Assembly (NCBI GenBank): GCA_902826775.1
Contig: CADEHE010000009.1
Span: 107,726-171,725 of the forward strand
DNA length: 64,000 bases
Origin: an uncultured Pseudomonadota bacterium
GTDB lineage: Bacteria > Pseudomonadota > Gammaproteobacteria > Burkholderiales > JALYOK01
Direction: 5' to 3'
In this document: positions 1-64,000 of the stretch, piece after piece
Layout: each line of letters starts with the position of its first letter
Position numbering within the stretch: the stretch's first letter is position 1
The notes under the pieces: generated by a model
Told to the model about the DNA's origin: nothing
Databases searched by the model: none
Seen by the model: only the letters and a program-made list of their open reading frames with translations
Translations under genes and position numbers: made by a program

Positions 1-430
1 GGACGTGGCGGGCAAAGCCGAGACGCACCGGGTGGCGCGCGCGCGTGGCCGCATCCTCATGCAGCCGGCCACGTTAGAGATGATTCAAGCAGGCGGTGCA
101 AAGAAGGGTGATGTGCTTGGTGTGGCGCGCCTGGCCGCCATTCAGGCCGCTAAGCGCACTTCTGATTTGATTCCGCTTTGCCACCCACTGCCGCTTACGC
201 ATGTGGGAGTAGAGTTTCACGTCGACGCCGCGGCCAATGCGATCGACTGCGAAGTCACGGCCGAGACGTACGGCCGCACCGGTGTGGAAATGGAAGCGCT
301 TACCGCCGTGCAAGTCGGCCTGCTCACGATCTACGACATGTGCAAAGCGGTGGATCGCGGCATGCGCATGGATAATACGCGCTTGGTCGAAAAGCTAGGC
401 GGCAAATCAGGGCACTGGCGGCAGGAATAG
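1..430 (+). CDS. moaC: cyclic pyranopterin monophosphate synthase MoaC; N-terminus probably cut by the window edge
   Basis: ORF 5..430 shows MoaC motifs ([25 protein letters not shown]); alignment to E. coli MoaC implies ~20 upstream residues are missing. Confidence 0.8.
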
Positions 431-484
431 CTCTTCGATCAAGCTCAAAGCCGTCGTTGTGGTCAACCTTGCCGTAGTATATGG

Positions 485-1369
485 CTAGTTGCGCTGCCGC
501 GAGCGAATCCTAGGCGCGGCTACCGGCGCTTCGGGAACCAACCAGTCAAGGCGTACGCCGCCTTCGCCCGCCGGCGATAAAACCTGCCATAGCCACTGCA
601 ACAACGGCCGCAGGGATTGTTCCAATCGCCAAGGCGGGTTGACGATCAACATGCCGCAGCCGCGCATGCCGAGCGTCCAGGTTTCTGAATGCAGCGCCAG
701 TTCCGCGCGCAAAACCTTGCGCACGCCGCTGTTGATCATCAAGCGTTCAAAGCGGCGCATGATCCCCGGCTGCATGAGCGGGTACCAAAGCGCAAACATG
801 CCGGTATCCCAGCGCGCGTGCGCGCGTTTGAGCGATTGCACCAGGCGTTCAAACTCCCGCGCACGATCAAACGGCGAATCGATGAGCACCAGCCCGCGCC
901 GCTCGCGCGGAGGCACGAACATATTAAGCGCCGCATCGGCGTCCATGTGGCGCACACTGGTCTGGCGATCGCTGGCGAACACCGCTTCGAGTTTGGCGCA
1001 GTCCTCCACATTCAGTTCGCTCAACACCATGCGGTCGCGCTCGCGCAGCAGCGTGCGCGCGATGCGCGGCGACCCCGGGTACCAGCGCAGGCGTGCGTTG
1101 GGATTGTCGCGCCGCACGCAGTCCAAATATGCCTGCAGCGCCGGCGGTGCGTCGTCGCGCTGCCAAACCCGCGCGATGCCTTGCTCATGCTCCTGTGCCT
1201 TTTGCGACCAAGCATGTTGCAGATCGTAGAGCGCGATGCCCGCATGAGTGTCGAGGTAGCAGAATGGCGCCTCTTTCTTATGCAGCGCGAGCAGCAGTTG
1301 CGTCAGCAGCGTGTGCTTGAAGACATCGGCGAAGTTGCCGGCATGAAAGAGGTGGCGGTAGGAGAGCAT
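485..1369 (-). CDS. rlmJ: 23S rRNA (adenine2030-N6)-methyltransferase RlmJ
   Basis: N-terminus MLSYRHLFHAGNFADVFKH and NPPW motif are typical of RlmJ/YhiR. Confidence 0.8.
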   Translation of the reverse strand: MLSYRHLFHAGNFADVFKHTLLTQLLLALHKKEAPFCYLDTHAGIALYDLQHAWSQKAQEHEQGIARVWQRDDAPPALQAYLDCVRRDNPNARLRWYPGSPRIARTLLRERDRMVLSELNVEDCAKLEAVFASDRQTSVRHMDADAALNMFVPPRERRGLVLIDSPFDRAREFERLVQSLKRAHARWDTGMFALWYPLMQPGIMRRFERLMINSGVRKVLRAELALHSETWTLGMRGCGMLIVNPPWRLEQSLRPLLQWLWQVLSPAGEGGVRLDWLVPEAPVAAPRIRSRQRN

Positions 1370-1495
1370 GGTCGTCGGAGCGGAGGGAAAAGTAAAACGA
1401 TAAGTGCGATGTGAAACGCTAAGCGTGGCGGCCTTGCTGGTGCAGCGCTGGTCCGCGCTTCACCTTTCACGTATTACTTTTCCCGCCGCACTCCT

Positions 1496-1867
1496 TCACA
1501 GTTTGTTGTACTTCGTCGCCCGTCCTTTTGCCTTCGAGACCGGGTATTTTTTCGCGTTGAGCTTGAGTTTGGTGTGTGCCGCGGCGATCGGATCAATGTC
1601 GAGTTTATCAGCCAGCCGCAGCAGAAACAGCAGCACGTCCGCGATCTCCAGCGCCACTTCGCGTTTGGTGGCGGCCGGCAAGCGCGCGGCCTGCTCCGGC
1701 GTCAGCCACTGAAAGTGTTCGACCAACTCGCCGGCTTCGGCGATTAACGCCATCGCCAGATTCTTAGGGTTGTGAAACTGATCCCAGTCGCGCGCGTCGG
1801 CAAAGTGCGCCAGCGCGCGGCTCAGTTCAGCGAGATCGGCGGCGCGGGCAGGTTTGGCCGTAGGCAT
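1496..1867 (-). CDS. MazG-like nucleotide pyrophosphohydrolase
   Basis: 123 aa; the EAGELVEHFQW helix resembles the MazG/dCTPase-type all-alpha NTP-PPase fold. Confidence 0.6.
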   Translation of the reverse strand: MPTAKPARAADLAELSRALAHFADARDWDQFHNPKNLAMALIAEAGELVEHFQWLTPEQAARLPAATKREVALEIADVLLFLLRLADKLDIDPIAAAHTKLKLNAKKYPVSKAKGRATKYNKL

Positions 1868-1872
1868 GGTCT

Positions 1873-2427
1873 TCAGGCTCCAAATAGGTGGCGCAGGCGC
1901 GGGCGCGGCACTTCGAAATCGAGAAACATGAACTGATTGGCTGCGTCACTGGCGAACGTGTCGGCCGCCGCCATACGCTGTTGGCGGCCGAGCTTGCCGA
2001 GCGGCACCACGGCATGCTTCTTCTGCGGATCGAGCAGCACAATCTCGCCTACGCTATGCCGTTCGGCGCGGCAACTGCGGTCGACAATCCCAAGTTGGCC
2101 GCTGTGCACCACGACGATCACGAAGTACACGGCGGGATAATTGCGCTTGTCGTCGTGCAGGCTGACCGGACCGCAGCCTTGCACGGTGAAGTGGTCGCGG
2201 CTAAAAAATGCCATCGGCAGTTGCAACTTAGCCGCCAGATCGATGCGCAAGCGATCGACCAGATCCAGCGAGATGTGCGCGCGCATCGCTTCGAGCAAAC
2301 ATGTTTCGTCGGCTGGAAAGCCGCGCGGGCACAGGGCATGCGCGAGTTGATACAAGGCATCGAGCTGCGCTGCTTCGATGTCGACGCGCAACTTGGTGCG
2401 AATCAACGCGGCATGGCGGCGTGGCAT
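1873..2427 (-). CDS. hypothetical protein (possible LON-N-like domain)
   Basis: 184-aa ORF with host-like GC and no overlap with neighbours; family not recognised. Confidence 0.4.
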   Translation of the reverse strand: MPRRHAALIRTKLRVDIEAAQLDALYQLAHALCPRGFPADETCLLEAMRAHISLDLVDRLRIDLAAKLQLPMAFFSRDHFTVQGCGPVSLHDDKRNYPAVYFVIVVVHSGQLGIVDRSCRAERHSVGEIVLLDPQKKHAVVPLGKLGRQQRMAAADTFASDAANQFMFLDFEVPRPRLRHLFGA

Positions 2428-2506
2428 GGAGAGTGCAAAGCGCGAGCGAAGTAAACGCGAGGCTGCGAGTGTAGCCTGAGTTAGCTGGCGCGTGCATACT
2501 GCATGA

Positions 2507-2986
2507 ATGGCCTCAGGGTGCTCGATCGAGTTGGTGCGCCAGGCGCACGCTTACGCCGAACTGTGCGTGTTGTTCCGCGAGTACCAAGCGCACATCGACG
2601 TCGATCTTTGTTTCCAGGGATTCGAGGCGGAGCTGGCGAGCGTCGAGCACATCTACGCGTCGCCGCATGGGGCGGCCTACCTGGCGCGACCGCTTGGGGG
2701 AGGCGCCGCAGTGGGATGCGTCGCGCTCAAAGCCAGTGCGCCCGGCATTGGTGAGATGAAGCGTCTTTACGTCCAGCCGGCATATCAAGGCACTGGGCTT
2801 GGGCGAGCGTTGGTGCTGAGCATCCTTGATCGCGCGCGGCAGTTGGGCTATGCCCGCATGCGCTTGGATACCTTGCCTTCGATGGCGGCGGCGCAACAGC
2901 TCTACCGCAGCCTAGGCTTCGGCGAGATTGCCCCGTATTACGCCAACCCCCTTCCGGGCACGCTCTATATGGAGCGTGGTCTGTAG
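2507..2986 (+). CDS. GNAT family N-acetyltransferase
   Basis: Acetyl-CoA binding motif region (RLYVQPAYQGTGLGRALV). Confidence 0.7.
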   Translation: MASGCSIELVRQAHAYAELCVLFREYQAHIDVDLCFQGFEAELASVEHIYASPHGAAYLARPLGGGAAVGCVALKASAPGIGEMKRLYVQPAYQGTGLGRALVLSILDRARQLGYARMRLDTLPSMAAAQQLYRSLGFGEIAPYYANPLPGTLYMERGL

Positions 2987-3102
2987 GTACTGGCTGGTGT
3001 TATTACCTTGATAATAGATAATTTGCGATTTCTAGAATACTAGTGCCGCCAGTATTAGGCAAAAGCTGCGTCCGCAGCGAGAATCTGATACATTGGCGCA
3101 GC

Positions 3103-3420
3103 ATGAGCTTTCAGCAAATCACGCCCGCACAGTTGCACGCGATGAGGCAAGCAGATGCGCCTTGCATCCTGGTCGATGTCCGCACGAGTCCCGAGGTGAT
3201 GCGCGGCATGATCGACGGGGCAAGGCATATCGTTCTGCCAAGCTTGCCGGGCAATGTCGATAGCCTGCCGTTTGACCACGATGTGGTGTTTTACTGCCAG
3301 TCCGGCGCGCGCAGCGCGCAGGCATGCATGTGGTTTGCGGCTCAAGGCGGCAGGCGTGTTTACAATCTCCAGGGCGGCATTTTGGCTTGGATGCGCGAAG
3401 GCTACCCGTTAAGCATTTGA
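3103..3420 (+). CDS. rhodanese-like sulfurtransferase domain protein
   Basis: Rhodanese active-site loop CQSGARS and GG(I/L)LAW motif; start taken at MSFQQ. Confidence 0.7.
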   Translation: MSFQQITPAQLHAMRQADAPCILVDVRTSPEVMRGMIDGARHIVLPSLPGNVDSLPFDHDVVFYCQSGARSAQACMWFAAQGGRRVYNLQGGILAWMREGYPLSI

Positions 3421-3445
3421 ACCTAGAGGCAAGTCGCGGCGAAGC

Positions 3446-3685
3446 ATGAATATGAACTCAGAAATTGCAAAAGAACTCGATGCGCGGGGCTTGAATTGTC
3501 CCTTGCCGATACTGCGCACAAAAAAAGCGCTGAGCGACATCCGCCGCGGTGAAGTGATGAAGATCGTCGCGACCGATCCCGGTTCGATGAAAGACTTTGC
3601 CGCATTCGCCAAGCAGACCGGCCACGAATTGCTGTCGGCGCTTGAAATTAATCGCGAGTACGTGTTTTTGCTCCGAAAAACTTGA
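3446..3685 (+). CDS. TusA-like sulfur carrier protein
   Basis: CPLP(I) motif of the TusA/SirA family; 79 aa. Confidence 0.7.
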   Translation: MNMNSEIAKELDARGLNCPLPILRTKKALSDIRRGEVMKIVATDPGSMKDFAAFAKQTGHELLSALEINREYVFLLRKT

Positions 3686-3895
3686 AGAGGCGCGGGGGGG
3701 TTGAAGGATGCGCGGGGGGACCCCCTGCCCCCGCGCTCGCTCTCAGAGACACCGTGCATATCGAGCGCGCTTATGCGCGCGGAATGGATCGCTAGCAACG
3801 GCGTTGTTGCGTAGTATCAGCGCGCAACGCGTGCCCCATTTATGCACGGCGTATCCAACCGCCTGCGCGGGGGCAGGGGGTTCCCCCGCGCATCC
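3686..3895. repeat. GC-rich palindromic MITE/REP-like element, copy A
   Basis: Termini GGATGCGCGGGGGGACCCCCTGCCCCCGCGC and GCGCGGGGGCAGGGGGTTCCCCCGCGCATCC are inverted repeats. The internal ~80 nt recurs in reverse orientation at 25634-25830. Confidence 0.6.
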
Positions 3896-4729
3896 TTATT
3901 GAAACCGCGGCTTGCGCTTTTCCACGAACGCCGCGCAACCTTCCGCGAAATCGGGGCTGCGCGCGGCTACGGCGAACGCTTGCGATTCGGCTTCCAACTG
4001 TTCGGCGAGCGTGTTGTCGATCGACATGTTCATGAGATGCTTGGTCTGCGCAAACGCCACGGCGGGTCCGTTCGCCAGGCGCGTAATGATTTCGTTGGCG
4101 CGCGCTTCCAGTTGATCCGGTGGCACGATCCAGTTGACCAACCCCAAATCCAAAGCTGTTTTCGCATCGAAGCGGTCCGGCAGTAGCGCGAGCTGCATGG
4201 CACGGTGGTAGCCGACCAAACGCGGCAGCGAGTACGTGGTGCCGCCATCAGGGATCGCGCCGATGTTGCTGTAAGCGAGCGTGAACAGGGTGTTGTCCGC
4301 GGCGATGGCAAGATCGGCCGCAGCTACTAAACCGAGACCGGCGCCAGCGGCCACGCCGTGCACGCACGCGAGCACCGGTTTGCCCATCTGGCGCAGGTTC
4401 AAAATCGCCGCGTGGTATTCACGCGTGAAATGCACGATCAATTTCGGCATGTCGGCGATCTTGCCGTGAAACTCGCTAACGTCGCCGCCCGCCATGAAGG
4501 CGTTGCCCGCGCCGCGCAGCAATACCGCACGCACGTTGGGATCATCCTTGATCTCCAAGGTGATGTCGCGCAGCGCGAACATGGTCTCGCTGTTCATCGC
4601 ATTCATCACTTGCGGCCGGTTGAACGTAATGATGCCGATGCGATCCTTGACGCTGTAGAGCGGATTGTCAGCCACGATGCTGCCTCCGGTAGAAGTGGGT
4701 TGGTCGCTATTTTGCCACTGCGCCGGCAC
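3896..4729 (-). CDS. enoyl-CoA hydratase/isomerase (crotonase) family protein
   Basis: Crotonase-fold motifs (ITFNRPQVMNAMN, AGGDV). The start may lie downstream of the first ATG because that ATG overlaps the MFS gene. Confidence 0.7.
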   Translation of the reverse strand: MPAQWQNSDQPTSTGGSIVADNPLYSVKDRIGIITFNRPQVMNAMNSETMFALRDITLEIKDDPNVRAVLLRGAGNAFMAGGDVSEFHGKIADMPKLIVHFTREYHAAILNLRQMGKPVLACVHGVAAGAGLGLVAAADLAIAADNTLFTLAYSNIGAIPDGGTTYSLPRLVGYHRAMQLALLPDRFDAKTALDLGLVNWIVPPDQLEARANEIITRLANGPAVAFAQTKHLMNMSIDNTLAEQLEAESQAFAVAARSPDFAEGCAAFVEKRKPRFQ

Positions 4730-5963
4730 CGCCGCGCGGCGTCAGGTAGGGCTGCAACATTTGCTGCAGCCGCTGCCGCTGCGCGTGCAGCACCAGCGCC
4801 AGCAGCAAGCACAGCGCGCCGTTGAGCAAGAACGCGCGCTGCACGCCGAACGCTTCGGCGATTTGGCCGGAGACCAGCGCGCCGATCGGGCCGACGCCAA
4901 TGAAAGCTGCTGCGTACAAGCTCATGACGCGGCCGCGCTTGTCGTCTTCGACGATGGTTTGCAGCAGCGTGTTGCAGCAGGCGCCGACCACGATCATGCC
5001 GAAACCGACCAAGACGATGAGCAAATGGCTCAGCCATAGACCCGAGTTCAGCGCGAATAGCGTCAAGCCGAGCGCTCCGATCGACTGCGCCACGCGTAGA
5101 AACGTCGCGAGGTGTTGCGTGCCGCGGCGTGCGGCAAGCAGGACCGTGCCGAACACCGCGCCCAAGCCCGCACAACTGATAAGCGTGCCGACGGTGCGCG
5201 CATCGCGCTGCAGCACCTCGCCGACGAACGCCGGCATGAGCGGGACGTAAGCGTTGATGAGAAAACTCACCGTCGCCAGAATGGCGAGCAGCCAGCGGAT
5301 CGGTTTGGTGGCAAAGGCATAGCGCAGCCCCTCGCGAAAGCTGTGCCAAACGGACGTGGCTGCAGTCTTGCGGGTCAATAGCGGCAGCCGCATCGACAGC
5401 AATGCGATCAAAATAGCAACGTAGCTTAGGGCGTTTAGGAAGAAGCAAACGGTTTCGCCGAACGCAGTGATCACCAGCCCGGCAATGGCGGGGCCGACCA
5501 AGCGCGCGCTGTTCATCAACATCGAATTGAGCGCAATTGCGTTGGGCAAGTCGGCGCGATCTTCGACGAAATGCACGAACATCGATTGGCGCGCCGGCAT
5601 GTCGAATGCGTTAATGGTGCTGGCGATAAACATCGCAGCGATCACATGCCACACTTGCACCACGCCGGTAGCGGCCAAAATGGCGAGCGTAAACGATTGG
5701 GCCAATGCGAGCGACTGCGTGGTGAGCAAGATCCGATGGCGGTTCCAACGGTCGCAGAGGATGCCGGCAAACGGCGCGATGACAAGCATGGATATCTGGC
5801 TGGCGAAACCCGCCAGCCCCAACAGCGCCGCCGAGCCGCTTAACCGGTAAACCAGCCACATCGCGGCGATCTGATGCATCCAGGTGCCGATCATCGACAG
5901 CATCTGGCCGCAGAAGAACAGGCGGAAGTTGCGGTGGCGCAGGGAGCGGAGCAGGTGGGGCAT
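4707..5963 (-). CDS. MFS transporter (EntS/YbdA-like)
   Basis: 12-TM hydrophobic profile; N-terminus RNFRLFFCGQMLSMIGTWM typical of the enterobactin-exporter-like MFS family. Confidence 0.7.
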   Translation of the reverse strand: MPHLLRSLRHRNFRLFFCGQMLSMIGTWMHQIAAMWLVYRLSGSAALLGLAGFASQISMLVIAPFAGILCDRWNRHRILLTTQSLALAQSFTLAILAATGVVQVWHVIAAMFIASTINAFDMPARQSMFVHFVEDRADLPNAIALNSMLMNSARLVGPAIAGLVITAFGETVCFFLNALSYVAILIALLSMRLPLLTRKTAATSVWHSFREGLRYAFATKPIRWLLAILATVSFLINAYVPLMPAFVGEVLQRDARTVGTLISCAGLGAVFGTVLLAARRGTQHLATFLRVAQSIGALGLTLFALNSGLWLSHLLIVLVGFGMIVVGACCNTLLQTIVEDDKRGRVMSLYAAAFIGVGPIGALVSGQIAEAFGVQRAFLLNGALCLLLALVLHAQRQRLQQMLQPYLTPRGGAGAVAK

Positions 5964-6103
5964 CGCCCTAGGAGCTTAGGCGTCATCGCCGCGAAGCGGC
6001 GAGCTCCAAGGCTCTGTTGCGAATCCTGTTGCACCTCGATGATGCGATGAGATCACCGCTCTTGCGGCGATGACGCTCGTTGCGAGCGCGGCCGCAACGG
6101 ACA

Positions 6104-6916
6104 TCACTTGATTACGACGCCGTCCAGATTCTCTTCCGGCTCAGGATACTTCATCTTCAAGCGTTCCAGCGTATCGATGAGAATGCGCGAAATGAGCAGG
6201 TTGCGGCTGCTTTTGGAATCGGCGGGGATAACGTACCATGGCGCATAACTCATGCTGGTTTGGTTCAGCACATCCTGATAAGCGCTCATGTACCTATCCC
6301 ACAGTTTGCGTTCCTCCAGATCGCCCAAGCGGAATTTCCAGCGCTTGGTGGGATCGTCCAAGCGCGCTTGCAGCCGGCGCTTTTGTTCCGCTTTCGAGAT
6401 GTAAAGAAAGCACTTGATGATGATCGTCCCGTTATCGGCAAGCAGTTTTTCGAAAGCATTGATCTGCTTGAAGCGGCGCTGTACTTCCTTCTCATCGATC
6501 CAGTCGTGCACGCGCACCACCAGCACGTCCTCATAGTGGCTGCGGTTGAAGATGACGATCTCGCCCTTACCTGGCACGACTTTGTGCACGCGCCATAAAT
6601 AGTCGCGGTCTAGTTCTTCCTTGGTCGGCACGCCGAAGCTCGCCACGCGCACGCCGAGCGGATCGACTTTGTCGAACACATGACGGATGACGCCGTCCTT
6701 GCCCGAGGTGTCCATGCCTTGCAGCACCAGCAGCACTTTGTGCTTGTGCTCGGCGTAAAGCAAGTCCTGCAATTCGTCCAGGCGCGCAGCGAGTTCCGCG
6801 AGTTCGCGCGCGTCGTCCGCGCCGGTACCGGGCGAGGCGGATTTATCGGCCGGATTCCAGTCTTTGAGTTTGACTTTCTTGCCGGGTTTGACGCAGTAGG
6901 TCTTCAGTTTGAGCAA
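6104..6916 (-). CDS. polyphosphate kinase 2 family protein (PPK2)
   Basis: PPK2 Walker A (QGMDTSGKDG) and lid motifs. Confidence 0.8.
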   Translation of the reverse strand: MLKLKTYCVKPGKKVKLKDWNPADKSASPGTGADDARELAELAARLDELQDLLYAEHKHKVLLVLQGMDTSGKDGVIRHVFDKVDPLGVRVASFGVPTKEELDRDYLWRVHKVVPGKGEIVIFNRSHYEDVLVVRVHDWIDEKEVQRRFKQINAFEKLLADNGTIIIKCFLYISKAEQKRRLQARLDDPTKRWKFRLGDLEERKLWDRYMSAYQDVLNQTSMSYAPWYVIPADSKSSRNLLISRILIDTLERLKMKYPEPEENLDGVVIK

Positions 6917-7011
6917 GTTGTTTCTCCGAGCCGTACACCCTGAGCTTGTCGAAGGGCGGCGAGAATTTGTGCGCGCGGCTCGACAAGCTCACCGCGAACG
7001 GATAGCGGCAC

Positions 7012-9915
7012 TCAATCTAGCCGCGCTAACTGCGCCTTGAACTTCTCCAGTTGCGCTTCGAAATTTCCTAGGCGCTCGCGCTCCTGTGCCACCACTTGAG
7101 CTGGCGCGCGCGCGACGAACGACTCGTTGGCGAGCTTTGCGTTTGCCCTGCCGATTTCGCCTTCCAGCCGCGCGATCTCTTTGGACAACCGTTCCCGCTC
7201 CGCCGCCACATCGATCTCAACTTTTAGCATCAAGCGATAATCGCCCACCACCAAGACCGGCGCGCCCGCATCGGGCAGTTCCGCAACGACGCTCACGTCC
7301 GCCAAGCGCGCCAGGGATTTCAAGTACGGGGCGAATTCTTCCAGCGTCGCGCGCTCGCCGCTGGCGAGCAGCGGAACCCGCTCGCCGGGCCCCAGGCCCA
7401 TCTCGGCGCGCAGTGTGCGGCAGGCGTTCACCATCTCTTTAAACAGCGCCATCTTCTTGTTGGCGGCCGCGTCGATGCGCGTGGCATCGGGCGCGGGAAA
7501 GGGCTGGACGCTCACCGACGCTTCTTGATTTACCGAAGCTTTACCCGCCATGGGCGCAACTTTTTGCCACAACTCTTCCGTGATGAACGGAATCACCGGG
7601 TGCGCGAGCCGTAGCGTGGCTTCGAGTACGCGCAGCAGCGTGTGGCGGGTACTACTGGCGATAGTGTCATCCTGAGACTGAAGCTGAGTCTTAGTCAGCT
7701 CAACATACCAGTCGCAGTACTCGTCCCACACCAGTTCATAAATGGCGCGTGCAACGAAATCAAGTCGATAGGTGTTGAAGCCCTCGCGCACTTCGCTTTC
7801 GGCTTGCTGTAAGCGGCCGATGATCCAGCGATCGACGAAGGAATGTTTCTGCGTGGTGTTGCTGAGCCCGCAGTCTTTGCCTTCGCAATTCATCAGCACG
7901 AAGCGCGTCGCATTCCACAGTTTGTTGCAGAAGTTGCGGTAACCGTCGCAGCGGCTCATGTCGAACTTGATGTCGCGCCCGAGCGTGGCGAGCGAGGCGA
8001 AGGTGAAGCGCAATGCGTCGGCGCCGAACGCAGGAATGCCGTCGGGGTATTCCTTGCGCGTACGTTTGGCGATCGCCTCCGATTGTTTCGGATTCATCAA
8101 GCCGGTGGTGCGCTTTTTCACCAAGGTTTCGGTGTCGATGCCATCGATCAAATCGAGCGGATCGAGCGTGTTGCCTTTGGATTTCGACATCTTCTGGCCT
8201 TCGGCATCGCGCACCAGGCCGTGGATGTAAACGTGATGGAACGGCACGCGCCCGGTCATGTACTTGGTGATCATCACCATGCGCGCGACCCAGAAGAAGA
8301 TGATGTCGAAGCCGGTCACAAGCACGGAGGAGGGCAGGTAGAGATCGACCGCAGGGTTGGGTTTCCGGGAATCCGGTGTCCAGCCCAGCGTGGAGAAACA
8401 CCAAAGTTGCGAGGAGAACCAGGTGTCGAAGACGTCTTCGTCTTGTCTCAAGCGTAGTGACAACATCCGATGCTTGAGGCTCTCTACTCGTTTGCGAGTC
8501 TGCTCATCGAACCATTCTGCGTCGCTAGCCCGAGCGCTAGCTGAGGCGATTATCTTCGACGCGTCGGCTGCGACTAGCCATTCGATCTCCTCTTGAATCT
8601 TGTGCCTTGCTAGCTGCAGGGCTTCCTGTTCGTCATGAGCAACGTAAACGTGGCCCTCCTCGTCGTACCAAGCCGGAACCCGATGTCCCCACCACAACTG
8701 GCGTGAGATGCACCAATCCTGAATGTTGTTGAGCCAGTGGTTGTAGGTGTTGACCCAGTTTTCCGGGAACAGCTTCACTTCGCCGCTCGCCACCGCATCC
8801 AGGCCCATCTTGGCGAGCGATTCCATTTTTACGAACCACTGCGTCGTCAGCATCGGCTCGATCACCACACCGGTGCGATCGCCGCGCGGCACTTGCATCT
8901 TGTGCGGCTTGGCGGAGGCAAGCAAACCTTGCGCTTCGAGATCGGCAACGACTTGCTTGCGCGCATCGAAGCGATCGAGGCCGCGATACTTGGCCGGTGC
9001 GTTGTCGTTGATCTTCGCTTGCAGCGTGAAGATATTGATCTGCGGCAACTGGTGGCGCTGGCCGACTTGGTAGTCGCCGAAGTCGTGCGCCGGCGTCACT
9101 TTTACGCAGCCGGTGCCGAACTCTTTGTCGACATACTCGTCCGCGATAACGGGAATCTCGCGCTCGGCAAGCGGCAAGCGCACCTTCTTACCGACCAGAT
9201 GCTTGTAGCGTTCATCCTCAGGATGCACCATGACGGCGACGTCGCCCAGCATTGTCTCGGGACGTGTCGTTGCTACCGTGACCTGACCGCTGCCGTCCAT
9301 GAGCGGATAGTTGATCTCCCAAATCGTGCCGTCTTCTTCCTGCGACTGCACTTCGAGGTCGGAGATAACCGTCTGCAGAACCGGATCCCAGTTCGATAGG
9401 CGCACGCCGCGATAAATCAAACCGTCTTGGTGCAGCTTGACGAAGGTGTGCGTGACGAGCTTGGCGAGCGGCTCGTCCATGGTGAAACACTCGCGTGTCC
9501 AATCGCAAGAAGCGCCCAGGCGCCGCATCTGCCGCGTGATGGTGGAGCCGGACTCTTGCTTCCACTCCCAAACCTTCTCGATAAACCGCTCGCGCCCAAG
9601 TGCATTGCGCGACTGGCCTTTGCCTTCGAGTTGGCGTGTCACCACCATCTCAGTGGCAATGCCCGCATGATCAGTGCCCGGTTGCCAAAGCGTGTTTGCA
9701 CCGCACATGCGATGAAAGCGCGTCAGCGCGTCCATGATGGTCTGGTTGAACGCATGGCCCATGTGCAGCGTGCCGGTGACGTTGGGCGGCGGCAGTTGGA
9801 TGCAGAACGCCGGCTTGTTGGGCGCGTAACCGGCGTTAAAGTAGCCGCGCGCTTCCCAAATGGGATACCAGTGAGCCTCTATGGCGCGAGGCTCAAAACT
9901 TTTTGCGAGTTCCAT
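7012..9915 (-). CDS. valS: valine--tRNA ligase
   Basis: Full-length class I aaRS with HMGH and KMSKS motifs, editing domain and C-terminal coiled coil; start taken at MELAKSF. Confidence 0.9.
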
Positions 9916-10067
9916 GCGTAATAACAACCGGGAGGGAGTGGCGATTATACAAGACGCCGCATGCGGCCTTCGGCGCGCTGCGGGGATCGCTTCCGAGGGT
10001 ATTGGCTCAGGCGAAGCGGTAGGCGAAGAGCTTCCGCGCTGTGCAGCGTCGCGGAACCGGCTAGCTG

Positions 10068-10495
10068 TTAGCCCTTGGAATACAGTTGCTCGTGCAAGAT
10101 TTCTTCGACGCGCTGCGCAATGCCGCGAGCAAATTGCTCGGCCTCGTGCGCAAGCGCTTGGCGCACCGCAGCGGCGATATGCGCCTCAAGTTGAGCTTGC
10201 GTTTGTTCGCGGATGTGCCGAGTCAAGGTGGGAATCACAGCGTCTTCCAATATCTGACGCAACGCCTGCTCGTCTGCAACATTAATAGTCGGAGCGATGC
10301 GCTTTGAGGCAATAGCGGTTGTGGCCGGCTGCTCGTTCCCGGGCACGGCAACAACTTCCGTTAACACAGGAATATCGTCGGCAGCGCTGGCGCTATCCGT
10401 GCGATGGCGCCCAACTAGCGCTTCCATTTTGGCCAACAAGGCATCGTGGGTCGTTGTCGCATCCGCCCCGCCGCCATGCACTGGTTTGTCGGGCA
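10068..10495 (-). CDS. hypothetical protein downstream of holC
   Basis: ORF starts at MPDKPVHG immediately after the holC stop. The N-terminal part of the tracked 235-aa ORF overlaps holC in another frame and was discarded. Confidence 0.45.
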
Positions 10496-10498
10496 TTG

Positions 10499-10918
10499 CT
10501 AGCGGCTCAAATCGTGCGTGCGGATTTCGTACCCGCGTTCGCGGTAGAACTTGAAGCGCGCGCGCGCTGCGAATTTGTCTTGCTCGTCTCGGCTGACGAT
10601 CTCGATCAGGCGCTGAAAGCGGCTGAAATGCTCCGGGCGCTCCGCGCACAAGTTGATCAGCACATCGTCGTGCGGCAATGGGGCGGAGACATGGTCCACG
10701 ACCACTGGCGTTTCCGGCAAACAGGGGTTGTCGGCGCGGCAATGCGGGATAAAGCTGATCGCTGGCTGCGTCCACAACAATCGGTCCACTGCCTGCGTAG
10801 TTTGGCTATCCGGTGTGAGTACCGCGACCCGCAGATTGCGTTCGAACGCTTTGCCCACGAGCTGGCACGCGGTCTTGAGCTTGTCGTCCACGTGCGTGTA
10901 GAAATCAATTTGGGTCAT
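10499..10918 (-). CDS. holC: DNA polymerase III chi subunit
   Basis: MTQIDFYTHVDDKL N-terminus and ~140 aa length typical of HolC; conserved position between pepA and valS. Confidence 0.75.
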   Translation of the reverse strand: MTQIDFYTHVDDKLKTACQLVGKAFERNLRVAVLTPDSQTTQAVDRLLWTQPAISFIPHCRADNPCLPETPVVVDHVSAPLPHDDVLINLCAERPEHFSRFQRLIEIVSRDEQDKFAARARFKFYRERGYEIRTHDLSR

Positions 10919-10997
10919 GCTCAAGGTGCGATATGACGGGCGGAATGTGAAATGCAAAACGCACGGCCCGACCCATCTCGCGATTCACCGTTAATTT

Positions 10998-12488
10998 TCA
11001 CGCCTTCGCTCTTCCCATGAGGAAGTGGGTCAACAATCCAACTGGCCGACCGGTGGACCCTTTATCTTTGCCGGAACGGTAGGCGGTGCCGGCTATATCG
11101 AGGTGCGCCCAATGGAACTTCTTAGCGAAGCGCGCGAGGTAGCAAGCAGCGGTCACGCTTCCGGCGGGACGGCCGCCGATGTTGGCCATGTCGGCAAAGT
11201 TGCTGCTGAGCTGCTCTTGATAATCGTCCAGCAGCGGCATTGGCCAAGCGCGGTCGTAGGCGGCGTCGCCGGCCTGCCGCACATCATCAAGCAGGCGGTC
11301 GTTGTTCGCATACAAGCCATGCACCACGTGTCCCAGCGCAATCACGCAAGCGCCGGTTAGCGTTGCGATGTCGATCACTGCTTGCGGTTCAAAGCGCTCG
11401 GCGTAAGTCAGCGCGTCGCACAAAATCAAACGGCCCTCGGCGTCAGTGTTCAGGATTTCCACGGTCTGTCCCGACATCGAAGTCACGATATCGCCGGGAC
11501 GCGTTGCCGTGCTGCTGGGCATGTTCTCGCAAGTGGGGATCAAAGCGATTACGTTCAGCGGCAGCTTCATTTGCGCCACGGCTTTCATAGTGCCCAATAC
11601 GCTGCCCGCGCCGCTCATGTCGAACTTCATTTCGTCCATGTCCGGCGCCGGCTTGAGCGAAATACCGCCGGTGTCAAAGGTGATGCCTTTGCCCACCAAC
11701 ACGCAGGGCTTGTCCTTCTTCTTGCCGCCGTCGTGGCGCAGCACAATGAGCTTGGGCGGTTGCGCGCTGCCGCGAGTGACAGAGAGCAGGGCGCCCATGC
11801 CGAGTTTCTCCATATCGCGCTGTTCGAGAACCTCGACCTTGAGCCGGTAGCGCTTGGCGAGATCCTTGGCTTGCTGTGCAAGGTAGCTTGGCGTGCAAAT
11901 GTTCGGCGGCGTATTGCCCAGGTCTTTGGCGAATTTGACGCCCTCAGCGATTGCCGCGGCACCGCGCAGGGCGGCCTCCGCTTTCGACACTTCTGCTTTA
12001 TAAGCGACATTCAGCGCGATGGACTTAAGCGCCGCAGTCTTGTTGCTTGCTTTGCTCTTGAAGCCATCGAAGCGATATTCGCACTCGGCCGCGCCAAGCA
12101 CAACCTGCTCCAGGCGCCAGCGCAGATCGCGGTTGTTAACGTCGAGTTCCGGCAGGTGCAACACCGCTTCAGCCGCGCCGGTCTGCATGAGGGCGCGCAC
12201 CACCGCGCGCACCACCTCGCGGTATTGCTTTTCTTTGAACTCTTGCTCCGCCCCTAGGCCCACCAATAGGATGCGCCGCGCACTGATCGTTCCCGGTGAC
12301 TGTAATAGCAGGGTCGCGCCTAGCTTCTTCGGCAAGTCTCCCTGTCGCCCCAACTCCGAAAGGTGCTTCTTGCAAGCTTGATCCAGACTTGCCGCAGCGC
12401 TGGTCAGGCGATTGTTGTCGAATACACCAACCACGACGCAGTCAGTCTTATGCTTGTCTGACGCTGCACTTTTTATGCTAAATTCCAC
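10998..12488 (-). CDS. pepA: leucyl aminopeptidase
   Basis: M17 peptidase motifs NTDAEGRL and active-site residues; ~500 aa. Confidence 0.85.
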   Translation of the reverse strand: MEFSIKSAASDKHKTDCVVVGVFDNNRLTSAAASLDQACKKHLSELGRQGDLPKKLGATLLLQSPGTISARRILLVGLGAEQEFKEKQYREVVRAVVRALMQTGAAEAVLHLPELDVNNRDLRWRLEQVVLGAAECEYRFDGFKSKASNKTAALKSIALNVAYKAEVSKAEAALRGAAAIAEGVKFAKDLGNTPPNICTPSYLAQQAKDLAKRYRLKVEVLEQRDMEKLGMGALLSVTRGSAQPPKLIVLRHDGGKKKDKPCVLVGKGITFDTGGISLKPAPDMDEMKFDMSGAGSVLGTMKAVAQMKLPLNVIALIPTCENMPSSTATRPGDIVTSMSGQTVEILNTDAEGRLILCDALTYAERFEPQAVIDIATLTGACVIALGHVVHGLYANNDRLLDDVRQAGDAAYDRAWPMPLLDDYQEQLSSNFADMANIGGRPAGSVTAACYLARFAKKFHWAHLDIAGTAYRSGKDKGSTGRPVGLLTHFLMGRAKA

Positions 12489-12578
12489 CGGCTTGCTCCT
12501 TCGTTTACCTTGTCACACACGCGCCGCGGCATTATCCTCAGAAGCGCTGCCAAAAGTCAAAGAAAGCCCGCTTAGCCG

Positions 12579-13688
12579 ATGATCTTTACGCGCAGCATCG
12601 TGCGCGAGTTCGCCCAACTGAGCGCCGTAGTGGGGGCGACGCTGCTTGCGATCATGCTCTCGAGCAGCGCGATCCGTTTGCTTGGCCGCGCCGCGGGCGG
12701 GAAGATTTATGCCGATGCGGTGGCGAGCATGCTTGCTTTTGCCGCGGTTCAGTATTTGCCGGTGGTAGTGACGCTCACGGTATTCATCGCAGTGCTGTTG
12801 TCGCTCAGCCGCAGCTATCGCGATTCGGAAATGGTGGTCTGGTTTACCTCGGGGCGTGGTCTAGCGGCTTGGCTCGGCCCGGTGCTGCTGTATGCGTTGC
12901 CGCTGGCGGGCTTGGTCGGCCTCATCACTTTGCAGCTTTGGCCTTGGGCGCAAGCGCGCAGCGCGCAGTTTCAGCAACAGATCAATACGCGCGACGATGT
13001 ATCGCTTATAACGCCGGGCGTGTTCATTGAATCGAAGCGGGCCGACCGGGTGTTCTTCGTGGAAGAGTTGGCGAAAGATGCGAGCGCGGTCGGCAACATT
13101 TTTGTGCAAACTATGGACCAGGGCAAGGTCGGCATCACGGTAGCTTCGCGCGGCTATCAGGAAGTCAAGCCCGATGGCGAGCGCTTCTTGGTGCTGCAAT
13201 CGGGGCGGCACTACCAGGGAACGCCAGGCAGCGCGGATTTCGGCACGATCGACTTCGAGCGCTATTCGATGCGCGTGGCGCAGCGCAAACCCAAAGCGTT
13301 GAGTGAGGAGCCGCGCGGGCTAAGCTTCGCGCGCTTGCTACAACAGCCAACGCCAGCGAATCAGGCGGAGCTCTATTGGCGTTTAAGTTTTCCGATCAGC
13401 CTGCTGGTTTTGGCAATCCTGGCGATTCCTCTGAGCCACGTCAATCCGCGCGCGGGCCGCTCCACCAACTTGCTGATTGCAATTCTCATCTATGCCATTT
13501 ATAACAACGTCAACAGCGTCATGATGGCTTGGATAGGGCAGGGCAAACTAGCGTTCGGCGTTGGTGTGTGGATCGCGCATGCGGTGTTACTTGCATTGGC
13601 GCTTTGGTTGTTGTGGCGCCGCATCCGTGTGCGCCGGCCTTGGTGGTCGATCGTGCGAGCCCGCTTCGGGGCGACGAAGGCCGCGTAG
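12579..13688 (+). CDS. lptF: LPS export ABC transporter permease LptF
   Basis: YjgP/YjgQ permease family, divergent from pepA as in many Proteobacteria. Confidence 0.75.
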   Translation: MIFTRSIVREFAQLSAVVGATLLAIMLSSSAIRLLGRAAGGKIYADAVASMLAFAAVQYLPVVVTLTVFIAVLLSLSRSYRDSEMVVWFTSGRGLAAWLGPVLLYALPLAGLVGLITLQLWPWAQARSAQFQQQINTRDDVSLITPGVFIESKRADRVFFVEELAKDASAVGNIFVQTMDQGKVGITVASRGYQEVKPDGERFLVLQSGRHYQGTPGSADFGTIDFERYSMRVAQRKPKALSEEPRGLSFARLLQQPTPANQAELYWRLSFPISLLVLAILAIPLSHVNPRAGRSTNLLIAILIYAIYNNVNSVMMAWIGQGKLAFGVGVWIAHAVLLALALWLLWRRIRVRRPWWSIVRARFGATKAA

Positions 13689-13725
13689 CTGATCCTATGA
13701 AATTATTCGGCGACTTTGAGGAGTT

Positions 13726-13971
13726 CTAACCGCCTCGGATTGCCGGAATGAAGTGCACTTCGCTGTCTTGGTTGATCGGCGCAAACCAGGCATCTTGGAA
13801 AATCTCGCCGTCAATGGCGATGGCATAGCCGTCGTCCAAATGCGGAGCGAGCGCTGGATACTTGATTCCCAGCGCTCGTATCAGTTGCCGAACATCGCCT
13901 GCCTCGACTTCGACCTGTGAGGCGCCACCCGCCAAGCGTTTTAGCGCGCCGCTTAGCACCACTCGAGCCAT
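13726..13971 (-). CDS. MoaD/ThiS-like ubiquitin-fold sulfur carrier protein
   Basis: ~82 aa ending in Gly-Gly; lies directly downstream of the molybdo-oxidoreductase operon. Confidence 0.55.
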   Translation of the reverse strand: MARVVLSGALKRLAGGASQVEVEAGDVRQLIRALGIKYPALAPHLDDGYAIAIDGEIFQDAWFAPINQDSEVHFIPAIRGG

Positions 13972-13994
13972 GCTTGCCCCGCGCGCCACTAGGG

Positions 13995-16283
13995 CTAGGC
14001 GCTCGCGCCTTTGGCTTCGATGGCCTTCAGCACTCGCGGCGGCGACAGCGGCAGTTCGGTGAAGCGAATGCCCGTGGCATTACTGACGGCGTTGGAAACC
14101 GCAGCCATCGGCGGCACGATCGGCGTTTCGCCTACGCCGCGCACACCGTACGGGTGGCGCGGATTGGGCACTTCGACGATGACGGTGTCGATCATCGGTA
14201 GATCCGAACATACCGGGATGCGATAGTCGAGGAAGCCTGGATTCGCCAGGTGGCCCTTGGCATCGTAAATGTACTCTTCATTCAACGCCCAACCGATGCC
14301 CTGTGCCGCGCCGCCTTGCATCTGGCCTTCGACATAGCTCGGGTGTATGGCGCGTCCCGCGTCCTGAATCGCCGTGTAGCGCAGTACTGTAGTCTTGCCG
14401 GTTTCGGGATCGACTTCTACATCGACTATGTGCGTCGCCAAGCTGGGCCCTGCGCCCTGTGCGTTGATCGCAGCGTTGCCCACGATCGGTCCGCCGGTCT
14501 TGCCCATGGTATTTGCCAAGTCTGCGAGTGACAGCGGTTTCTTAGCAGGGTCGCGCACGGCGCGCGCATAGCCGCCTTGCCACGTTACGTCCTTAAGGTC
14601 GATCTCCCAAATCTTCGCGGCGCGCTCACGCAGCTGGCCGATCATGTCGCGCGCGGCTTCAATCACTGCCATGCCGCTGGAGAACGTCACGCGGCTGCCG
14701 CCGGTCAAGAAGTTGAATCCGAGCGCGCTGGTGTCGCCGATCACCGGGCGCACATGCTCCAGCGCGATGCCCAGTTCCTCCGCCGCCATCATCGCCAGCG
14801 AAGCGCGCGAGCCGCCGATATCTGGCGTGCCTGCCACGAGCGTGACGCTGCCATCTTCGCCGAGATTCAGCGCCGCGCAAGTCTCGCCGCCGATGTTAAA
14901 CCAGAAACCGGAGGCGACGCCGCGGCCTTGATTGGCTTTCAACGGCACCTTGTAATGCGGATGCGCGCGCGCGGCTTCCAGTGTTTGCACCAAGCCGATA
15001 GGCCCAAACTTCGGACCGTAAGCGGCTTTGGTACCCTCTTTCGCGGCGTTCTTAAGGCGCAACTCGATCGGGTCGAGCTTTAGTTTTTGTGCCAGCTCGT
15101 CGACGACCGACTCAACGCCGTACTCCGAAATCGGACCGCCGGGCGCGCGATACGCCGCGACCTTGGGCCGATTAGTGACGATGTCGAAGCCGACCACTTT
15201 GACGTTCTCCAAATCATACGGCGCGAAGGCGCACATGCAGCCAGGTTGAATCGGCGAGCCCTGGAACGCGCCGGCCTGGTACTTGAGCACTGCTTCGGCG
15301 GCGGTGATTTTGCCGTCACGCGTCGCGCCCATCTTCACCCACACTTTCGCGCCGGAAGTCGGGCCGCTTGCCTGGAATACTTCGACGCGCGACATCACCA
15401 TCTTGACCGGCTGACACGCCTTGCGCGATAGCGCTAGCGCCAGCGGTTCGACATAAACGACTGTCTTGCCGCCGAAACCACCGCCGATCTCGGAAGCGGT
15501 GACACGCAGCTTGGAGACTTCCATGCCGAGCAGCTTGGCGCAGAAACTGCGCACGATGAACTGGCCCTGCGTGGTGCACCAGAGCTCCGCCTGACCGTCT
15601 TCGGAGACGCTGGCCACGCAGGCGTGCGGCTCAATGTAGCCTTGGTGCACCGGCTGTGTCGTGAACTCGCGCTCGACGACGATATCGGCCTTGGCGAACC
15701 CCGCGGCTATATCCCCTAGCGCGAACTCGACACGCTTGGCGATGTTCGATGGCTTGGCGGGCCGCGGCTCGACGTTGATGGTGTACATGTCTTCATGCAG
15801 CAGCGGCGCGTCTGCTTCCATCGCCTGCACCACGTCCATTACGTGCGGCAGCACTTCATAATCAACTCGGATAAGCTTTAGTGCCTTATTGGCGATCGCT
15901 TCGCTCGTTGCTGCCACCGCCGCCACCGCATGGCCTTCGTACAGCGCTTTCTCGCGCGCCATGACGTTGCGTGTCATGTCTTTGAAATTCACCATCATTT
16001 CACCTGCCGGAATGAATTCCGACGGCAGGTCACCGAAATCCGCCGCGGTGATCACCGCTTTCACGCCCGGCAAGGCAAGCGCCTTTGCAGTGTCGATCGA
16101 CTTAATGCGCGCATGTGCATGCGGGCTGCGCAACACCTTGCCGACCAGCATGTTGGCCAAGTACAGATCCGCGCCGAACTTTGCGCGTCCGGTGACTTTG
16201 TCGACGCCGTCCGGGCGCGCAGGCCGCGTGCCGACGATTTTGAACTCCGACTGCTGCAGGCTAGTAGTCGTCATGTCGTTCAT
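13995..16283 (-). CDS. molybdopterin-dependent oxidoreductase large subunit (xanthine dehydrogenase/CoxL family)
   Basis: ~760 aa with aldehyde oxidase/xanthine dehydrogenase a/b hammerhead and Mo-binding domains; start taken at MNDMTTT. Confidence 0.8.
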   Translation of the reverse strand: MNDMTTTSLQQSEFKIVGTRPARPDGVDKVTGRAKFGADLYLANMLVGKVLRSPHAHARIKSIDTAKALALPGVKAVITAADFGDLPSEFIPAGEMMVNFKDMTRNVMAREKALYEGHAVAAVAATSEAIANKALKLIRVDYEVLPHVMDVVQAMEADAPLLHEDMYTINVEPRPAKPSNIAKRVEFALGDIAAGFAKADIVVEREFTTQPVHQGYIEPHACVASVSEDGQAELWCTTQGQFIVRSFCAKLLGMEVSKLRVTASEIGGGFGGKTVVYVEPLALALSRKACQPVKMVMSRVEVFQASGPTSGAKVWVKMGATRDGKITAAEAVLKYQAGAFQGSPIQPGCMCAFAPYDLENVKVVGFDIVTNRPKVAAYRAPGGPISEYGVESVVDELAQKLKLDPIELRLKNAAKEGTKAAYGPKFGPIGLVQTLEAARAHPHYKVPLKANQGRGVASGFWFNIGGETCAALNLGEDGSVTLVAGTPDIGGSRASLAMMAAEELGIALEHVRPVIGDTSALGFNFLTGGSRVTFSSGMAVIEAARDMIGQLRERAAKIWEIDLKDVTWQGGYARAVRDPAKKPLSLADLANTMGKTGGPIVGNAAINAQGAGPSLATHIVDVEVDPETGKTTVLRYTAIQDAGRAIHPSYVEGQMQGGAAQGIGWALNEEYIYDAKGHLANPGFLDYRIPVCSDLPMIDTVIVEVPNPRHPYGVRGVGETPIVPPMAAVSNAVSNATGIRFTELPLSPPRVLKAIEAKGASA

Positions 16284-16285
16284 GC

Positions 16286-16762
16286 TTAGGCACTCCTCAT
16301 GTCGGCGGCGGCATCCATTACCGCACGCACAATTTTGTCGTAACCGGTGCAGCGGCACAGATTGCCCGCCAGCCAATAACGGACTTCAGTTTCGCTCGGA
16401 TCGGGATTGCGCTCCAACAGCGATTTCGCAGCGATCAAAACTCCCGGCGTGCAAATTCCGCATTGCAGCGCCGCATGTTCGATGAACTTTTTTTGCAGCG
16501 GATGCAGTTCATCGCCCTTGGCCATGCCTTCGATGGTTTCGATCTTGCGCCCGCCCACTTCCGCGCCCAGCACGAGGCAGCTGCACACCAAGCGCCCGTC
16601 GAGGGTCACGCTGCACGCGCCGCAGTCGCCCGTGGCGCAGCCTTCCTTGCTGCCGGTTAGATGAAGCTCATCGCGCAGCACGTCGAGCAGCGTTTGCTCG
16701 GGCGCACAAAGAAATTCCACCGGTTCGCCGTTGACGGTCGTGCTGACATGTTGCTTAGCCAT
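16286..16762 (-). CDS. (2Fe-2S)-binding small subunit (CoxS-like)
   Basis: Two [2Fe-2S] cysteine motifs (CATGDCGAC; CGICTPG...CRCTGY). Confidence 0.85.
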   Translation of the reverse strand: MAKQHVSTTVNGEPVEFLCAPEQTLLDVLRDELHLTGSKEGCATGDCGACSVTLDGRLVCSCLVLGAEVGGRKIETIEGMAKGDELHPLQKKFIEHAALQCGICTPGVLIAAKSLLERNPDPSETEVRYWLAGNLCRCTGYDKIVRAVMDAAADMRSA

Positions 16763-17636
16763 GCTGCGCCTCCAATTTTTCTCCTTTTGCGCGCTTCAGC
16801 GCGTTGCGCGCGGCGCGTTGCGCCAACACCCCGGCGACTTTGACGCGATAGTCGACAGTGCCGCGCTTATCATTGATAGGTTTGCAAGCCGCGCTCGTCG
16901 CCACGGCCAGTGCCGCCAGCGCTTTGTCGTCGACGCGTGTGCCGATCAGCGCTGTCGCCCCCGCTTCGACCAGCAACGGTGTCGGCGCTACCGCACCGAG
17001 GCCGACGCGTGCGTGCGTGCAGATGCCCGCCTCGTCCAGCCGCAACGCCACACCGCAGCCCACCACGGCGATATCCATCTCCGTGCGCGGAATGAGCCGC
17101 AGGTAGGCATCCCCCGAGCGCGCCGGCGGTTGCGGCAGGCGAAGCGCCATGATGAATTCGTCGCGCGCCAGCGATGTGCGTCCTGGGCTGACGACGACTT
17201 GTTCGACCGGCACATCGCGCGAGCCTCGTGCGCCAAAGACTTCGCAAATAGCGCCTGCGGCGATCAGTGCCGGCACGCTGTCGGCTGCCGGCGAGGCATT
17301 GCACAAGTTGCCGCCGAGCGAGGCGCGGCCTTGAATTTGCGTCGAGCCAATTAGCCGCAGCGCTTCCACTACACCTGGCCATGCCGCTTTCAGTGCGCTG
17401 TGCTCGCCGAGTTCCGCGCAGGAGGTTGCCGCGCCAATGCGAAAGCCACTCGCGTCAGCAGTGACGCCACGAATGGCCGGAATATTTTTGAGGTCGATGA
17501 CAACTTGCGGTTCCAGCATGCCGGTGCGGATCTTGACCAGCAGATCGGTGCCACCAGCGAGAACATGGGCGTTGCTGCCGGATGCCGCGAGCATGTCGAC
17601 GGCTTCCTTAGCGGAGCCCGGGGATCGATAGTCCAC
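16755..17636 (-). CDS. FAD-binding medium subunit (CoxM-like)
   Basis: FAD-binding PCMH-type motif AGGTDL; operon order M-S-L. Confidence 0.8.
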   Translation of the reverse strand: MDYRSPGSAKEAVDMLAASGSNAHVLAGGTDLLVKIRTGMLEPQVVIDLKNIPAIRGVTADASGFRIGAATSCAELGEHSALKAAWPGVVEALRLIGSTQIQGRASLGGNLCNASPAADSVPALIAAGAICEVFGARGSRDVPVEQVVVSPGRTSLARDEFIMALRLPQPPARSGDAYLRLIPRTEMDIAVVGCGVALRLDEAGICTHARVGLGAVAPTPLLVEAGATALIGTRVDDKALAALAVATSAACKPINDKRGTVDYRVKVAGVLAQRAARNALKRAKGEKLEAQHG

Positions 17637-17837
17637 GTGAATTCCCTCCTTGAAAGCAGGATTGTACGGCGGAACGCCTGTCTCCGGCGCGCCTGCGCGT
17701 CGCCAGCCATCCCCGTCATGGCATTTTGACTCGGATAGGGCCGTGGTTTAAGCTTCGCCCCCTCCATTGGGTATCGCCGGGGGCAACGCCGGTTGATGCT
17801 CGGCGGACTGCGGGCCGCGCATGTCGCTGCCTGGTTC

Positions 17838-17928
17838 GGAGAGATGGCCGAGCGGTCGAAGGCGCACGCCTGGAAAGCGTGTATACGTTAAAAGCGTATC
17901 GAGGGTTCGAATCCCTCTCTCTCCGCCA
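17838..17928 (+). tRNA. tRNA-Ser(GGA)
   Basis: 91 nt; type II D-arm; anticodon loop CUGGAAA; long variable arm; T-loop GGTTCGAATCC; CCA encoded. Confidence 0.85.
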
Positions 17929-18182
17929 CCGAACTCGCCCGGCGGCATCCTGTTCGAGCAACGCCGTTGCCGCAATGGTATAGTTTGGCTTCGCCAAGCG
18001 CTTGATGCGCAGCGCCGCCATATCCAAGCGTTTGAGTTGCTCATGCGTTTGGATATGGCGGGCCTCCTCGCATTGCAGCGTGGTGAACCTGGTCAGGTCC
18101 GGAAGGAAGCAGCCACAACTACTTACTGCAAGTGCCGAGGGTCAGGCTCGCCACCCATTTTTGCCGGTGCTCAGCGGTCTTC

Positions 18183-18725
18183 ATGAAACGCCTACTGCTT
18201 GGTTTTTGCGTTGCCAGTTGCGCATGCTCGGGTGCGCCAGCGTTTGACGGACTCGGAATGGAAATTGGCCGCAGCTACCCCAAGGCGGCGAATTTGATGC
18301 GCTTGCATGTGGTCAAAGATTGGCGCAGTTGGAATTTGGGTTCGCGCTTGCGCGCGTTGGCATACTGGGAAGGCGAACTCGGTTACTGGCGCAACAACTC
18401 TGACGATGCGCCGTCGGCCGATGTCTGGGATATCGGCCTTACACCAATTCTGCGTCTGCAGTCGCAAGCTCAGCCAACCGCCGGCGCGTGGCCCTATGTC
18501 GAGATTGGCAGCGGCGCTCACCTTATTTCGGAGAAGCAAGTGACGCAAAGACGCGAGCTTGGCGGCCATTTTCAGTTCGGGACCCATCTCGGTTTGGGCG
18601 TGCGTTTCGGCGAGCAGGGCCGCTACGATGTTGCGCTGCGTATCCAGCACATTTCCAATGCGCGGCTCAAGAGTCCCAACGACGGTATAAACTTCGCATC
18701 GATGCGATTCGTGTACCGCTTCTAA
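18183..18725 (+). CDS. lipid A deacylase PagL-like / acyloxyacyl hydrolase outer-membrane protein
   Basis: Signal peptide MKRLLLGFCVA; C-terminal HISNA...F pattern of the PagL family. Confidence 0.55.
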   Translation: MKRLLLGFCVASCACSGAPAFDGLGMEIGRSYPKAANLMRLHVVKDWRSWNLGSRLRALAYWEGELGYWRNNSDDAPSADVWDIGLTPILRLQSQAQPTAGAWPYVEIGSGAHLISEKQVTQRRELGGHFQFGTHLGLGVRFGEQGRYDVALRIQHISNARLKSPNDGINFASMRFVYRF

Positions 18726-18737
18726 CAACCACCCCAC

Positions 18738-20402
18738 ATGAGCTATTTGGTTCTAGCGCGCAAGTGGCGTCCGCGCGGCTTTGCCGAAGTGGTCGGTCAG
18801 GAGCACGTGGTGCGCGCGCTCGCCAATGCGCTGAGCGCGCAGCGGCTGCATCACGCGTACCTGTTTACCGGCACGCGCGGCGTCGGCAAGACGACGCTGG
18901 CACGCATCTTCGCCAAAGCGCTGAATTGCGAAACCGGTGTCACTGCTACGCCGTGTGGGCGCTGCAATGCCTGCCTTGACATCGACGCGGGGCGGTTTGT
19001 TGACTTGATGGAAGTCGATGCCGCGACCAACACTAAAGTGGAAGAAATGCGCGACTTGCTCGACTCGGCGCAGTACATGCCGACGCTCGGGCGCTTCAAA
19101 GTCTACATCATCGACGAAGTGCACATGCTTTCACGCTCGGCCTTCAACTCTATGTTGAAGACGCTGGAAGAGCCGCCCGCTCACGTCAAGTTTGTGCTGG
19201 CGACGACCGATCCGCAGAAGGTCCCCATCACTGTTTTATCGCGCTGCTTACAGTTCAATCTTAAGCAATTGCCGGCTACGCTCATTGCCGAACACCTGGC
19301 TAACGTATTGCAGCAGGAACAGATCGCGTCGGAGGCTGCGGCCCTGCAGCTCATTGGCGCCGCCGCGCGCGGTAGCGTGCGTGACGCGTTAAGTTTGCTC
19401 GATCAAGCCATTGCCTTCGGTGCCGGCAGCGTACTAGCGGAGCAGGTGGCGACCATGTTGGGCAGTGTTGACCAGCAATACTTGTTCAAGCTGCTGGAAG
19501 CACTGGCTGCGAATGAAGGCGAGGTGGTGCTGGCAGAAGCGCGGGCGCTGATGCAGCGCAACGCTTCTTTCGAATTGGTGTTGGAGCAGCTCGCTGCTCT
19601 GTTGACGCGAGTTGCGCTGGCGCAAGTCGTGCCGCAGGCGGCCGGTGCCGAAGTGGACGCAGAGCGTGTGGCGCGGTTGGCGCAGCGCTTCGCACCGGAA
19701 CAGGTGCAGCTGTATTACCAGATTGCCCTCACCGGCCGGCGCGATTTGGCTCTGGCGCCAGACGAATTCGGCGGATTTACCATGACGCTCATGCGCATGT
19801 TGGCGTTCGCGCCTCAGAGTGGCGCTGTACCGCCGCAGCGAGCCCCTGCGCCTGCGGCTGCAAGACCGGAGCGCATCGCCGATGCCGGCGGCGTGCAGAG
19901 CGCGGGAGCGGCGCGAACGCCGTCCGCTGCCACGGCGCCTAGCCGTGCCAGCGCGGCAGCCCCGGCCATGACCGCCGCGGCAGCAGCGCCGGCAGTCGGG
20001 GGTGTGCCCGCGGATGCGCTGCGCTCGAACGACGATTGGGTCACACTTGTCGCGGCGCTAAATGCCGGCGGCATGGCACAAATGCTGGCGCGTCATTGCG
20101 AGCTGAAGAGTTTCGACGGCAAACGGCTGGAGTTGACCGTGCCGCCGGAACACAAGCATTTGCTCGATCCGGCCTACCAGGAGAAGCTGACCGGCGCGAT
20201 TCGCGGCAAGCTTGGCGCCGCGTTGCGCGTCAGTATCAGCGTGGGCGATCACAGCGGCGCTTCGCTGGCCGCGCTCGAAGGGCAAGCGCAGCAAGCGCGC
20301 ATGGCGAAGGCGATTGCTTCCATCGAGGCTGATCCGTTTGTGCGCGACATGGTTGATAATTTGGATGCGAAGTTGATCGAGACCTCGATCAAGCCGATTT
20401 AG
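18738..20402 (+). CDS. dnaX: DNA polymerase III subunit gamma/tau
   Basis: AAA+ clamp-loader motifs (GTRGVGKTT) and zinc module CGRCNAC. Confidence 0.9.
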   Translation: MSYLVLARKWRPRGFAEVVGQEHVVRALANALSAQRLHHAYLFTGTRGVGKTTLARIFAKALNCETGVTATPCGRCNACLDIDAGRFVDLMEVDAATNTKVEEMRDLLDSAQYMPTLGRFKVYIIDEVHMLSRSAFNSMLKTLEEPPAHVKFVLATTDPQKVPITVLSRCLQFNLKQLPATLIAEHLANVLQQEQIASEAAALQLIGAAARGSVRDALSLLDQAIAFGAGSVLAEQVATMLGSVDQQYLFKLLEALAANEGEVVLAEARALMQRNASFELVLEQLAALLTRVALAQVVPQAAGAEVDAERVARLAQRFAPEQVQLYYQIALTGRRDLALAPDEFGGFTMTLMRMLAFAPQSGAVPPQRAPAPAAARPERIADAGGVQSAGAARTPSAATAPSRASAAAPAMTAAAAAPAVGGVPADALRSNDDWVTLVAALNAGGMAQMLARHCELKSFDGKRLELTVPPEHKHLLDPAYQEKLTGAIRGKLGAALRVSISVGDHSGASLAALEGQAQQARMAKAIASIEADPFVRDMVDNLDAKLIETSIKPI

Positions 20403-20411
20403 GAGATTGCG

Positions 20412-20738
20412 ATGCTGAAGGGACAACTCGCCGGGCTGATGAAGCAGGCTCAGCAAATGCAGGAAAATATGAAGAAGGCGCAAGAGGAGTTGGCGCGCAC
20501 CGAAGTTGAAGGCCAGTCCGGTGGCGGCATGGTCAAAGTGGTCATGACCTGCCAGCACGACGTGCGGCGAGTAAGCATCGATCCCAGTTTGATGGGGGAA
20601 GACAAAGAGATGTTGGAAGACCTCGTCGCTGCCGCCATGAACGATGCCGTGCGCAAATCCGAAGCGATCAAACAAGAGAAAATGGGCGGCTTTGCCGCCG
20701 GGATGAATCTGCCGGCGGGATTTAAGTTGCCGTTTTGA
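20412..20738 (+). CDS. ybaB: YbaB/EbfC nucleoid-associated protein
   Basis: 108 aa; conserved dnaX-ybaB-recR synteny. Confidence 0.85.
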
Positions 20739-21334
20739 GCAAGCTGCCTTCCAGTTTCCAAGCTTTGACCGAAGCGTTGCGCTGCTTGCCCGGCGTCGGC
20801 CCAAAGTCAGCGCAGCGCATGGCCTACCATCTGGTTCAACGCGACCGCGCAGGTGCGGAGCGTTTGGCGGGAACGCTGAGCGAGGCACTGAAGCGCTTGC
20901 GACACTGCGAGCGCTGCAATACCCTCACTGAGCAAAGTCAGTGTGAACTCTGCAGCTCGCCGCGGCGCGACGCAAGTTTGCTATGTGTGGTGGAGACACC
21001 CGCCGATTTGCTGATGATGGAACAAACCCAGGTCTATGGCGGTTTGTACTTCATTCTGTTGGGGCGTCTCTCGCCGCTGGATGGCGTCGGCCCAAAGGAA
21101 ATTCAGCTCGACAAGTTGGTTGAGCGTGCCGCCGATGGCGTGGTCAAAGAGGTGATTCTGGCGACGAATTTTACTGTTGAAGGTGAAGCCACAGCGCACT
21201 ATGTTGGTGAGCTGCTGCGCTCGCGCGGCCTCAAAGTAACGCGCATCGCGCGCGGCATGCCCATGGGCGGCGAACTGGAGCATGTGGACACGGGCACGCT
21301 GGCGCAAGCGGTGTTCGAACGGCGCGAAATCTAG
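20735..21334 (+). CDS. recR: recombination protein RecR
   Basis: C4 zinc finger (CERCNTL...CELC) and Toprim domain. Confidence 0.9.
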
Positions 21335-21351
21335 AGGAGATCGTCTGCGAC

Positions 21352-21552
21352 ATGGCAAAGTGGCTAATTACCATCGGTGTGCTGTGCGTCGTCCTGGGTC
21401 TGTTTTGGCCGCTGCTGGCGAAGCTTGGATTGGGGCGTCTGCCCGGCGATATCGCGGTGAAGAAGGAAGGCTTTTCCTTTTACTTTCCCGTGGCCACCAG
21501 TATCGTGGTTTCGATCGTGCTGTCGCTGCTGCTTTGGATTTTCCGCCGCTGA
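21352..21552 (+). CDS. DUF2905-like small membrane protein
   Basis: 66 aa with two TM helices. Confidence 0.5.
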   Translation: MAKWLITIGVLCVVLGLFWPLLAKLGLGRLPGDIAVKKEGFSFYFPVATSIVVSIVLSLLLWIFRR

Positions 21553-21569
21553 GGCGGCAAGGCCGGCGG

Positions 21570-22340
21570 CTAAGCGGGCGCTGCGACCCAGACGCAATGC
21601 GTGCGTACTTCATCCCCTAGGCAGTGATGTAGCAGGAAGCCCACCGGTTCGTCGGTTACGCCGAATTGCTCTGCGGCATCCAATTGCAAGCCGAGGTGAG
21701 CAGCGGTGCTGGGGGCGACGCAGACGGGCATTCCCGCGTGCTGCGAGAAAATGGCGCGGTGGATATGGCCGCAACTGACTCCTTTCACCTGCGGTTGGCG
21801 TGCTAGCAACGCCCAAAACCTAGGTTCGTGCACACAGCCGTCGTCCATGTGGACGATTCCGGTGGGAAAGGCGGGGTGGTGCATGAAGATGATGCTTGGA
21901 AGCGTTGGCTGTTCCGCTAGGGTGGCTTCGAGCCAACGCATGCGCGCTTCATCGAGAGCGCCTCCCTCGGCGCCGGGAACCACGGTATCGAGTGCGAGGA
22001 TACGCCATCCGGCACATGTAACACTGTATTGCATCGGCCCCTGTGTGCCCAAGTAGTCATGCTCGGCGAACACTTGGCGCATCGTCGCGCGCTCATCGTG
22101 GTTGCCTGGCATCAGGTAGTATCGGCTGTCAAGGAGCGCCAGCATTGATTTAAGGCGACTATACTCATCAATGTGTCCGGTATTTACCAAGTCCCCGGTC
22201 AATATGACCGAATCGGGCTGCGGACGCAGCGCGTTGACCGTTTGCACGCATCGCGCGAGCGATTGCGCGCTATCCCTACCACCAAATACCGTTTCGCCAG
22301 CACGGCAAATATGGAGATCGCTGAGTTGGGCAATGAGCAT
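21570..22340 (-). CDS. metallophosphoesterase (CpdA-like cyclic nucleotide phosphodiesterase)
   Basis: Calcineurin-like motifs DLH, GDLV, GNHD. Confidence 0.7.
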   Translation of the reverse strand: MLIAQLSDLHICRAGETVFGGRDSAQSLARCVQTVNALRPQPDSVILTGDLVNTGHIDEYSRLKSMLALLDSRYYLMPGNHDERATMRQVFAEHDYLGTQGPMQYSVTCAGWRILALDTVVPGAEGGALDEARMRWLEATLAEQPTLPSIIFMHHPAFPTGIVHMDDGCVHEPRFWALLARQPQVKGVSCGHIHRAIFSQHAGMPVCVAPSTAAHLGLQLDAAEQFGVTDEPVGFLLHHCLGDEVRTHCVWVAAPA

Positions 22341-22467
22341 GGTGTCCTTGGATTGAAGCAGAACGCAGCGGCCACGCCTCCACCCTGTTCGAGGGGGATC
22401 GAAGTCGGTCGGTGCAATCTGTTACGATCAACCTAGCATCGCGTAGTTCAACTAGAGAGGCGCGGCG

Positions 22468-23256
22468 ATGAAGACAAAAGTCAACGGCATCGAATTACAT
22501 TACACGATCGACGGCAGTAATGGCGCGTGGGTTTGCTTGTCGCACTCGCTCGCGTGTCATTCCGGCATGTGGGATGAGCAAGTCGCCGTGTTGGCGCGGG
22601 AGTATCGTGTGCTGCGCTTCGACACACGCGGTCATGGGCAAAGCGGCGTGCCGGCCGGGCCGTACAGCTTTGTCGAGATGGCCGATGATGTTGCCGGGCT
22701 GTTCGATGCGCTGGGTATTGAGCGCGCCCACTTCATCGGCTTGTCAATGGGAGGCATGATCGGACAATCCCTGGGCTTGCGCCATCCGCAGCGTTTGTTG
22801 AGTTTGACGCTTGCCGATACCTCGAGCCGCCAGCCAGTCGGCGCGGAGAAGATGTGGGGCGATCGCATCGCGCAAGCGCGGGCGCAGGGCATGCAAGCGC
22901 TGGAGGAGAGCACGCTGGCGCGCTGGTTTACCGAATCTTTTCGCGCTGCGCACCCGGAGGCGATGCAGCGCGTCGGCGCCATGATTCGCGCCACACCGGT
23001 GGAAGGCTATGCAAACTGCGGCTTTGCCATCTCTCGCATTAACTTCACTGACCAGCTCAAGGCGATTCGCTGCCCGGTGCTGGTGATTGTCGGCGAGGAC
23101 GATCCCGGTACGCCGGTGGTGATGTCGCGGGAGATAAGCGCCGCTATCCCCGGCTCCGAGCTGGTAGTGCTGCCACAGGCGGCGCATTTGTCGAACATAG
23201 AACAAGCCGACGCTTTCAACAGCGCATTGTTGAGCTTCCTGCGCCACGCTGGCTAG
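22468..23256 (+). CDS. alpha/beta hydrolase (3-oxoadipate enol-lactonase-like)
   Basis: GLSMGG nucleophile elbow and HG oxyanion motif. Confidence 0.7.
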   Translation: MKTKVNGIELHYTIDGSNGAWVCLSHSLACHSGMWDEQVAVLAREYRVLRFDTRGHGQSGVPAGPYSFVEMADDVAGLFDALGIERAHFIGLSMGGMIGQSLGLRHPQRLLSLTLADTSSRQPVGAEKMWGDRIAQARAQGMQALEESTLARWFTESFRAAHPEAMQRVGAMIRATPVEGYANCGFAISRINFTDQLKAIRCPVLVIVGEDDPGTPVVMSREISAAIPGSELVVLPQAAHLSNIEQADAFNSALLSFLRHAG

Positions 23257-23423
23257 GAACGCTCGCACAGATATTTACGATTGCGGCGCGGCGGCCCCTT
23301 TTCAAGCGGCTGCCAGTCCGTATAATTGCGCCCCTTTTAGCGGTTTGCGGCTGCGTCGGCAGCAGCGCTTGTTAGCGCCGTATGCGCCCGTGTGCGCCCT
23401 GATTTTTAACGGAGGTGTTCTTG

Positions 23424-24842
23424 ATGGTGAACGAAGTCAAGCATGTGAAGTTTAGCGGCCGGGTTCTGATCGTTGGTTTCGGCTCGATCGGCGCCGGCGT
23501 ACTGCCGCTGCTGCTGCGGCACATCGACATGCCAGCTTCGAACATCAGCATCATCACGGCGGAACAGCGAGGCAAGGAGGAGGCCGCGCAGTACGGTGTG
23601 CGCTTTATTCTCGAGCCGTTGACGCGCGAGAACCATGTCGGCTTGTTAGATAAGCTGCTGCGCAGCGGCGACTTTTTGCTCAATTTGTCGATTGACGTCT
23701 CGAGCGTGGCGCTGATCGAGTACTGCGCGGCGCGCAACATCAAGTATCTCGACACGTGTATCGAGCCCTGGGTCGGCGGCTATACGGATCCCAACGTGGC
23801 GCCGGGTCTGCGCTCCAATTACGCGCTGCGCGAGGCGGCGCTTGAAATCGGCCGCAAGCATCCCAATGGGCCAACGGCGGTGCTGACTCACGGTGCCAAT
23901 CCGGGCATGGTGTCGCATTTAGTCAAAGAAGCGCTGCTGCACATCGCCCGCGACACGGGTCTGAAAGCGACTGCGCCGCAGGGCAAAGCGCAGTGGGCGC
24001 GGCTTGCTCAGCAACTCGGCATGAAGGTGGTGCACATCGCCGAGCGCGACACGCAGGTATCGAAGACACCAAAGCGCGTCGGCGAGTTCGTCAACACTTG
24101 GTCGGTTGGCGGCTTCATCGGCGAGGGTTCGCAGCCCGCCGAACTCGGCTGGGGCGCGCACGAGAAGCATATGCCGCCCGACGGCCAGCAGCACGATTTC
24201 GGCTGCCGCGCAGCGATTTGGTTACAGCGGCCCGGCGCCTCCGTGCGCGTGCGCACTTGGACGCCGCGGCAGGGGCCGATTCATGGTTTTCTCATCACTC
24301 ATGGCGAATCGATTTCCATCGCTGACTACTTTACGGTGAAGGAGGGCGAGCAGGTCGTTTCGCGCCCGACCGTGCACTATGCCTACCACCCGTGCGATGC
24401 GGCGGTGATGTCGATTCACGAGCTGGCCGGACGCAACTGGCAGCCGCAGCCCGACTGGCGCATCATCAATGACGACATCAGCAGCGGCGTCGATGAACTC
24501 GGCGTGTTGATCGCGGGACACGCCAAAAATGCTTACTGGTACGGCTCGGTGCTGTCGATCGACGACGCGCGCCGGCTGGCGCCGTACAACAACGCGACCA
24601 GCCTGCAAGTCACCAGTTCGGTGCTGGCCGCGATGATCTGGGCGATCGAGCATCCGAACGAAGGGGTGGTCGACCCCGACGATTTGCCGCATGAGTTCAT
24701 CTTGCGCATCATGCGGCCGTACCTCGGCGAGTTGGTGGGGCACTACACTGATTGGACGCCACTGTATGATCGCGGCCGCTTGTTTCCTGAAGACGTCGAT
24801 GGAAGCGATCCGTGGCAGTTCAAGAATGTGCGGGTGATGTAG
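23424..24842 (+). CDS. hss: homospermidine synthase
   Basis: ~470 aa saccharopine-dehydrogenase-like enzyme; N-terminal Rossmann VLIVGFGSIGAGVLPLL and overall similarity to bacterial Hss. Confidence 0.7.
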   Translation: MVNEVKHVKFSGRVLIVGFGSIGAGVLPLLLRHIDMPASNISIITAEQRGKEEAAQYGVRFILEPLTRENHVGLLDKLLRSGDFLLNLSIDVSSVALIEYCAARNIKYLDTCIEPWVGGYTDPNVAPGLRSNYALREAALEIGRKHPNGPTAVLTHGANPGMVSHLVKEALLHIARDTGLKATAPQGKAQWARLAQQLGMKVVHIAERDTQVSKTPKRVGEFVNTWSVGGFIGEGSQPAELGWGAHEKHMPPDGQQHDFGCRAAIWLQRPGASVRVRTWTPRQGPIHGFLITHGESISIADYFTVKEGEQVVSRPTVHYAYHPCDAAVMSIHELAGRNWQPQPDWRIINDDISSGVDELGVLIAGHAKNAYWYGSVLSIDDARRLAPYNNATSLQVTSSVLAAMIWAIEHPNEGVVDPDDLPHEFILRIMRPYLGELVGHYTDWTPLYDRGRLFPEDVDGSDPWQFKNVRVM

Positions 24843-24883
24843 ATACTCTGTGCAGGATGCTACTCTTTCTCAAGACGAAAGCG

Positions 24884-25633
24884 ATGATACGGATTATTCT
24901 CTTAAGGGTATTCGCGATTTGGCTAGCGCAGCTCGCTGCGGTTGCGGTATTTGCACGAGAGCAAAGCGCCGCTGCGCAACTTACGCCGGAACAGATCATG
25001 GCAGAGTTTGCTCGCGTCAGCACGGGCAATCTAGCCGACGCCGTCGATGAGATCACAGGCGAGCGTGGTTTCATGTCGCATGACATGAAGCCGATCTACA
25101 AGGCGAAATTCGTCGGCCGCGCATGGACGGCAACAATGCGCCGTGTGCTCAAGAATGATAAGCGCACTTACCAGAGCTCGGCACTGCAAATTCTGGACGA
25201 AGCGCCCGCCGGCAGCGTGCTGGTCTATGTGCTGGAAGACGGGCTCGACATCGCGGCGATGGGCAATTTGATGGCTACGACGGCGAAAGTGCGCGGAATC
25301 ACCGGAGCGGTGATCGACGGCGGTGTGCGCGATATCGAAGAGGTCACGCAGATCGGCTTTCCGGTGTTCAGCCGCAGCGTCACGCCGGCAACGTCCGTTG
25401 GCCGTCTCGTTGCGACCACCAAGAATGAGCCGGTGACTTGCGGTGGGGTGCGCGTGCGCCAAGGCGACTACATCGTCGCCGATTGGGACGGTGTCGTTGT
25501 TGTGCCGGCCGAACATGGTGCGCGCGCGGTGGAGCTTATCCGCGAATACGACGCCAAAGAAAGTAAGATGATCCCCATCATCAAGCAGGAAAAATCCATG
25601 CTCAAAGCGTTGGAGAAGTACAACCGGTATTAA
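24884..25633 (+). CDS. RraA family protein (RraA/HMG-CPA aldolase-like) with predicted N-terminal signal peptide
   Basis: RraA-fold motifs (GGVRDIEE); hydrophobic N-terminus MIRIILLRVFAIWLAQLAAVAVFA. Confidence 0.55.
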   Translation: MIRIILLRVFAIWLAQLAAVAVFAREQSAAAQLTPEQIMAEFARVSTGNLADAVDEITGERGFMSHDMKPIYKAKFVGRAWTATMRRVLKNDKRTYQSSALQILDEAPAGSVLVYVLEDGLDIAAMGNLMATTAKVRGITGAVIDGGVRDIEEVTQIGFPVFSRSVTPATSVGRLVATTKNEPVTCGGVRVRQGDYIVADWDGVVVVPAEHGARAVELIREYDAKESKMIPIIKQEKSMLKALEKYNRY

Positions 25634-25830
25634 AGAGGCGCGGGGCACCCCCTGCCCCCGCGCTTGCGGTTGGGTACGCCGTGCATGAATGGGCGCGCGT
25701 TGCGCGCGAGAGGGTTAAGTGCCATAAGTGAGATGCGCGCGAAGCGAACCCCACGTTACTCGTATCGCCGCGCTGGGGGGCACTTCGTTTGCCCCATACG
25801 TTGCTAGTCTTGTAGGGTGCGCCGTGCGCA
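25634..25830. repeat. GC-rich palindromic MITE/REP-like element, copy B
   Basis: AAGAGGCGCGGGGCACCCCCTGCCCCCGCGC plus an ~80-nt core matching element A (3686-3895) in reverse orientation. Confidence 0.55.
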
Positions 25831-25852
25831 CGAACCACGGTGTTTTCGTGTG

Positions 25853-26452
25853 CTAGGTCGACGAGAACAATCCGCCCACCGTGCGCAGCACCCCGCGCAG
25901 CGCGCGCCACAGTTTTGGCAGGAGCCAAAGCGCGAACAACACGAAGATCAGCAGCAGCGCCAGCAGTAGCACGGGCGCTGCCCACGCAATCCAGGCGATC
26001 GAGGGCGCGGCAATATCTTCAATGCCGGAGGCGACCCAATTACTGAACGGCTCGGGTGAATGATTGATCGCCGCGCGTGTGCCGGCTTTGGTGAGATGGC
26101 TGCCGGCGGTGATGGTGCCGCCGATCAAGCCAGCCGCGAGCGCCGCCGCGGTGCCTTGATCGCCGAAAGCGCCCGCTGCCAGCAGCGCCCCGGCTGGAAC
26201 GCGAATGAAAGTGTGGATCGCATCCCAAACGCTGTCGAGGCCAGGCACTTTGTCAGCAATAAATTCCGCCACCAACATCACACCGCTGGCGGTCATTACC
26301 CAGTCATGGCCGAGCACCTGCAAGCCGGACGGCAGGCTGATCCAGCCGAAGCGCTGCACCAATCCAGCAAGGAACACGACTGCGTACAAGCGTATGCCGC
26401 TCGCCCAGGCGAGGCCGCCCGCCAAAGCCAGTTGCCGAATCAGTTCTTCCAC
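25853..26452 (-). CDS. DUF4126 family membrane protein
   Basis: 199 aa, multiple TM helices. Confidence 0.5.
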   Translation of the reverse strand: MEELIRQLALAGGLAWASGIRLYAVVFLAGLVQRFGWISLPSGLQVLGHDWVMTASGVMLVAEFIADKVPGLDSVWDAIHTFIRVPAGALLAAGAFGDQGTAAALAAGLIGGTITAGSHLTKAGTRAAINHSPEPFSNWVASGIEDIAAPSIAWIAWAAPVLLLALLLIFVLFALWLLPKLWRALRGVLRTVGGLFSST

Positions 26453-26550
26453 GAGAGTTGCGCGCGCACAGAGCTAGATGATCGTGTGCATCATACCCGG
26501 TCGGCCAGGGCGGGCCGGCCGCCGTGCGCCGCGATATAATCAGCGCGAAT

Positions 26551-26627
26551 CGGGGTGTAGCGCAGTCTGGTAGCGCATCTGCTTTGGGAGCAGAGGGTCG
26601 GGAGTTCGAATCTCTCCACCCCGACCA
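26551..26627 (+). tRNA. tRNA-Pro(TGG)
   Basis: Canonical 77-nt cloverleaf: CGGGGTG acceptor, anticodon loop UUUGGGA, GGTTCGAATCT T-loop, CCA encoded. Confidence 0.85.
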
Positions 26628-26756
26628 AAATCAATGAGATATCGCATACTCGTTATCTGGTATTCAAGAGTTGCGTGCGCAGTAATGCAACTTAGTTGCT
26701 GTTTTCTCCGTGGTATTACCACGTAAAATCTTCATTGACGCAACTTCCTCATCTAA

Positions 26757-26935
26757 ACTGGCTGCAGTCTGCTTCGAGGCCAATCGACTACGAACAAGTA
26801 CGCTGCAATCGGTGAGTGAAGATGCGCTCCGGAGTTGCGATCAGCGATGCTTGGACCCCTACGCAAAAGGTCGTCGTGAGCGATACGACCTCGTTACTCG
26901 TTACTACCGCACTTTCACTTCGGCGCTAACTGCAA
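26757..26935 (+). repeat. ~180-bp direct repeat, copy 1
   Basis: ~75% identical to 28917-29100 (shared blocks GCAGTCTGCTTCGA, GATGCTTGG.CCCTACGCAA.AGGT.GTCG.GAGCGATACG, CTTCGGC). Confidence 0.55.
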
Positions 26936-27071
26936 GCAGTTGGGCTGCAAAGCCGCCGTAAGTGAATACTTATTTTTAACTACAAATAGCGCGCTGCGTT
27001 TGATACAAGAAATGCCGACGTTCACGCTGGTCGGCTATCGGGCGACCAAGGATTTGTCCCTCTTCGCGACA

Positions 27072-27650
27072 TTAGCGAACTCGCAGTCGACCCTTGTGTT
27101 CTATTGCGCCGCACGATGAACTGGCCACTCCGCTCCCATAGCCGACCTTGATCTTCGTCGCCAAGTTGTCCGTAGAAATGCGCAGCACCAGCGAGGCCAA
27201 TTGATATCCGCGAAGTCGCATAGCCAATTCCAATTGATAAAAGTAAGCACGCAGCGCCTGCAAGCCTTCCAGTTCGCTTCCGCTTCGGGTGCGTCGCGAT
27301 AAAGCGGCGCCGCGGTATCGAGTGCTCGGCGTAATTCGGCTTCCTTCCATTCCGTGACGAGGAATGCTTGCACCGCTTGACTCAGGCGCCTCAAATGGCG
27401 GAGCTTTCGAGTCGCAGAGGATACGTTCGAGCATTGCGCTAGTGTCCTGCCATTCGTCCGCCTGAAGCCTAAACAAAATCGCTTCCTTGTTGGGAAAGTA
27501 CTGACAGAGCGACCCAACGCTGATATGCAGGCCACCGGCATGGTCAACGATCATCTCGTCACATGTCCGCGCCATGCGGCGCGCAAGACGCTGGCAGGCC
27601 GTTTCAAACAGTAGTACGGGTCCGCTGTTGTCCTTGCAGGCCTCGGCAAG
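27072..27650 (-). CDS. TetR/AcrR family transcriptional regulator, N-terminus lacks a canonical start
   Basis: TetR HTH (GPVLLFETACQRLARRMARTCDEMIVDHAGGLHISVGSLCQYFPNKEAIL) extends upstream of the first ATG, with no in-frame ATG/GTG/TTG before a TAA. Confidence 0.45.
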   Translation of the reverse strand, partial: LAEACKDNSGPVLLFETACQRLARRMARTCDEMIVDHAGGLHISVGSLCQYFPNKEAILFRLQADEWQDTSAMLERILCDSKAPPFEAPESSGASIPRHGMEGSRITPSTRYRGAALSRRTRSGSELEGLQALRAYFYQLELAMRLRGYQLASLVLRISTDNLATKIKVGYGSGVASSSCGAIEHKGRLRVR

Positions 27651-27800
27651 CCAGCGCCGGAACTTGCACAGTCGGCAGACGACACCTGTTATTGTTTAAA
27701 CATCCCCCTATTTGCATCCAAATCCGCGTATAGGCCGTACATATCAACGGGACTTCACTCACCGCAATCCCGTTATTGGCCATGACATGGAGAAAGCAAT

Positions 27801-28715
27801 ATGGGCTGCACCAAATGGAACTGGAAACGAAATACAGCGGCACTGCTCTTTTTTGGAAGCTCAGTTCTTACACTCGGCGCCCCGGCGTCCGCTGCCACGA
27901 TCTACGGCATCACCGGACCAAACAGCCTGGTGACATTTGACAGCGGCGCGCCAGGCTCGCTCAGTGCACCGCTCGCAGTAACCGGGTTGGCTGCGGGTGA
28001 GGCACTCGTTGGCATCGACTTTCGCCCCGCCGACGGTACGCTATTTGGTTTAGGCAGCGGAAGCCGCATTTATAACATCAACCAATCGACCGGCGCGGCG
28101 ACCCAAGTTGGCGCGGATGGCGCCTTCACCCTGAGTGGAAGCGCCTTCGGCTTTGACTTCAATCCGGTGCCGGACCGTATCCGTATAACAAGCAATGCCG
28201 ATCAGAACTTGCGCTTAAACCCGAACAACGGCGCGCTCGCGGCTACTGACACCCCTTTGGCGTTCGCCGCGGCAGACCCTAACGCGGGCACCAACCCCAA
28301 TGTCGTTGGGTCGGCGTACACGAACAGTTTCGCGCCGTCACCGCGCACGCCGCCACCCGGCACATTGCTTTACGGCATCGACTCTAATCTGGACATTTTG
28401 CTCACCCAAGATCCGCCCAACAACGGCACGCTTAACACGGTCGGTTCGTTAGGAGTGGATACAAACGATGTTGTGGGCTTTGATATTTCCGCGTTCGGTA
28501 ATTTTGGATTCGCATCACTTACCGACGATACCAGTGGATTTTCAAGCCTGTACAGCATCGACTTGGCAACGGGCGCCGCCACGTTGATCGGGGCCATCGG
28601 CAATGGGCTTAGCCTAACGGGGATTGCGATTGCCCAAGTCTCGGAGCCCGCCTCACTGGCGATACTTGCTTCGGGTTTGGCTGGCGTGTTTTGGATCAGA
28701 CGGCGCGCCGCGTAA
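27801..28715 (+). CDS. DUF4394 repeat protein with PEP-CTERM sorting signal
   Basis: Signal peptide; repeated LYGID/LFGL motifs; C-terminal VSEPASLAILASGLAGVFWIRRR (PEP-CTERM). Confidence 0.7.
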   Translation: MGCTKWNWKRNTAALLFFGSSVLTLGAPASAATIYGITGPNSLVTFDSGAPGSLSAPLAVTGLAAGEALVGIDFRPADGTLFGLGSGSRIYNINQSTGAATQVGADGAFTLSGSAFGFDFNPVPDRIRITSNADQNLRLNPNNGALAATDTPLAFAAADPNAGTNPNVVGSAYTNSFAPSPRTPPPGTLLYGIDSNLDILLTQDPPNNGTLNTVGSLGVDTNDVVGFDISAFGNFGFASLTDDTSGFSSLYSIDLATGAATLIGAIGNGLSLTGIAIAQVSEPASLAILASGLAGVFWIRRRAA

Positions 28716-28916
28716 CTCGCATCTAGATTCGCGGGAGCGGCAGAGTATCGCCGCTCTTTCTCTCTGTAAAAATCGGAGTCTGGATTTGACGGACGGTGTC
28801 CGAATATCCCAGTGGGCCCGGCAAGCCCCGGCCAGAAGCGTTCTCACGCGCCGCACAATGCTACGAGCAGATTCGCTGCTTTGTGTTGCTCCGTAACTTC
28901 TAATCGGAGCGACTGT

Positions 28917-29100
28917 CCCCTCTAGACCGGCCGCAGTCTGCTTCGACGCCGAGCGAGTGCGAATTCGATCTTCGCTGTAATCGGAAAATGATGATCGGAG
29001 CCGTCCTTGCACTCAATGATGCTTGGGTCCCTACGCAAGAGGTAGTCGCGAGCGATACGCCCTCGTCACTACCACACTTTTGCTTCGGCATTATCTACAA
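28917..29100 (+). repeat. ~180-bp direct repeat, copy 2
   Basis: See copy 1 at 26757-26935. Confidence 0.55.
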
Positions 29101-29505
29101 CCAGTTTCGCTGCCTAGCCGACATCAGGCCGGTGACAACGAGGCCGCGGAATTTCACACGCGCAACGCGCGTGCGGCGCACAAGGGCTTGTCAATTCCAA
29201 TCCGATTACGCTCGTACGCGAAAAGGTAGTGTTTCTCGCGAGCAAGGCGTTGGCGACGCGGAGCTTCCAATCCCCAACGTCTGCTAGACGACTGTAAAGA
29301 TATGGTCCGCCACGGTGAAATTCAGGAGAGGAGAGCTTAAGTTGATGAGGCGGAAAAGCGTTCCGCAGAAATTCTCTCGCGACGCACAGGTATGATTCTT
29401 TTGCCGCGTTTAGAAGTGGAGAATTGCGTATCAGGGCTAAAGTTTTCTTCTTATCATCCGAATACCACGTGATCATCCCTTCATTGTGTTCTGTCGGAAC
29501 CTTTT

Positions 29506-29982
29506 ATGGATCTGCCGAGTTCTGCCCCCCTGATTCACTGCGTCTATACCAGCGCAGCAACGCAGGACTTCAGCCAAGAGAATCTTGAGGCGTTGTTGAA
29601 AAGCGCTCGAGAATTCAATGTATTACATGGTCTAACCGGTATGCTGCTTTACTCCGAAGGGAGCTTCTTTCAGGTGCTAGAGGGGCCAGAGGAAGTTGTC
29701 GCCGCACTCTATGCAAAAATTGAAAGGGACAAGCGGCACGAGCAGGTTACAAAGATAATTGTGGAGCCCATTCATAAACGATCCTTCGCCGAGTGGACCA
29801 TGGGATTCTCCAATGTCTCGCGCGAAGAACTAGCGAAAATTGAGGGCACAAACGATTTTTTCAGCAAGGCGCGATGCTTTGCCGAACTCGACGCTGGACG
29901 GGCAAAGAAGTTGCTGACGGCGTTCCGTGATGGGCGCTGGCGAAAGACGGTCCGGGGGAATGCGCGGAAATTGGCAGCATGA
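29506..29982 (+). CDS. BLUF (blue-light sensing FAD) domain protein
   Basis: BLUF motifs YTSAAT, NVLHGLTGMLLY, FFQVLEG, RHEQV, W..M. Confidence 0.75.
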   Translation: MDLPSSAPLIHCVYTSAATQDFSQENLEALLKSAREFNVLHGLTGMLLYSEGSFFQVLEGPEEVVAALYAKIERDKRHEQVTKIIVEPIHKRSFAEWTMGFSNVSREELAKIEGTNDFFSKARCFAELDAGRAKKLLTAFRDGRWRKTVRGNARKLAA

Positions 29983-30752
29983 GCGCTGGCTCGCATTTAC
30001 GTGCTGTTGATGCGGGGCATTCGCTGTCGCTCTCTTCACCGGCGCAGGTGCCCGCATTTTCATATGCCTTCCAGCCTATTATTGACGTGGAAGCGCGTGA
30101 AGTCGTTTCGTACGAGGCGTTGGTGCGCGGCCCCGGCAACGAACCAGCGTTTCATGTGTGGGAACGTGTGCCCAATTTGCTCAAGTATCAGTTTGATCAG
30201 GAAAGTCGCGTCGCAGCCATCGCGCGGGCGGCGAAACTTGGACTGGACTGCCACCTTAGTCTAAATTTCCTTCCGCAGGGGTTGTATGAGGCGCCAGCAT
30301 CGATTAGCGCCACGCTCGATGCGGCGGTCGAAAACAATGTGCCCATCGAGCATCTAAATCTCGAAGTCACAGAAGAGGAAGTGATCACCGATTGTGCGCA
30401 TTTTGCGGCGAAGCTCAACGAGTATCGACGCTTAGGGCTGAAGATCACCATTGACGATTTCGGCGCCGGCTACGCAGGGCTCAATCTTTTAGCGGAACTT
30501 CAACCCGATCAGGTCAAGATCGACATGAATCTAGTGCGCGGTATCGATAAACACGGACCGCGCCAGGCTATTGTGTGCGCGGTAGTCCAAGTATGCACCG
30601 ATCTAGGAATAGACGTGATCGCAGAGGGAGTTGAAACCGTAAGGGAATATTCCTGGTTCAACGATCAAGGCGTCTACTTGTTTCAGGGGTACCTCTTTTC
30701 TAAACCGGGCTTTGAATGCTTTCCGCCTGTGTACTACCCCACAAGCAGTTAA
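29979..30752 (+). CDS. EAL domain c-di-GMP phosphodiesterase
   Basis: EAL motif region (YEALVRG), DDFGAGY, and the KID..L loop; start overlaps the BLUF stop as ATGA. Confidence 0.75.
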   Translation: MSAGSHLRAVDAGHSLSLSSPAQVPAFSYAFQPIIDVEAREVVSYEALVRGPGNEPAFHVWERVPNLLKYQFDQESRVAAIARAAKLGLDCHLSLNFLPQGLYEAPASISATLDAAVENNVPIEHLNLEVTEEEVITDCAHFAAKLNEYRRLGLKITIDDFGAGYAGLNLLAELQPDQVKIDMNLVRGIDKHGPRQAIVCAVVQVCTDLGIDVIAEGVETVREYSWFNDQGVYLFQGYLFSKPGFECFPPVYYPTSS

Positions 30753-30947
30753 GCAATTGTCGCGGCTTTGCTGACATCTCGCCGACGAGGACTCGAATCC
30801 GTTCGGGCGAAATCATGCGCACGGCATCAGCGTGATTTTTGTGCGCCGCAAGGGTATAGTTTAGGGCCGAGCCGACATCGCGAGCGTCAACTATCGAGCA
30901 GCGTAGGCGAGCGCCACGAACTGATCATCGACAACATCGCTGGCGGC

Positions 30948-31357
30948 CTAAATGCGGACTGTCGTCAAATTCCGCTGTAGGGTACTGCTAGGTCGTGCCG
31001 CCACCGGCGGTTCCACGGCTGCCTGTGCCACGAGTTTCGCTAGCAAGTCAATCGCCTTCGCGTAATCAGCCTCCACCTGCTGGAGTTGCGCATCCTTAGA
31101 GGACTCGCGCGCCTTACCCAGCCGCATCCAGAGGACCGCGAGATCGCGCCTGGCTACGATACTGTCCTTGTCTTCGGCAAGTGCGGCTTCGCGAAAGCGC
31201 AGCGCTTCGCCGAAGGAGGCGCTTGCCGCAGGTGCCGCTCTAGCAGCATTTTGACCCTCCCCACAGCACCCTTCGCGTGGTAGGTGATCGCTGCCTCCAA
31301 AGCGACCCAAGCTTTCGGGAGCCCCGCTTGGTCAAGTGTCAGAACTAGCGTGTCCAT
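30948..31357 (-). CDS. hypothetical protein, possibly frameshifted
   Basis: Two overlapping minus-strand ORFs (31154..31357 and 30948..31310) in different frames. Confidence 0.25.
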
Positions 31358-31427
31358 TAGTCACCCTTATCTTTCTCGAAATGGCAGACCGGATGTTCTC
31401 CCCCCCGGTCTGCCTACTCGTTAGGCC

Positions 31428-32579
31428 TTACGGCCGGATTTTGACCAGATCCTTGAGCACGCCCTCCAGGCCACCGAACACCGAGATCTTGTCGATCTTC
31501 TCGGTCACCTTTTCCAGCGTTTCAAGCTCCTTCAGCCGCAGTGCGACCGGGTTGTCTTCCATCACCTTGGCGGTGTTGAGCAGAGAACGCGTTGCCGCCG
31601 TTTCTTCGCGGCGGCGAATGACGTTCGCCTGCGCAGCCTTCTCGGCTTCAACAACCTTGGCGAGGATGGTCTTCATCTCGCCCGGCAGGATAATGTCCTT
31701 CACCCCGACAGCCTCGACCTCCAATCCGTAACCCGACACACGGCGCTTGATATGCTCGCTCACCACGTCGTCGATAATGCTCTTGTTTTCAAGCAACTCG
31801 TCGAGACTACGCGTGCCCACCGCCGCACGCAGCCCAAACTGCAGTTCCTTGTACAAGAACTCCGTCGGCTTGGCCTGCTTGGCAAACGCCGTTTGCACAT
31901 CCGTGAAGCGATAGCCGGCCGTCAAGTTCACGCGCAGGCTGACCTTGTCCTTGGTCAAGATCTCCTGACCGGCCACGTCGAGCGCCTGCAAACGCAAATC
32001 GACCGTGTCGACCTTCACGTCACGCAGGTAGCGCCAGAAGTAATGAAGTCCCGACGCCAGCAAACCTGATTGCAGTTTGCCGTCGACATAAAGCAAGCCC
32101 ACGCTGTGCTCCGGCACCAAAGCCACGAACACGCCCTCGCTGCCGGCGATCTTGATGCCTCCGCGCAGAATGAGTGCGGCGGTTTCTGGCATCAACGCCG
32201 GCGCGATCGCGAAGTCCGATACGATATCGATCGTCTCGAACTCGACATCGATGTAGCCCCTCCAGTAGAGTCGGCGCGTATTCGGCGCCAGCACTTCGAC
32301 CAGCACAGCGTTTTCATAGCGCAATGCGATCTGCGTCGCGCTGAGCTCGACGGCTGTAAATTCGCGCCCGACAACCTCCGGCTCGGCCTTCATCAAGTAA
32401 TCAGCCAGCTTGTGGTCGAACGCGGTCTTCGCGAGCGAGAACTTCTCGATCGTGAGACGCTTGAGCGGGTCGAAGTACAGGTACTCGCCCGCCCCTAGAA
32501 CCTTGACGAAGTCGCCGCGCCGAAGCAACAGCGCGCGTTCGTCCTTCTTCACATGAAACTTAGTCATCAACATGGTCAT
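31428..32579 (-). CDS. SPFH/band-7 (slipin-like) domain protein
   Basis: Band-7 core followed by a coiled-coil C-terminus; start taken at MTMLMTKF. Confidence 0.7.
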   Translation of the reverse strand: MTMLMTKFHVKKDERALLLRRGDFVKVLGAGEYLYFDPLKRLTIEKFSLAKTAFDHKLADYLMKAEPEVVGREFTAVELSATQIALRYENAVLVEVLAPNTRRLYWRGYIDVEFETIDIVSDFAIAPALMPETAALILRGGIKIAGSEGVFVALVPEHSVGLLYVDGKLQSGLLASGLHYFWRYLRDVKVDTVDLRLQALDVAGQEILTKDKVSLRVNLTAGYRFTDVQTAFAKQAKPTEFLYKELQFGLRAAVGTRSLDELLENKSIIDDVVSEHIKRRVSGYGLEVEAVGVKDIILPGEMKTILAKVVEAEKAAQANVIRRREETAATRSLLNTAKVMEDNPVALRLKELETLEKVTEKIDKISVFGGLEGVLKDLVKIRP

Positions 32580-32853
32580 TCTCCTTGTTCTCAGATCAAT
32601 TGGTTCCGGCTTCCCGACCGCACAACGGGCATCCGTGTTGTCCGTGCCGGAGCACAGCCGCGCCTTGCGTGGGTCGCATCGGCCAGGCTCGATACACTCC
32701 AAGCCAGGCCAAGCAAATCACGCTCGGCTGTTGCTGCCTCGCGCGCGAACGCCAACAGCGCACAAGTCATACGGGCGGTGTGGCTGGCGATACACTGCCA
32801 ACCACCGAAGCCGGCCCCGGGTACTACAGTCGAAAGCCTTTCAAGGGCTTTGC

Positions 32854-32926
32854 TTTTCCAGCGGGATTCGAACCCGCGACCGATCGGTTATAAGCCGATT
32901 GCTCTACCCACTGAGCCATGGAAAAT
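32854..32926 (-). tRNA. tRNA-Ile(TAT)-like
   Basis: 73 nt; acceptor UUUUCCA/UGGAAAA; D-stem GCUC/GAGC; anticodon loop CUUAUAA; T-loop GGGTTCGAATCCC; no CCA. Confidence 0.6.
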
Positions 32927-33000
32927 GGAGCGTGCGGTAAGAGTCGAACTCACGACCTCGAGCTTTGGGGCTCGCGCTCTACCACTGAGCTACGCCCGCC
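32927..33000 (-). tRNA. tRNA-like with 6-nt anticodon loop (CCCAAA)
   Basis: Good acceptor, D- and T-arms and CCA, but the anticodon stem CGAGC/GCUCG encloses only 6 nt. Confidence 0.45.
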
Positions 33001-33167
33001 TATATCCATCGCTCCCGCATCGCGGTATGCGCCGATCCAACTCAAGGAGGGACGAGCGCACCAGGGAGGAACTCAAGAGCCTCACCCGCTGACAATGCGT
33101 TCACGACGAATTCGTTCTTGCCGTACTCGGCAAGATTGGATGTGGCAAATTGAAGGCAGAATGAGCT

Positions 33168-33282
33168 GGCACCGCCGGCAGGACTCGAACCCACAGCTAC
33201 GCAAAGGCAGGCGAAGGCTGAGCTTTGCTCATCTTCGCGTGCGTTCGAAGCGCGGCACTCTTCCATTGAGTTACGGCGGTGT
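33168..33282 (-). tRNA. 115-nt tRNA-like gene with 40-nt insert (type A)
   Basis: Acceptor CACCGCC/GGCGGUG plus CCA, D-arm and T-arm GGTTCGAGTCC are present. The anticodon/variable region is replaced by ACGCGAAGAUGAGCAAAGCUCAGCCUUCGCCUGCCUUUGCGU, which is identical to the insert in 36691-36806. Confidence 0.5.
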
Positions 33283-33288
33283 AAATCT

Positions 33289-33363
33289 GGTAGGCCCTGC
33301 AGGAATCGAACCTGCCTGGTGCGGAGTAAAAGTCCGCTGCCTCGCCGCTCGGCCAAGGACCCA
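33289..33363 (-). tRNA. tRNA-Lys(TTT)
   Basis: Anticodon stem GCGGA/UCCGC with loop CUUUUAC; T-arm GCAGG-TTCGATT-CCTGC; CCA encoded. Confidence 0.65.
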
Positions 33364-33370
33364 CATTGTT

Positions 33371-33474
33371 GGTTGGCGCGCACGCGCCGCGATAGGCGGC
33401 GCATGCTCTTTTCCAATCGAACCAAGCCGATCCTGTTTGTAAGACAGGTGTTTCCGCCAGGAAACCACGCGCCA
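33371..33474 (-). tRNA. tRNA-Val(TAC)-like with ~30-nt insertion 3' of the T-loop
   Basis: Acceptor GGCGCGU/GCGCGCC, D-stem GUUU/AAAC and anticodon arm CCUGU-CUUACAA-ACAGG are intact. The T-stem 3' half is replaced by an insert carrying the GCGCCGC/GCGGCGC hairpin. Confidence 0.4.
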
Positions 33475-33482
33475 GCTATCGT

Positions 33483-33726
33483 TCATAGTGATCGCGCATC
33501 ACGCCGTCGAAACCGGCCGCTGCGCAGACAGCATTTCTTGAAAGCTCTTGCTTGATCCGCACGGGCACGGATCGTTGCGACCGAGCTTATCGACGAGCTC
33601 TTTGTTACCGTGCACGACGCGTGCGCCACGTTTAACGCGGGTCTCCGATGGGAAACCTCTGCGGTGTTTGCTAGTGAGCTCGAAAGCTTTCCTGTTCTTC
33701 GTAATCGATTGCGTGCTTGTTCATGA
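33483..33726 (-). pseudogene. SEC-C motif domain small protein, disrupted by two frameshifts
   Basis: [14 protein letters not shown] (frame 1) continues in frame 2 through ...[15 protein letters not shown] and in frame 3 through [10 protein letters not shown]...; this reconstitutes the SEC-C zinc motif DPCPCGS..K.KKCC. Confidence 0.5.
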
Positions 33727-33782
33727 TGCACTCCCTCTATTGGTGCCCGGCTTACGCGGTCCAGGCTTCGCCGCATGATTGT

Positions 33783-33858
33783 TGGTAGGGGATCCAGGAT
33801 TCGAACCTGGGATGGTCGGCTTCAAAGACCGCTGCCGTGGCCGCTTGGCTAATCCCCT
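33783..33858 (-). tRNA. tRNA-Gln(TTG)
   Basis: Acceptor AGGGGAU/AUCCCCU; anticodon loop CUUUGAA with one mismatch in the stem; T-arm CCAGG-TTCGAAT-CCTGG; CCA encoded. Confidence 0.6.
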
Positions 33859-33870
33859 ACGTGTATGAGT

Positions 33871-33946
33871 TGGGGTGACCGACCGGAATCGAACCGGTAC
33901 CGCCGCGTTCACAGCGCGGCACTCTTGCCGTTGAGCTACGGCCACC
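33871..33946 (-). tRNA. tRNA-His(GTG)
   Basis: Encoded G-1 pairing with discriminator C gives the 8-bp acceptor; anticodon arm CCGCG-CUGUGAA-CGCGG; T-arm ACCGG-TTCGATT-CCGGT; CCA. Confidence 0.8.
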
Positions 33947-33956
33947 GTTGTAGTGT

Positions 33957-34034
33957 TGGCTCCGGCCAGTGGGATCGAACCACTCTCGTTCGCCGTTAAC
34001 AGCGGCGCGCTCTCACCTTGAAAGCTAGACCGGA
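33957..34034 (-). tRNA. tRNA-Asn(GTT)
   Basis: Anticodon arm CGCCG-CUGUUAA-CGGCG; T-arm AGTGG-TTCGATC-CCACT; CCA. Confidence 0.75.
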
Positions 34035-34042
34035 AAGGAGTT

Positions 34043-34117
34043 TGGCAGACCAGGAGGGATTCGAACCCCCATACGCGGTTTTGGAGACCGCTGCTCTGGC
34101 CGTTGAACCACTGGTCT
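34043..34117 (-). tRNA. tRNA-Trp(CCA)
   Basis: Anticodon arm GCGGU-CUCCAAA-ACCGC; perfect acceptor AGACCAG/CUGGUCU; CCA. Confidence 0.75.
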
Positions 34118-34191
34118 GTAGGCCGCGAGCGGCGCCGAGGGCGGAAACAACCTGCCACCGGCGCATCGCGGATAGAACTAACGCGCTCGCG

Positions 34192-35412
34192 CTACCCTTT
34201 CACGCACAGCACTTGCTTCAGGGTATGCACGACTTCGACCAGATCCGATTGCGCCGCCATCACTTCGTCGATGGACTTATATGCGCCCGGGATCTCGTCA
34301 ACCACGCCGCTGTCTTTACGACACTCGACACCGGCGGTTTGCTGCACCAAGTCCTCTTGCGAGAAGCGGCGCTTGGCTTCACCCCGGCTCATGCGGCGCC
34401 CCGCACCGTGCGAGCAGGACGCATACGCATCGGCATTCCCCTTGCCCTTCACGATGTAGGACTTCACCCCCATGCTGCCCGGGATGATGCCGAGCTGGCC
34501 TTCACGCGCTGACACCGCCCCTTTGCGCGTCACCCAGATTTGTTCGCCGAAGTGTTCTTCCAGGTTAGCGTAGTTGTGGTGACAGTTGATCGCTTCGAAT
34601 TGCGCTTCGATCTTACGACCGAGCGCATGCTCCAGCGCTCGCTTCACCAAATGCAGCATGATGTCGCGGTTAAGCGCCGCGTAGTCTTGGCACCAACGAA
34701 GGGCTGCGATGTACTCGTCGAATTCCTGACTGCCTTGGTCTAGCCACGCCAGATCACGATCCGGCAAGTGTGTTTGGTTCTGCCGAGCGAGTTCTCGAGC
34801 GGTGGTGACCGCGGCCTCGCCGACAGTTTTGCCGACGTTGCGGCTGCCGGAGTGCAGCATGATCCACACACCTTGGGCTTCATCTAGGCACAACTCGATG
34901 AAGTGATTTCCGCCACCGAGCGTACCAAGCTGTTGCCACATGCGTTTGTGATCAAATTTGCCCACACGCGCCATGATTTGCAGGGCATCGAAGCGCGGCA
35001 TCAACGCCTCGATGCGACGCTTGAGCGCCATGCCTTCAAGGCCTTGGTTACCAGGCTTGACGCTATCGCCGTGGTAGTTGAAGCCGACCGGCACATCGCG
35101 TTCGATCTGGTGACGAACTTTTTTCAAACTGTCCGGCAGATCGGAGGCGGTCAGTTGTGTCTTCATTGCCACCATGCCGCAGCCGATATCTACGCCCACT
35201 GCAGCGGGGATGATCGCACCGCGAGTTGGAATGACGCTGCCAACTGTTGCACCCATGCCGAAATGCACGTCCGGCATGATCGAGATATGACCAGCCAGGA
35301 TTGGTAACGCGGAAATGTTGCGGATTTGCTGCAACGCTTGCTGCCCGACTTCCATATCGCCGGTCCATAGGCGCACGCCCTTTATCGTTTGTTCGTATTG
35401 GTTCTTAAGCAT
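34192..35412 (-). CDS. rtcB: RNA-splicing ligase RtcB (3'-phosphate/5'-hydroxyl RNA ligase)
   Basis: ~406 aa; RtcB motifs IMPDVHFG, GSVIPT, AVGVDIGCGM and C-terminal HGAGR; SD GGAAAGGAGG lies 5 nt upstream of ATG 35412. Confidence 0.85.
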   Translation of the reverse strand: MLKNQYEQTIKGVRLWTGDMEVGQQALQQIRNISALPILAGHISIMPDVHFGMGATVGSVIPTRGAIIPAAVGVDIGCGMVAMKTQLTASDLPDSLKKVRHQIERDVPVGFNYHGDSVKPGNQGLEGMALKRRIEALMPRFDALQIMARVGKFDHKRMWQQLGTLGGGNHFIELCLDEAQGVWIMLHSGSRNVGKTVGEAAVTTARELARQNQTHLPDRDLAWLDQGSQEFDEYIAALRWCQDYAALNRDIMLHLVKRALEHALGRKIEAQFEAINCHHNYANLEEHFGEQIWVTRKGAVSAREGQLGIIPGSMGVKSYIVKGKGNADAYASCSHGAGRRMSRGEAKRRFSQEDLVQQTAGVECRKDSGVVDEIPGAYKSIDEVMAAQSDLVEVVHTLKQVLCVKG

Positions 35413-35452
35413 GACGCCTCCTTTCCGTACGGCGTTATTGTGGTTGAGAAAA

Positions 35453-35530
35453 TGGTCAGTGCGGTGAGATTCGAACTCAGGACCTCCGCGTTCCGGACGC
35501 GGCGCGCTGGTCAAGCTGCGCTACGCACTG
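35453..35530 (-). tRNA. tRNA-Pro(CGG)
   Basis: Perfect acceptor CAGUGCG/CGCACUG; D-stem GCGC/GCGC; anticodon arm CCGCG-UCCGGAA-CGCGG; CCA. Confidence 0.75.
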
Positions 35531-35536
35531 GAAATA

Positions 35537-35733
35537 TGGTCCTTGGAGTTGGGTTCGCACCATCCCCGCGCAGCGTGGCCCCTTGGTACGTGGGCAGCGA
35601 TGCGGGCGTACTCGCGCCGATAAACGTTAGCACGGTCGATGCGCGCCTACACGGTCGCTCGTTCCGAGGCGCCTCGTTTCGGCGCGCCTCGCAAGCATCG
35701 GTCGCGCGCTCTGCTAGGCTGAGCTACCCAAGG
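35537..35733 (-). tRNA. 197-nt tRNA-like unit with ~125-nt internal insertion
   Basis: Acceptor CCUUGGG/UCCAAGG plus A-CCA and canonical 5' GUAGCUCAGC...GAGC D-arm; atypical T-loop (GGUGCGAACCC); GC-palindromic internal insert, no canonical anticodon arm found. Confidence 0.35.
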
Positions 35734-35743
35734 AGATTGTTAG

Positions 35744-35816
35744 CAGGGGTGCTTGGATTTGAACCAAGGTCATTCGGTTTCAGAGGCCGACGTTCTCGCC
35801 GCTGAACTACACCCCG
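35744..35816 (-). tRNA. tRNA-Gln(CTG)
   Basis: Perfect D-stem GUUC/GAAC; anticodon loop CUCUGAA; T-arm CUUGG-TTCAAAT-CCAAG; 1:72 is a C-U mismatch (compare the weak U1-A72 of Gln tRNAs); no CCA. Confidence 0.55.
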
Positions 35817-35825
35817 CTTGATAGG

Positions 35826-35902
35826 TGGTGCCGTCGGCCAGGTATTGAGCCTGCCTCTCGGGCTTTTCAGACCCGCGCTAATCCGTCTCAGCTACAGCGG
35901 CA
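35826..35902 (-). tRNA. tRNA-Phe(GAA)-like with aberrant T-arm
   Basis: Anticodon arm CGGGU-CUGAAAA-GCCCG; T-loop CTCAATA with a bulged stem. Confidence 0.5.
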
Positions 35903-35908
35903 TTCATT

Positions 35909-35983
35909 TGGAGATGCGCCTCGGAGTCGAACCGAGTTCTCCCGCTCTGCACACGGGCACCTAAGCCGTTCGGCCAACGCATC
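35909..35983 (-). tRNA. tRNA-Cys(GCA)
   Basis: Anticodon arm CCCGU-GUGCAGA-GCGGG; T-arm CTCGG-TTCGACT-CCGAG; CCA. Confidence 0.65.
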
Positions 35984-35990
35984 ATGATTC

Positions 35991-36065
35991 TGGAGCCGCA
36001 TTCGGGAGTTGAACCCGCTTCCCCGGTTTACAAAACCGGCGCATCACCGCCAATGCTTGTGCGGC
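35991..36065 (-). tRNA. tRNA-Thr(TGT)
   Basis: D-stem GCAU/AUGC; anticodon arm CCGGU-UUUGUAA-ACCGG; CCA. Confidence 0.7.
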
Positions 36066-36071
36066 CGTACT

Positions 36072-36148
36072 TGGTGGTTCGGGCTGGAGTCGAACCAGCG
36101 TCCTGCGGGTTATGAGCCCGCTGCTCTTCCGTGCTGAGCTAGCGAACC
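36072..36148 (-). tRNA. tRNA-Met(CAT), elongator-type
   Basis: Anticodon arm GCGGG-CUCAUAA-CCCGC; paired 1:72, so not an initiator; CCA. Confidence 0.75.
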
Positions 36149-36154
36149 GAAATC

Positions 36155-36231
36155 TGGCACCCCTGGCAGGATTCGAACCTGCACCGGCGCGGGTAGAAGC
36201 CGCGTGCTCTGATCCGTTGAGCTACAGGGGC
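36155..36231 (-). tRNA. tRNA-Arg(TCT)
   Basis: Anticodon arm CGCGG-CUUCUAC-CCGCG; T-arm GCAGG-TTCGAAT-CCTGC; CCA. Confidence 0.75.
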
Positions 36232-36237
36232 AATTGT

Positions 36238-36315
36238 TGGTGCGACGCCTGCGAGTCGAACGCAGAAGCCATCCGGTTTAAGCGGACGAGGTATACCGAT
36301 TCCCATCGGCGTCGC
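36238..36315 (-). tRNA. tRNA-Leu(TAA)-like with short variable arm
   Basis: Perfect acceptor GCGACGC/GCGUCGC; anticodon arm GUCCG-CUUAAAC-CGGAU; class I-length variable loop and an atypical D-region; CCA. Confidence 0.5.
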
Positions 36316-36325
36316 AATTCGTTGA

Positions 36326-36419
36326 TGTGCCGCCCGAGATTCGAGCTCGGAAGCCGAAAGGTTTGAGCTTTCGAGGGGACGGCAAGGGGCTCTGCCCTCT
36401 GGTCAGCCGTCAGCAGCAC
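36326..36419 (-). tRNA. tRNA-Leu(CAA)-like, 94 nt, with a hairpin inserted in the D-loop
   Basis: Acceptor GUGCUGC/GCGGCAC; D-stem ACGGC/GCCGU encloses the GGGCAGAGCCC hairpin; anticodon arm with loop CUCAAAC; T-arm CCGAG-CTCGAAT-CTCGG; no CCA. Confidence 0.4.
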
Positions 36420-36429
36420 ATGGTTGATC

Positions 36430-36508
36430 TGGCGAGGCGTAGGGGATTTGAACCCCTGATCTTCGGATCGACAATCCGATGCATTCAGCCGGACTATGCT
36501 AACGCCTC
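36430..36508 (-). tRNA. tRNA-Asp(GTC)
   Basis: Perfect acceptor GAGGCGU/ACGCCUC; anticodon arm UCGGA-UUGUCGA-UCCGA; T-arm AGGGG-TTCAAAT-CCCCT; CCA. Confidence 0.8.
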
Positions 36509-36535
36509 AAAAATCCGCAGCACCAAAGCTGCGGC
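36509..36535 (-). terminator. rho-independent terminator-like hairpin inside the array
   Basis: Minus strand reads CCGCAGCUUUGGUGCUGCGG followed by AUUUUU. Confidence 0.4.
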
Positions 36536-36589
36536 AAAACCCAACTCGCAAACGTGTGAAACGCTGCCAAGTCAGGAGGAGGAGACTGT

Positions 36590-36682
36590 TGGCGGAGAGA
36601 CAGGGATTCGAACCCTGGCATCATCGTTACCGACGATTCTTGTTTAGCAGACAAGCGCCTTAGTCCACTCGGCCACCTCTCC
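36590..36682 (-). tRNA. tRNA-Ser(GCT)
   Basis: Type II D-arm GCCGAGUGGACUAAGGC; anticodon arm CUUGU-CUGCUAA-ACAAG; long variable arm; CCA. Confidence 0.75.
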
Positions 36683-36690
36683 ATTGATGC

Positions 36691-36806
36691 TGGCATCCCC
36701 GGCAGGATTCAAACCTGCGACCACGCAAAGGCAGGCGAAGCCTGAGCTTTGCTCATCTTCGCGTCGATTCGTAATCCGTCGCGCTATCCGCTGCGCTACG
36801 GGGATG
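36691..36806 (-). tRNA. 116-nt tRNA-like gene with 40-nt insert (type B)
   Basis: Perfect acceptor AUCCCCG/CGGGGAU plus G-CCA, canonical D-arm GCGC-AGCGGAUA-GCGC and T-arm GCAGG-TTTGAAT-CCTGC. The central region carries the same 40-nt block as 33168-33282. Confidence 0.5.
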
Positions 36807-36812
36807 GCGTGC

Positions 36813-36900
36813 TGGTGGAAGGCAGGTCGAGTCGAACGCCAAGCCTCGCGGCTCCTTCTGCTTTCAAGGCGGTGCCCAGGCCCCCCCAGGGTTACCTTCC
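36813..36900 (-). tRNA. type II tRNA-like, Ser(TGA)-like loop, degenerate stems
   Basis: Acceptor GGAAGGU/GCCUUCC plus A-CCA; loop CUUGAAA identical to the Ser(UGA) anticodon loop, but the anticodon and T stems do not pair well. Confidence 0.4.
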
Positions 36901-36906
36901 GTCGTT

Positions 36907-36982
36907 TGGTGGAGATGGCGGGACTTCAACCCGCACGTTCTCGCTTGCAAAGCGAGTCCTCTAGCGATTGAGCTACATCCCC
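36907..36982 (-). tRNA. tRNA-Ala(TGC)
   Basis: G3:U70 identity pair present; anticodon arm CUCGC-UUUGCAA-GCGAG; T-arm GCGGG-TTGAAGT-CCCGC; CCA. Confidence 0.8.
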
Positions 36983-36993
36983 GTGAATCTTGC

Positions 36994-37068
36994 GGTGCGT
37001 CGCCCAGGAGTTGAACCTGGACCTTCCGGATTAAGAGTCCGACACTCTGTCAGTTGAGCTATCGACGC
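36994..37068 (-). tRNA. tRNA-Lys(CTT)
   Basis: Anticodon arm UCGGA-CUCUUAA-UCCGG; T-arm CCAGG-TTCAACT-CCTGG; 7:66 mismatch; CC encoded. Confidence 0.65.
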
Positions 37069-37071
37069 ATG

Positions 37072-37173
37072 TGGTGCGGGCGGTCGGTTTCGAACCGACG
37101 GCATCGAGTTTGGAAGGCTCGCGCACGCGAGCGCAGCCGAGCACCACCGTTATTGCATCTGAGCTACACCCGC
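37072..37173 (-). tRNA. 102-nt tRNA-like gene, anticodon undetermined
   Basis: Acceptor GCGGGUG/CGCCCGC plus A-CCA, UA-GCUC D-arm start and T-arm GTCGG-TTCGAAA-CCGAC; GC-palindromic central region. Confidence 0.4.
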
Positions 37174-37179
37174 CAATAC

Positions 37180-37255
37180 TGGTGAACCGTGCGGGGCTCG
37201 AACCCGCTACCTCCGGCTTGAAGGGCCGGGCGCGCGACGCTTTGCATTACGGTTC
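37180..37255 (-). tRNA. tRNA-Glu(TTC)
   Basis: Perfect acceptor GAACCGU/ACGGUUC; anticodon arm CCGGC-CCUUCAA-GCCGG; T-arm GCGGG-TTCGAGC-CCCGC; CCA. Confidence 0.7.
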
Positions 37256-37260
37256 ACACA

Positions 37261-37336
37261 TGGAGCAGACAGCGAGCCTCGAACTCGCAGCCTCGACGCT
37301 GGCGGCGTCGCGCTCTACCAACTGAGCTATGCCTGC
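37261..37336 (-). tRNA. tRNA-Gly(GCC)
   Basis: D-arm GCUC-AGUUGGUAG-AGC; anticodon arm CGACG-CCGCCAG-CGUCG (C33); CCA. Confidence 0.7.
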
Positions 37337-37511
37337 CCTCAATCTGTGTCTAGCCTGCCGCCCCGCTCGGCGAAGCATCGAACAAACCGCGTGTGAGGAC
37401 ACGATCAGCTCGCCTTCGCCGAGCGACGACAGACTTTTTTGCCACATCCAACTTGTAAAAGATCAAGCCGCGTGCCCCCGGTCGCTATGCCGGCGCGGTA
37501 CTGCCAAAATT

Positions 37512-37621
37512 TGGTGCCCCGCAGGGGCCGCAAGGGACCCTGCCCTTTGCTTAGCCGAGATTCGAACTCGGATCATTCGGTTTCTAAGACCGACGCGTAT
37601 GCCTTGTTCCGCCAGCGGGGC
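37512..37621 (-). tRNA. tRNA-Leu(TAG)-like with 32-nt insertion between T-arm and acceptor 3' strand
   Basis: Perfect acceptor GCCCCGC/GCGGGGC plus A-CCA; Leu-type D-arm UGGCGGAACAAGGCAUACGCG; anticodon arm UCGGU-CUUAGAA-ACCGA; T-arm CCGAG-TTCGAAT-CTCGG is followed by CUAAGCAAAGGGCAGGGUCCCUUGCGGCCCCU. Confidence 0.4.
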
Positions 37622-37622
37622 G

Positions 37623-37710
37623 TGGTGGATGGTGATGGAGTTGAACCACCGGTGTTCCTATGGAATCCTGCTTTACAGGAAGGCGCCTTCGTCCGCTCGG
37701 CCAACCATCC
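37623..37710 (-). tRNA. tRNA-Tyr(GTA)
   Basis: Perfect acceptor GGAUGGU/ACCAUCC plus A-CCA; type II D-arm; anticodon loop CUGUAAA; 16-nt variable arm; T-arm GGTGG-TTCAACT-CCATC. Confidence 0.65.
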
Positions 37711-37732
37711 AAGAAATCTGCATAAACAAAAA

Positions 37733-37765
37733 GCCCGGGGACCTTGCGGTACAACCCGGGCTTTT
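37733..37765. terminator. bidirectional rho-independent terminator at the upstream edge of the tRNA array
   Basis: AAAAAGCCCGGGG...CCCGGGCTTTT perfect GC stem flanked by A/T runs. Confidence 0.5.
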
Positions 37766-38153
37766 GGTGTTCGATCAATTGATCGGTTACATCAAGTACT
37801 TCTCCCGAATTGCACACACGTATGCCGGCTCATCTCCGCTATTGAGCGCAAAGCCAGCGTCATGCGAACCCATACCTAACGGCTGGACGCACAAGGACGC
37901 GGCGGCGCGCTTTGCGGCGCGGTTCCGGTCTATGTTCATTGATGTCCTGTTCGTCAGCATGGTCGTGTTCGTGAAATTAAGGAGACGGCTCGTTCGTTAC
38001 GTCGCGCAAAGTGGCAGATGCCCAATCGGCGCGATGCTCAAGAAATGACATCGTAAGGGCTGAGTAACTCGCTGTCAAGCATTTTATGGAATATATTTTC
38101 AGATAATGCAATTTCTGCTACACTTCGCCCATCGATTTGTGAGGGTCGATACC

Positions 38154-38399
38154 ATGACATCTACTACTTCTACTAAGCCGCGCCGGCTCAAATGGCGCAC
38201 TCGTGTCGTGATGGCTGAGCGGGGCGTTCGCTCCGTTTCGGCCCTGCGCCGTCAACTCGAAGTTCTCGGCATCAAGATCTCGGATGCCCAGCTCGGGCGC
38301 ATCGTCGACGGTAAATCCAGTCACTTCAATTCAGCCGTACTCGGCGGGCTGCTTGCCGTGCTGAACTGCGGTCTTAGCGACTTGATCGCCGTTCGCTAG
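38154..38399 (+). CDS. helix-turn-helix (Cro/C1-like) domain protein
   Basis: 81 aa from MTSTTSTKPRR; HTH-like RSVSALRRQLEVLGIKISDAQLGRIVDG; followed by a terminator hairpin at 38405-38440. Confidence 0.45.
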   Translation: MTSTTSTKPRRLKWRTRVVMAERGVRSVSALRRQLEVLGIKISDAQLGRIVDGKSSHFNSAVLGGLLAVLNCGLSDLIAVR

Positions 38400-38740
38400 C
38401 CACAAGAAACAAAAAGCCCGGAGAGCTTTCGCTGTCCGGGCTTTGCGCGGCTATCTTGGTTGGTCGCTAGCGACTAACCTCCGGACTATGAGCAGCAAAG
38501 GCATCACCTGGGTGCTGCAGGGTGCCGACGGCGCCAGTTACGCCTAAGCTGAACGAGCGAATGCCTCGCAAACAATGCGATGGCCTCGTTGCTGATCTGT
38601 TTCTCTCGTACATAGCCGCGTATTCGGATGGTTGGTTGGTTCGTTTCAGCATAGCTGAATAGCGCAAGCTCGTGCTATCCAAAAACCCGGCCGATCACCG
38701 TTGATGCCGTCGGGGTGCTAGATCAGTATACCAATCCGGC

Positions 38741-39286
38741 ATGGCAACCGGCTTCTTCCCGCTTCAGTACGCGATCGCAGCCATTGCTGTTTGGCTCAAC
38801 CGCCAACAGCAAGAGGTGATCGACTATCTGAAGGAAAAGAACCGGCTACTCAAGGAGAAGCTCGACAACAAGCTTCGTTTCACCGACGCAGAGCGCCGGC
38901 GCTTAGCGGCCCGAGCGAAGTTGCTTGGCCGCAAGATTCTAGCCCAGCTCGATACGCTGGTCACGCCGGACACGCTGCTTCGCTGGCACCGAGAATTGAT
39001 CGCGCAGAAATGGAAGCAACTCCTCGAGCGCAAACCAGGTCGGCCGCGCACCAAGGAAATGATTGTGGCGCTGGTGCTTCGCTTGGCGCAGGAAAACTCT
39101 GGCTGGGGCTGCAGGCGTGTTCTCGGCGCGCTCAGTAATGTCGGCTACAAAGTTAGCCGCAGCACAATCGTCAACATCCTCGCGCTGAACGGCATCGATC
39201 CAGCACCGTTGCGCAGCAAGCGCACAACTTGGTCGACTTTCCTTAAGGCGCACTGGAAGATACTGAAGCTGGATCGTGCGGGTTGA
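38741..39286 (+). pseudogene. transposase N-terminal fragment (IS481/IS3-like HTH region, no DDE domain)
   Basis: GRPRTKEMIVALVLRLAQENSGWGCRRVLGALSNVGYKVSRSTIVNIL resembles the HTH N-terminus of integrase-core transposases; the ORF ends after 181 aa without a catalytic domain. Confidence 0.5.
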
Positions 39287-39554
39287 TCGGCTCGCGACGG
39301 TCGCTGAGCAGGCGAGTTGAATGGCCGCTCTGTGACGATGAGCCTCTAGCTCTTTTTGCACGCATTGACGACAGCTTTTTGCCGCTGATTTCGATTCAGG
39401 TCACCGCATAAAGGCGAATGGATTGTGCTACACGGTTTGGTTGAGTCATCTCGAGACGCGCTGCGTACGTCCCGTTTTCATTGATATATGTCAAAAAGTT
39501 TGATGTGGATCTCGGAGATCATTCAAATGCCCTTTAAGAACAAGGAACCAAAGC

Positions 39555-40232
39555 ATGATGAACTCTCGATTTGTCAGTCTAGGCACCAGGATATTCGTAC
39601 TAATAACGCTTGTGCTTGCGGTGGCTAGAGCAGGCGCTACGACTATCATCATAGTCAGCGGGACAATTACTGGCGACAGCAGGAGTGTGCCTCACACGGG
39701 CGAGAGTTATGTGGCGACGTTTTATTTCAATCTTTCGCAAGACACAGACATCTGTGCCCTTAACTTATGCGCCCCGAATCAAACTTACGACTATCGAGGC
39801 GGGGGCGCATTTAACACGAATCAATCGGATGGCATGACGCTGAACGTGCAAGGTCATCAACTGATCGGGTTTCCGACAACGACTGGCTCACTGTTAACTC
39901 AGTTCGTAGCAGGAGGCCTCGATTTCATTAGCATTCACATGAATCAGGTTCTTAGCAATGGCGACTTGTACAAGATCAATGCCGACTCGATTGCAATTTC
40001 CGATCCGCAACACCTTTATTCCCACTCTTTCCCTCCTCCGGGCACTTATCTAAATCAATTGAGCCCAAGCCAAAATCAACAACTCATGTATCTGGCAACA
40101 CCTGAAGACGAAATGTATGGAACGATCACGTCCATAACGTTTGTACCAGAACCCAGCAGCATAAGTCTTGTTCTCTTGACTCTTGCGGCAACACGGATGC
40201 GACAGCTTAGATCCCGCTACAAGAAACGATGA
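39555..40232 (+). CDS. PEP-CTERM sorting domain protein
   Basis: Signal peptide; C-terminal VPEPSSISLVLLTLAATRMRQLRSRYKKR; GC lower than the host. Confidence 0.65.
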   Translation: MMNSRFVSLGTRIFVLITLVLAVARAGATTIIIVSGTITGDSRSVPHTGESYVATFYFNLSQDTDICALNLCAPNQTYDYRGGGAFNTNQSDGMTLNVQGHQLIGFPTTTGSLLTQFVAGGLDFISIHMNQVLSNGDLYKINADSIAISDPQHLYSHSFPPPGTYLNQLSPSQNQQLMYLATPEDEMYGTITSITFVPEPSSISLVLLTLAATRMRQLRSRYKKR

Positions 40233-40292
40233 GCTAGGTCTGATATTGCCGCGTCGGGCGGCTAGTTGCGAACTTAAGAGGAGGCGCGCAAT

Positions 40293-43200
40293 TTAGCTGC
40301 CGCGAAGCGGAATGATCTCCGCGTAGACCAAGCGTTCGTCCACCGCGATGCGATCGTGCGGCGTGCCGCCTAAATTGGCGCGCTCGATGCGGTCACTGTA
40401 GTAGCGCTCGTACTCGCGCACCATCAGCCGTAGTGGTTGGTCGGCCAAGTTCGCCGGGATTGCCACGCTGCGGTCGAAGATCGGCGCCAGCTGCGCGCTG
40501 GCGCCGGGCGTGATCTCGACTTGCGCAGCTGTGACGCCGCCAGCCGCGCCGAGCACAACGCCGGCAAGCAGCGTAGGCCGGCTCGGCGCCGTGCCGGCAA
40601 CAGCGAAGACCCCCGTCTCCTCCAAGCGCGGTGACGCAACGCTAGTCGCTCCGAGCGCAACGCCCAAATCGGTCACCGGCGTGAGCACCGAAGGCGCACC
40701 GCCTTGCGGCGTGGCATCAGCCCACACCGCGGTGCCAGGCACATCGTGCCACGCCAAGTCAGAATCGATCTGCGCGTCGCGCGTTTGCAGCACGGCTTCG
40801 ATGCGATTCTTGTGCGCGTCGCCGGTAGGGATCGACGGCGAGAACGACAGTCCGATCCAAATCTGCTCGCCTTGCGGTGCCTTCACGCTGCCAGTCTCGG
40901 GCGCCAGGCCGTAGACTTTCACGCCGAGCGCGGTGCCGTCGGCGGCGGGTTGGACGTACAAGTTACGGTGCGGCGCGACTTGCGCGAACTCCGCCAGCGC
41001 CACTTGCGAGATGCGGGCCTGTGCCAACGCGTTCGGCTGGTATCGCACCAGCGCTAAGCGAACGAAGGGAAAATAGCTGGCGAGGCTGATGTCGATATCA
41101 CAGAACCAGCGCCGGTTAGCGCCATCCCACTCAACGCGGTGACCGGCGATGTCGACATTGGCGCCGAACTCTTCGAGCCACACATTGTGCTCGCTGTATA
41201 CCCCGCGCGGGAAGGCGGTAGGACGCGGCCAATTTGCCGTGATCCCGGAGTTGAACAACGGATCGACGCCCCACAGCGTGACGAAGGGCTTGGCAGTGTT
41301 GGGCAGTTGCGCCATCGCTTGAGTAGGTAGCGCTACGCCTAGCAATTCGCCGTCACCGGAGGAGAACCACGGGCGCTCGAGGTACACGCGCAGACCGCCG
41401 CCGCGGCGCGAGCTCACGTAGCTTCCGTCGGCGGCGGGAAATTGGCGTGACCAGCCGAAGGTCGGCAGGACATACTGAATCTTCGGCGCTACCGGGCGCG
41501 CACTTGCGCGCACCATCACGCCGAACTTTGCCGCACCGGCGTCAGGCAATACCGGCGCGCCAGGATCATCTCCCGAGCCGAACTTAACATTAATGCCGTC
41601 AAAAGGATCGCCTTCGCGGATTAGATTCTTTACTTCGTCGGTGAGTTTCACCGGGAAGAATTCGCGGAAGCGCGTCGTGGCCACCAGGCGGTAGCGAATC
41701 AAGCGAAACTTGGTGTCGCCGAACTCATGCACGTCGCCGCGCACTTGCTTGTCTGCCAAGCCGTTGGGCGCGGCGATTTCGCCGAGATCGAACACGTTCT
41801 TGAAGTTCTCCGGCAGACGCACCGGCGCCAGGCGCACGCTCGCAGCAATGCGCCGCGGTGCGGGTTCGGCCAGATCGTCGATCCATTCGCTCCACTCACC
41901 CAGCACTTCGACTTGGCCGGTCGACGGCCCATGCAGGCGCACTTGAGTGCGCAGCCGCGCGTTGGTTGCGCCCATTGCACGGCTCGTCGCGATCAGCAAG
42001 AACTGCGGGGCGCATACCGGCTGTTGCGTAGCGTGCGTCAGCGTTAAGTCACGATGCGGCGCAATCATCCAATGGCTGCCCGCGAGCGCGTAGCGCCAGG
42101 CGTTGTCGCGCTGTGCGGCGTTCTCGATCCAGTCGAGCACGCCGAAGTGATCGAGCGTGTCTTTGCGCGGGACGCTGGCGTAGCGCACACGCGCGATGCG
42201 CCCTTTGGCCAGAAACACAGTGAGCACGCGCGCTTGCGCATCCCAACTGGGCGCACCGTCATCGGCAAATGCCTCCGCGCAAACGCTCGCGTCTAGCGCC
42301 GCGCCGCGCTCGACTACATGCAAGCGCAAGCCGCGCGCGTCGGGCCACGCCTGATCGTAGTCGACGATGAGCACGAGTTCTTGGTTCGGCAGACGCTCGA
42401 TGCGGGCGCCCTCACCAAGGGCTCCTTCCGCACTTACGCCGGGTAGGCCGCGAAACACGACGCCGCCCGCAGCTACATCGGGCAAGTAGGGCACTACCAA
42501 CTGCGCTTCGCGATGAACAAAGTACTGCCCGCCGCTTAACCGATCGCCGCTCGGATTGGTTTCACTCGGCGCGGCGATGGGCAGATCGGCTTTGGTGACG
42601 CCGCGCGCGCTCGGCGGCGTAACGAGTTCGACCTGGCCGCTCGTTACATCCTGCAATGATCCCGCTTCGCGCGCTGCGATGTCGTACCCCTCCTGCACCT
42701 GAGCGCTGTTGGCGGGCTGGCCGATGGCGGCGTCGAATGCGCCGTGCGTTTCGGCCATGAGTTGCGATGTTTTGGGCGGCGCGAAGTGGCGCGCGGCAAA
42801 ATCGCGGTACTCGAAAAAATCCTCACGCGTGGAACTAAAGGGCTCGGTCTGCAAGTAAGCAGCCGGATCGGAGTCGAAGTTGCTGCGCACGACCAAGTGT
42901 TCGATCGATTCACCCTCGGACACTTTCGCATCGAGCACGACCACCGGCGGATCGAGCGGCTCGAAGCGTTGATAGCGCACTCGCTCGCTGGCGTAGTTAT
43001 CGTCGCCCTCTTTGATATTGATGCTATTGCCAGCCAAATCGACGCAGCGCGCGCGCATGCGATAGCCGCGTCCGAAGCGCAGGCGCGGCAATGAGCCTGG
43101 CGCGACCCGGAACTGGGCGATGATGCCGCTGCCTTGCTTAGCCTCGTCTTTCACCTCTGTCACGCGCTCGCCTTGCGCAGCGTTGTCGGCGTCCGCTACT

Positions 43201-44873
43201 GGCACCAGCGTGCGGCCCGGGCGTGGGACGGCCAAGCTCCAGCCGTTCCACTTGAACAGGGTCTCGTGCAAGTAGTGATTGTTGTCATCATTCTCGTTCG
43301 ACGTGGTCGAGGCGCCTTTGACGTAGCCCTCGTCGACTTCTTCCGGCATGGCGATCGGCGTGCCGTCCTGCAGGCGGTAGCTGCCCACGCGCTGCATGAG
43401 CGAACGCCAGTTGCCATCGTCGATGTCGACACGGTAACCGCGCAGCACGTCTTCTGCGAAGAGCGGCGCGGGCGTCGCGTTGCTTTCGATCTGTTGGTTC
43501 AACTGCGCAGCGTTCAAGCTTTGCTGCGCCGTGCGCAACGCGCGGCCATGGCGCGATAATGCCAAGCCGCCGCTGCGTAGCGCTGCTAAGCCAGTGTCAT
43601 TCGGCGTCGTGTAGGCAGCCTGTGCGTAGATCACGGAATCGGGGCTGCTCTCTTGCATTTGCGCGGGCAGGCGCTGCACCAGCGTGCGCAGCAGGCTGAT
43701 GGTTTGGTTGACTGTCTTCAACGCCGCGCCGTCGGGATCGACTTGACTCAAGTCGAACAGATGTTTTTCATTGGCATAGCGATCGTTGGTGTCGGTCAAA
43801 CGCAACTGTCCCCGCTCGATTTCCTCAGAGTTGCGCGCGCGCATCGTGAAGCGGTCGGCATACAAGCTGATCGCCACGACCGGCGTCACATCGGTTTGGT
43901 TCAGCACGTGGTTCGGCAACAGCTTAGGCAGCAAGCGCATGGTGCCGAGCGGGAACGGCGCCGGGGTTTTGAACTCGATGTCGATGATCAGCCCTAGTGC
44001 ACGCAAGATCTGCGGCATATCGGCTAGTGCGGCAACCTTGCGATGGAAATCGAACTTTGGTTGCGCCGGCGGCGGCGGGACTTGGGTGCGATCGGGGTAG
44101 CGCAGGTAGTCGGGCTTGTTCTCCACGCGCGAGTAGAAGCGGTTGGCTTGGTAGAAATCAAACTCGGCGCGCGTGGCGAAAAGGCTGGTCGGATAGTTCG
44201 ATGAATTCGGATTGAATGCGCGCGGCTTGCGCGCTGCAATCGGCGCATTGAGATCGGCTTCCGCGCCGAACAACTGGCGGTTGATGGTTTGGTCCAGTTT
44301 GTCGCGCTGCTCCTTGCTGCCAAAAAAGCGCTCAAAACCGGAGTGGATCGGCGCATGCGGTCGCTCGGCGTTGTACGCGCGCTCAAACTCGCGCATGACC
44401 GTGCTGCGATCGATGCCAAGCTCGCCCAGCATATTAGTGAGCGCGCTATCGGCCTGATCGAACGGCAGCAGCTGCGGCAGTTTATCCGGCGCCGGCGCAG
44501 CGGCAAGCGTACCGTAGTGGCGGCGCGTGAAGTTCATGATCGCTCGCACCTGATATGAGTGCAAGCGCGGCAAACTCATATCCTTGAACTGAAATCCTTC
44601 GACGAAGGTGTCGGTGGGAAATACACTGCGCCACAGATCGCTGTCGGGGTTGGTGGCTACTTTGACTTCGAGCGCTTGGCCGTTGATTTCGACCTCGAAA
44701 CTCATGTTACTCAAGGTGCGCGGCCAATCGAGCCACTCGTCAAACGCGCCGAGCGTTTGTTCGTTAGCACTCTCCGGTGTCAGGCGCGGCGAAACCACGA
44801 TCGAGGCGCGCAATCGCCCCGGTTTGCCGTAGCCATTTGGCAATACTGGCCAAAGGATCTTTTGCTTAGCCAT
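40293..44873 (-). CDS. giant hypothetical protein (1526 aa)
   Basis: Uninterrupted ORF with host-like GC, 16 bp downstream of a second giant ORF on the same strand; no family recognised. Confidence 0.6.
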   Translation of the reverse strand: MAKQKILWPVLPNGYGKPGRLRASIVVSPRLTPESANEQTLGAFDEWLDWPRTLSNMSFEVEINGQALEVKVATNPDSDLWRSVFPTDTFVEGFQFKDMSLPRLHSYQVRAIMNFTRRHYGTLAAAPAPDKLPQLLPFDQADSALTNMLGELGIDRSTVMREFERAYNAERPHAPIHSGFERFFGSKEQRDKLDQTINRQLFGAEADLNAPIAARKPRAFNPNSSNYPTSLFATRAEFDFYQANRFYSRVENKPDYLRYPDRTQVPPPPAQPKFDFHRKVAALADMPQILRALGLIIDIEFKTPAPFPLGTMRLLPKLLPNHVLNQTDVTPVVAISLYADRFTMRARNSEEIERGQLRLTDTNDRYANEKHLFDLSQVDPDGAALKTVNQTISLLRTLVQRLPAQMQESSPDSVIYAQAAYTTPNDTGLAALRSGGLALSRHGRALRTAQQSLNAAQLNQQIESNATPAPLFAEDVLRGYRVDIDDGNWRSLMQRVGSYRLQDGTPIAMPEEVDEGYVKGASTTSNENDDNNHYLHETLFKWNGWSLAVPRPGRTLVPVADADNAAQGERVTEVKDEAKQGSGIIAQFRVAPGSLPRLRFGRGYRMRARCVDLAGNSINIKEGDDNYASERVRYQRFEPLDPPVVVLDAKVSEGESIEHLVVRSNFDSDPAAYLQTEPFSSTREDFFEYRDFAARHFAPPKTSQLMAETHGAFDAAIGQPANSAQVQEGYDIAAREAGSLQDVTSGQVELVTPPSARGVTKADLPIAAPSETNPSGDRLSGGQYFVHREAQLVVPYLPDVAAGGVVFRGLPGVSAEGALGEGARIERLPNQELVLIVDYDQAWPDARGLRLHVVERGAALDASVCAEAFADDGAPSWDAQARVLTVFLAKGRIARVRYASVPRKDTLDHFGVLDWIENAAQRDNAWRYALAGSHWMIAPHRDLTLTHATQQPVCAPQFLLIATSRAMGATNARLRTQVRLHGPSTGQVEVLGEWSEWIDDLAEPAPRRIAASVRLAPVRLPENFKNVFDLGEIAAPNGLADKQVRGDVHEFGDTKFRLIRYRLVATTRFREFFPVKLTDEVKNLIREGDPFDGINVKFGSGDDPGAPVLPDAGAAKFGVMVRASARPVAPKIQYVLPTFGWSRQFPAADGSYVSSRRGGGLRVYLERPWFSSGDGELLGVALPTQAMAQLPNTAKPFVTLWGVDPLFNSGITANWPRPTAFPRGVYSEHNVWLEEFGANVDIAGHRVEWDGANRRWFCDIDISLASYFPFVRLALVRYQPNALAQARISQVALAEFAQVAPHRNLYVQPAADGTALGVKVYGLAPETGSVKAPQGEQIWIGLSFSPSIPTGDAHKNRIEAVLQTRDAQIDSDLAWHDVPGTAVWADATPQGGAPSVLTPVTDLGVALGATSVASPRLEETGVFAVAGTAPSRPTLLAGVVLGAAGGVTAAQVEITPGASAQLAPIFDRSVAIPANLADQPLRLMVREYERYYSDRIERANLGGTPHDRIAVDERLVYAEIIPLRGS

Positions 44874-44889
44874 ATTGGATCAGCCTTTC

Positions 44890-47800
44890 CTAAGCAAACG
44901 CTTCGCAGTATGTGGCCCAGGGCGACTCGGCCACGCTCTGCCCGACGCTCGGGCCTACGAGTGCAACGAAAGTCGGATCGCCATTCGAGCCGGCGAACTT
45001 GCGCTCAGCGGAAACGGTCACGCTCATCGAGAACATGAAGATTTCGATCTCGATGGTGAGTTGTGCGCGCCCGACGCACTTGCCGCTGGCGAACTCGTAG
45101 CGCAACTCCAAATACAATTCGATCGAGGCCGAGATCAGGCCGAGTACATCGACGTAGCCACCCAAGCGGAAGTAGCCGGTTAGCGAGGCTTCGTCTTGTT
45201 CCATGCGGAAATACACGCCGGCCATGACGTGCACACCGCCGGAGGCGACGCCGAGATCGACGGAGATCGAGGCGCCGAACTCGAATGCCGCCTCCAACAC
45301 TTGCACGCCACCCGGATCGAGCGTAATGCCGAAAAAGCCGCCGCCGCCAAATAGTGTGACGGTCAACAAAAACGGCTTGTGCCGTTCGCAGAAAAAGAAT
45401 CGTACCGACAGCGGTTCGCCGATGAATGGCACGGTAAAGCCGGCGCCGAGGCTCAGGTTCTGCAAGCTGAACATGCCCACCGCGATGCCGGGCAGTGCCA
45501 TCGAAAAATTGGCGTCGATGCCTCTTTCCGAAATGTCCAGCGACGGCGGATCGGAAAACCCGTCGAGCGGAATCAAATCGCGCAGCGTTTCCACGAACGA
45601 CAACACGCCGATGAAGCGGATGTCGCGCAGCAGCACGTCTACGTTCATTTTGGCGCCGGCGTCGACGCTGAAACCGATGCGCTCAAAGTCGATTTCGATG
45701 AACCCGTTTTCCTGCCCAATCAAAACTAGCGAGAAGTTTGACAAGGCGCAGCTGACTTGCCCCTTTGGCGCGCCGCCGGTTTTCTTAACGCGCGCTTCAG
45801 CGGCGAGCACGAAAGCGCGCTTGTCGTGCGGCACGAACAGCGGATCGGCCTTAGGCCAGGGCTTGATTTCGGGCACCCATTCCAGACGCACTTTGATCTC
45901 TTCGCCGAACAATGCGTCCAAGAACTGCGGCAGCGCGGCGAGCAGCGCGCTGAGCGCTTCGCACAGGTGCAGCAGATTGTCTTTAAGCGCGCCTTCGAGC
46001 AATTGCGCGGGTTTTAGTGCCACAGCAAAATTGTCGATGTCGGTCTTGAGCAGCGGCAACTGCACGTTGGCGAAAGCGGAATCCGACAGCAGCTTGGAAA
46101 AATTACCGGGGTCGAGTATCAAGTCAGCCAGGCGCAGCGCCAAGGGCTGCGCCGCACCGGCTAGCGGCGGCAGTTGCGCGAACGTGCCAAGCGCGCTTTG
46201 CAGCGCATCGAGCTTGCTGGTGATGGACTGGCGGTTGAACACCGGCAAGCCGGGCGCGTTGGCGTCGCTAACTGTTTGCCGCACGGCGCTGATCAATGCT
46301 TGCAAATCGCTCACTTGCTGCGCGAGAGCGGCCGGGTTATCGAGCAGCGTGCCGGCGGCGGCGATCACCTGATCCAGCTTGGTGTTGAGGTTGGCAAGCG
46401 CTTGGTTGACGGCTGTCAGATTGTTTTGCGCGTTGGCGGTGAGATTTTTGATTTCCTGCGCAACCACATCGCGCAGCGCGGCGACGGCCCGCTGCAGCGC
46501 CTGCGCGATCATCTCGCCGATGAGGGCCTTGAGGCCATCGACATCGCCCAGCAGTTTTTGCAAGTCGCCGACGAAGTTCTCGATCTGCGTGGCAGCTTCG
46601 GAAATAAACTTGGGAAATTTCTTCAGTCCGTCGCTACTGTCGAGGCCGGCCACTTCGACGACGATATCCCACAGGTTGATCACGCCGAACAACTTCGGCG
46701 AGAGGGTGCTGAAGAATTCCTTCGGGTTGAACTTGCCCGCCGCCATCTCATCGAGATTGGCCGGCGTCGAACTAGAGATCGGTCCGAGCGTGCGCGATAG
46801 CGCTTTTGGCGTGAGATTTGGCTGCACGAACCCACCGGATTTATCGCCCTGCTTACTGAAATCGAGTTTGCTGTCGCCGCCAGTGACTTCGAGAAATACT
46901 TCGTTGTCGTTGCTGCCGCCGCCGAACGGCGTGGCGCGCGTCAAGTATGGTTTGTAGTAGCGCATGAAGCTCGGTGCGCTGGAGCCGGTGAGGTGCTGCG
47001 CAGCGGGGATACACGCGCCTGTGGCCTCGATAAATGGATAAAACTTGATCGGATCTTTGCTGTCCGGATACGCGCCGAGGTTCTTGGTAAAGGCATTGAA
47101 CACCAGCGCGTGCGTATCGCACGCCGTGTCGCCGGGACTGCGCGGCGGTGCGTAGGCGAGCTTTTGACCGTTTAACTGCGCGGTACGCCGCTCGGTGAAG
47201 ACGGGCGTGTTGGTCGTGTAGAACGTGGCCGCTTGCTCGACGCCGCCCGGCGTATTGAGTTTGACGTTATCGATGAACACCAGCGGCAGGGCGAACTGCA
47301 CTCGGCGGCCTTCGAGATCCACAGCTACGATATCGAAGGGGAGCGGTTTGCCAAGCACGAAGGGGCGGAACAAAGATTGCCCGCCCTGCGTGATGTCCGC
47401 GCTCTCCGGCGGATCGAGATTCGGCGTGACCGTGGTGAGCAACTGCACCGACACAAACGGAAACTGGCGGTGATAACGCAAGGGGTCGGGCGCGGCGCCG
47501 TCGTTCCACTTTTCTGCATCTGCATCGTGCGCAAAGGTACGCAGCGGCTCGCGCACGATGATGTACATGCGTTGCCGCAGGATCGCCGGCGTGCCGGGTT
47601 CGGCGAAATGAAACTTGCGCTCGGTGACTTTGACCAATGAGGCGCGATGGCCGAATGGGAACAGCACGCCTTTGTACACAACTTTCACGTAGTGATCGCG
47701 CGCTTGCGTAGCACCATGCACCCACTCTTGCACTGAAAGGCTGGCCGGTGGCTGCCAGGTGCCGCGCGCGTCGAACCAGGCACCGAGACTGGTGAGCATC

Positions 47801-49395
47801 AGAGCATTGACGTTCACCGGCCGCGGCGAATGTTTCTTACTCGTCACCGGATCTTCGTAGCGGTGGTTGCCCGAGAGATGCACGAGTTCGAAGCGATCGA
47901 ATTCGTCTAGCGGCATGCGCCACGGCGAGGATAGATCGTGCTCCGGATGCTGCGTAATGTCGGTGTAGTCCGGATTGAAAGGACCACCGCTGCGCGGATC
48001 AAAGCGTAGCCAGATAGCGCGCACGGTCTTATTGATGACCGGTGCTTCCTCGACGACTTGTTGGGTTTGCGGGCCGTCCGGCGTCGGCACGGTTCTTTCG
48101 ATGAGCGTGCCCATGCGCGTGTGCCATAGCTCGGTGCGCCCGCTCACCGCTGAAGTGAGTGGCTGCGTCGCATGCACCCAGCGCGCGTATCGATTGGGCG
48201 AAATCATTAAACGAAACGGCAGCTCCAAACTGGTTTCGTTGGCGCGCGGTGCGGCCAAGCGCGGTGGTTGCCCTAGTACGACAGTGGCACTGGCGCTAAC
48301 TTGCGTCGCGCTGACCAGGTTGGAACTGAACGTGTCGACCCAGATGCGGTCCGCGCTTAGGCGCGTGGCGGCCCGACGTTGTGCGACTTTGCGCCGGTTG
48401 GGGGCTTGCGGCGTCTGTACCAACTCGCTGGACAGCGCAAGCTGCAAGGGCAGGGCGGCGGTGCGGCGCTGCAGCACGCTCGCGCGCAGCGCCGCGAGCG
48501 TGACTTGCGCCGCTTGCGCGCGGTCGAGTTGCGCGCTGGAGACGATGTCCTTGGCGCTGACCCAGATGTCGGCAAACTCGATGCGCAGTGTAGTTGCTGG
48601 CGGGGTGGCGGAGGCGACGACCTTCAGTTCGAAATCGCGGCATGCGGCGAGAATCGCGTCGAGACGATAGTCGATCTGCGCGTCTTCGGGCACGCGAAAC
48701 ACCAAACGCGACTCGCCCGCGATGCGCGCGCGCAATGGCCGCGCCGGCAACGGCGTAACCTGGCCTGGATTGCTGGCGTCGGGATCGTTGAACTGCGGCG
48801 GTTGCCCAGGCGGCGGCTGCGGAAAGGCGTAGCCTTCGGCGTCCGCCGCGGTCTCAAACACCGCTTCCTCGCCGATATTCTGTGGCGGGAAATGCAGCAC
48901 GATGCACGCTTCGCCGGCTTGCGCGCGCTGCAGCTTCGGCGGGCTGCCTGCAGGCACGAGGTTGATCAGCTCGATGCGCAGCGCGAGTAGATCGTCCGGA
49001 CGCACCACGGCTGTGCCGGTGCGCCGTGGCGGGCGCGGCGTGACGGCTAACGGCGGGTCGAAGCCTTCGAAAGCGACCGGGCGCTCCGGCCGAATCGATG
49101 GCCCGGCCGCGGCGATGTTCGATGCCGTCGCGGCGGCGGCAGGCACACCGGGCGCAGAGCCAAGCGAAATAGCATGCGGGCGTCGAGCGGACGGGATCAG
49201 TTTCCGCTTGGTGCCCGGCTTGGACGCGGGCGCTTTGGCCGCTGTGCGCGTGCGGTCAACGGCGCGCACGCCTTTGTTCTCAGCTTGAGATTCTCCGCGC
49301 AGTCTCGCGCGCGGCGTCCTGCCGACGAGTTTCGCGGCAGCGCGCTTGCGGGTGCTGGCGGGGCGGCGCTTCGCTGTCTGCTTGGCCATAGACAT
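44890..49395 (-). CDS. giant hypothetical protein (1501 aa) with Lys/Arg/Ala/Pro-rich N-terminal tail
   Basis: N-terminal ~80 aa are histone-H1-like and basic (AKQTAKRRPASTRKRAAAK...); the rest is globular or beta-rich; no family recognised. Confidence 0.6.
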   Translation of the reverse strand: MSMAKQTAKRRPASTRKRAAAKLVGRTPRARLRGESQAENKGVRAVDRTRTAAKAPASKPGTKRKLIPSARRPHAISLGSAPGVPAAAATASNIAAAGPSIRPERPVAFEGFDPPLAVTPRPPRRTGTAVVRPDDLLALRIELINLVPAGSPPKLQRAQAGEACIVLHFPPQNIGEEAVFETAADAEGYAFPQPPPGQPPQFNDPDASNPGQVTPLPARPLRARIAGESRLVFRVPEDAQIDYRLDAILAACRDFELKVVASATPPATTLRIEFADIWVSAKDIVSSAQLDRAQAAQVTLAALRASVLQRRTAALPLQLALSSELVQTPQAPNRRKVAQRRAATRLSADRIWVDTFSSNLVSATQVSASATVVLGQPPRLAAPRANETSLELPFRLMISPNRYARWVHATQPLTSAVSGRTELWHTRMGTLIERTVPTPDGPQTQQVVEEAPVINKTVRAIWLRFDPRSGGPFNPDYTDITQHPEHDLSSPWRMPLDEFDRFELVHLSGNHRYEDPVTSKKHSPRPVNVNALMLTSLGAWFDARGTWQPPASLSVQEWVHGATQARDHYVKVVYKGVLFPFGHRASLVKVTERKFHFAEPGTPAILRQRMYIIVREPLRTFAHDADAEKWNDGAAPDPLRYHRQFPFVSVQLLTTVTPNLDPPESADITQGGQSLFRPFVLGKPLPFDIVAVDLEGRRVQFALPLVFIDNVKLNTPGGVEQAATFYTTNTPVFTERRTAQLNGQKLAYAPPRSPGDTACDTHALVFNAFTKNLGAYPDSKDPIKFYPFIEATGACIPAAQHLTGSSAPSFMRYYKPYLTRATPFGGGSNDNEVFLEVTGGDSKLDFSKQGDKSGGFVQPNLTPKALSRTLGPISSSTPANLDEMAAGKFNPKEFFSTLSPKLFGVINLWDIVVEVAGLDSSDGLKKFPKFISEAATQIENFVGDLQKLLGDVDGLKALIGEMIAQALQRAVAALRDVVAQEIKNLTANAQNNLTAVNQALANLNTKLDQVIAAAGTLLDNPAALAQQVSDLQALISAVRQTVSDANAPGLPVFNRQSITSKLDALQSALGTFAQLPPLAGAAQPLALRLADLILDPGNFSKLLSDSAFANVQLPLLKTDIDNFAVALKPAQLLEGALKDNLLHLCEALSALLAALPQFLDALFGEEIKVRLEWVPEIKPWPKADPLFVPHDKRAFVLAAEARVKKTGGAPKGQVSCALSNFSLVLIGQENGFIEIDFERIGFSVDAGAKMNVDVLLRDIRFIGVLSFVETLRDLIPLDGFSDPPSLDISERGIDANFSMALPGIAVGMFSLQNLSLGAGFTVPFIGEPLSVRFFFCERHKPFLLTVTLFGGGGFFGITLDPGGVQVLEAAFEFGASISVDLGVASGGVHVMAGVYFRMEQDEASLTGYFRLGGYVDVLGLISASIELYLELRYEFASGKCVGRAQLTIEIEIFMFSMSVTVSAERKFAGSNGDPTFVALVGPSVGQSVAESPWATYCEAFA

Positions 49396-49880
49396 CCTTT
49401 CGCGCGCGCAAGCGCTACGCTTACGCTTGCTCGAATATCGAGCTGAGACTTCAGTAGATACCGCCCGAGCGAGGATGGCGTCCCACGCTAGAAGGCAAGG
49501 CGGGAGAGAAAGTGCGGCGAAACAACGGCGTCACGTAGCAGTCAGTGCCCATTGTCGTGCAACTGAGTGTAGCATGAGCTGGGCGAGTTCGATGCGGTAT
49601 TACTGCCGGGAAATCGATGGGATGCGGCGCGGTTCATGCGTGATGACCGCGTGCGGAACAAAAACCACGGTACAGCGCTAAAGGTTTTGGCGGCTTCGTG
49701 GGATATCCATTCTTCCGCCTCACGTCGATGCGCGAGAAACTACAAGTCTCGCTGCGAATTCGATAGCAGTTTTCGGCGCTTGCCCGATGCGCTTGGTAGA
49801 GGAGGATCTGCACGGGTAAAGTTGGAGTTTTTATTGTTGATGGTCGATCAAAGCACGCAGAGAGGAGGAGCGGTGGGCAG

Positions 49881-50855
49881 GTGGCAAACTTCATGACTCG
49901 GTTTGTATTTCTCGTCGCCTGGATCACTGGCGCAGTCTTTGTGCCGTTGACGTGGGCCGGTCCAGTGGAGGACGGGATGACTGCGTACTCCCGCGGCGAC
50001 TTCAAGACGGCTTACCGCTTGCTCAGCGGTCCGGCTGAAGCGGGCGACGCCCGTGCGCAGCACTATATGGGCGCGCTAGCTCAGGCAGGCCACGGTAAAG
50101 GGGCCGCGCGCTGGTTTGAGCGAGCAATCGCGCAGGGGCATGCCGATAGCCTTGTCGCAATGGGGTATATCGTGTTGCAAGGCAAAGAACGCCGGCGCGA
50201 TGTCGACGAGGCGTTTCGTTGGTTCAAGATGGGTGCGGAGCGCGGCAGCAGCCAAGGACTTCTCAATCTGTCACGACACTACGAAGCGGGCCTCTTGGTC
50301 CCGCAGGATCGAGCGCGAGCTGCCGAGCTGCGACAGCGTGCGATACGCGCGGGTAACCCCGACGCTCAGCGTCTAACGACGCGCGCCGCAATTAACGACG
50401 ATGTTGCTTACTGGTGGCGGATGTTTGGGCGCAGCGAAGAGGCGTTTGCGCAACGGCTGCGCAACGCTCAGGCCGGTGATGCCGTTGCCAAAGGCAAGGT
50501 ATCGATTCACTACCGTGTCGGTCTAGGCGTGCGGAAAAACAAGGCCGAGGCCTTGCGCTGGGCTCGGGCGGGAGCCGAGCAAGGCGATAGCGAATCCCTG
50601 TATAGCCTTGGGTTGCACTACTACAACGGTTGGGGCGTTGTAGCCAATCGATCGGCCGCGCTTGATTGGTTTCGACGGGCACAGGCAAAAGCGCATCCTT
50701 ACGCAGCAAACGCTGTGGCTTTGCTCACTGCGCCGCCGCTTCGTGCCGGAGGCAACCCGGACAACACAGCGTTGGAAATCTACATGCAGTCGCGGCGTGA
50801 CCACTGTTTCTTGATCGGCGCTACGGGCGCTGATCTAAACGGCAGTTGCTACTGA
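49881..50855 (+). CDS. Sel1-like repeat (SLR/TPR) protein with signal peptide
   Basis: Repeated A..G...AQ..LG..Y motifs; hydrophobic N-terminus. Confidence 0.65.
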   Translation: MANFMTRFVFLVAWITGAVFVPLTWAGPVEDGMTAYSRGDFKTAYRLLSGPAEAGDARAQHYMGALAQAGHGKGAARWFERAIAQGHADSLVAMGYIVLQGKERRRDVDEAFRWFKMGAERGSSQGLLNLSRHYEAGLLVPQDRARAAELRQRAIRAGNPDAQRLTTRAAINDDVAYWWRMFGRSEEAFAQRLRNAQAGDAVAKGKVSIHYRVGLGVRKNKAEALRWARAGAEQGDSESLYSLGLHYYNGWGVVANRSAALDWFRRAQAKAHPYAANAVALLTAPPLRAGGNPDNTALEIYMQSRRDHCFLIGATGADLNGSCY

Positions 50856-51156
50856 TTCTCCACGGTCTGCCCACCTATCGCTATGAGAGCGAACACTCCA
50901 ACGCTCCTGCGTGAAAGTTTGTTGGTGCGGCGGCACGGCGCGGTTTCGCGTTAAACATCAATTCTCGATCCAGGCGCCTCACCAGAATACGCTGGCAAGC
51001 ACGGCCGCTGTTCCGCGCCTGCGGCAGCGAGCGGCTCTCCACGTGCACATTCGGGATGCAGTATCGTGCGCAAGTGCGCCGCACGAGCCTGCCGTGTGTC
51101 GCATAAGTCTGGTGATCGGGCGCTACGTTGCCTCATCTGCCCAGGTAGTTGGAAGT

Positions 51157-52173
51157 CTATGCGGCGTGCCGTTGCAACTTCTGCTCAGCGCGTTTACCCA
51201 GCAAATCGTACCAATTGAAGAAATGTGGCGGCGCGGTCACGATTTCGGCGTGCACCGATCGGCACAAGGCGTAGAAATCCGCCAATGACGCCGTGCGCCA
51301 TTGCTGCAACAGAGCGCCCATCGGGGCGTGCCGCAAATTGCCGATCGAAAATTGATGCGCAAAGCCATATTGAATCGGACTGACCCGCGCATCCGCTTCG
51401 ATCACGAGCGGTGAAACCAAATCTGCAAAAGCACGCTCGGCCAAGGCGACATTGTCGTCGGCATACACGAGTTCGGGATGCTGTTTGACGTTTTCGCTGT
51501 ACGCGATATCGACTTGTACTTTGATGCCGCCCCCATCTTGTTCCAGTTGGCGCCCTAAGAACCAGGCATAGGCGCTTTCATTGGCGTCGGGCGTTTTGCC
51601 GCTCATGCGGTGCGCGGCATTGCCGACCTCTTCCAGGGGGTGGATTTGCAGCAGTTGCGCGCCTTCGGTGACAGCGAATTCCTTAACCCAATCCAGCTCG
51701 TCGAGATTGTGTTGTGTCAGCGTAAAGATGAAGCCGAAGTTCAGCCCAGCTGCGCGCACGGCAGCCAATCTCGACTGCATGGCATCGAACGCCAGCGCGT
51801 TGCCACGCATGCGGTTGTGCGATGCCGGCACGCCGTCAATGCTGATAGCCAGTACGTCCACGGTGTCGCGCAAACGTTCGATATTGCGCGCCGTAAGCAG
51901 CATGCCATTGGTAGTGACTGTAGTGCGCATGCCGCAAACGCGCGCATGCTGCAGCAACTCGCGCAGCGGCGCGTAGAGAAGGGGTTCGCCCCCCGAGAGG
52001 CTCACCGTGTTGTAGCCTTCCGCCGCGGCTGCCGACACCGCTTCGCAAAGCAAATCGATCTCAAGGGCGCCTCGCTCGCGCGGCGAGGACTGAGAGTAGC
52101 AATGGAGACAACTTAGATTGCATTTTCGTGTTGGGTGAATCTGCACGATACGCGCTGTGCCTGTTGCCCCCAT
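51157..52173 (-). CDS. radical SAM protein (no SPASM/auxiliary cluster region evident)
   Basis: CNLSCLHCY (CxxxCxxC) at residues 18-26 and GGEPLL SAM motif; no further Cys-rich region. Confidence 0.7.
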   Translation of the reverse strand: MGATGTARIVQIHPTRKCNLSCLHCYSQSSPRERGALEIDLLCEAVSAAAAEGYNTVSLSGGEPLLYAPLRELLQHARVCGMRTTVTTNGMLLTARNIERLRDTVDVLAISIDGVPASHNRMRGNALAFDAMQSRLAAVRAAGLNFGFIFTLTQHNLDELDWVKEFAVTEGAQLLQIHPLEEVGNAAHRMSGKTPDANESAYAWFLGRQLEQDGGGIKVQVDIAYSENVKQHPELVYADDNVALAERAFADLVSPLVIEADARVSPIQYGFAHQFSIGNLRHAPMGALLQQWRTASLADFYALCRSVHAEIVTAPPHFFNWYDLLGKRAEQKLQRHAA

Positions 52174-52193
52174 TGCCGTTCTCCTGGTGTGCC

Positions 52194-52403
52194 TTAGAAG
52201 CCGAAGCCGCCGGATTGAATGTCGACCGGCACTTGCGGCTGCTGCACCATGCGGAAGATGTCGGCAGGAATGCCGCGAATCATCCAGGTTTGCAGCAAGC
52301 CCGAATAGCCGCCCGCGACCGCACCGATTTCTTCCGGCGTCAGGCTAGCGATGGTCTGGCATTTCTCTTTCAGTTTCTCGGAACCGCAAATTTCGTGTGA
52401 CAT
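52194..52403 (-). CDS. small ORF (69 aa) immediately upstream of the radical SAM gene; candidate precursor peptide
   Basis: MSHEICGSEKLKEKCQ...GAVAGGYSGLLQTWMIRGIPADIFRMVQQPQVPVDIQSGGFGF; SD-like GGAG lies 6 nt upstream of the second ATG; 20 nt gap to the rSAM start. Confidence 0.35.
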   Translation of the reverse strand: MSHEICGSEKLKEKCQTIASLTPEEIGAVAGGYSGLLQTWMIRGIPADIFRMVQQPQVPVDIQSGGFGF

Positions 52404-52693
52404 GTGGATCTCCATGTTGGACGTATGAGTGAACTGCCGAGCGTTTGTGGTCGGTGTGTCAACAAGCGCGCGGTTAAGTGCAATGTAGGTGCGCCGGCAA
52501 ATGCTGCTTGCCAACTATTGCCGTGCGGGGATGTGAACAAATTACCTGCAAGCCTTGCGCGAACGTGCGATGTGCGCGGTCGACGGAGAGAGTGCCAACC
52601 GAAATTCTGCGTGCGGTGCGTAGCCGTGTTAGATTGCGCGGCCGGCCAAGGATCTGCGCCAGCGGCTCATGACCAACATCTCAGAGTAACGCC

Positions 52694-53593
52694 TTGACTC
52701 ATCGCACCGCCCTTGTGCTCATTGTCGTCGCTACGCTCTTGTGGAGTATGGCGGGGGTGGTATCACGCCTGCTGCACCACAGCGCGGGATTCGAGATGGT
52801 CGTCTGGCGCAGTGCCGTCGCGGCGCTGACGGTGCTTCTATTGCTAAGAGTGTCTCAGGGCACGGCTTGGCTTGGGCACGTGCGCACGGGCGGTGCGGCG
52901 TTGTGGATCTCCGGGCTGTGCTGGGCGGTCATGTATACGTGCTTCATGCTCGCGCTTACGCTGACTGCGGTGGCGAACGTGCTGATCGTGCAAAGCCTGG
53001 GGCCGATCTTCACTGCGCTCATGGTCTGGCTGCTGCTCAGGCGCCGCTTGGCGCTGCGCACCTGGGTCGCGCTGGTGATCGCCGCAGCGGGGATGGCGAT
53101 CATGTACTTGGGCGATGTGAGCGAGCTGAGCGGTCGTCACGCCCTCGGCATTTTGGTCGCGCTGTGCATTCCCCTCGCCTCAGCGGTTAACCTCGTAGTG
53201 CTGCAAAGATCCGGGCAAGCGGTTGATCTGCGTGCCGCCGTAATGCTCGGAGCGGTCATGTCGGTGTTGATCGCCTTGCCGCTGGCCTGGCCATTGCGGG
53301 CGGATGCACACGACGTGATGTGGCTGTCGTTTTTGGGCGTATTCCAGCTGGGCATTCCCTGCGTGCTGTTGGTGCTCGCAGCACGCAAGCTGGCCGCTCA
53401 TGAACTCGCGCTGTTGGCGTTGCTCGAAGTGGTGTTCGGCGTGGCCTGGGCTTGGTTGTTTGCTGGCGAAGCGCCAGGCGCGATGACGCTACTCGGCGGG
53501 GCACTGGTCATTGCAGTGTTGGTCGCGCACGAGCTGTGGGGCGCCGCCGCGCCGACGGGTCGTTCCGTAGCGGGTGTGGTGTCCCACAAATAG
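52694..53593 (+). CDS. EamA/DMT family transporter
   Basis: 10-TM profile with two EamA repeats. Confidence 0.7.
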   Translation: MTHRTALVLIVVATLLWSMAGVVSRLLHHSAGFEMVVWRSAVAALTVLLLLRVSQGTAWLGHVRTGGAALWISGLCWAVMYTCFMLALTLTAVANVLIVQSLGPIFTALMVWLLLRRRLALRTWVALVIAAAGMAIMYLGDVSELSGRHALGILVALCIPLASAVNLVVLQRSGQAVDLRAAVMLGAVMSVLIALPLAWPLRADAHDVMWLSFLGVFQLGIPCVLLVLAARKLAAHELALLALLEVVFGVAWAWLFAGEAPGAMTLLGGALVIAVLVAHELWGAAAPTGRSVAGVVSHK

Positions 53594-53675
53594 CTGGCCC
53601 AATTCCAGAGGCTGCAAATGCGCGTGCTAAAAGCGTAATGCATGAGACTACCTCGGTAGTTCGTGGGGCATTACG

Positions 53676-54425
53676 CTAGAGGTTCTCGATATAGTTCCGA
53701 TTCCAAGTCGGGCTGATAATGATCTGGTTGATGCATACCTGCGGCGGCAGCTCAGCGACGAAGCGGATGGTCGCGCCGAGGTCACCGGGTTGCAGCATGC
53801 GCGCGCGGTCTGCGGCACTCGGCGGCACCGGACGGCGGTCCAGGATCGGGGTGGCGACTTCTGCCGGGCAGAGCGCGCACGCGCGTATGCCATTGGCACA
53901 CTCTTCCATGTTGATGGTTTCGGTCATGGCGGTGACGGCGTGCTTGCTGGCGTTGTAGGCCGCGCCGGTCAACTTAGGGTGAAACACGCCGGCCCAAGAT
54001 GAAATGTTGATGATCAAACCGTCTTTGTTCTTGCGCATCGACGGCAGTACCGCGTGTATCGTGTAAAACGAGCCGTCCAAGTTAATGCCGACCACTTCGC
54101 GCCAGCCCTGCGTGGTCTGATTGTTCCAATACCGATTCGGGTTATTCAGCCCGGCGCTATTGACGAGGATGTCGATGCGTCCGTGGTGCTCCAGGATGCG
54201 CTCAGCGCATTGTTGCACTGCGGCTGCGTCGGCGACGTCCAGTGCAAGCGCCTCGGCCACACCGCCCAGGGCGCAGATTTTCTGCGCCTCCGCTTGCAGA
54301 ATATCGGCGCGGCGGCCCGACATGACGACACTCGCACCGGCCTGCGCCAATGCTTGCGCGCCCGCCAGCCCGATGCCGCTGCCGGCACCGGTGATCCAAG
54401 CGATGTTGCCTTTAAGTCTGCTCAT
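53676..54425 (-). CDS. SDR family oxidoreductase
   Basis: TGAGSGIG Rossmann motif and YxxxK catalytic motif. Confidence 0.8.
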   Translation of the reverse strand: MSRLKGNIAWITGAGSGIGLAGAQALAQAGASVVMSGRRADILQAEAQKICALGGVAEALALDVADAAAVQQCAERILEHHGRIDILVNSAGLNNPNRYWNNQTTQGWREVVGINLDGSFYTIHAVLPSMRKNKDGLIINISSWAGVFHPKLTGAAYNASKHAVTAMTETINMEECANGIRACALCPAEVATPILDRRPVPPSAADRARMLQPGDLGATIRFVAELPPQVCINQIIISPTWNRNYIENL

Positions 54426-54444
54426 GAGTGCGAATCCAGAGTGA

Positions 54445-55305
54445 TTAACCGGTGGCGACGCCGTGCTGCTTGAACCAGCTCAGCATGCGCTGCCAGCCCG
54501 CTTCGGCGGCTTGCTTGTCGTAGCTGTTGCGATAGTCGGCGTGGAAGCCGTGCTGTGCTTGCGGGTAAACGACGATCTCGGCGGGTTTCTGCGCGGTTTG
54601 CAGCGCTGCGCGCATGGCATCGACATCCGCGAGCGGGATGCCTTGATCTTTGCCGCCATAGAGCCCGAGCACCGGCGCTTTAAGTTGTGCGGCGACGTCG
54701 ATGGGGTGCTTGGGTTGCGTAGCCGTCGCCGGCGATTTCAAGCGGCCGTACCACGCGACGCCGGCCTTTACGTTCTCATTGTGGGCACAATAGAGCCAGA
54801 CGATGCGTCCGCCGTAACAAAAGCCGGTGACTGCGATCTTGCTGACGTCGCCGTTGTTCGCCTCCGCCCAGCGGATGCAATTATCGAGATCTTTCATGAC
54901 TTGCGCGTCGGGCGCTTTCGCGACCACCTTATCGAGAATTTCCTTGATGTCGCTCATCTTGGAGACATCGCCGATGCGCGCGAACAATTCTGGGGCGATG
55001 GCGAGATAGCCTTGTTTGGCGAGCCGGCGGCAGATGTCCTTGATATGTTCGTGCACGCCGAAGATCTCTTGCACCACCAAGACTACCGGAAAGTTGCTTC
55101 CTTGCGCCGGCATAGCGCGATAAGCCGGCACGGAGTCGTAGCCAAAACTCACGTCTACTTCGCCCGCAGTCAATCCTTGCGCATCGGTGGTGATCGTCTC
55201 AGCCGATACCGGCAGCACTGCGAGCGCAAAACCGGCTGATAGTGCCGTCACGACGAAGTCGCGGCGTGACATTTCCGGCTGCAAGCTGGCGAGATCAGGA
55301 TGCAT
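54445..55305 (-). CDS. dienelactone hydrolase family protein with Tat signal
   Basis: Twin-arginine motif SRRDFV; DLH nucleophile region GFCYGG. Confidence 0.7.
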
Positions 55306-55450
55306 CGCGGTTCTCCTTTACGGCGGGAGAGCTACTTTGCCATAGCCGCATGGGGCGCGGTTAGACTTATATACAGTCAATAGGATATTTGGGCGACTGA
55401 ATATTGAAGAGGGAAAACAAGAGAGACTTAATGCAGTATAAGAAAGGTGT

Positions 55451-58400
55451 TTATGCCAGCTGCTTGAACAGCAGCTTGATTGATTGGGCGCGCTGCAACG
55501 CGTTCTTGCCTGGCGCAAGCAGTTTGAGTTTGTCTGGGCCTGCAAGCTTGTATGTTTTGCCGTGCTGTTGAATCAGTCCAATGATGCGCTCGGCCGCCAC
55601 CGGAGGATTGGGGCGAAACTGAATGGTTGCCGCCTCGCCATGGGCGTCAATCTTGACGACGCCCAGCGGCGCGCCGAGCAAGCGCAAGCGATGCGTTTCG
55701 ATCAGAGTCTTGACCTGCTCCGGCGCTAAGCCGAAGCGGTCGATCAGTTCTTCTTCGAACGCATCGAGTTGTTCCAAGGTTTCGGCATTCGCAAGGCGCT
55801 TGTAAATGACTAGGCGCTCGTTGACGTTGCTGCAGTAGCTTTCCGGCAACAACGCAGGCGCGTGCAGATTAATTTCCGTGGTTACATTGAGCGGCTCTTC
55901 CATGCTCCAGTTTTCACCGCGTTTGAGTGCGCGCACCGCTTTATTTAGCATCTCGACGTACAAGCTGAAACCGACTTCTTGCATCTCGCCGCTCTGCGAT
56001 TCGCCCAGTACTTCGCCGGCGCCACGGATTTCCAGATCTTGCATCGCGAGAAAGAAGCCGGAACCCAGCTCTTCCATCATTTGGATCGCTTCCAGCCGCT
56101 TTTTCGCTTGCGCCGTGAGCGCTTCGTCCGGCGGGGTCAGCAAGTAGGCATAGGCTTGGTGATGCGAGCGTCCGACGCGGCCGCGCAATTGATGCAGTTG
56201 GGCGAGACCAAATTTGTCGGCGCGCTCGATAATGATCGTGTTCGCGGTCGGCACGTCGATGCCGGTTTCGATGATGGTCGAACACAGCAGTAAGTTGTAG
56301 CGCTGATGATAAAAGTCACGCATGATGTGCTCAAGCTCGCGCTCGCGCAGCTGGCCATGCGCCATTGCGATCCGTGCCTCGGGCAGCAATGCCGTTAGCT
56401 TCTGCATCATCACCGGCATGGTGGCCACGTCGTTGTAGAGGAAGAATACTTGGCCACCGCGCTTGAGTTCGCGCAGCACCGCCTCGCGCACCAGGCCGGC
56501 GCTGTACGGATGCACGAAAGTTTTGATCGCAAGGCGTTTCTGCGGCGAGGTGGCGATGACAGAGAAATCGCGCAGGCCTTCCAGCGCCATGCCCAGGGTG
56601 CGCGGAATCGGTGTCGCGGTAAGGGTGAGCACGTCGACCTCGGCGCGCAGTGCTTTCAGACGGTCTTTCTGGCGCACGCCGAAGCGGTGTTCTTCATCGA
56701 TGATGACAACGCCGAGGTTCTTGAACTTAACGTCGCGCTGTAGCAAGCGGTGCGTGCCGATGACGATGTCGATCTTGCCTTCGGCTAAACCTTGCAAAGC
56801 GGCGCTCTGCTCCTTGGCCGAGCGGAAACGCGATAGTTCCGCGATCTTGACCGGCCACTCGGCAAAGCGGTCGGAGAAATTCAGAAAGTGCTGCTCCGCC
56901 AGCAGTGTGGTGGGCACCAGGATAACGACTTGTGCGCTGGCGAACACGGCGACCGCAGCCGCGCGCATGGCCACCTCGGTTTTGCCGAAACCGACATCGC
57001 CACAAATGAGCCGATCCATCGCGCGGCCGGCGCGCATGTCGCCCAGCACGGCTTCGATGGCGGCGCGCTGATCCGGCGTTTCCTCGAATTCGAAGCCCGC
57101 GGCGAAGGTGTCATAGTCGTGCTGCTTGAACTCGAAGGCGTGCCCGGGGCGCGCGGCGCGCTGCGCATACAAATGCAGCAGCTCAGCTGCCGTGTCGCGC
57201 ACTTGTTCGGCAGCTTTGCGCTTGGCTTTTTCCCATTGTCCAGAGCCGAGTTTGGTCAACGGCGCCGCTTCCGGTGGCCCGCCGGCGTAGCGCGAAATGA
57301 CTGCCAACTGCGAGACCGGCACGTAGAGTTTGTCGCCGCCGGCGTACTCCAGCATCATGAATTCGGTTTGGCCCTCGCCGAGATCGAGGTTCACCAGACC
57401 CAGGAAGCGGCCGATGCCGTGTTGCACATGAACGACCGCGTCGCCGGCACGCACCTCGGCTAAGTCGCGCAGCAGGGTATCGGCGCTGGCGCGCCGCGCG
57501 TCGCGCTGGCGCGACTGCCGCACCTGCGCGGCGTACAGTTCGCTTTCCGTTACGATCGCGAGCTTCAGCGCCGGCAAGTCGAAGCCGTAAGCGATTGGCC
57601 CCGCGACAAGTCCGAGCGTGTGTACGTCGGCGTCGATGTCGTCGACAAATTCGCTTAGGGCACCGTAGACCTGAGCGCGTAGATCGTTCTGGCGCAGAAA
57701 CTCCAGCAGCGTTTCGCGCCGCCCAAGGCTTTCCGCCACGATCAGGATGCGCCCGCCGTGTTGCTCGTGCCATTCGCGCAGCTTGCGCAACGGATCGAGC
57801 GCGCGCCGGTCGACGCTGATATCGGGTAAGGCCAGCGTTGCGTGCTGGGCGGCGTGCTCCAGAACGGGGACAAGCGCGGTGCCATCGATTCCTGGTCCCA
57901 GCGGCAGCGATGGCAAATCGATGCGGCTGAACTGCCGCAGCCCGACGAAGAACGCCTCCTCAGATAAAAATAGCTCTTGCGGCGGCATAATCGGCCGCGA
58001 TAGATCCCCGCCGAGCAACTGATAGCGCGCACGCGTATCGCGCCAGAAGTCTTCAATCGCTTTGTGCACGCGGTGGTGCAGGCATACGCGTGCATCTTGC
58101 GGCAAATAGTCGAACAGCGTGGCGGTGGCCTGGAAAAACAGCGGTAGAAAGTATTCGATCCCCGCAGTTGGAATCCCTGCGCTGACATCCTTGTAGAGCT
58201 GACTCTTGGATGGATCGCCTTCGAACCTTTCGCGAAAATTCTGACGAAAAAGCTTGCGCGCCGCATCGTCGAACGGGAATTCCCGCGCAGGGAGCATGCG
58301 CACTTCGGGCACCGGAAACAGCGTGCGTTGGCTATCGGCGTCAAAGGTCTTGATGCTTTCAACGTCGTTGTCGAGCAAATCGATGCGGTAGGGAACGGCA

Positions 58401-58909
58401 CTGCCCATGGGAAACAGGTCGATCAGTCCGCCGCGCACGCAGTACTCGCCGGCACGCACGACCTGGGTCACGTGGGTATAGCTGGCGAGGCTGAGTTGCT
58501 GTCGCAGCGCGTCGACGTCGAGCCGGTCGCCGCGCTTGATGAAGAATGTGTGGGCAGCAAGATATTCGCGCGGTGGTAAGCGCTGCAGCGCCGTGCTTAC
58601 CGGCGCCAGGACAATACCGATGCCGCCTCGCGCAAGTTCGTATAGCGTGGCCAAACGGTCGGAGACCAGGTCTTGATGGGGCGAAAGTTGATCGTAAGGT
58701 AGCGTCTCCCAGTCCGGAAAGGAATGAACTTTGAGCGTGGGCGCGAACCACGCGATTTCTTCGGACAAGCGCTGCGCGTCCCCTGCGTTTTCGCACAGAA
58801 CCAGCAACGATTTTGCGTCCTTCTGCGCCAGTGCGGCGATGACTCGGGCATCAGCCGAACCATGCAACGCCAAAGTGGCATCGCGGGCAGAGGAGGGTTG
58901 GGAATTCAC
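55451..58909 (-). CDS. mfd: transcription-repair coupling factor
   Basis: 1152 aa; UvrB-homology module, superfamily 2 helicase motifs (GDVGFGKTEVA, DEEHRFG) and TRG motif. Confidence 0.9.
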   Translation of the reverse strand: MNSQPSSARDATLALHGSADARVIAALAQKDAKSLLVLCENAGDAQRLSEEIAWFAPTLKVHSFPDWETLPYDQLSPHQDLVSDRLATLYELARGGIGIVLAPVSTALQRLPPREYLAAHTFFIKRGDRLDVDALRQQLSLASYTHVTQVVRAGEYCVRGGLIDLFPMGSAVPYRIDLLDNDVESIKTFDADSQRTLFPVPEVRMLPAREFPFDDAARKLFRQNFRERFEGDPSKSQLYKDVSAGIPTAGIEYFLPLFFQATATLFDYLPQDARVCLHHRVHKAIEDFWRDTRARYQLLGGDLSRPIMPPQELFLSEEAFFVGLRQFSRIDLPSLPLGPGIDGTALVPVLEHAAQHATLALPDISVDRRALDPLRKLREWHEQHGGRILIVAESLGRRETLLEFLRQNDLRAQVYGALSEFVDDIDADVHTLGLVAGPIAYGFDLPALKLAIVTESELYAAQVRQSRQRDARRASADTLLRDLAEVRAGDAVVHVQHGIGRFLGLVNLDLGEGQTEFMMLEYAGGDKLYVPVSQLAVISRYAGGPPEAAPLTKLGSGQWEKAKRKAAEQVRDTAAELLHLYAQRAARPGHAFEFKQHDYDTFAAGFEFEETPDQRAAIEAVLGDMRAGRAMDRLICGDVGFGKTEVAMRAAAVAVFASAQVVILVPTTLLAEQHFLNFSDRFAEWPVKIAELSRFRSAKEQSAALQGLAEGKIDIVIGTHRLLQRDVKFKNLGVVIIDEEHRFGVRQKDRLKALRAEVDVLTLTATPIPRTLGMALEGLRDFSVIATSPQKRLAIKTFVHPYSAGLVREAVLRELKRGGQVFFLYNDVATMPVMMQKLTALLPEARIAMAHGQLRERELEHIMRDFYHQRYNLLLCSTIIETGIDVPTANTIIIERADKFGLAQLHQLRGRVGRSHHQAYAYLLTPPDEALTAQAKKRLEAIQMMEELGSGFFLAMQDLEIRGAGEVLGESQSGEMQEVGFSLYVEMLNKAVRALKRGENWSMEEPLNVTTEINLHAPALLPESYCSNVNERLVIYKRLANAETLEQLDAFEEELIDRFGLAPEQVKTLIETHRLRLLGAPLGVVKIDAHGEAATIQFRPNPPVAAERIIGLIQQHGKTYKLAGPDKLKLLAPGKNALQRAQSIKLLFKQLA

Positions 58910-59048
58910 TTATAGCGGGCGTGGGCCGAAGGGGCGCCATTATACGCAAACGAAGTGCGTGATTGGCTCCTCCACGGCGGTGGCAGCCCGGTTCGTGATA
59001 CCATGTTTTGCTAGGCAAAGCAGTTGGAACAGAACAGGCAAAGGTGCA

Positions 59049-59453
59049 GTGGTGCGCGCGTTACGCAAGATCCTCCACGTCGACGACAATCCCGATATCC
59101 TCACGGTGAGCAAGCTGGCACTGGAGCGCGTAGGTGGCTACGAAGTGTGCGTTGCGAGTTCCGGCAAAGAGGCGATAGGCGTCGCCGCCCAGTTTCTCCC
59201 GGATCTCATCTTGTTGGACGTGTTGATGCCAGAGATGGACGGGTGCGCCACCCTAGTCGAATTGCGCGCTACCAGCGAAACTGCCCGCATCCCCGTCATC
59301 TTTCTATCGGCCTCGGTAATGCCCGAGAAAGTGACCGAGTACAAGCGGCTCGGCGCCCTGGATGTCATTGCCAAGCCGTTCGATCCGCTCAAACTCCCTG
59401 AGCAAGTTTCGCTGTTGTGGAACGCCAACGCTGACGCGCTAGAGCAGCCATAA
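59049..59453 (+). CDS. single-domain response regulator (CheY-like receiver), GTG start
   Basis: Receiver motifs HVDDN, LLDVLMP, KPF; no in-frame ATG; GTG at 59049 lies after a GGCAAAGG SD-like sequence. Confidence 0.6.
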   Translation: MVRALRKILHVDDNPDILTVSKLALERVGGYEVCVASSGKEAIGVAAQFLPDLILLDVLMPEMDGCATLVELRATSETARIPVIFLSASVMPEKVTEYKRLGALDVIAKPFDPLKLPEQVSLLWNANADALEQP

Positions 59454-59532
59454 GGCGCGCCTTTAGGCGGGCAGTTTTCGCCGCGAGACGCCGGGGTGCG
59501 CCGCGATTGTCGCGGCGGCGACCAAGCGCTGC

Positions 59533-60795
59533 TTACTGAATAATACCGAATTGTTCGCTCAAGTGCGTGATCAGACCGCTCGCATTTTCGAAGCGATCCG
59601 CTGGGCGCTTAGCGACAAGCCGTTCGAGTAACACCTGATACTGCGTGAACTTCGCCGGCAGCTTCGGAATGTCGTCATGGATATGTTTGTACACCAGCGA
59701 CACGGCGTTATCGGCAGTGTACAGCCTTCTGCCCGCCAACATTTCGTAAAGTATCACGCCGACGCTGTATAAGTCGCTGCGCGCGTCCAGCACCTTGCCT
59801 AGACCTTGCTCGGGGCTCATGTAGTACGGCGTGCCGAACACTTGACCATGCACAGTCAATTGCGCCGTGTCTTCGACGTGCTTTGCGATGCCGAAGTCCA
59901 CGATGCCCAGCGTGTCATCGGCGCGGAACAGAATATTCTGGGGTTTGAGATCGCGATGCACCACGCCGCTGGCATGTACCGCTTCTAGGCCAATTGCGAT
60001 CTGGCGAACGACCCGCAACGCCTCTGGTCCCGCGACGCCTCTGTCGATGCGGGCTTTGAGATCGCCGCCGACAAAGTACTCCATTGCCAAGTAAGCGTGC
60101 TCCTGGCTGAAGCCTTGATCGAAGATGCGCGCGACATAAGGGCTGTCGATCTTAGAGATGATGCCGCATTCACGGATAAACCGGCGCAAGAATTCGTCGT
60201 TCTTACTGAGCTCGGCGTCGACAATCTTCAGCACCAGTTGCAACTCATCGCCGGTGCGCCGCGCAAGGTAAACGCTCGACATGCCCCCTTCGCCGATCTT
60301 GCGCACGACGGTGTAGCCGCTGATTTCGATTCTGTTAACCGCGCCGCTGCGCTCTTGCCGCTTCGCCACGAGGTGCACACTGGTGGCGGGGCGGCTGATC
60401 GCTACCGCCTGCGCGCCCGCGGTGCAATCGGAGATCGCGTTGATCAAGCGTTGTTTGGAAAGATCGTGCTTGCGCAGGTAGTCGCTGGCGCCGAGCTTCA
60501 TCGCTTCGACGGCCACAGCTTCGCTGCCGTGCCCGGTCAAGAAAATAATCGGCGGACAGGTCTGATCGATTTTCAATTGGCGCAGCCAAGTCAGGCCGTC
60601 GTCGGTGCCGAGCATATAGTCGAGCAACACGACATCGTAGTTGCTGAGGGCCGCGGCCAACCCATCGCGGCCGCGCGTGGGCGGGTCCCAGCTGTCGACC
60701 TTGGCTTGCGCCCATTCGACTTGTATGAAGCGCTTGGCGAGCTGACAAAAGTCGCTTGAATCATCAATAATAAGAACGGCGGGAGCTTTGTTCAC
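59533..60795 (-). CDS. response-regulator receiver fused to Ser/Thr protein kinase
   Basis: N-terminal REC (LIIDDSSD, KLGASDYL), then Hanks kinase motifs GEGGMSSVY, HRDLKPQN, DFGIAK; GTG start overlaps the upstream stop as GTGA. Confidence 0.7.
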   Translation of the reverse strand: MNKAPAVLIIDDSSDFCQLAKRFIQVEWAQAKVDSWDPPTRGRDGLAAALSNYDVVLLDYMLGTDDGLTWLRQLKIDQTCPPIIFLTGHGSEAVAVEAMKLGASDYLRKHDLSKQRLINAISDCTAGAQAVAISRPATSVHLVAKRQERSGAVNRIEISGYTVVRKIGEGGMSSVYLARRTGDELQLVLKIVDAELSKNDEFLRRFIRECGIISKIDSPYVARIFDQGFSQEHAYLAMEYFVGGDLKARIDRGVAGPEALRVVRQIAIGLEAVHASGVVHRDLKPQNILFRADDTLGIVDFGIAKHVEDTAQLTVHGQVFGTPYYMSPEQGLGKVLDARSDLYSVGVILYEMLAGRRLYTADNAVSLVYKHIHDDIPKLPAKFTQYQVLLERLVAKRPADRFENASGLITHLSEQFGIIQ

Positions 60796-61955
60796 AGGGG
60801 CGTCTCGCTGCGCCACGCGCTTTGGGGAATTTCGAGTACCGGGATTGGGGCGGCTTTGCCTTTGAGGGCCATTGCCGGAAGCGAGCGCGTCTGAAAGCGC
60901 CGTACTAGATCGTCCGCGTCGGCGACACATGTTTCCGAGAGCAGTATCTGATTGTGATGAGCTTGCTGCGTTAGGCGGGCGGCGACATTCACCGCGTCGC
61001 CGATCACCGTGTAGCTCATGTAGGTGGGCGAGCCGATGTTGCCGACGATGACCTTACCGCGGTTGACGCCGATGCCCAGACCAACGTCAATGCTGTGCTC
61101 ACGCTGCCAGCGCTGCGCCAGCGGTTGAAACTTGCGCTGCATGTGGCAAGCGGTGTGTAGAGCGCGCTCAACGGCGTCAGCCTGTGGCAGCGGCACGCCG
61201 AAGCCCGTCAGCAGGCTGTCGCCGGACATGTTGAATACGGTGCCTTCGAACTGATACGCGACATCGGTAACGGTGGCAAAGAAATCGTTCAGCAAATTGA
61301 CGATAGTGTCGGCGTCCAACTGTTCCGTGATGCGCGTAAAACCGCGGATGTCGGCGAACAATATGACTGCCTCCATGCGGCTGCGGCGTTGCAGCAGCAA
61401 CTCGCGCCCGTCTTGCCGCGCCAGAATTTCAGCGACAATTTTTGGCGCGATGTAGCGTTGAAACAAGCGCTGCAACTCTTCGCGGCGATCGACTTCCTGC
61501 TGCAGGCGCGCCGCCTCGAGTGCGCGGCGGGCAAACGATAGTTTCAGCAGGGATCTCACCCGCGCGATGAGTTCCTCGCGATACACGGGTTTGGTTAGGA
61601 AGTCGTCGGCGCCAGCGGTGATGCCTTTGACTCGATCCGCGCGGCTGTCGAGCCCCGTGACCAACACGATCGGCACGTCCAAGGTCTGCGGGTCTTCTTT
61701 CAATTGCCGGCAAAGCTCGATGCCATTCACACCTTGCATGATGACATCGAGCAAGATTACATCCGGCTTCTTTATCTTGATGAGTTCAAGCGCCTCCTGG
61801 GCGTTGCGCGCCGGCAACGCTTGCAGCCCCTCAGCGGTGAGGTAACGGCCCATAAGTACTAACGCTTCTTCCTGATCGTCGACGATTAAAATGCGACCAC
61901 CGCCGCTTGTTGGAGCAGCAGGTGTTGCCGGCGCGGATTCGTTGGCTTGCATCAA
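60792..61955 (-). CDS. response-regulator receiver fused to class III adenylate/guanylate cyclase
   Basis: REC (ILIVDDQEE, LLDVIM, KPV) followed by a CHD cyclase domain (ILFADIRGFT, GDSLLTGFG, YTVIGDAVNVAARL). Confidence 0.75.
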   Translation of the reverse strand: MMQANESAPATPAAPTSGGGRILIVDDQEEALVLMGRYLTAEGLQALPARNAQEALELIKIKKPDVILLDVIMQGVNGIELCRQLKEDPQTLDVPIVLVTGLDSRADRVKGITAGADDFLTKPVYREELIARVRSLLKLSFARRALEAARLQQEVDRREELQRLFQRYIAPKIVAEILARQDGRELLLQRRSRMEAVILFADIRGFTRITEQLDADTIVNLLNDFFATVTDVAYQFEGTVFNMSGDSLLTGFGVPLPQADAVERALHTACHMQRKFQPLAQRWQREHSIDVGLGIGVNRGKVIVGNIGSPTYMSYTVIGDAVNVAARLTQQAHHNQILLSETCVADADDLVRRFQTRSLPAMALKGKAAPIPVLEIPQSAWRSETPL

Positions 61956-61965
61956 GGCGCTGTGT

Positions 61966-62271
61966 CTATGTGAATTCGACTTCCACTGCGTCGAGGTACT
62001 CGGCGTAGCGCGCGATCAGGTCAGCGAGGATTTCGTTTTGCGCATCCTTACCGGCCTTCTCGATCGCGGCGCCAATGTTGGTGATCTCGTGAAACCCGTA
62101 GCCGCCGCCCACGCCTTTCAGGTTATGGCCAATAATGCGCATTGCGTCGAAGTTGCCCGATTTCAGCGCTTCTCTGAGTGAGCCCAGATCGCGCCGGCGA
62201 TTGGTAAGAAATGTGGGTACAAGGTCTTGGATCTCTCGATCCACAAGGACAGTAATTTTCGTCGTCATCAC
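61966..62271 (-). CDS. Hpt (histidine phosphotransfer) domain protein
   Basis: 101 aa with HNLKG phospho-accepting His motif. Confidence 0.7.
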   Translation of the reverse strand: MMTTKITVLVDREIQDLVPTFLTNRRRDLGSLREALKSGNFDAMRIIGHNLKGVGGGYGFHEITNIGAAIEKAGKDAQNEILADLIARYAEYLDAVEVEFT

Positions 62272-62302
62272 CTATTATCCTCAAATCGCGCGAGGCATTG
62301 AC

Positions 62303-64000
62303 TCAAGCATTCAGCGTCGATGAGACGGCCGAGCTGCGCGCCTCTCGCTGCAGCAAATCGCGCAGCATCGCAAACAAGCGTTCACGGTTGACTGGTTTTG
62401 CAACGTACCCATCGCAGCCATCGCGCAGCGATTGTTCGACCTCGGGGCCCTCGGGGTGCGCGGTGAGGGCCAAAATGGGGCGCGTGTAACCCAGCGCGCG
62501 CAGGCGCGTCACGGCGACGTTGCCGCGCATCACCGGCATCTCCATATCCATGAGGATCACTTGCACGTCATGTTGCATGGCCATGCTTACGGCTTCCGCG
62601 CCGTTTTGCGCGGTAATCACATCCAAACCCATGCGCGCGAGGTAACGGCTCACCAGTTCGCGGATGTCCTGATTGTCGTCCGCCAGCAATACTTGTCCGC
62701 GCAACTTTTCATCGCTGGCCGCGGGTTTCACTTCAGGCTGCGGTTGTTCTTGCGGACATTGACGTGCCGGGAGGGTCACCGAGAATGTGCTGCCTTTGCC
62801 CAGGGTTGACTGGACGGTCAAGTTGCCGTGCATGAGCTGGCACATGTTGCGGCTGATGCTTAGGCCTAAGCCGGTGCCGCCGTGTACGCGCTCGGTGCTG
62901 TCAGTGCCCTGCTGAAACGGCTCAAAGATGCGCTGCATGGCGCTAGGAGGAATGCCAGGGCCGGTGTCAACCACCGCTAGATTGAGTTGTCCGTCATGCC
63001 ATTTCGTGTCGACGCTGACGCTGCCGCGCTGCGTGAACTTGATGGCGTTGCCCACCAAGTTGATAAGAATCTGACGCAGGCGAAAACTGTCCAACTCCAA
63101 CACCGACGGCAGATTGGGCGCATAGCTGGCGGCGAGGCTAAGGTTTTTGTCGCGCGCCAAGGGCGCTAAGGTTGTGACGACATCTTCTATTACTTCGCGC
63201 ACGCGAGTGGGCACATTGTTTATTTTTATCTGGCCTGCCTCTAACTTGGATTGATCGAGCATGTTGTTGATGAGCGTCATCAAGTGATCACTGTTCTTTG
63301 CAATGACCTTCGAGTACTGTTCGTGAGCTTTATCTTGAGAGCCCGATTCGGACAGCAGTTTGTTGTAACCGATGATAGCGGCCAGTGGTGTGCGCAGTTC
63401 GTGCGTCATCTGGGAGATGAACTGGCTCTTGAGCTGATAAGCCTGCTCCGCCGCCATTTTTTCCAGCGAAAGCCTTTGACGTTCCCGGTAGAGCCAAAAA
63501 AGTCGCAGCAGCGTTAACAGCGCAAACATCCATAACGTTGCCAGGATCGGGCGCAGCACGGTGAGTTGCTGCCCGCGCAAGTACAGCACGCACGACAGTG
63601 CCAGCACTAGTCCAACGCTGCCTGCCAGTGCTATCAATCCTGACCAGGGCGTGGCGCTCGCGCCACGCCGGAAGGCCAGCAGCGGAATCGCTATGGCGGC
63701 GAGCATCAGCAGGATTTCCCAGCCCCAGTGAGCCGGCCGAAGCACCAAGCCGCGTTCCAGCATGCCCGTGGTGGTGGCCAACGCGAGCAGGCCAGCCATT
63801 TCCCCGTAGAGCGTAAGGACGCGGTCGCCGAGGATCGCAGTTGAACTGCCGACGAAAACCTTGCGTCCGCGGATACGCTCGCGGATCGGCGGCAGTGGCT
63901 CCTTGCCGTCTATTGCGTCAATCAGTTGGTGAAATGGCAACACGTCGACGCTGCGCATATCACTCTCGCGCGGGAACTTGAGCGCCACTTCGCCAGCGGC
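62303..64000 (-). CDS. hybrid sensor histidine kinase with C-terminal receiver (N-terminus beyond window end)
   Basis: TM region, HisKA H-box MTHELRTPL, HATPase N/G boxes, then REC (VLLADDNQD, ILMDMEMP, KPV); the ORF runs off the 3' window edge. Confidence 0.8.
   Translation of the reverse strand, partial: AAGEVALKFPRESDMRSVDVLPFHQLIDAIDGKEPLPPIRERIRGRKVFVGSSTAILGDRVLTLYGEMAGLLALATTTGMLERGLVLRPAHWGWEILLMLAAIAIPLLAFRRGASATPWSGLIALAGSVGLVLALSCVLYLRGQQLTVLRPILATLWMFALLTLLRLFWLYRERQRLSLEKMAAEQAYQLKSQFISQMTHELRTPLAAIIGYNKLLSESGSQDKAHEQYSKVIAKNSDHLMTLINNMLDQSKLEAGQIKINNVPTRVREVIEDVVTTLAPLARDKNLSLAASYAPNLPSVLELDSFRLRQILINLVGNAIKFTQRGSVSVDTKWHDGQLNLAVVDTGPGIPPSAMQRIFEPFQQGTDSTERVHGGTGLGLSISRNMCQLMHGNLTVQSTLGKGSTFSVTLPARQCPQEQPQPEVKPAASDEKLRGQVLLADDNQDIRELVSRYLARMGLDVITAQNGAEAVSMAMQHDVQVILMDMEMPVMRGNVAVTRLRALGYTRPILALTAHPEGPEVEQSLRDGCDGYVAKPVNRERLFAMLRDLLQREARSSAVSSTLNA

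Follow-up and report, generated by a model that had tools for sequence, protein, structure and literature searches.

An RNA switch not described before appears to control the long tRNA array in the window (the whole analysed stretch of DNA, 64,000 nucleotides); it would sense the translation of a short upstream open reading frame. Between this leader ORF and the first tRNA gene lies a conserved RNA element that can form either of two helices, an antiterminator or a terminator, which exclude each other. The array itself belongs to a kind of element already known, the long tRNA arrays ("L-arrays") defined by Santamaria-Gomez et al. 2021 (PMC8421152).

The leader element and its two helices

The following features were identified upstream of the array:

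38406..38504, minus strand: second, weaker copy of "ORF end plus terminator" with the hairpin AAAGCCCGGA...TCCGGGCTTTTTG (model R1, 35 bits)
38050..38078, minus strand: promoter-like site TTGACA-17-TACGAT, directed into the array (-35 hexamer invariant in five aligned relatives)
37787..37960, minus strand: leader ORF, 57 codons, ending in CAIREKYLM and stop (frame open in 5 of 5 close relatives despite indels)
37804..37819, minus strand: antiterminator, 5' strand, within the end of the leader ORF (RNAalifold, folds of nascent transcripts, pair counts and covariation)
37724..37764, minus strand: intrinsic terminator AAGCCCGGG-TTGTACCGCAAGGTC-CCCGGGCTT with U tract, ending 14 nt before tRNA-Tyr

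The 3' antiterminator strand is at the same time the 5' half of the terminator (37746-37760). The terminator is conserved, and the antiterminator is the minimum free energy (MFE) structure of all five nascent transcripts. In the full-length RNA the antiterminator stays the MFE structure in three of the five sequences; for the window the MFE structure is the terminator state, which is about 6 kcal/mol more stable. The leader and both switch helices are intact in the window and match the family consensus with 90 bits. No Rfam family matched the leader/terminator element in an E-value scan of positions 32400-38200.

The terminator is common to 46 metagenome loci, which were retrieved with a pattern that fixed most terminator bases and left only the loop-region hexamer and the upstream strand free to vary. 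At nearly all of them an ORF ends 21-28 nt upstream of the terminator and a tRNA array on the same strand begins 7-30 nt downstream of it. In these loci 81% of the cells pair in the antiterminator, compared with 24-42% in slid controls. At four pairs both bases are exchanged, and the covariation score was reached by none of 500 shuffles. For the terminator 99.6% of the cells pair, with changes at 91:107 (GC/AU) and 96:105 (AU/GC). Taken together, the pair changes of both helices mean that columns 91 and 96 covary with different partners in the antiterminator and in the terminator.

Judged by its substitutions, of which 256 are nonsynonymous and 66 of the synonymous type, the leader is conserved as an open frame and not as a protein, and the peptides differ between subfamilies. 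In codon adaptation it ranks at the 2.4th percentile among the local genes, and the leader of the window contains many rare codons (AGG, ATA, TTA, ACA and GGA). The start codon is uncertain since the first ATG of window-type leaders has no clear Shine-Dalgarno sequence (weak or absent); an internal AGGA-N6-ATG would give 50 codons. The promoter-like site is flanked in relatives by operator-like TTGCAT..ATGCAA palindromes, which are degenerate in the window. The second element copy, which includes a terminator-like site at 38430-38412 and has similar upstream counterparts in many related loci, is probably an insulator or a bidirectional terminator.

Units of the array

The first-pass annotation had reported about 30 tandem tRNA units on the minus strand. 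Using ARAGORN, Rfam RF00005 and alignment to orthologues, 30 tRNA or tRNA-like units were indeed found at 32852-37710, together with one intact rtcB gene. ARAGORN at default settings, a check that the annotation had proposed, called 20 minus-strand tRNA genes in this region, against 2 in the remaining 59 kb. The RF00005 gathering score was reached by 23 array units when the whole window was scanned at gathering thresholds, and by 25 when 32400-38200 was scanned by E-value. In 5' to 3' order on the minus strand the array consists of:

37623..37710, minus: tRNA-Tyr(GTA), long variable arm (ARAGORN; Rfam 46.8 bits)
37512..37621, minus: tRNA-Leu(TAG), short variable arm, 32-nt insertion between T stem and 3' acceptor strand (partial Rfam match, 37.5 bits; aligned to intact L003 and L085 copies)
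37261..37336, minus: tRNA-Gly(GCC) (ARAGORN; Rfam 56.8 bits)
37180..37255, minus: tRNA-Glu(TTC), low-scoring (Rfam 36.9 bits; ARAGORN at lowered threshold only)
37072..37173, minus: tRNA-Gly(TCC), D loop enlarged by about 26 nt (Rfam 43.9 bits over 99 nt)
36994..37068, minus: tRNA-Lys(CTT) (ARAGORN; Rfam 56.8 bits)
36907..36982, minus: tRNA-Ala(TGC), G3:U70 (ARAGORN; Rfam 58.5 bits)
36813..36900, minus: Ser(TGA)-like, long variable arm, non-canonical (Rfam tRNA-Sec 36.3 bits, below cut-off); kept in L003 and L085 by alignment
36691..36805, minus: tRNA-Arg(ACG), 40-43 nt inserted into the anticodon stem (3' strand), orthologues without it (Rfam 41.6 bits; ARAGORN intron mode)
36590..36682, minus: tRNA-Ser(GCT), long variable arm (ARAGORN; Rfam 57.7 bits)
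36430..36508, minus: tRNA-Asp(GTC) (ARAGORN; Rfam 67.8 bits)
36323..36419, minus: tRNA-Leu(CAA)-like, about 19-nt insertion in the D region with a motif shared with Leu-TAG, TCA in place of CCA (alignment to intact L085 copy only)
36238..36315, minus: tRNA-Leu(TAA), short variable arm, atypical D arm (ARAGORN)
36155..36231, minus: tRNA-Arg(TCT) (ARAGORN; Rfam 64 bits)
36072..36148, minus: tRNA-Met(CAT) (ARAGORN; Rfam 60 bits)
35991..36065, minus: tRNA-Thr(TGT) (ARAGORN; Rfam 37 bits)
35909..35983, minus: tRNA-Cys(GCA) (ARAGORN; Rfam 40.7 bits)
35826..35901, minus: tRNA-Phe(GAA), low-scoring (Rfam 40.3 bits; ARAGORN at lowered threshold only)
35743..35816, minus: tRNA-Gln(CTG) (ARAGORN; Rfam 59 bits)
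35537..35733, minus: tRNA-Ile(GAT) remnant, interrupted by about 110 inserted nt (aligned to the intact copies of L003 and L002)
35453..35530, minus: tRNA-Pro(CGG), 40 nt 5' of the rtcB start codon (ARAGORN; Rfam 48.1 bits)
34192..35412, minus: rtcB, 406 aa, intact (Pfam RtcB 426 bits, end to end)
34043..34117, minus: tRNA-Trp(CCA) (ARAGORN; Rfam 59.8 bits)
33957..34034, minus: tRNA-Asn(GTT) (ARAGORN; Rfam 31.6 bits)
33871..33946, minus: tRNA-His(GTG), encoded G-1 and C73 (ARAGORN; Rfam 64 bits)
33783..33858, minus: tRNA-Gln(TTG) (ARAGORN; Rfam 56.5 bits)
33479..33724, minus: small interrupted ORF, its CPCG...KKCC (SEC-C-like) motif broken by a frameshift (translation)
33370..33473, minus: tRNA-Val(TAC) pseudogene, 29-33-nt hairpin in place of the 3' strand of the T stem, which is lost (alignment to intact L082 and L085 copies)
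33288..33362, minus: tRNA-Lys(TTT) (ARAGORN; Rfam 52.9 bits)
33167..33280, minus: tRNA-Arg(TCG), same 42-nt insertion as Arg-ACG, repeat family D6 (Rfam 42 bits)
32926..32999, minus: tRNA-like, 6-nt anticodon loop CCCAAA (ARAGORN "???"; Rfam 53.3 bits)
32852..32925, minus: tRNA-Ile(TAT), last unit, no encoded CCA (ARAGORN; Rfam 72.9 bits)

About 22 of the 30 units look usable; in about 22 tRNA genes both the canonical structure and the identity elements are preserved. The identity features pointed out earlier are present, namely G-1 of tRNA-His (33946) opposite C73, G3:U70 of tRNA-Ala and the long variable arms of tRNA-Tyr and tRNA-Ser(GCT). Likewise all anticodons listed before were recovered, but Arg-ACG, Arg-TCG, Gly-TCC and the Ile-GAT remnant had been missed. 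The claim that all 20 amino acids are covered holds only when broken genes are counted; the array contains no intact valine tRNA gene. The Leu-CAA, Val-TAC and Ile-GAT units are recognisable by alignment to intact orthologues of related arrays only, the tRNA-Sec match of the Ser(UGA)-like unit comes from the Rfam E-value scan of 32400-38200, and Leu-TAA, called by ARAGORN, has no Rfam match even at E<=1. The 6-nt loop next to the array end is kept in L003 and L082, and its stem covaries. The last unit carries the anticodon CAT, GAT, AAT or AAC among relatives as opposed to TAT in the window.

Seven of the 30 units have an insert of about 19-110 nt not present in relatives, the comparison being loose for Gly-TCC. 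With these seven interrupted tRNA genes and an HNH gene reduced to a stub (see below), the window copy of the cassette is, by its sequence, partly decayed, and the earlier description as a complete one-per-amino-acid array therefore overstates its condition. We considered whether the insertions could instead be introns, excised and the halves joined by RtcB as in archaea. ARAGORN in intron mode reads Arg-ACG and Arg-TCG in this way, exact excision of 40 nt (Arg-ACG) or 32 nt (Leu-TAG) would give perfect stems, and two insert families occur twice each, within the 64-kb window only inside tRNA genes. Nevertheless, we regard this as highly improbable. The inserts are absent from all relatives including the closest, they are situated at 40/41, 65/66, in the D loop, T arm and variable region and not at 37/38, no bulge-helix-bulge motif was found when the structures were drawn by hand, and no splicing endonuclease was identified. 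In Val-TAC and Arg-TCG the tRNA bases flanking the inserts are replaced, so that excision would restore no tRNA.

rtcB and the conserved module

Around the array lie three further genes, one of them a stub:

38106..38399, plus strand: gene of a Cro/C1-type HTH regulator, reading away from the array (Pfam HTH_26, E 1.5e-6)
31428..32573, minus strand: SPFH/Band_7 gene (Pfam Band_7, E 2.5e-27)
31262..31357, minus strand: HNH homing-endonuclease gene stub, only the first ~32 codons (tblastn with L082 and L003 HNH proteins)

The HTH gene is found at the same position in L002, L003, L084, L085, L093, L116, L119 and L135, and the SPFH/Band_7 gene is syntenic in L002, L003, L082, L084, L087 and 13 metagenome loci. 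The module order HTH-leader-array-rtcB-array-SPFH is conserved in L002 and L003 at 74-85% nucleotide identity. The flanks of the module are unrelated in L002, L003, L084, L085, L087 and L082, which together with the conserved module agrees with horizontal transfer and with the L-array definition as published. By this comparison the array operon is horizontally acquired, bounded upstream by the divergent HTH gene and downstream by the SPFH/Band_7 gene. The small ORF that had been noted as a pseudogene is interrupted as proposed; it is 77% identical to an 82-codon ORF of L082, and a SEC-C-type small gene was called in L089.

The embedded rtcB gene, reported earlier, codes for a 3'-phosphate/5'-OH RNA ligase and is full length and no frameshifted remnant. 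Every metal-binding and guanylylation residue aligns with P. horikoshii RtcB, the catalytic Asp, Cys, His and Asn residues are conserved, and a strong ribosome-binding site, AAGGAGG, precedes the gene. Homologues with 86-97% identity are located in related arrays; rtcB lies within or terminates those of L002, L003, L084, L085, L087, L090 and L136, as well as the Acidobacteria array L035 (RtcB 52% identical). Among 80 genome loci of RtcB relatives, 75 have no array, all at <=59% identity. The gene is absent from L093, L104-L106, L113 and L120, close relatives sharing leader, regulator and SPFH gene. In L082, the closest relative, a transposon has truncated rtcB at its 5' end and removed the upstream half of the array; L094 and L133 have kept the leader-terminator without an array. 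Judged by gene content, rtcB is an accessory, optional passenger of the array family, and the SPFH/Band_7 gene is the constant protein partner. The tRNA gene disruptions (7/30), the loss of HNH and the truncation in L082 imply that selection on the cassette may be weak.

The first-pass annotation had proposed a supply-and-repair module and considered it not established as a system type. The anatomy was right and recurs in related arrays. The proposal is plausible but not new, since the association of array and rtcB, their co-regulation and supply plus repair were published in 2021. In cyanobacterial L-operons rtcB is found in the neighbourhood and co-induced with the array under translational stress; RtcB was proposed to repair cleaved tRNAs and the array to boost or "sponge" the tRNA pool (PMC8421152). 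In Anabaena, translation inhibitors induce the L-array and rtcB, which aid survival; cleaved operonic tRNAs and induced VapC genes were observed there as well (PMC8421152). RtcB together with tRNA genes is widely discussed for phages, and 707 phage records encode RtcB.

Proposed control and alternatives

The reading we favour, with moderate confidence, is that the L-array operon, with about 30 supernumerary tRNA genes and rtcB, is switched by trp-like attenuation at the leader ORF. Transcription would start at the promoter-like site (38078-38050). A ribosome translating the leader through its stop codon would unwind the 5' strand of the antiterminator and hold it apart; the terminator hairpin would then form and transcription would end 14 nt before tRNA-Tyr. 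If leader translation were slow, stalled or absent, possibly owing to tRNA depletion or cleavage, starvation or ribosome inhibitors, the antiterminator would form first and RNA polymerase would enter the array. Cleavage by RNase P and 3' processing would set the tRNAs and the rtcB mRNA free. The cell would thereby gain a surge of spare tRNAs, among them decoders of the codons rarest in the host, together with the SPFH protein and a ligase capable of resealing RNA cuts with 2',3'-cyclic-phosphate/5'-OH ends. A ribosome whose A site holds the stop codon would cover the RNA up to the antiterminator strand but not the strand itself, and the direction of the switch is therefore argued on kinetic and steric grounds. 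Against this reading, neither a run of regulatory codons nor a 1:2 "anti-antiterminator" pairing was found.

The array could also be a decaying relic that arrived horizontally, is silent and is being lost, its tRNAs and RtcB irrelevant to the host. The lineage-specific insertions in 7 of 30 units, the stem strand missing from Val-TAC, the HNH gene of 32 codons, the broken SEC-C-like ORF and the degenerate palindromes point in this direction, as do the transposon loss in L082 and the leader-terminators without array in L094 and L133; published L-arrays are, moreover, cryptic and poorly transcribed by description. We nevertheless think a relic unlikely, because rtcB is full length, retains every catalytic residue and has a strong ribosome-binding site, about 22 tRNA genes are canonical in structure and identity elements, and leader and switch helices are intact at 90 bits. 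Slightly less unlikely, though still doubtful, is a specific counter to anticodon nucleases (toxins or phage-defence tRNases), in which the tRNAs act as replacements or decoys and RtcB reseals cut tRNAs. The chemistry of RtcB fits the ends that such nucleases produce, relatives differ in the last unit's anticodon (TAT, CAT, GAT, AAT, AAC), the odd tRNA with the 6-nt loop is conserved, some relatives adjoin VapC, ParE or ABC-ATPase defence-type genes, and the cleavage and VapC induction in Anabaena would agree with it. However, the conserved module has no nuclease gene, rtcB is dispensable in many family members, and the sensor proposed here would answer any failure of leader translation, not cleavage as such.

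A further alternative concerns the reader of the switch. The two helices could be real while a protein (the HTH regulator or another) or a small ligand decides between them, the upstream ORF encoding a genuine small protein. The weak or absent Shine-Dalgarno sequence of window-type leaders, the conserved C-terminal peptide motif A-I-R/W-E and the extra ORF between terminator and array in L087 are consistent with this. Against it, and making it improbable in our view, the conserved C-terminal codons fall on the antiterminator strand, and these positions covary with the terminator; outside them the peptide can change freely, and almost every subfamily has an ORF whose end lies 21-28 nt before the terminator.

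Composition and condition of the tRNA array

ARAGORN detected 22 tRNA genes in the 64-kb window, 20 of which are arranged head to tail on the minus strand at 32852-37710. With the Rfam tRNA model, 23 array units reached the gathering score in a gathering scan of the whole window and 25 in an E-value scan of the region 32400-38200. The Rfam set includes units of 99-112 nt, for which ARAGORN needs the intron mode or lowered thresholds, and a Ser(UGA)-like unit was found as a tRNA-Sec match under the Rfam cut-off. Three extra units were revealed only when the apparent gaps between array genes were aligned with intact tRNA genes that occupy the corresponding places in related arrays. Taking ARAGORN, Rfam and this alignment together, the array totals 30 units (tRNA or tRNA-like), as the first-pass annotation had estimated, and every anticodon listed there is present. 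All units lie on the minus strand, separated by gaps of mostly 0-13 nt, and the density is about 4-5 per kb (20 genes by ARAGORN to 25 by Rfam in 4.86 kb). The array is non-periodic: its units have different anticodons, and repeat families arise only from tRNA arms that the units share.

About 22 of the 30 units look usable. Nineteen units were called without defects either by both programs or by ARAGORN, and the Glu, Phe, and Ser-UGA units are low-scoring yet kept in relatives. The identity features described earlier can be read in the sequence, namely a His unit with G-1 encoded at 33946 opposite C73, an Ala unit with G3:U70, and long variable arms in Tyr and Ser-GCT. The statement that all 20 amino acids are covered holds if broken genes are counted; for intact genes it does not, since Val-TAC has a hairpin where its 3' T-stem strand should be, which leaves valine without an intact gene.

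Array units with inserted or replaced segments
36323-36419, minus strand, Leu-CAA, recognized by alignment to related arrays; insert motif in the D region
33370-33473, minus strand, Val-TAC, recognized by alignment to related arrays; hairpin in place of the 3' T-stem strand
35537-35733, minus strand, Ile-GAT, recognized by alignment to related arrays; about 110 nt in the variable region
36691-36805, minus strand, Arg-ACG; 42-nt insert in the 3' strand of the anticodon stem
33167-33280, minus strand, Arg-TCG; same 42-nt insert as Arg-ACG, in the 3' strand of the anticodon stem
37512-37621, minus strand, Leu-TAG; insert motif between the T stem and the acceptor strand
37072-37173, minus strand, Gly-TCC; about 26 extra nt in the D loop

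Insertions of about 19-110 nt are found in seven tRNA genes and are absent from the orthologues in L002, L003, L082, L084, and L085, five of the 136 loci gathered as relatives (L001-L136). The insert motif AGGGCAGRGYCCCTTGC..., related to the 42-nt Arg insert, occurs in Leu-TAG and Leu-CAA. We considered whether the insertions could be archaeal-type introns that are spliced with RtcB. This was rejected, since they are missing from all relatives, replace tRNA bases in two cases and are located at non-canonical sites (40/41, 65/66, D loop, T arm, and variable region; not 37/38). Manual inspection of the sequences revealed no bulge-helix-bulge motif at the insert junctions. The insertions may instead stem from a miniature mobile element, from repair scars of HNH cleavage or from gene conversion between the two Arg genes. 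Two insert families, each present twice and inside tRNA genes only, share the core AGCAAAG..CAGG..TTGCG; the repeated inserts were found nowhere else in the window or in the 136 related loci, except in L001, which is the same sequence. Outside the tRNA genes, the HNH homing endonuclease gene is a stub of the first 32 codons only (31262-31357) and is full-length in relatives, and the small pseudogene noted before within the array is an interrupted SEC-C-like ORF. The copy in the window is partly decayed.

Some units deviate from standard tRNA structure. The variable arm is short in all Leu-type units, namely TAA (36238-36315), TAG, and CAA, and in their intact orthologues in relatives, which sets them apart from normal bacterial tRNA-Leu. 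The last-but-one unit of the array (32926-32999), directly abutting the last tRNA, is tRNA-like with a 6-nt anticodon loop. It is kept in L003 (11960-12033), L082 (12190-12263), and L087 (6321-6392), and its anticodon stem covaries (CGAGC/GCUCG in the window, CGGGC/GCCCG in L003); in L002 a 13-nt loop is found at this position. A non-tRNA spacer of 167 nt (33000-33166) precedes the unit and is conserved in L003 and L002, where it lies within HSPs of 82% and 80% identity; in L082 this position is taken by a spacer of about the same length. The last tRNA (32852-32925) has U1-A72 and no encoded CCA, and its anticodon varies between TAT, CAT, GAT, AAT, and AAC in the window and its orthologues in L002, L003, L082, L087, L089, and L090. 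A terminator-like hairpin with a U run (36515-36534, minus strand) is situated between Ser-GCT and Asp-GTC. A probable tRNA gene remnant lies in the 175-nt spacer after Leu-TAG (37337-37511), where a short stretch is similar to the 5' portion of the genes for Tyr and Lys-TTT (repeat families D16 and D19).

The rtcB gene and the surroundings of the module

The RNA ligase RtcB of Escherichia coli is encoded in the RNA-repair operon rtcBA, which is under RtcR/sigma-54 control. The rtcB gene embedded in the array (34192-35412) belongs to the same ligase family and is a full-length ORF that matches Pfam PF01139 from end to end (426 bits, residues 29-406, profile positions 1-426). The catalytic residues, that is the metal-binding Asp, Cys, and His and the guanylylated His, are kept, and the motifs D..C, GNHF, HSGSR, HHN, and HGAGR align with those of PH1602, the solved P. 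horikoshii enzyme. An AAGGAGG ribosome-binding site precedes the ATG by 5 nt. The initial observation of a tRNA array with an embedded rtcB gene was borne out. A classic rtcBA/rtcR operon was rejected: from the HTH gene (38106) to the SPFH gene (31428), neither rtcA nor rtcR is present, and rtcB and the leader ORF are the sole intact protein genes. Unlike in E. coli, rtcB is embedded in a tRNA operon.

An exact-sequence search with the RtcB protein matched a single other contig, L001, which is 9.8 kb long and identical to the window, and the homologues of 86-97% identity are metagenomic. Among 80 genome loci with RtcB relatives, tRNA genes cluster around rtcB only in L002 and L003 (90-91% identity), L020 (54%), and L035, a Terriglobales MAG with 25 tRNA genes and an RtcB of 52% identity; the remaining loci have an identity of at most 59% and zero or one tRNA gene. 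The contigs of the closer metagenomic homologues (L082-L090) all contain arrays or array remnants. A comparison with phages and plasmids yielded RtcB matches of at most 59% identity, and no phage structural or replication genes were found around the array in the window, so a phage or plasmid origin was rejected. In L035 (4367-7297 and 13269-18687) the Acidobacteria array with RtcB has an interruption, and large SMC/AAA ATPase genes (AbiEii-type AAA_21, ABC-3C middle component) come after it as neighbours of the defence type.

The window aligns with L002 and L003 over a stretch that begins at the HTH gene, takes in the array and rtcB, and finishes with the SPFH/Band_7 gene; the nucleotide identity is 74-85%. 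No alignment extends past the HTH and SPFH genes in these two loci, and the flanking genes differ in every relative. Thus the unit consists of the divergent Cro/C1 HTH gene (38106-38399, plus strand), the leader, tRNAs, rtcB, tRNAs, sometimes a SEC-C-type ORF, HNH, and SPFH (31428-32573, minus strand). This one module is found in unrelated flanks in L002, L003, L082, L084, L085, and L087 and, judged by these comparisons, appears to behave as transferable cargo. Integration at the tRNA-Pro gene (26551) was considered and rejected: no integrase is found among the ORFs scanned, and the synteny stops at the HTH and SPFH genes.

The module is not retained completely in all loci. L133 has retained the switch (the end of the leader ORF, antiterminator, and terminator upstream of the first array tRNA), HNH, and SPFH and has lost the array; L094 has the switch alone. 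Among the switch loci with at least 3 kb of downstream sequence, rtcB is found only in the window clade, L090, and L136. L091 contains a distant rtcB copy on the opposite strand, and L093, with a regulator and an SPFH protein of 78% and 85% identity to those of the window, is yet without rtcB. Therefore rtcB is a recurrent but optional passenger, derived from more than one RtcB lineage (51-97% identity). At least 13 of these switch loci have an SPFH/Band_7 gene after the array, often with HNH. In L082, the closest relative (RtcB 97% identical), the upstream half of the array and the beginning of rtcB have been lost to a transposon that carries rve, AAA_22, and TniQ genes.

The SPFH/Band_7 gene is the most constant protein-coding partner of the array family, above rtcB; an N-terminal region of about 150 aa of its product has no Pfam match, and we found no paper tying SPFH proteins to tRNA arrays. 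The transposon of L082 (7190-9757) is Tn7/Tn5053-like and leaves an rtcB truncated to 349 aa, with ParE/PaaA2, VapC, and IS66 genes nearby. Just outside the module of the window lies an ORF of 181 aa (38741-39286) with a transposase-type HTH_32 domain that looks like an IS fragment. On the other side BLUF (blue-light sensor) and EAL (c-di-GMP phosphodiesterase) genes (29506-30752) adjoin the module. Two giant ORFs of 1526 and 1501 aa follow each other at 40293-49395 (minus strand). The GC content drops to 0.54-0.57 at 26-31 kb and 37-41 kb and remains at about 0.59 in the array itself. The plus strand carries genes for tRNA-Ser(GGA), the small SRP RNA, and tRNA-Pro(TGG) at 17838-18155 and 26551-26627, which suggests a chromosomal context.

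The leader ORF and two helices upstream of the array

A promoter-like sequence (TTGACA-17-TACGAT) is situated at 38078-38050, preceded in relatives by TTGCAT..ATGCAA palindromes. It is followed by a leader ORF (37960-37787 in the window) of 57-67 codons in close relatives, the frame of which survives several indels. A strong intrinsic terminator (37764-37724) starts 23 nt past the leader stop codon and ends 14 nt before tRNA-Tyr, the first tRNA of the array. This layout of promoter, leader, and terminator is kept in all close relatives. RNAalifold predicted a competing antiterminator helix, in which GYGUGUGCAAUUYGGG at the end of the ORF (37819-37804) pairs with CCCGGRUUGCACCGC in the 5' half and loop of the terminator (37760-37746). 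For nascent transcripts ending at the terminator loop, the antiterminator is the fold of lowest energy in all five sequences, and in three of them it keeps this rank in the full-length RNA.

A metagenome scan used a pattern in which the invariant terminator bases alone were fixed, and it retrieved 46 loci. Almost all of these have an ORF that ends 21-28 nt upstream of the terminator and a tRNA array on the same strand that begins 7-30 nt downstream, as counted from the searched motif, which stops at the first two bases of the U-tract. Nearly every subfamily has such an ORF, and its spacing from the terminator is fixed. Across 36 distinct sequences 81% of the antiterminator cells are paired, versus 24-42% with slid partners. 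Two-sided changes occur in four pairs (24:96 UA/CG, 29:91 CG/UG/UA, 25:95, and 27:93), and the covariation score was reached by none of 500 shuffles. A structure-aware realignment with a covariance model left the pair counts unchanged. The terminator helix is 99.6% paired and has changes at 91:107 (GC/AU) and 96:105 (AU/GC). Columns 91 and 96 thus covary with different partners, as in a two-state switch.

The view of the leader as a conserved small protein was considered and rejected, since the differences are mostly nonsynonymous (256 versus 66 synonymous in the largest subfamily) and the leader peptides form unrelated subfamilies, alike only at the RNA helix. The pattern of substitutions suggests that the open frame matters, not the protein. 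Nor does the leader belong to a known Rfam family, as there were zero matches even at E<=1. The leader of the window uses 19 different amino acids and several rare codons, among them AGG, ATA, TTA, ACA, and GGA; its codon adaptation is at the 2.4th percentile of local genes. It contains no run of regulatory codons for one amino acid. The first ATG of window-type leaders has no clear Shine-Dalgarno sequence, and an internal AGGA-N6-ATG exists. The footprint of a ribosome terminating at the stop codon merely abuts the antiterminator helix, and no upstream pairing partner of the antiterminator strand was found.

Proposed mode of action and relation to known systems

Starting from the two helices and their linkage to the leader ORF and the tRNA array, which the comparison of the loci establishes, we infer the following mechanism. 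By analogy with the trp attenuator, a ribosome translating the leader to its stop codon would unwind the antiterminator strand and keep it away from its partner, allowing the local terminator hairpin to form and end transcription. Should the ribosome fail to start, or lag at any point of the 40-67 codons, the antiterminator would already be in place by the time the polymerase reaches the 3' strand of the terminator, and the polymerase would enter the array. Because nearly all amino acids and several rare codons are used, the leader is proposed to sense general translational trouble and not the lack of one amino acid. The tRNAs would be freed by RNase P and 3' processing, and the rtcB message would be freed along with them; in E. 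coli the messages of protein genes cotranscribed with tRNAs are released likewise. The Cro/C1 HTH protein probably adds repression at the promoter level.

The trp, his, and phe leaders are ribosome-mediated transcription attenuators, and antibiotic-sensing attenuator leaders have been described for bmrCD (PMC4191407) and mef/mel (PMC4335068). With these the switch shares a leader ORF, an intrinsic terminator, and the 5' strand of the antiterminator at the end of the ORF, so that the position of the ribosome would select the fold. It differs in that the genes under its proposed control are tRNAs and an RNA ligase instead of biosynthetic or resistance genes and in its leader of 40-67 codons with neither a single-codon run nor a detectable upstream partner of the antiterminator strand. 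In the literature searched, no attenuator or leader of this kind before a tRNA array is reported, and it is the conserved, proposed leader-ORF attenuator that gives the locus its added interest.

The array itself has known counterparts. L-arrays, i.e. long, non-periodic, and horizontally spread tRNA gene arrays, occur in some species of many phyla, among them all classes of Proteobacteria; an HNH gene is linked to them, and rtcB was found close to cyanobacterial L-operons (Santamaria-Gomez et al. 2021, PMC8421152). In Anabaena the array and rtcB are co-induced by translation inhibitors, and it was proposed that the array enlarges or buffers the pool of tRNAs and that RtcB mends those that have been cleaved (PMC8421152). 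The combined supply-and-repair module, which the first-pass annotation did not know as an established system type, is therefore a published hypothesis; as an interpretation it is plausible, and somewhat overstated for a decayed copy. The window resembles L-arrays such as the trn operon of Anabaena sp. PCC 7120 in its same-strand, non-periodic, apparently supernumerary tRNA genes of seemingly patchy distribution with flanks differing per genome, in an rtcB that is nearby or co-regulated, in the proposed role in translational stress, and in some pseudogene members; the HNH gene linked to L-arrays is present as a stub. It differs in that rtcB lies between the tRNA genes and that SPFH and Cro/C1 HTH genes are added. 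We regard it as a new proteobacterial member of the L-arrays. Control is apparently exerted in cis by the leader-ORF attenuator, whereas in Anabaena the RHH repressor TrcR acts on direct repeats (Wang et al. 2023, PMC10272220); sensing of general stress would fit the measured behaviour of the Anabaena array, by different means. Like the tRNA array units of Acidithiobacillus and other prokaryotes (Tran et al. 2016, PMC4758250), the window has at least 20 tRNA genes at no fewer than 2 per kb, and both are associated with mobile DNA; ligases, HNH genes, terminators, and introns do not feature in that survey. Jumbo phages and mycobacteriophages likewise combine tRNA genes and RtcB in one mobile genome. 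RtcB is encoded in 707 phage records, and tRNA repair is the role discussed for it, but in the two phage loci inspected rtcB has no tRNA genes nearby.

On balance we slightly favour the view that the locus is a mobile "translation rescue" cassette under a new type of attenuator, in which a generic leader ORF would gauge the ability of ribosomes to translate and, if this fails, the antiterminator would open the way to about 30 spare tRNA genes, the RtcB ligase, and the SPFH protein. If so, it would be the first known leader-peptide attenuator gating tRNA supply and would provide a direct cis-acting mechanism for the reported stress induction of L-arrays. No dedicated sensor protein would then be needed to couple the supply of tRNAs and the repair of RNA to how the ribosome is faring, and attenuation, the textbook control of amino-acid operons, would be extended to the tRNA pool. 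Why dozens of redundant tRNA genes are retained in L-arrays, and how they are silenced until needed, is understood in one cyanobacterium only; a cis attenuator would make this question directly testable in Proteobacteria and predicts exactly the mutations that should lock the array on or off. The constant SPFH partner and the optional RtcB offer handles on the role of the cassette. Should the attenuator reading fail, the locus would be an unremarkable, partly decayed representative of a class already described.

A second attenuator-like element, again an ORF end with a terminator, is found at 38406-38504 (minus strand), where the convergent HTH gene ends. It follows a 71-codon ORF (38682-38467), has upstream look-alikes in many related loci, and may be an insulator or a duplicated attenuator.

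Follow-up and report, generated by a model that had tools for sequence, protein, structure and literature searches.

Two tRNA-Arg genes in the window (the whole 64-kb stretch of DNA analysed) are interrupted at the same position by near-identical copies of a 40-nt block. Our preferred explanation, in which we place about as much confidence as doubt, is that the block is a recent quasi-palindromic DNA insertion that has spread between the two paralogous genes and inactivated both.

Two interrupted genes in a long tRNA array

As defined here, a long accessory tRNA gene array (L-array) is a tight cluster of at least 20 tRNA genes on the same strand that is supernumerary and patchily distributed, with linked RtcB, HNH or regulator genes. 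The tRNA cluster in the window is such an array (Table 1). Within its 4.9 kb, 20 genes were called by ARAGORN and 24 matches to the tRNA model were found with Rfam, and homologous arrays sit in different genomic contexts. In common with the L-arrays described in 2021 (PMC8421152), it has ~30 same-strand tRNA genes, an embedded RtcB gene, the remnant of an HNH gene (here reduced to 32 codons), an upstream regulator, and relatives in varied chromosomal contexts. It differs from the described L-arrays in that a short insertion shared by two isoacceptor genes is not reported in the literature searched. The HTH_26 gene upstream of the array also adjoins the arrays of two related loci, L170 and L172. 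The two interrupted tRNA-Arg genes are 3.5 kb apart with the RtcB gene located between them, and RtcB is also found in intron-less arrays.

Table 1. Positions of the tRNA array, the interrupted genes, the inserts and associated features in the window
Feature	Position	Strand	Details
Long accessory tRNA gene array (L-array)	32852..37710	-	~30 tRNA/tRNA-like genes, one strand; holds both interrupted units
tRNA-Arg(UCG) gene	33167..33280	-	114 nt including encoded CCA; interrupted by insert; anticodon 33246-33248
Insert copy 1	33202..33241	-	40 nt, CACGCGAAGAUGAGCAAAGCUCAGCCUUCGCCUGCCUUUG; between tRNA nucleotides 40/41; from alignments with five empty-site orthologues
RtcB RNA ligase gene (3'-phosphate/5'-OH ligase)	34192..35412	-	Pfam PF01139, E = 2.3e-127, full length; inside array
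tRNA-Arg(ACG) gene	36691..36805	-	115 nt including encoded CCA; interrupted by insert; anticodon 36770-36772
Insert copy 2	36726..36765	-	40 nt, GACGCGAAGAUGAGCAAAGCUCAGGCUUCGCCUGCCUUUG; between tRNA nucleotides 40/41; from orthologue alignments
Promoter-like site upstream of first tRNA gene of array	38050..38078	-	TTGACA-17-TACGAT, 10/12; consensus match only
Divergent Cro/C1-type HTH gene upstream of array	38106..38399	+	Pfam HTH_26, 28.7 bits

Both units are real members of the tRNA family. The Rfam tRNA model (RF00005; gathering score 29) matched the UCG unit (33170-33280, minus strand) with 42.0 bits and the ACG unit (36694-36805, minus strand) with 41.6 bits, in each case across the whole model, the insert being handled as a 42- or 51-nt local insertion, and CCA follows directly. 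The tRNA scaffold and CCA end that an earlier note on this DNA had recognised in both units were thus confirmed. The same note could find no 7-nt anticodon loop and had the insert in place of the anticodon or variable region, and on both points it was mistaken. The anticodon loops are CUUCGAA in the UCG unit and UUACGAA in the ACG unit, the same as in intron-less syntenic orthologues, and the 5' strands of the anticodon stems are kept. The insert lies after nucleotide 40, and the variable loop is present but shorter by 1 nt. Both units keep A20, C35, G36, the CCA end and intact acceptor, D and T arms. Judged by the 7-nt loop, A20 in the D loop and orthology to canonical genes, the units are tRNA-Arg isoacceptors (UCG and ACG), both for CGN codons, and not the otherwise different scaffolds that had been supposed.

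Neither interrupted gene was called by standard ARAGORN. In intron mode, ARAGORN reported the ACG unit as tRNA-Arg(acg) with a 40-nt intron and mis-registered the UCG unit as tRNA-Ser(cga) with a 38-nt intron; applied to the other loci, this mode mostly returned fusions of adjacent tRNA genes. With the insert removed in silico, ARAGORN recovered a standard 74-nt tRNA-Arg(tcg) and a standard 75-nt tRNA-Arg(acg), the latter with a perfect 5-bp anticodon stem.

The 40-nt block

The block common to the two genes, CGCGAAGATGAGCAAAGCTCAG[C/G]CTTCGCCTGCCTTTGCGT, is found at 33199-33239 and 36723-36763 (both minus strand), and no such match was expected from 100 shuffles. The earlier note had called the copies identical; they are shared, but differ at a single position. 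The insertion point is in the 3' strand of the anticodon stem in both genes. The boundary of copy 1 can slide by 1 nt in either direction, and for copy 2 the sole placement that restores the stem UCCGU is between nucleotides 40 and 41. Folding predicted a GCGAAG/CUUCGC stem with an inner UGAGC-AAA-GCUCA hairpin in both units, as had been seen before. The block has imperfect 8-bp terminal inverted repeats (ACGCGAAG...CUUUGCGU), which are 7/8 complementary as DNA, and a nested palindrome. It was not flagged as an intrinsic terminator.

An artefact of sequencing or assembly, the caveat that the earlier note had attached to its own proposal, is almost certainly not the explanation. Logan assemblies made independently from three runs (ERR3089230, ERR3089228 and ERR3089236) all contain the same sequence, and one of them has three SNPs elsewhere, indicating a distinct strain.

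Empty sites in related arrays

Empty sites were found in seven related arrays, in one of which RtcB is 97% identical. Uninterrupted, canonical orthologues of tRNA-Arg(UCG) are present in L001, L002, L168/L169, L170/L171 and L173, and those of tRNA-Arg(ACG) in L001, L002, L170/L171 and L172. The related arrays (L001, L002, L168, L170 and L172) are syntenic with the array in the window and share 70-88% DNA identity with it. Comparison with these orthologues revealed that the two interrupted genes carry the same changes beside the insert. In both, U43 is present and nucleotide 44 has been lost, leaving the variable loop one base short, and three 3'-exon bases read CGU, in contrast to CGG and CGC in the orthologues. 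In the stems, this leaves C27 of the UCG unit mismatched with U43 (C27.U43), and the ACG unit has an A27-U43 pair. The exons of the interrupted genes are 92% and 95% identical to those of L002, which is among the best in the array. Paired changes in the ACG unit, from U12-A23 to G12-C23 in the D stem and from G-C to A-U at the 27-43 pair, would fit ongoing selection on the tRNA fold.

Only two copies of the block, both in tRNA-Arg genes, were found in the 64-kb window. Neither of its half-site patterns has another copy there, the array promoter included, and the block was therefore dismissed as an operator or palindrome repeated in that promoter. The exact 24-mer core of the block had 0 matches in IMG/VR viral contigs and 0 in JGI metagenome contigs, and a blastn search with a 61-nt query returned nothing from PLSDB plasmids or INPHARED phages. 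Using blastn-short, the block was detected in none of 161 RtcB-anchored loci and 7 further Logan/ENA/JGI loci, and it is missing from all 174 loci compared. No structural relative was picked up in 32 sources by a covariance model (R1) built on the block with its hairpin. Further copies may be present in the rest of the source genome or in GTDB genomes. Insert-bearing tRNAs are not a general trait of RtcB-linked arrays, as no match to the Rfam tRNA model longer than 95 nt was found in eight others (L001, L002, L034, L115, L150, L151, L152 and L160).

Proposed spread of the block between paralogous genes

A 40-42-nt tract that occupies the homologous position in two tRNA-Arg genes and is absent from seven related arrays fits the suggestion, made in the earlier note, of a mobile mini-insertion or intron targeting tRNAs. 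We favour insertion followed by copying. The tRNA-Arg(UCG) and tRNA-Arg(ACG) genes are supernumerary, and the long tRNA array that holds them would have been transferred horizontally. A quasi-palindromic segment of ~40 nt would, in this lineage alone, have entered the anticodon-stem 3' strand of one of the two genes. The corresponding site of the second gene, 3.5 kb away, would then have received a copy of a 42-nt tract made up of the insert from its second base on and the next three exon bases, CGU. We infer a short, non-reciprocal event at the DNA level, in the form of short-patch gene conversion or of template switching. The scars (nucleotide 43 changed to U and nucleotide 44 lost) would have travelled with the tract; a shared CGU and a shared loss of a variable-loop base point to a co-converted flank, as a DNA copy event predicts. 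Also in favour of copying, the flanks of the two genes are otherwise not homogenised, with no close homology beside the tract, and the block is seen nowhere else in the 64 kb.

The block opens with 8 nt (ACGCGAAG) that are a near-repeat of the sequence native to the UCG insertion site (in L168, ACGCGGAAG), and the two 3' arms of the block (CUUCGC and CUUUGCGU) are inverted copies of it. Fold-back template switching would give such an arrangement, and the sequence makes a local origin of the block plausible. The signs on the direction of copying conflict: a UCG origin is favoured by the 5' end of the block, which is similar to the native UCG sequence, and an ACG origin by the perfect A27-U43 pair of the ACG unit.

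Several observations count against copying of DNA. Flank identity between the two genes is just 4-8 nt, which is short for RecA-type gene conversion, and the left junction is without clean microhomology. The exons have not decayed and the ACG unit keeps its paired changes. Exact removal of 40 nt restores a canonical tRNA-Arg in each case, and an RtcB gene lies between the units.

Two independent insertions of a miniature non-autonomous mobile element would also place the block in both genes. Such an element, a REP- or MITE-like hairpin, would be moved in trans by an enzyme encoded elsewhere, would target tRNA-Arg anticodon-arm DNA (…CGAA-N2^CG…) and would have more copies elsewhere in the genome. 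The block is like REP/MITE-type repeats in its length of ~40 nt and in being hairpin-forming and non-coding, and its imperfect terminal inverted repeats and nested palindrome are in keeping with a mobile element. The two genes share a local CGAA..CG at the same target position, and IS-related genes with weak IS481/IS3-like matches are found nearby (38741-39286). We nonetheless consider this explanation unlikely. REP/MITE repeats are normally multi-copy and extragenic, whereas the block was seen twice in 64 kb and both times inside a tRNA-Arg gene. A target-site duplication is absent, and 3-4 target bases have been replaced, not simply split, in both copies. No similar sequence was found in IMG/VR, JGI metagenome contigs, PLSDB, INPHARED or the 174 loci compared, and no RAYT or IS200-type transposase was seen in the window.

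Possible splicing of the insert

Alternatively, the block could be a tRNA intron that is spliced by proteins in a bacterium, yielding functional tRNA-Arg(UCG) and tRNA-Arg(ACG). A putative endoribonuclease, independent of the bulge-helix-bulge motif, would cut on the 3' side of nucleotide 40 and of the 40th intron base, leaving a 2',3'-cyclic phosphate and a 5'-OH, and the array-encoded RtcB would join the exons. Homing or reverse splicing would have carried the intron from one tRNA-Arg gene to the other, and the 3' flank would have been co-converted. In favour of this, removal of exactly 40 nt leaves canonical tRNA-Arg genes, the same site is occupied in two isoacceptors with a shared CGU flank that resembles exon co-conversion, the exons are well conserved and include compensatory changes, and a 3'-P/5'-OH ligase of the RtcB type is available from within the array. 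There is also an archaeal precedent in the tRNA introns of Thermoproteales, which occur at non-canonical positions, are near-identical in different tRNA genes and have undergone 'transposition' between them (Fujishima et al. 2010; reviewed in PMC4090602). The insert is like these introns in its length of tens of nucleotides, its non-canonical position in the tRNA body, its near-identity in different tRNA genes of one genome, the availability of an RtcB-type ligase and the restoration of a canonical tRNA on removal. It is unlike them in its bacterial host and in having only two copies seen here, both in tRNA-Arg, no bulge-helix-bulge and no EndA-type endonuclease among the ORFs at 26.7-52.2 kb.

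On this evidence we regard splicing as distinctly improbable. A scan for the bulge-helix-bulge (two 3-nt bulges around a 4-bp helix) and its relaxed forms, hBH and HBh', found just 1/4 pairs of the central helix at the orthology-defined sites in both units, and no candidate common to both gave a proper tRNA. An archaeal bulge-helix-bulge intron was rejected on this basis. The junctions of the two units have no sequence in common, and no gene for EndA/TSEN or another splicing endonuclease was found with Pfam/NCBIfam among selected ORFs at 26.7-52.2 kb of the window. The insert is limited to one lineage, with no copy in any other array examined. RtcB occurs just as well in intron-less arrays, and is therefore not linked to the insert. 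Neighbouring tRNA genes hold insertions that cannot be introns, for example in tRNA-Val, where part of the T stem has been replaced.

In the literature examined, the tRNA introns reported from bacteria are of the group I type (PMC13011429). The insert is like these in interrupting the anticodon arm and in its patchy distribution with empty sites in relatives. However, group I introns are ~200 nt or more, have a P1-P9 core and are located in the anticodon loop, whereas the insert is 40 nt, has no group I core, is in the stem at 40/41 and matches no Rfam intron model. A group I intron was therefore rejected. A known ribozyme was rejected too, as Rfam identified no intron or ribozyme family at either locus and nothing but tRNA at E-values up to 1. 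We know of no earlier non-self-splicing tRNA intron system in Bacteria. If the block were spliced, it would represent the first such system, one able to copy itself between tRNA-Arg genes. It would overturn the view of bacterial tRNA introns as only self-splicing, and would give the RtcB genes embedded in tRNA arrays a concrete splicing function.

Unspliced RNAs and decay of the array

Under the preferred explanation, a DNA insertion copied between paralogues, trimming would still turn the transcripts into ~115-nt tRNA-like RNAs that end in CCA, as expected from their unbroken acceptor, D and T arms. A helix jutting from the anticodon stem, or a long alternative rod that buries G36-A38, would keep these RNAs off the ribosomal decoding site. 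In the unspliced units, a canonical anticodon stem-loop with a side hairpin was predicted to be less stable than the alternative fold, by 11 kcal/mol for UCG and 2.5 kcal/mol for ACG. Both genes are hence most likely recently inactivated copies in a decaying array.

Intervening sequences (IVS) of bacterial 23S and 16S rRNA are removed by RNase III without re-ligation. The block is like an IVS in that it adds a hairpin to a helix of a stable RNA and is sporadic among strains. However, rRNA IVS are longer and have extended RNase III duplexes, and a tRNA that was cut in the anticodon stem and not re-ligated would not decode.

The unspliced RNAs might instead function as non-decoding tRNA-like molecules, either as a sponge or decoy for a tRNA-Arg-specific anticodon nuclease, with RtcB repair in translational stress, or as arginine donors kept from the ribosome. 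The intact acceptor, D and T arms, A20, C35, G36 and CCA, together with the near-identity of the two inserts, would suit such a role, and a role as sponges for toxin RNases has been put forward for the tRNAs of L-arrays (PMC8421152). This appears very unlikely to us. Conservation of the insert is seen in none of the related arrays, and a function of this kind would therefore be restricted to a single lineage. The predicted folds differ between the units, and in that of the UCG unit the anticodon loop is partly buried. A partner gene is not evident, and the array is otherwise decaying. The earlier note had raised a deliberately non-decoding RNA, and had itself named a normal anticodon arm as grounds for abandoning it; with a normal anticodon loop placed by the structure model, the case for it has gone. 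The decoy, primer or tmRNA-like role that it proposed for such an RNA gained no support, as the block is not conserved outside this lineage and no other Rfam family was matched. A mimic of tmRNA or of YrlA/Y RNA was also discarded: ARAGORN called no tmRNA, and Rfam gave no tmRNA or YrlA match at either locus even at a permissive E-value.

Several neighbouring tRNA genes in the array are disrupted in ways unrelated to the shared block. In tRNA-Val(UAC), a 34-nt palindromic segment has replaced the 3' strand of the T stem. There are ~135 extra nt in tRNA-Ile(GAU) and 32 extra nt in the D loop of tRNA-Gly(UCC), and the 5' half of tRNA-Leu(CAA) has diverged. With these four genes disrupted and the HNH gene cut down, the array is degenerating in this lineage, and non-functional members are known in L-arrays (PMC8421152). 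If the two inserts are dead scars, they would provide a clean natural example of the decay of an accessory tRNA array, and would show that copying of a short hairpin insertion from one tRNA gene to a paralogue can proceed with almost no homology in the flanks. Their interest would then be modest and mainly for tRNA gene annotators, as standard ARAGORN misses both genes.

The array also includes a 97-aa ORF (33483-33776) that is unrelated to the insert. Its interpretation as a frameshifted SEC-C protein was set aside as less fitting than a small conserved ORF in another frame. It contains a CPCGSxKSF motif and is also present in L168 and L174.

The two interrupted tRNA-Arg genes

The replicon is bacterial, since a bacterial SRP RNA was found in the window; the ORFs just downstream of it we take to be dnaX, ybaB and recR. 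The minus-strand array is dense, with approximately 30 tRNA genes (20 ARAGORN calls and 24 Rfam tRNA-model hits), and a full-length RtcB RNA ligase gene splits it (see the table). This context is that of a typical long accessory tRNA gene array (L-array). L-arrays include pseudogenes, are usually silent and are horizontally transferred (PMC8421152).

Two genes of the array, for tRNA-Arg(UCG) (the UCG unit) and tRNA-Arg(ACG) (the ACG unit), are full-length matches to the Rfam tRNA model, at 33170–33280 (42.0 bits) and 36694–36805 (41.6 bits), respectively. Each has CCA directly after the match and a local insertion of 42–51 nt in the anticodon arm. The block that they share, CGCGAAGATGAGCAAAGCTCAG[C/G]CTTCGCCTGCCTTTGCGT, occurs exactly twice in the window (0 expected from shuffles), its copies differing at one position, and a search for weaker copies across the window returned none besides these two. 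A GCGAAG/CUUCGC stem with an inner UGAGC-AAA-GCUCA hairpin was predicted by folding in both units. The tRNA-model matches, block search and folds thus bear out the sequence-level part of an earlier note, which had described the shared block, its stem and hairpin, and the CCA ends. Its view of the units as tRNA-like scaffolds with neither an anticodon arm nor a 7 nt anticodon loop does not hold: the loops CUUCGAA (UCG) and UUACGAA (ACG) are intact and the same as those of the orthologues (alignments A1, A2, A6 and A7). As the loops match, and as ARAGORN gives standard tRNA-Arg(tcg) (74 nt) and tRNA-Arg(acg) (75 nt) once 40 nt are deleted in silico, we conclude that both units are interrupted tRNA-Arg genes. 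In intron mode, ARAGORN called the ACG unit as tRNA-Arg(acg) with a 40 nt intron and mis-registered the UCG unit as tRNA-Ser(cga) with a 38 nt intron.

The organism is present in the DNA runs ERR3089227–ERR3089239, and contigs assembled independently from other runs carry the units. The ACG unit is in an ERR3089230 contig (100% identity over 9.8 kb) and the UCG unit is in an ERR3089228 contig (100% identity over 7.9 kb) and in an ERR3089236 contig with SNPs outside the unit at three positions (30680, 31315 and 32127). These assemblies rule out the sequencing or assembly artefact that the earlier note had named as one of its refutations, and the chance that the shared block arose in this way is negligible.

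Coordinates of the array and of features within and around it
Feature	Position	Strand	Remarks
Bacterial SRP RNA	18057–18155		
HNH homing-endonuclease gene remnant	31262–31357	-	First 32 codons left, 91% identity
tRNA gene array	32852–37710	-	
tRNA with 6 nt anticodon loop	32926–32999	-	ARAGORN 'tRNA-??? (ca)'
Conserved spacer	33000–33167	-	~150 nt, tRNA-Arg(UCG) to next tRNA
tRNA-Arg(UCG), UCG unit	33167–33280	-	Interrupted
tRNA-Val(UAC) homologue	33363–33482	-	T-stem 3' strand (CCAAG in L168) replaced by 34 nt palindromic segment
Small ORF	33415–33724	-	CPCGSxKSF (SEC-C-like) motif
RtcB RNA ligase gene	34192–35412	-	Full length; PF01139, E = 2.3e-127
tRNA-Ile(GAU) homologue	35531–35742	-	~135 extra nt (relative to L001 and L002) between variable loop and T stem
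Terminator-like hairpin with T run	36515–36534	-	CCGCAGC...GCTGCGG ATTTTT
tRNA-Arg(ACG), ACG unit	36691–36805	-	Interrupted
tRNA-like gene	36812–36905	-	Directly upstream of ACG unit
tRNA-Gly(UCC)	37075–37173	-	32 nt D-loop insertion; Rfam 43.9 bits
Giant ORF	40293–44873	-	1526 aa
Giant ORF	44890–49395	-	1501 aa

Empty sites in related arrays

Homologous arrays were fetched using RtcB as the anchor. In L001 and L002, loci from betaproteobacterial MAGs, RtcB is 90–91% identical and synteny extends over window positions 38443–31432 with 70–85% DNA identity. L168/L169 are closer, with RtcB 97% identical and 87.4% DNA identity over 4 kb. L170/L171, L172 and L173 were also compared. In the arrays of all these relatives, the counterparts by synteny are ordinary tRNA-Arg(ACG) or tRNA-Arg(UCG) genes of 76–79 nt, and the units in the window are these orthologous genes plus a net 39 nt. 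In the ACG unit, the stem is restored by a single placement, UC/GACGCGAAGAUGAGCAAAGCUCAGGCUUCGCCUGCCUUUG/CGU, which puts the insert after nucleotide 40 and before nucleotide 41, within the anticodon stem's 3' strand. The same placement (CG/CACGCG...UUUG/CGU) suits the UCG unit.

The block is absent from all 174 loci fetched for comparison, and from IMG/VR viral contigs, JGI metagenome contigs, PLSDB plasmids and INPHARED phages. A covariance model built from the block found no structural relatives, and in eight other RtcB-linked arrays every tRNA-model hit is 95 nt or shorter. Among selected ORFs from 26.7 to 52.2 kb, matches in Pfam and NCBIfam were to EAL, BLUF, SPFH, HTH and IS-like families, and no nearby endonuclease was found. 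One alternative is a mini-element mobilised in trans with tRNA-Arg genes as its target, which we consider unlikely.

Comparison with known introns and RNAs

A second alternative is a true intron that is spliced out, with the exons sealed by RtcB, and the standard tRNAs obtained by in silico deletion are what such an intron would leave. RtcB shows no correlation with the insert, as every intron-less array has it too. A bulge-helix-bulge (BHB) motif was sought at all pairs of possible cut sites, using the geometry in PMC4090602. At the sites defined by orthology, the central helix has 1/4 pairs in both units, and the all-pairs scan found no BHB motif that is common to both units and gives a tRNA. 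The closest functional precedent is intron transposition in the Thermoproteales, where identical short inserts occur in different tRNA genes. Those introns are defined by the BHB motif, and as the insert lacks it, it falls outside that family. To our knowledge, the known bacterial tRNA introns are group I introns, and the insert, unlike them, is not: its 40 nt are far fewer than a group I intron or known ribozyme needs, and tRNA was all that Rfam returned under permissive thresholds. We regard splicing as rather improbable.

Neither ARAGORN nor Rfam called a tmRNA or YrlA at either locus. The block was not flagged in a terminator search, and its palindrome has no further copy of the kind a repeated operator would have.

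A shared tract and its proposed copying

The two units share a 42 nt tract, ACGCGAAGATGAGCAAAGCTCAGSCTTCGCCTGCCTTTGCGT, and the match between the copies runs from the second base of the insert to three bases inside the 3' exon (CGU). Nucleotide 43 is U in both, where the orthologues of the UCG and ACG units have G and C, respectively, and both lack one variable-loop base. The ACG unit has A at position 27 (G in orthologues), and the 27–43 pair is therefore a perfect A-U; in the UCG unit, C27 and U43 are mismatched. Outside the tract, each unit is closer to its own orthologues than to the other unit. The block is predicted to form one of two mutually exclusive helices, GCGAAG:CUUCGC or ACGCGAAG:CUUUGCGU. 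The latter takes in exon bases 41–43 and, as DNA, makes up imperfect 8 bp terminal inverted repeats of the block. The block opens with 8 nt that are almost a repeat of what the UCG gene natively has at the point of insertion (ACGCGGAAG in L168), and the block may be of local origin, via fold-back copying.

We favour, at about even confidence, a history at the DNA level. A quasi-palindromic segment of ~40 nt would have been inserted into one tRNA-Arg gene, in the region of its anticodon stem, and the 42 nt tract would then have been copied to the paralogous site of the other in a short non-reciprocal event, with U43 and the one-base loss travelling with it. With their acceptor and T arms intact, the products would be expected to undergo end processing as before. 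Decoding is not expected, because a helix would jut out of the anticodon stem and because the canonical stem-loop is predicted to be less stable than alternative folds by 11 kcal/mol (UCG) and 2.5 kcal/mol (ACG). The comparisons show directly where the insertion lies, that relatives have empty sites, that both genes bear the same scars and that nearby genes have decayed, whereas the way in which the tract was copied, the direction of copying and the loss of function are inferred.

The exons of both units rank with the best conserved of the array, at 92% and 95% identity to L002, and their D stem and 27–43 pair show compensatory changes; these features count against simple decay. A functional, non-decoding tRNA-like RNA is a reading that we hold to be quite improbable. 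We rate the two units as a case of disrupted tRNA genes in accessory arrays, with a small but real chance that the insert is of a categorically new nature.

Other broken or unusual genes of the array

Several further tRNA genes of the array have been broken in the window lineage by unrelated sequences. The tRNA-Val(UAC) homologue is probably a pseudogene; its 34 nt segment includes a perfect 7 bp GC palindrome that reads like a terminator hairpin on the plus strand (33384–33402). The tRNA-Ile(GAU) homologue has the anticodon loop CCGAUGC and folds with no unusual stability (z = -1.7). The counterpart of tRNA-Gly(UCC) in L170 is also over-long (87 nt), differing at another place, and the 5' half of tRNA-Leu(CAA) has diverged. 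The HNH gene, here a remnant, comes after the SPFH gene in L168, L170 and L172.

The tRNA-like gene next to the ACG unit has anticodon UGA (CGA in relatives), an 8 bp acceptor stem, a 6 bp D stem, a long variable arm and a 4 bp T stem. It scores only 36.3 bits with the Rfam tRNA-Sec model (gathering score 47), was missed by ARAGORN and is kept in L170, L002 and L001 with 4 compensatory pairs. Presumably, it resembles an 'allo-tRNA' or a Sec-like serine-type tRNA. The spacer after the UCG unit is kept in four related arrays at 74–88% identity. It has no Rfam family match, and the consensus fold from aligning the window with those four arrays has 44 pairs, of which 5 show compensatory changes. 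The spacer may encode a structured RNA, particular to these arrays, that has yet to be described. The tRNA with the 6 nt anticodon loop is kept in L002 and L168, and the tRNA adjoining it has anticodon UAU in the window and L168 and CAU in L002.

The terminator-like hairpin lies between tRNA-Ser(GCU) and tRNA-Asp and, judged from its sequence, could divide the array into separate transcription units. The small ORF, between tRNA-Gln and the tRNA-Val remnant, is kept in L174 (62% over 98 aa); a frame overlapping it is kept in L168 and has a stop codon in the window. The two giant ORFs, side by side just outside the array, have no match in Pfam or NCBIfam. In L168 (1–10000), the closest relative by RtcB, transposon-type genes (TniQ, rve and an AAA ATPase) and a ParE/PaaA2 toxin-antitoxin pair stand in place of the array's upstream half and of the N-terminus of RtcB.

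Follow-up and report, generated by a model that had tools for sequence, protein, structure and literature searches.

Short insertions in a long tRNA gene array with an embedded RtcB ligase gene look like recent damage to spare tRNA genes

The tRNA gene array and its neighborhood

The 64,000-nucleotide stretch of DNA analyzed here (hereafter, the window) contains a long tRNA gene array (L-array; 32852-37710, minus strand) that was delineated using ARAGORN, the Rfam tRNA model RF00005 and reading of the sequence. The array consists of about 30 co-oriented units, most of them separated by spacers of 1-12 nt, and CCA is encoded in nearly all of them. ARAGORN called 20 tRNAs within these boundaries, and RF00005 added the Glu, Phe, TCC, Arg(ACG) and Arg(TCG) units as well as a partial TAG unit. 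All unit coordinates given below refer to the minus strand; the units were read from the sequence and then folded. Directly after the tRNA-Pro unit, the array encompasses a gene for an RtcB RNA ligase of 406 aa (34192-35412, minus strand), with a full-length match to PF01139 (E = 2e-127) and the HGAGR motif; RtcB homologs with 86-97% identity are located in the orthologous arrays. Upstream of the array lies a divergent gene for a Cro/C1-type HTH protein of 81 aa (38154-38399, plus strand; PF13443), which keeps this position in three related contigs (L173, L174 and L175), and directly downstream there is a Band_7/SPFH (slipin-like) gene (31428-32702, minus strand; PF01145) that is also kept in relatives (L171 and L174).

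The array is identical (100%) in four independent per-sample assemblies (L170, L179, L181 and L184), and a variant with 0.3% divergence (L182) contains the TAG and Arg(ACG) inserts described below, which it spans without any indel. An assembly artefact as the source of the inserts was rejected on these grounds.

Disrupted and aberrant units

The Leu-anticodon TAG unit (37512-37621) retains a paired acceptor stem (GCCCCGC/GCGGGGC), A73, CCA and intact D, anticodon (CTTAGAA) and T arms, and carries a 32-nt insert (37523-37554), denoted E1, between T-stem position 65 and acceptor position 66, in agreement with the sequence-only reading, which had placed a hairpin-bearing insertion ahead of the acceptor 3' strand. 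The Rfam match (37.5 bits) covers model positions 8-63 only; removal of the 32 nt yields a canonical tRNA of 78 nt. In the Leu-anticodon CAA unit (36323-36419), delineated by sequence reading, folding and comparison with L173, the hairpin noted earlier within the D-loop belongs to a 30-nt copy of E1 (36377-36406) that stands in place of the 11-nt D-loop, and the 3' end reads A-TCA instead of CCA. One arm of the stem GACGGC/GCCGTC in this unit copies the adjacent sequence in inverted form, as read from the sequence. The relatedness of the two hairpins was also seen correctly: the GGGCAG hairpins of both units are part of a shared block of about 36 nt (28/36 identical); E1 itself is put at ~33 nt. 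The E1 folds are no better than those of shuffled sequences (z = +1.0 and -0.9), and the block ends are not inverted repeats.

A second repeated insert, E2, which the sequence-only reading had overlooked, is located in two Arg genes that were found using the intron option of ARAGORN, for Arg(TCG) together with alignment. In tRNA-Arg(ACG) (36691-36805), the 40-nt insert (36726-36765) interrupts the anticodon-stem 3' strand at position 40/41, and once exactly 40 nt are excised, the anticodon stem pairs perfectly again (ACGGA/TCCGT) and the loop is TTACGAA, as in the orthologs. In tRNA-Arg(TCG) (33167-33280), a 40-nt copy that differs by one base (33202-33241) occupies the identical structural site. 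E2 is a 42-nt imperfect palindrome, with 1 of the 42 nt differing between the copies and two matches found against none expected; its terminal inverted repeats (7/8) coincide precisely with the two block ends, and the lowest-energy fold closes on them. The block extends 3 nt into the exon sequence of Arg(ACG), which accounts for the C27.U43 mismatch in Arg(TCG); this mismatch remains after excision, along with a variable loop of 4 nt.

The unit for which matching acceptor halves about 190 nt apart had been reported (35537-35733, 197 nt) was identified through ortholog alignment as tRNA-Ile(GAT), the variable loop of which holds an insert of 121 nt (35566-35686). The unit has no Rfam tRNA match. 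Its acceptor stem (CCTTGGG/TCCAAGG), the A and CCA are preserved, and it carries additional lesions, namely two anticodon-loop changes (A37G and A38C) and a T-stem A.A mismatch; the fold of the insert is no better than that of shuffles (z = -0.3). In the Val(TAC) unit (33370-33474; alignment and sequence reading), with acceptor TGGCGCG/CGCGCCA followed by A and CCA, the hairpin-bearing segment previously placed between the T-loop and the acceptor 3' strand comprises 34 nt (33381-33414) that take the place of the T-stem 3' strand. It includes a perfect 10-bp hairpin (fold z = -3.4), and the 5' arm and loop of this hairpin match the inverted leader and acceptor of the same gene at 13 of 16 positions (p ~0.02). 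A TCC-anticodon unit of 102 nt (37072-37173; Rfam 43.9 bits, ARAGORN at low threshold), likewise missed earlier, has a D-arm region expanded by about 26 nt and is possibly a seventh disrupted member, but it has a single comparator, a related yet distant 87-nt unit in L173. The Ser/Sec-like unit shows two anticodon-stem mismatches that are absent from its orthologs.

In all disrupted units, the acceptor stem and the discriminator are intact, and so is CCA except in the CAA unit. An ARAGORN search for alternative canonical cloverleaves found none for the listed units. The inserts mostly lack unusual fold stability, no bulge-helix-bulge motif is present at any insert boundary (motif counts equal those in shuffles), and the Rfam intron, ribozyme and tmRNA models yielded no match even at E<=1.

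Absence of the inserts from related arrays

Comparison with orthologous arrays in seven related contigs, a check that the sequence-only reading had suggested, showed that the Leu-like TAG, Leu-like CAA, Val(TAC), Ile(GAT), Arg(ACG) and Arg(TCG) units are ordinary tRNA genes of 75-79 nt in the relatives. Canonical orthologs were found in L171 (where RtcB is 97% identical), L173, L001, L002, L174 and L175, with Rfam scores of 45-67 bits, compared to 37-42 bits or values below threshold in the window. All six aligned TAG orthologs (76-78 nt) and the five Arg(ACG) orthologs (76-78 nt; 58-67 bits vs 41.6 bits here) lack the insert, as do those of Arg(TCG) in L171, L173, L001 and L002 (76-79 nt; 63-66 bits vs 42.0 bits). 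The CAA ortholog in L173 has 78 nt and an 11-nt D-loop, those of Ile(GAT) in L001, L002 and L173 have 77 nt, and those of Val(TAC) in L171 and L173 are 75 nt long, with scores of 64.7 and 58.3 bits, whereas the window copy falls below the Rfam threshold. Thus, the inserts are specific to the lineage of the window.

The exons show changes as well. In Arg(ACG), there are lineage-specific compensatory changes from T-A to G-C in the D-stem and from G-C to A-T at pair 27-43, and the Val(TAC) D-stem has gained one base per strand with pairing kept. For Arg(TCG), all aligned positions outside the insert are recorded as identical to L171, and the recorded differences from L171 comprise two substitutions (G1-to-A and C50-to-T), the loss of 1 nt from the D-loop, and altered bases flanking the insert.

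The sister arrays, too, are decaying, by deletion (L001, L174 and L175) and by insertion of transposons and MITEs: in L171, RtcB is truncated by a transposon, and in L002, the Cys gene is split by a 260-nt MITE-like element with 15-bp inverted ends. In L177, the Cys unit has no T-arm.

A different pattern was observed for the unit with a 6-nt anticodon loop (CCCAAA; 32926-32999), which the sequence-only reading had correctly singled out. In an alignment of five arrays, 96% of the cells in this unit are paired, two pairs are compensated, and the loops are 6, 6, 6, 13 and 13 nt long. The cloverleaf is thus kept while the loop varies, which makes this unit a conserved tRNA-like RNA incapable of decoding.

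Origin of the inserts

L-arrays have been described as redundant, horizontally transferred, pseudogene-containing tRNA gene arrays in whose vicinity rtcB and HNH genes occur (PMC8421152, PMC4758250). The array in the window resembles them in that its tRNA genes, about 30 in number, are co-oriented, redundant and closely packed, in a patchy distribution with content that varies among relatives, in the presence of some pseudogene members, and in the proximity of rtcB, a slipin/Band_7 gene and, in relatives, an HNH endonuclease gene; in Anabaena, the rtcB, HNH and slipin gene kinds are under joint control of the repressor TrcR. It differs in that RtcB is encoded inside the array, in the betaproteobacterial host lineage, and in how many members (6-7 of 30, an unusually high proportion) carry short internal insertions rather than point lesions or deletions. 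We therefore favor, with a probability of roughly 0.58, the interpretation that the region is an element of this known kind, a horizontally spread L-array with RtcB and degenerating members.

The inserts are derived, not conserved, devoid of known intron signals and accompanied by other lesions, and they look like recent damage to spare tRNA genes rather than a novel class of tRNA or of intron. Among the interpretations offered by the sequence-only reading, decaying pseudo-tRNAs fit best, given the absence of the inserts from relatives, the extra lesions and the decay of sister arrays, whereas intron-containing or permuted-like tRNAs find no support: the halves are colinear, and intron signals are missing. 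As for tRNA-derived regulatory RNAs, the one plausible candidate is the 6-nt-loop unit, whose conservation sets it apart from the other units. Under the scenario we propose, array members would duplicate ordinary tRNA genes of the cell, and at least six of them would have been struck in this lineage by DNA insertions or replacements of 30-121 nt, with two of the inserted sequences each copied once more within the array, E1 in the Leu-anticodon genes and E2 in the Arg genes. At least the Val insert is seemingly templated from the gene's own 5' end as an inverted copy, which suggests an origin by template switching during replication or by illegitimate recombination in this region, which is rich in short inverted repeats. 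Such quasi-palindrome mutations produce new perfect hairpins with arms that are inverted copies of adjacent sequence, as in Val and CAA, but support for templating is statistically modest and reaches significance in the Val insert alone. Several observations count against decay: the TAG and both Arg units are otherwise pristine, the compensatory changes in Arg(ACG) are specific to the lineage, the Val D-stem has kept its pairing despite the added bases, and the array encodes an RNA ligase that joins 2',3'-cyclic-phosphate/5'-OH ends. Furthermore, ordinary gene conversion does not easily explain E2 at one structural site in two genes with non-homologous flanks.

Archaeal tRNA genes carry introns at non-canonical positions, and near-identical introns have been 'transposed' between tRNA genes in Thermoproteales. 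Inserts of 30-40 nt in the D-loop, anticodon stem, variable loop and T-arm region, near-identical copies in different tRNA genes and a nearby RtcB ligase are reminiscent of that system, although the host here is a bacterium, and one could envisage a bacterial counterpart of the splicing that archaea perform at both canonical and non-canonical positions, in which an endoribonuclease cuts the inserts out of RNA and the RtcB of the array, intact and embedded among the units, joins the halves into functional tRNAs. The well-conserved exons with compensatory changes, the identical site of E2 in two Arg genes and the restoration of the Arg(ACG) anticodon arm and of a canonical TAG tRNA upon excision are compatible with this possibility. 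Nevertheless, we consider it very improbable, since bulge-helix-bulge motifs and matches to ribozyme or intron models are absent, no splicing-endonuclease-like gene was seen among the neighboring ORFs tested, and no relative has the inserts. Several inserts have taken the place of essential tRNA bases, and cutting them out would not regenerate a tRNA. The lost T-stem strand of Val, the replaced D-loop of CAA and the G37/C38 of Ile are all beyond repair by excision, and Arg(TCG) is left with its mismatch and short variable loop. RtcB is linked to arrays of insert-free tRNAs in many lineages, so its presence is explained without splicing. Self-splicing group I introns interrupt bacterial tRNA genes for Leu-UAA, fMet, Arg-CCU and Ile-CAU, and one insert class here lies in Arg genes near the anticodon arm; however, the inserts (30-121 nt) are too short for a group I core, lie outside the anticodon loop and do not match RF00028. 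Similarly improbable, if slightly less so, is that the inserts are copies of REP- or MITE-like small mobile palindromic elements dispersed in the genome. The terminal inverted repeats of E2 and the MITE-like insertion into the L002 Cys gene fit such an origin, but no further copy of E1 or E2 was found in the remaining 59 kb of the window, in ~185 fetched loci or in viral contigs, where the only match is due to chance and involves no tRNA, target-site duplications are absent, the E1 block does not end in inverted repeats, and the E1 and E2 copies contain ancestral tRNA bases of the donor gene.

It is less improbable, though still unlikely, that the disrupted units have been kept for a role as non-decoding tRNA-like RNAs, whether as processing punctuation within the polycistronic transcript, as decoys or sponges of toxins that cleave tRNA, or as regulators. 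The intact unit ends agree with this view, and, with spacers this short, 5' cleavage of each unit would also free its neighbor. The 6-nt-loop unit is a precedent for a non-decoding cloverleaf kept with covariation, and unrelated RtcB-linked arrays also contain aberrant units with intact ends, although the scan that found them demanded intact ends and is subject to ascertainment bias. A sponge role has been proposed for array tRNAs (PMC8421152). Conversely, no relative conserves the inserts, such that nothing shows selection for them, and the intact ends might reflect mere recency. RNase P is assumed to rely on the T-arm for recognition, and the Val unit no longer has one.

In the preferred scenario of recent damage, decoding by the affected genes is most likely impaired or abolished, and we infer that the disrupted units have lost this function; array redundancy and the recency of the events would explain why they persist. 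Their intact acceptor stems and CCA would reflect this recency and/or, because the spacers of the polycistronic array are so short, selection for RNase P and 3'-end processing sites. If the units are retained as tRNA-like RNAs, the inserts would be tolerated or may even be useful.

The tRNA array, RtcB and the related loci

On the minus strand of the window, about 30 tRNA-like units, named here by anticodon, are packed into 4.9 kb (32852-37710), of which 1.3 kb is taken up by the gene for the 406-aa RNA ligase RtcB (34192-35412, minus strand; Pfam PF01139, E = 2e-127), located directly 3' of a tRNA-Pro unit. ARAGORN called 20 tRNAs in this array; the Rfam tRNA model added the Glu, Phe, TCC, Arg(ACG) and Arg(TCG) units and part of the TAG unit, and direct reading of the sequence supplied the Val(TAC), CAA, Ile(GAT)-derived and Ser/Sec-like units. 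Spacers are mostly 1-12 nt long and nearly all units encode CCA. A divergent gene for an 81-aa Cro/C1-type HTH protein lies upstream of the array and a Band_7/SPFH gene downstream; Pro(TGG) and Ser(GGA) genes were also detected by ARAGORN in the window, separate from the array.

Using RtcB as the anchor, we fetched related arrays from genome contigs (L001, L002) and metagenome assemblies (L171/L172, L173, L174, L175, L177, L178), in which RtcB is 86-97% identical to that of the window and the genes follow a common order: HTH gene, array, RtcB, array, HNH and/or Band_7. This conserved module (31428-38399 in the window; also L171 and L173-L175) comprises a small, repressor-like HTH gene, the tRNA array, RtcB, further tRNAs and a Band_7/slipin gene, plus an HNH endonuclease that only the relatives have. 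L-arrays, as described in the literature, are long, redundant tRNA arrays that spread horizontally and include pseudogenes, with rtcB and genes for HNH endonucleases in their vicinity; in Anabaena, TrcR represses the array together with rtcB, HNH genes and a slipin gene, and translational stress induces them (PMC8421152, PMC10272220, PMC4758250). The window array reaches the L-array threshold (20 or more co-oriented tRNA genes at a density of 2 or more per kb), and the related arrays, with 4-27 units in differing neighbourhoods, show the patchy distribution and variable content indicative of horizontal spread and turnover. RtcB lies within the array and an HNH gene adjoins it in L171, L173, L174 and L175; the window itself yielded no intact HNH gene. 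The gene kinds are those of the Anabaena TrcR translational-stress regulon (PMC10272220), but the window and its relatives, in Betaproteobacteria, pack them into one locus. RtcB-linked arrays were also found in Acidobacteria, in other metagenome contigs and in one viral contig. A counterpart of the window array among annotated phages and plasmids was rejected: many phages rich in tRNAs encode RtcB, and the best RtcB match (Burkholderia phage BcepSaruman, 59%) lies outside any tRNA array.

Several further features of the locus deserve mention. Just upstream of the first tRNA (Tyr) stands a strong terminator-like hairpin followed by a T-run (37724-37765, minus strand), which is retained in L001 and L002, and a second such hairpin (36509-36534, minus strand) is located within the array after Ser(GCT); judging from these signals, the array probably comprises more than one transcription unit or is attenuated. 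The two long spacers of the array carry an exact 14-nt inverted repeat, TTGGATGTGGCAAA (37438-37451, minus strand; 33136-33149, plus strand), 4.3 kb apart, that may be an operator or a site of recombination. The spacer at 33000-33169 is 97% identical to its counterpart in L171, compared to approximately 87% for the surrounding DNA. Between Gln(TTG) and Val(TAC), a small ORF (33483-33720, minus strand; also L173 5273-5515 and L171 8527-8775) encodes a SEC-C-like zinc motif (NDPCPCGSS ... KAFKKCC) that is divided over two reading frames, identically in the window and in L173, and may reflect a shared frameshift or a mis-read gene. A 1526-aa ORF (40293-44873, minus strand) lies close to the array. 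Neither this ORF nor a 225-aa ORF had a match in Pfam, NCBIfam or PADLOC and a 181-aa ORF is a transposase fragment, so that the neighbouring ORFs were dropped as candidate RNases or defence genes.

Disrupted units and their ordinary orthologues

The architectures that the sequence-only reading described for five units, all on the minus strand, were confirmed by sequence reading and folding. In the TAG unit (37512-37621), all four arms are present together with a perfect acceptor stem, A73 and CCA, and an additional 32 nt separate T-stem position 65 from acceptor position 66. Val(TAC) (33370-33474) likewise has a perfect acceptor stem and CCA, and its T-loop is followed by 34 nt with a perfect 10-bp hairpin that replace the 3' strand of the T-stem. 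In the CAA unit (36323-36419), the D-loop is replaced by 30 nt and the 3' end is TCA, not CCA; in the 197-nt, Ile(GAT)-derived unit (35537-35733), 190 nt separate the acceptor halves and the variable loop carries an additional 121 nt; a fifth unit (32926-32999) has a 6-nt anticodon loop. Three more minus-strand units were absent from that list, namely Arg(ACG) (36691-36805) and Arg(TCG) (33167-33280), each with 40 nt inserted into the 3' strand of its anticodon stem, and a 102-nt TCC unit (37072-37173). The acceptor ends are intact in every disrupted unit. An assembly artefact is ruled out by four independent per-sample assemblies that are 100% identical. A 0.3%-divergent variant has all the inserts within its span and zero indels and therefore has no power for dating the inserts. 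An alternative canonical cloverleaf for the TAG unit was rejected as well: ARAGORN at lowered thresholds produced only a 74-nt call with an unpaired acceptor.

The corresponding genes in the related arrays are ordinary tRNAs: the orthologues of TAG (CAG in L174) are 76-78 nt long in six arrays, those of Arg(ACG) 76-78 nt in five, those of Arg(TCG) 76-79 nt in four, those of the Ile(GAT)-derived unit 77 nt in three and those of Val(TAC) 75 nt in two, and the CAA orthologue, in one array, is 78 nt long. Hence the inserts are derived and specific to the lineage of the window, and this comparison, which the sequence-only reading had proposed as a check, refutes a conserved function for them. The covariance models bore out the aberrance of the units (Rfam tRNA scores of 37-42 bits or below threshold, versus 45-67 bits in the relatives) and gave no match to tmRNA, a model that the sequence-only reading had also proposed to run.

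Additional lesions accompany the inserts. The T-arm of the Val unit cannot form; CAA has lost both D-loop and CCA; the Ile unit combines G37/C38 with an A.A pair in its T-stem; and the Ser/Sec-like unit of the window has two anticodon-stem mismatches that are absent from its orthologues. The sister arrays are decaying in other ways: many units are lost in L001, L174 and L175, RtcB is truncated by a transposon in L171, a Cys unit in L177 lacks the T-arm, and tRNA-Cys(GCA) of L002 (5276-5619) is interrupted in its anticodon region by what looks like a MITE, 260 nt long and bounded by perfect 15-bp terminal inverted repeats (AGAGCCCCTAACACA ... TGTGTTAGGGGCTCT). Thus, among the possibilities raised from the sequence, decaying pseudo-tRNAs fit best, given inserts absent from orthologues, added lesions and sister arrays decaying otherwise. 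We favor recent DNA-level insertion and copying within redundant members of an L-array with RtcB, a known kind of element, such that the affected genes are degenerating tRNA genes and not new architectures or introns; we put the probability of this explanation at about 0.58. Under this scenario, short hairpin insertions would have hit spare array genes and subsequently been copied between paralogues.

Origin of the inserts and possible processing

By sequence comparison, the inserts include at least two copied families, each common to isoacceptors of one amino acid: E1 (ACGCGAAGATGAGCAAAGCTCAGSCTTCGCCTGCCTTTGCGT), found in CAA and TAG, and E2 (AGGGCAGRGYCCCTTGC), found in both Arg units. E1 is a block of approximately 36 nt, identical at 28 of 36 positions between the CAA D-loop and the TAG 65/66 junction, and it appears to carry a few bases that, judging from the L173 orthologue, are ancestral in the CAA gene. 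E2 (ACGCGAAGATGAGCAAAGCTCAG[G/C]CTTCGCCTGCCTTTGCGT) is one base apart between Arg(ACG) and Arg(TCG), in which it occupies an identical structural site without flanking homology; 7 of 8 positions match in its terminal inverted repeats, on which the lowest-energy fold closes. The shared E2 block includes CGT, which in Arg(ACG) provides positions 41-43 with perfect pairing after 40-nt excision and in Arg(TCG) leaves a C27.U43 mismatch, and this disparity suggests that E2 was copied from Arg(ACG) to Arg(TCG). The 16/17 match of E1 to the E2 reverse complement was rejected as evidence of a kinship between the two, its score lying below the shuffle mean.

Pattern and BLAST searches found no further insert copies in the window or in approximately 185 fetched loci, and none of meaning in viral contigs, where the single match to E1/E2 is attributable to chance, with no tRNA there. 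A dispersed REP/MITE-type element, which would show many scattered copies, terminal inverted repeats and, for a MITE, a target-site duplication, was likewise discarded: despite its terminal repeats, E2 turned up in only two copies, both in the array, with no target-site duplication and no copies elsewhere in the window or fetched loci. Exact k-mer searches for a local template of the inserts were uninformative. When templating from local sequence was tested, only Val was nominally significant (p ~0.02, with 13 of 16 positions of the hairpin 5' arm and loop matching its own inverted 5' leader and acceptor strand), and Arg(ACG) was marginal. Of the inserts, the Val hairpin alone clearly exceeds shuffled sequences in stability (z = -3.4); the value for E2 is marginal (-1.8), and E1 (+1.0, -0.9) and the 121-nt insert (-0.3) are not unusual. 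On the opposite strand, the Val insert reads as a textbook intrinsic terminator (33384-33402, plus strand; a stem of 7 G-C pairs, then ATGCTCTTTT), probably by chance because no plus-strand gene nearby needs one.

The proposal of intron-containing or permuted-like tRNAs lost ground on several counts. None of the disrupted units is permuted or split, since all are colinear with 75-79-nt orthologues. A motif scan of all six units detected no bulge-helix-bulge (3-nt bulge, 4-bp helix, 3-nt bulge) at the insert boundaries, and the counts of this motif elsewhere equal those in shuffled sequences. A group I intron would have a catalytic core of about 200 nt or more, an RF00028 match and a position in the anticodon loop; the inserts are 30-121 nt long, lie outside that loop and have no RF00028 match at the gathering score or E<=1. 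At E<=1, Rfam contributed nothing noteworthy among introns, ribozymes, tmRNA or Y-RNA; tmRNA_permuted (19.7 bits) and YrlA (24.1 bits) scored below threshold at other places and amount to noise. For Arg(ACG), an intron at 37/38 proposed by ARAGORN at lowered thresholds needs a G.G mismatch, and the 40/41 solution fits the orthologues better.

Some observations sit less easily with decay. TAG and both Arg units are otherwise pristine; in Arg(TCG), all aligned positions outside the insert are identical to L171, with a few bases differing at the 5' end, in the D-loop, around the insert and at position 50. Arg(ACG) has lineage-specific compensatory changes in the D-stem and at pair 27-43, and the Val D-stem has gained one base per strand with pairing kept. 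These pristine units and compensatory changes, together with the single structural site of E2 and the sharing of elements by isoacceptors, keep two rivals under consideration. Removal of the inserts at the RNA level, with RtcB sealing the halves, seems very improbable. Excision would restore a canonical tRNA for TAG and Arg(ACG), imperfectly for Arg(TCG), and would fail for Val (missing T-stem strand), CAA (replaced D-loop) and Ile (G37/C38, A.A mismatch). An RtcB-type ligase, as spliced tRNA introns require, is encoded in the array (PF01139), and no splicing endonuclease (EndA/Sen) or other RNase was found among the neighbouring ORFs in Pfam, NCBIfam or PADLOC. Moreover, the presence of RtcB is explicable without splicing because it occurs in or beside insert-free tRNA arrays of many unrelated lineages (L034, L114, L149-L151, L159, L169). 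The specific version in which Arg(ACG), Arg(UCG) and Leu-like(UAG) are functional tRNA genes, whose inserts, neither bulge-helix-bulge nor self-splicing, are cut by some endonuclease, rejoined by RtcB and copied like introns between isoacceptor genes, is more doubtful still; if true, it would be the first case of bacterial tRNA splicing that is enzyme-catalysed and depends on RtcB. The other rival, which we consider unlikely, is that the disrupted units are retained as tRNA-like RNAs that do not decode; they might, for instance, act as decoys or punctuate the processing of a transcript whose spacers measure 1-12 nt. Aberrant units with intact acceptor stems and CCA do occur in unrelated RtcB-linked arrays, although the scan that found them is biased, intact ends being its requirement.

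In many unrelated contigs (L019, L113, L125, L127, L128, L130, L136, L142), RtcB has just a pair of tRNA genes before it, Lys(CTT) and Pro(TGG), in the same orientation; this trio is a recurrent mini-module joining RtcB to tRNA genes.

Conserved odd members and implications

Other unusual members of the array are conserved. The unit with the 6-nt loop (32926-32999) is present in five arrays, with anticodon loops of 6, 6, 6, 13 and 13 nt, 96% of cloverleaf cells paired, two compensated pairs and invariant D and T arms; by this comparative evidence, it is a conserved tRNA-shaped RNA that is incapable of normal decoding, not a recent lesion. The 88-nt Ser/Sec-like unit (36813-36900, minus strand; L001 5049-5136, L002 4475-4562, L173 1916-2003) has an 8/4 shape like that of allo-tRNA and tRNA-Sec: its acceptor stem is 8 bp long and its T-stem, which includes a conserved G.A, 4 bp; the 6-bp D-stem closes a loop of 4 nt, and the variable arm is long. 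Its anticodon is of the Ser type, TGA in the window and either CGA or TGA in the relatives. The unit is kept in four arrays, with one covarying T-stem pair, and scores 36.3 bits with the Rfam tRNA-Sec model, under the 47-bit cut-off; similar units are found in the unrelated array L149 (5000-5088, 5266-5355, 5361-5449). The Leu-anticodon units TAA (36238-36315), CAA (36323-36419) and TAG (37512-37621), all on the minus strand, have 76-78-nt orthologues; unlike bacterial tRNA-Leu with its long variable arm, they have a 5-nt variable loop, and the discriminator is A73. Position 33 is C instead of the near-universal U in Gly(GCC) (37261-37336), Glu(TTC) (37180-37255), Pro(CGG) (35453-35530) and the Ile(GAT) unit; C33 is kept in related arrays (L173, L002, L001) and might be linked to evasion of anticodon nucleases. 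As candidates for a non-decoding role, the insert-bearing units are less promising than the cloverleaf with the 6/13-nt loop, the Ser/Sec-like unit with its 8-bp acceptor and the short tRNAs with Leu anticodons.

When bacterial tRNA arrays are annotated, tRNA-like units of odd architecture call first for comparison with the orthologous arrays; here, this comparison turned seemingly exotic tRNA shapes into recent lesions in spare genes. The disrupted units show where tRNA genes tolerate extra sequence, and the locus is a natural record of the breakdown of a redundant, horizontally acquired tRNA array, through short hairpin insertions copied between paralogues and through deletions and transposon insertions in sister lineages.
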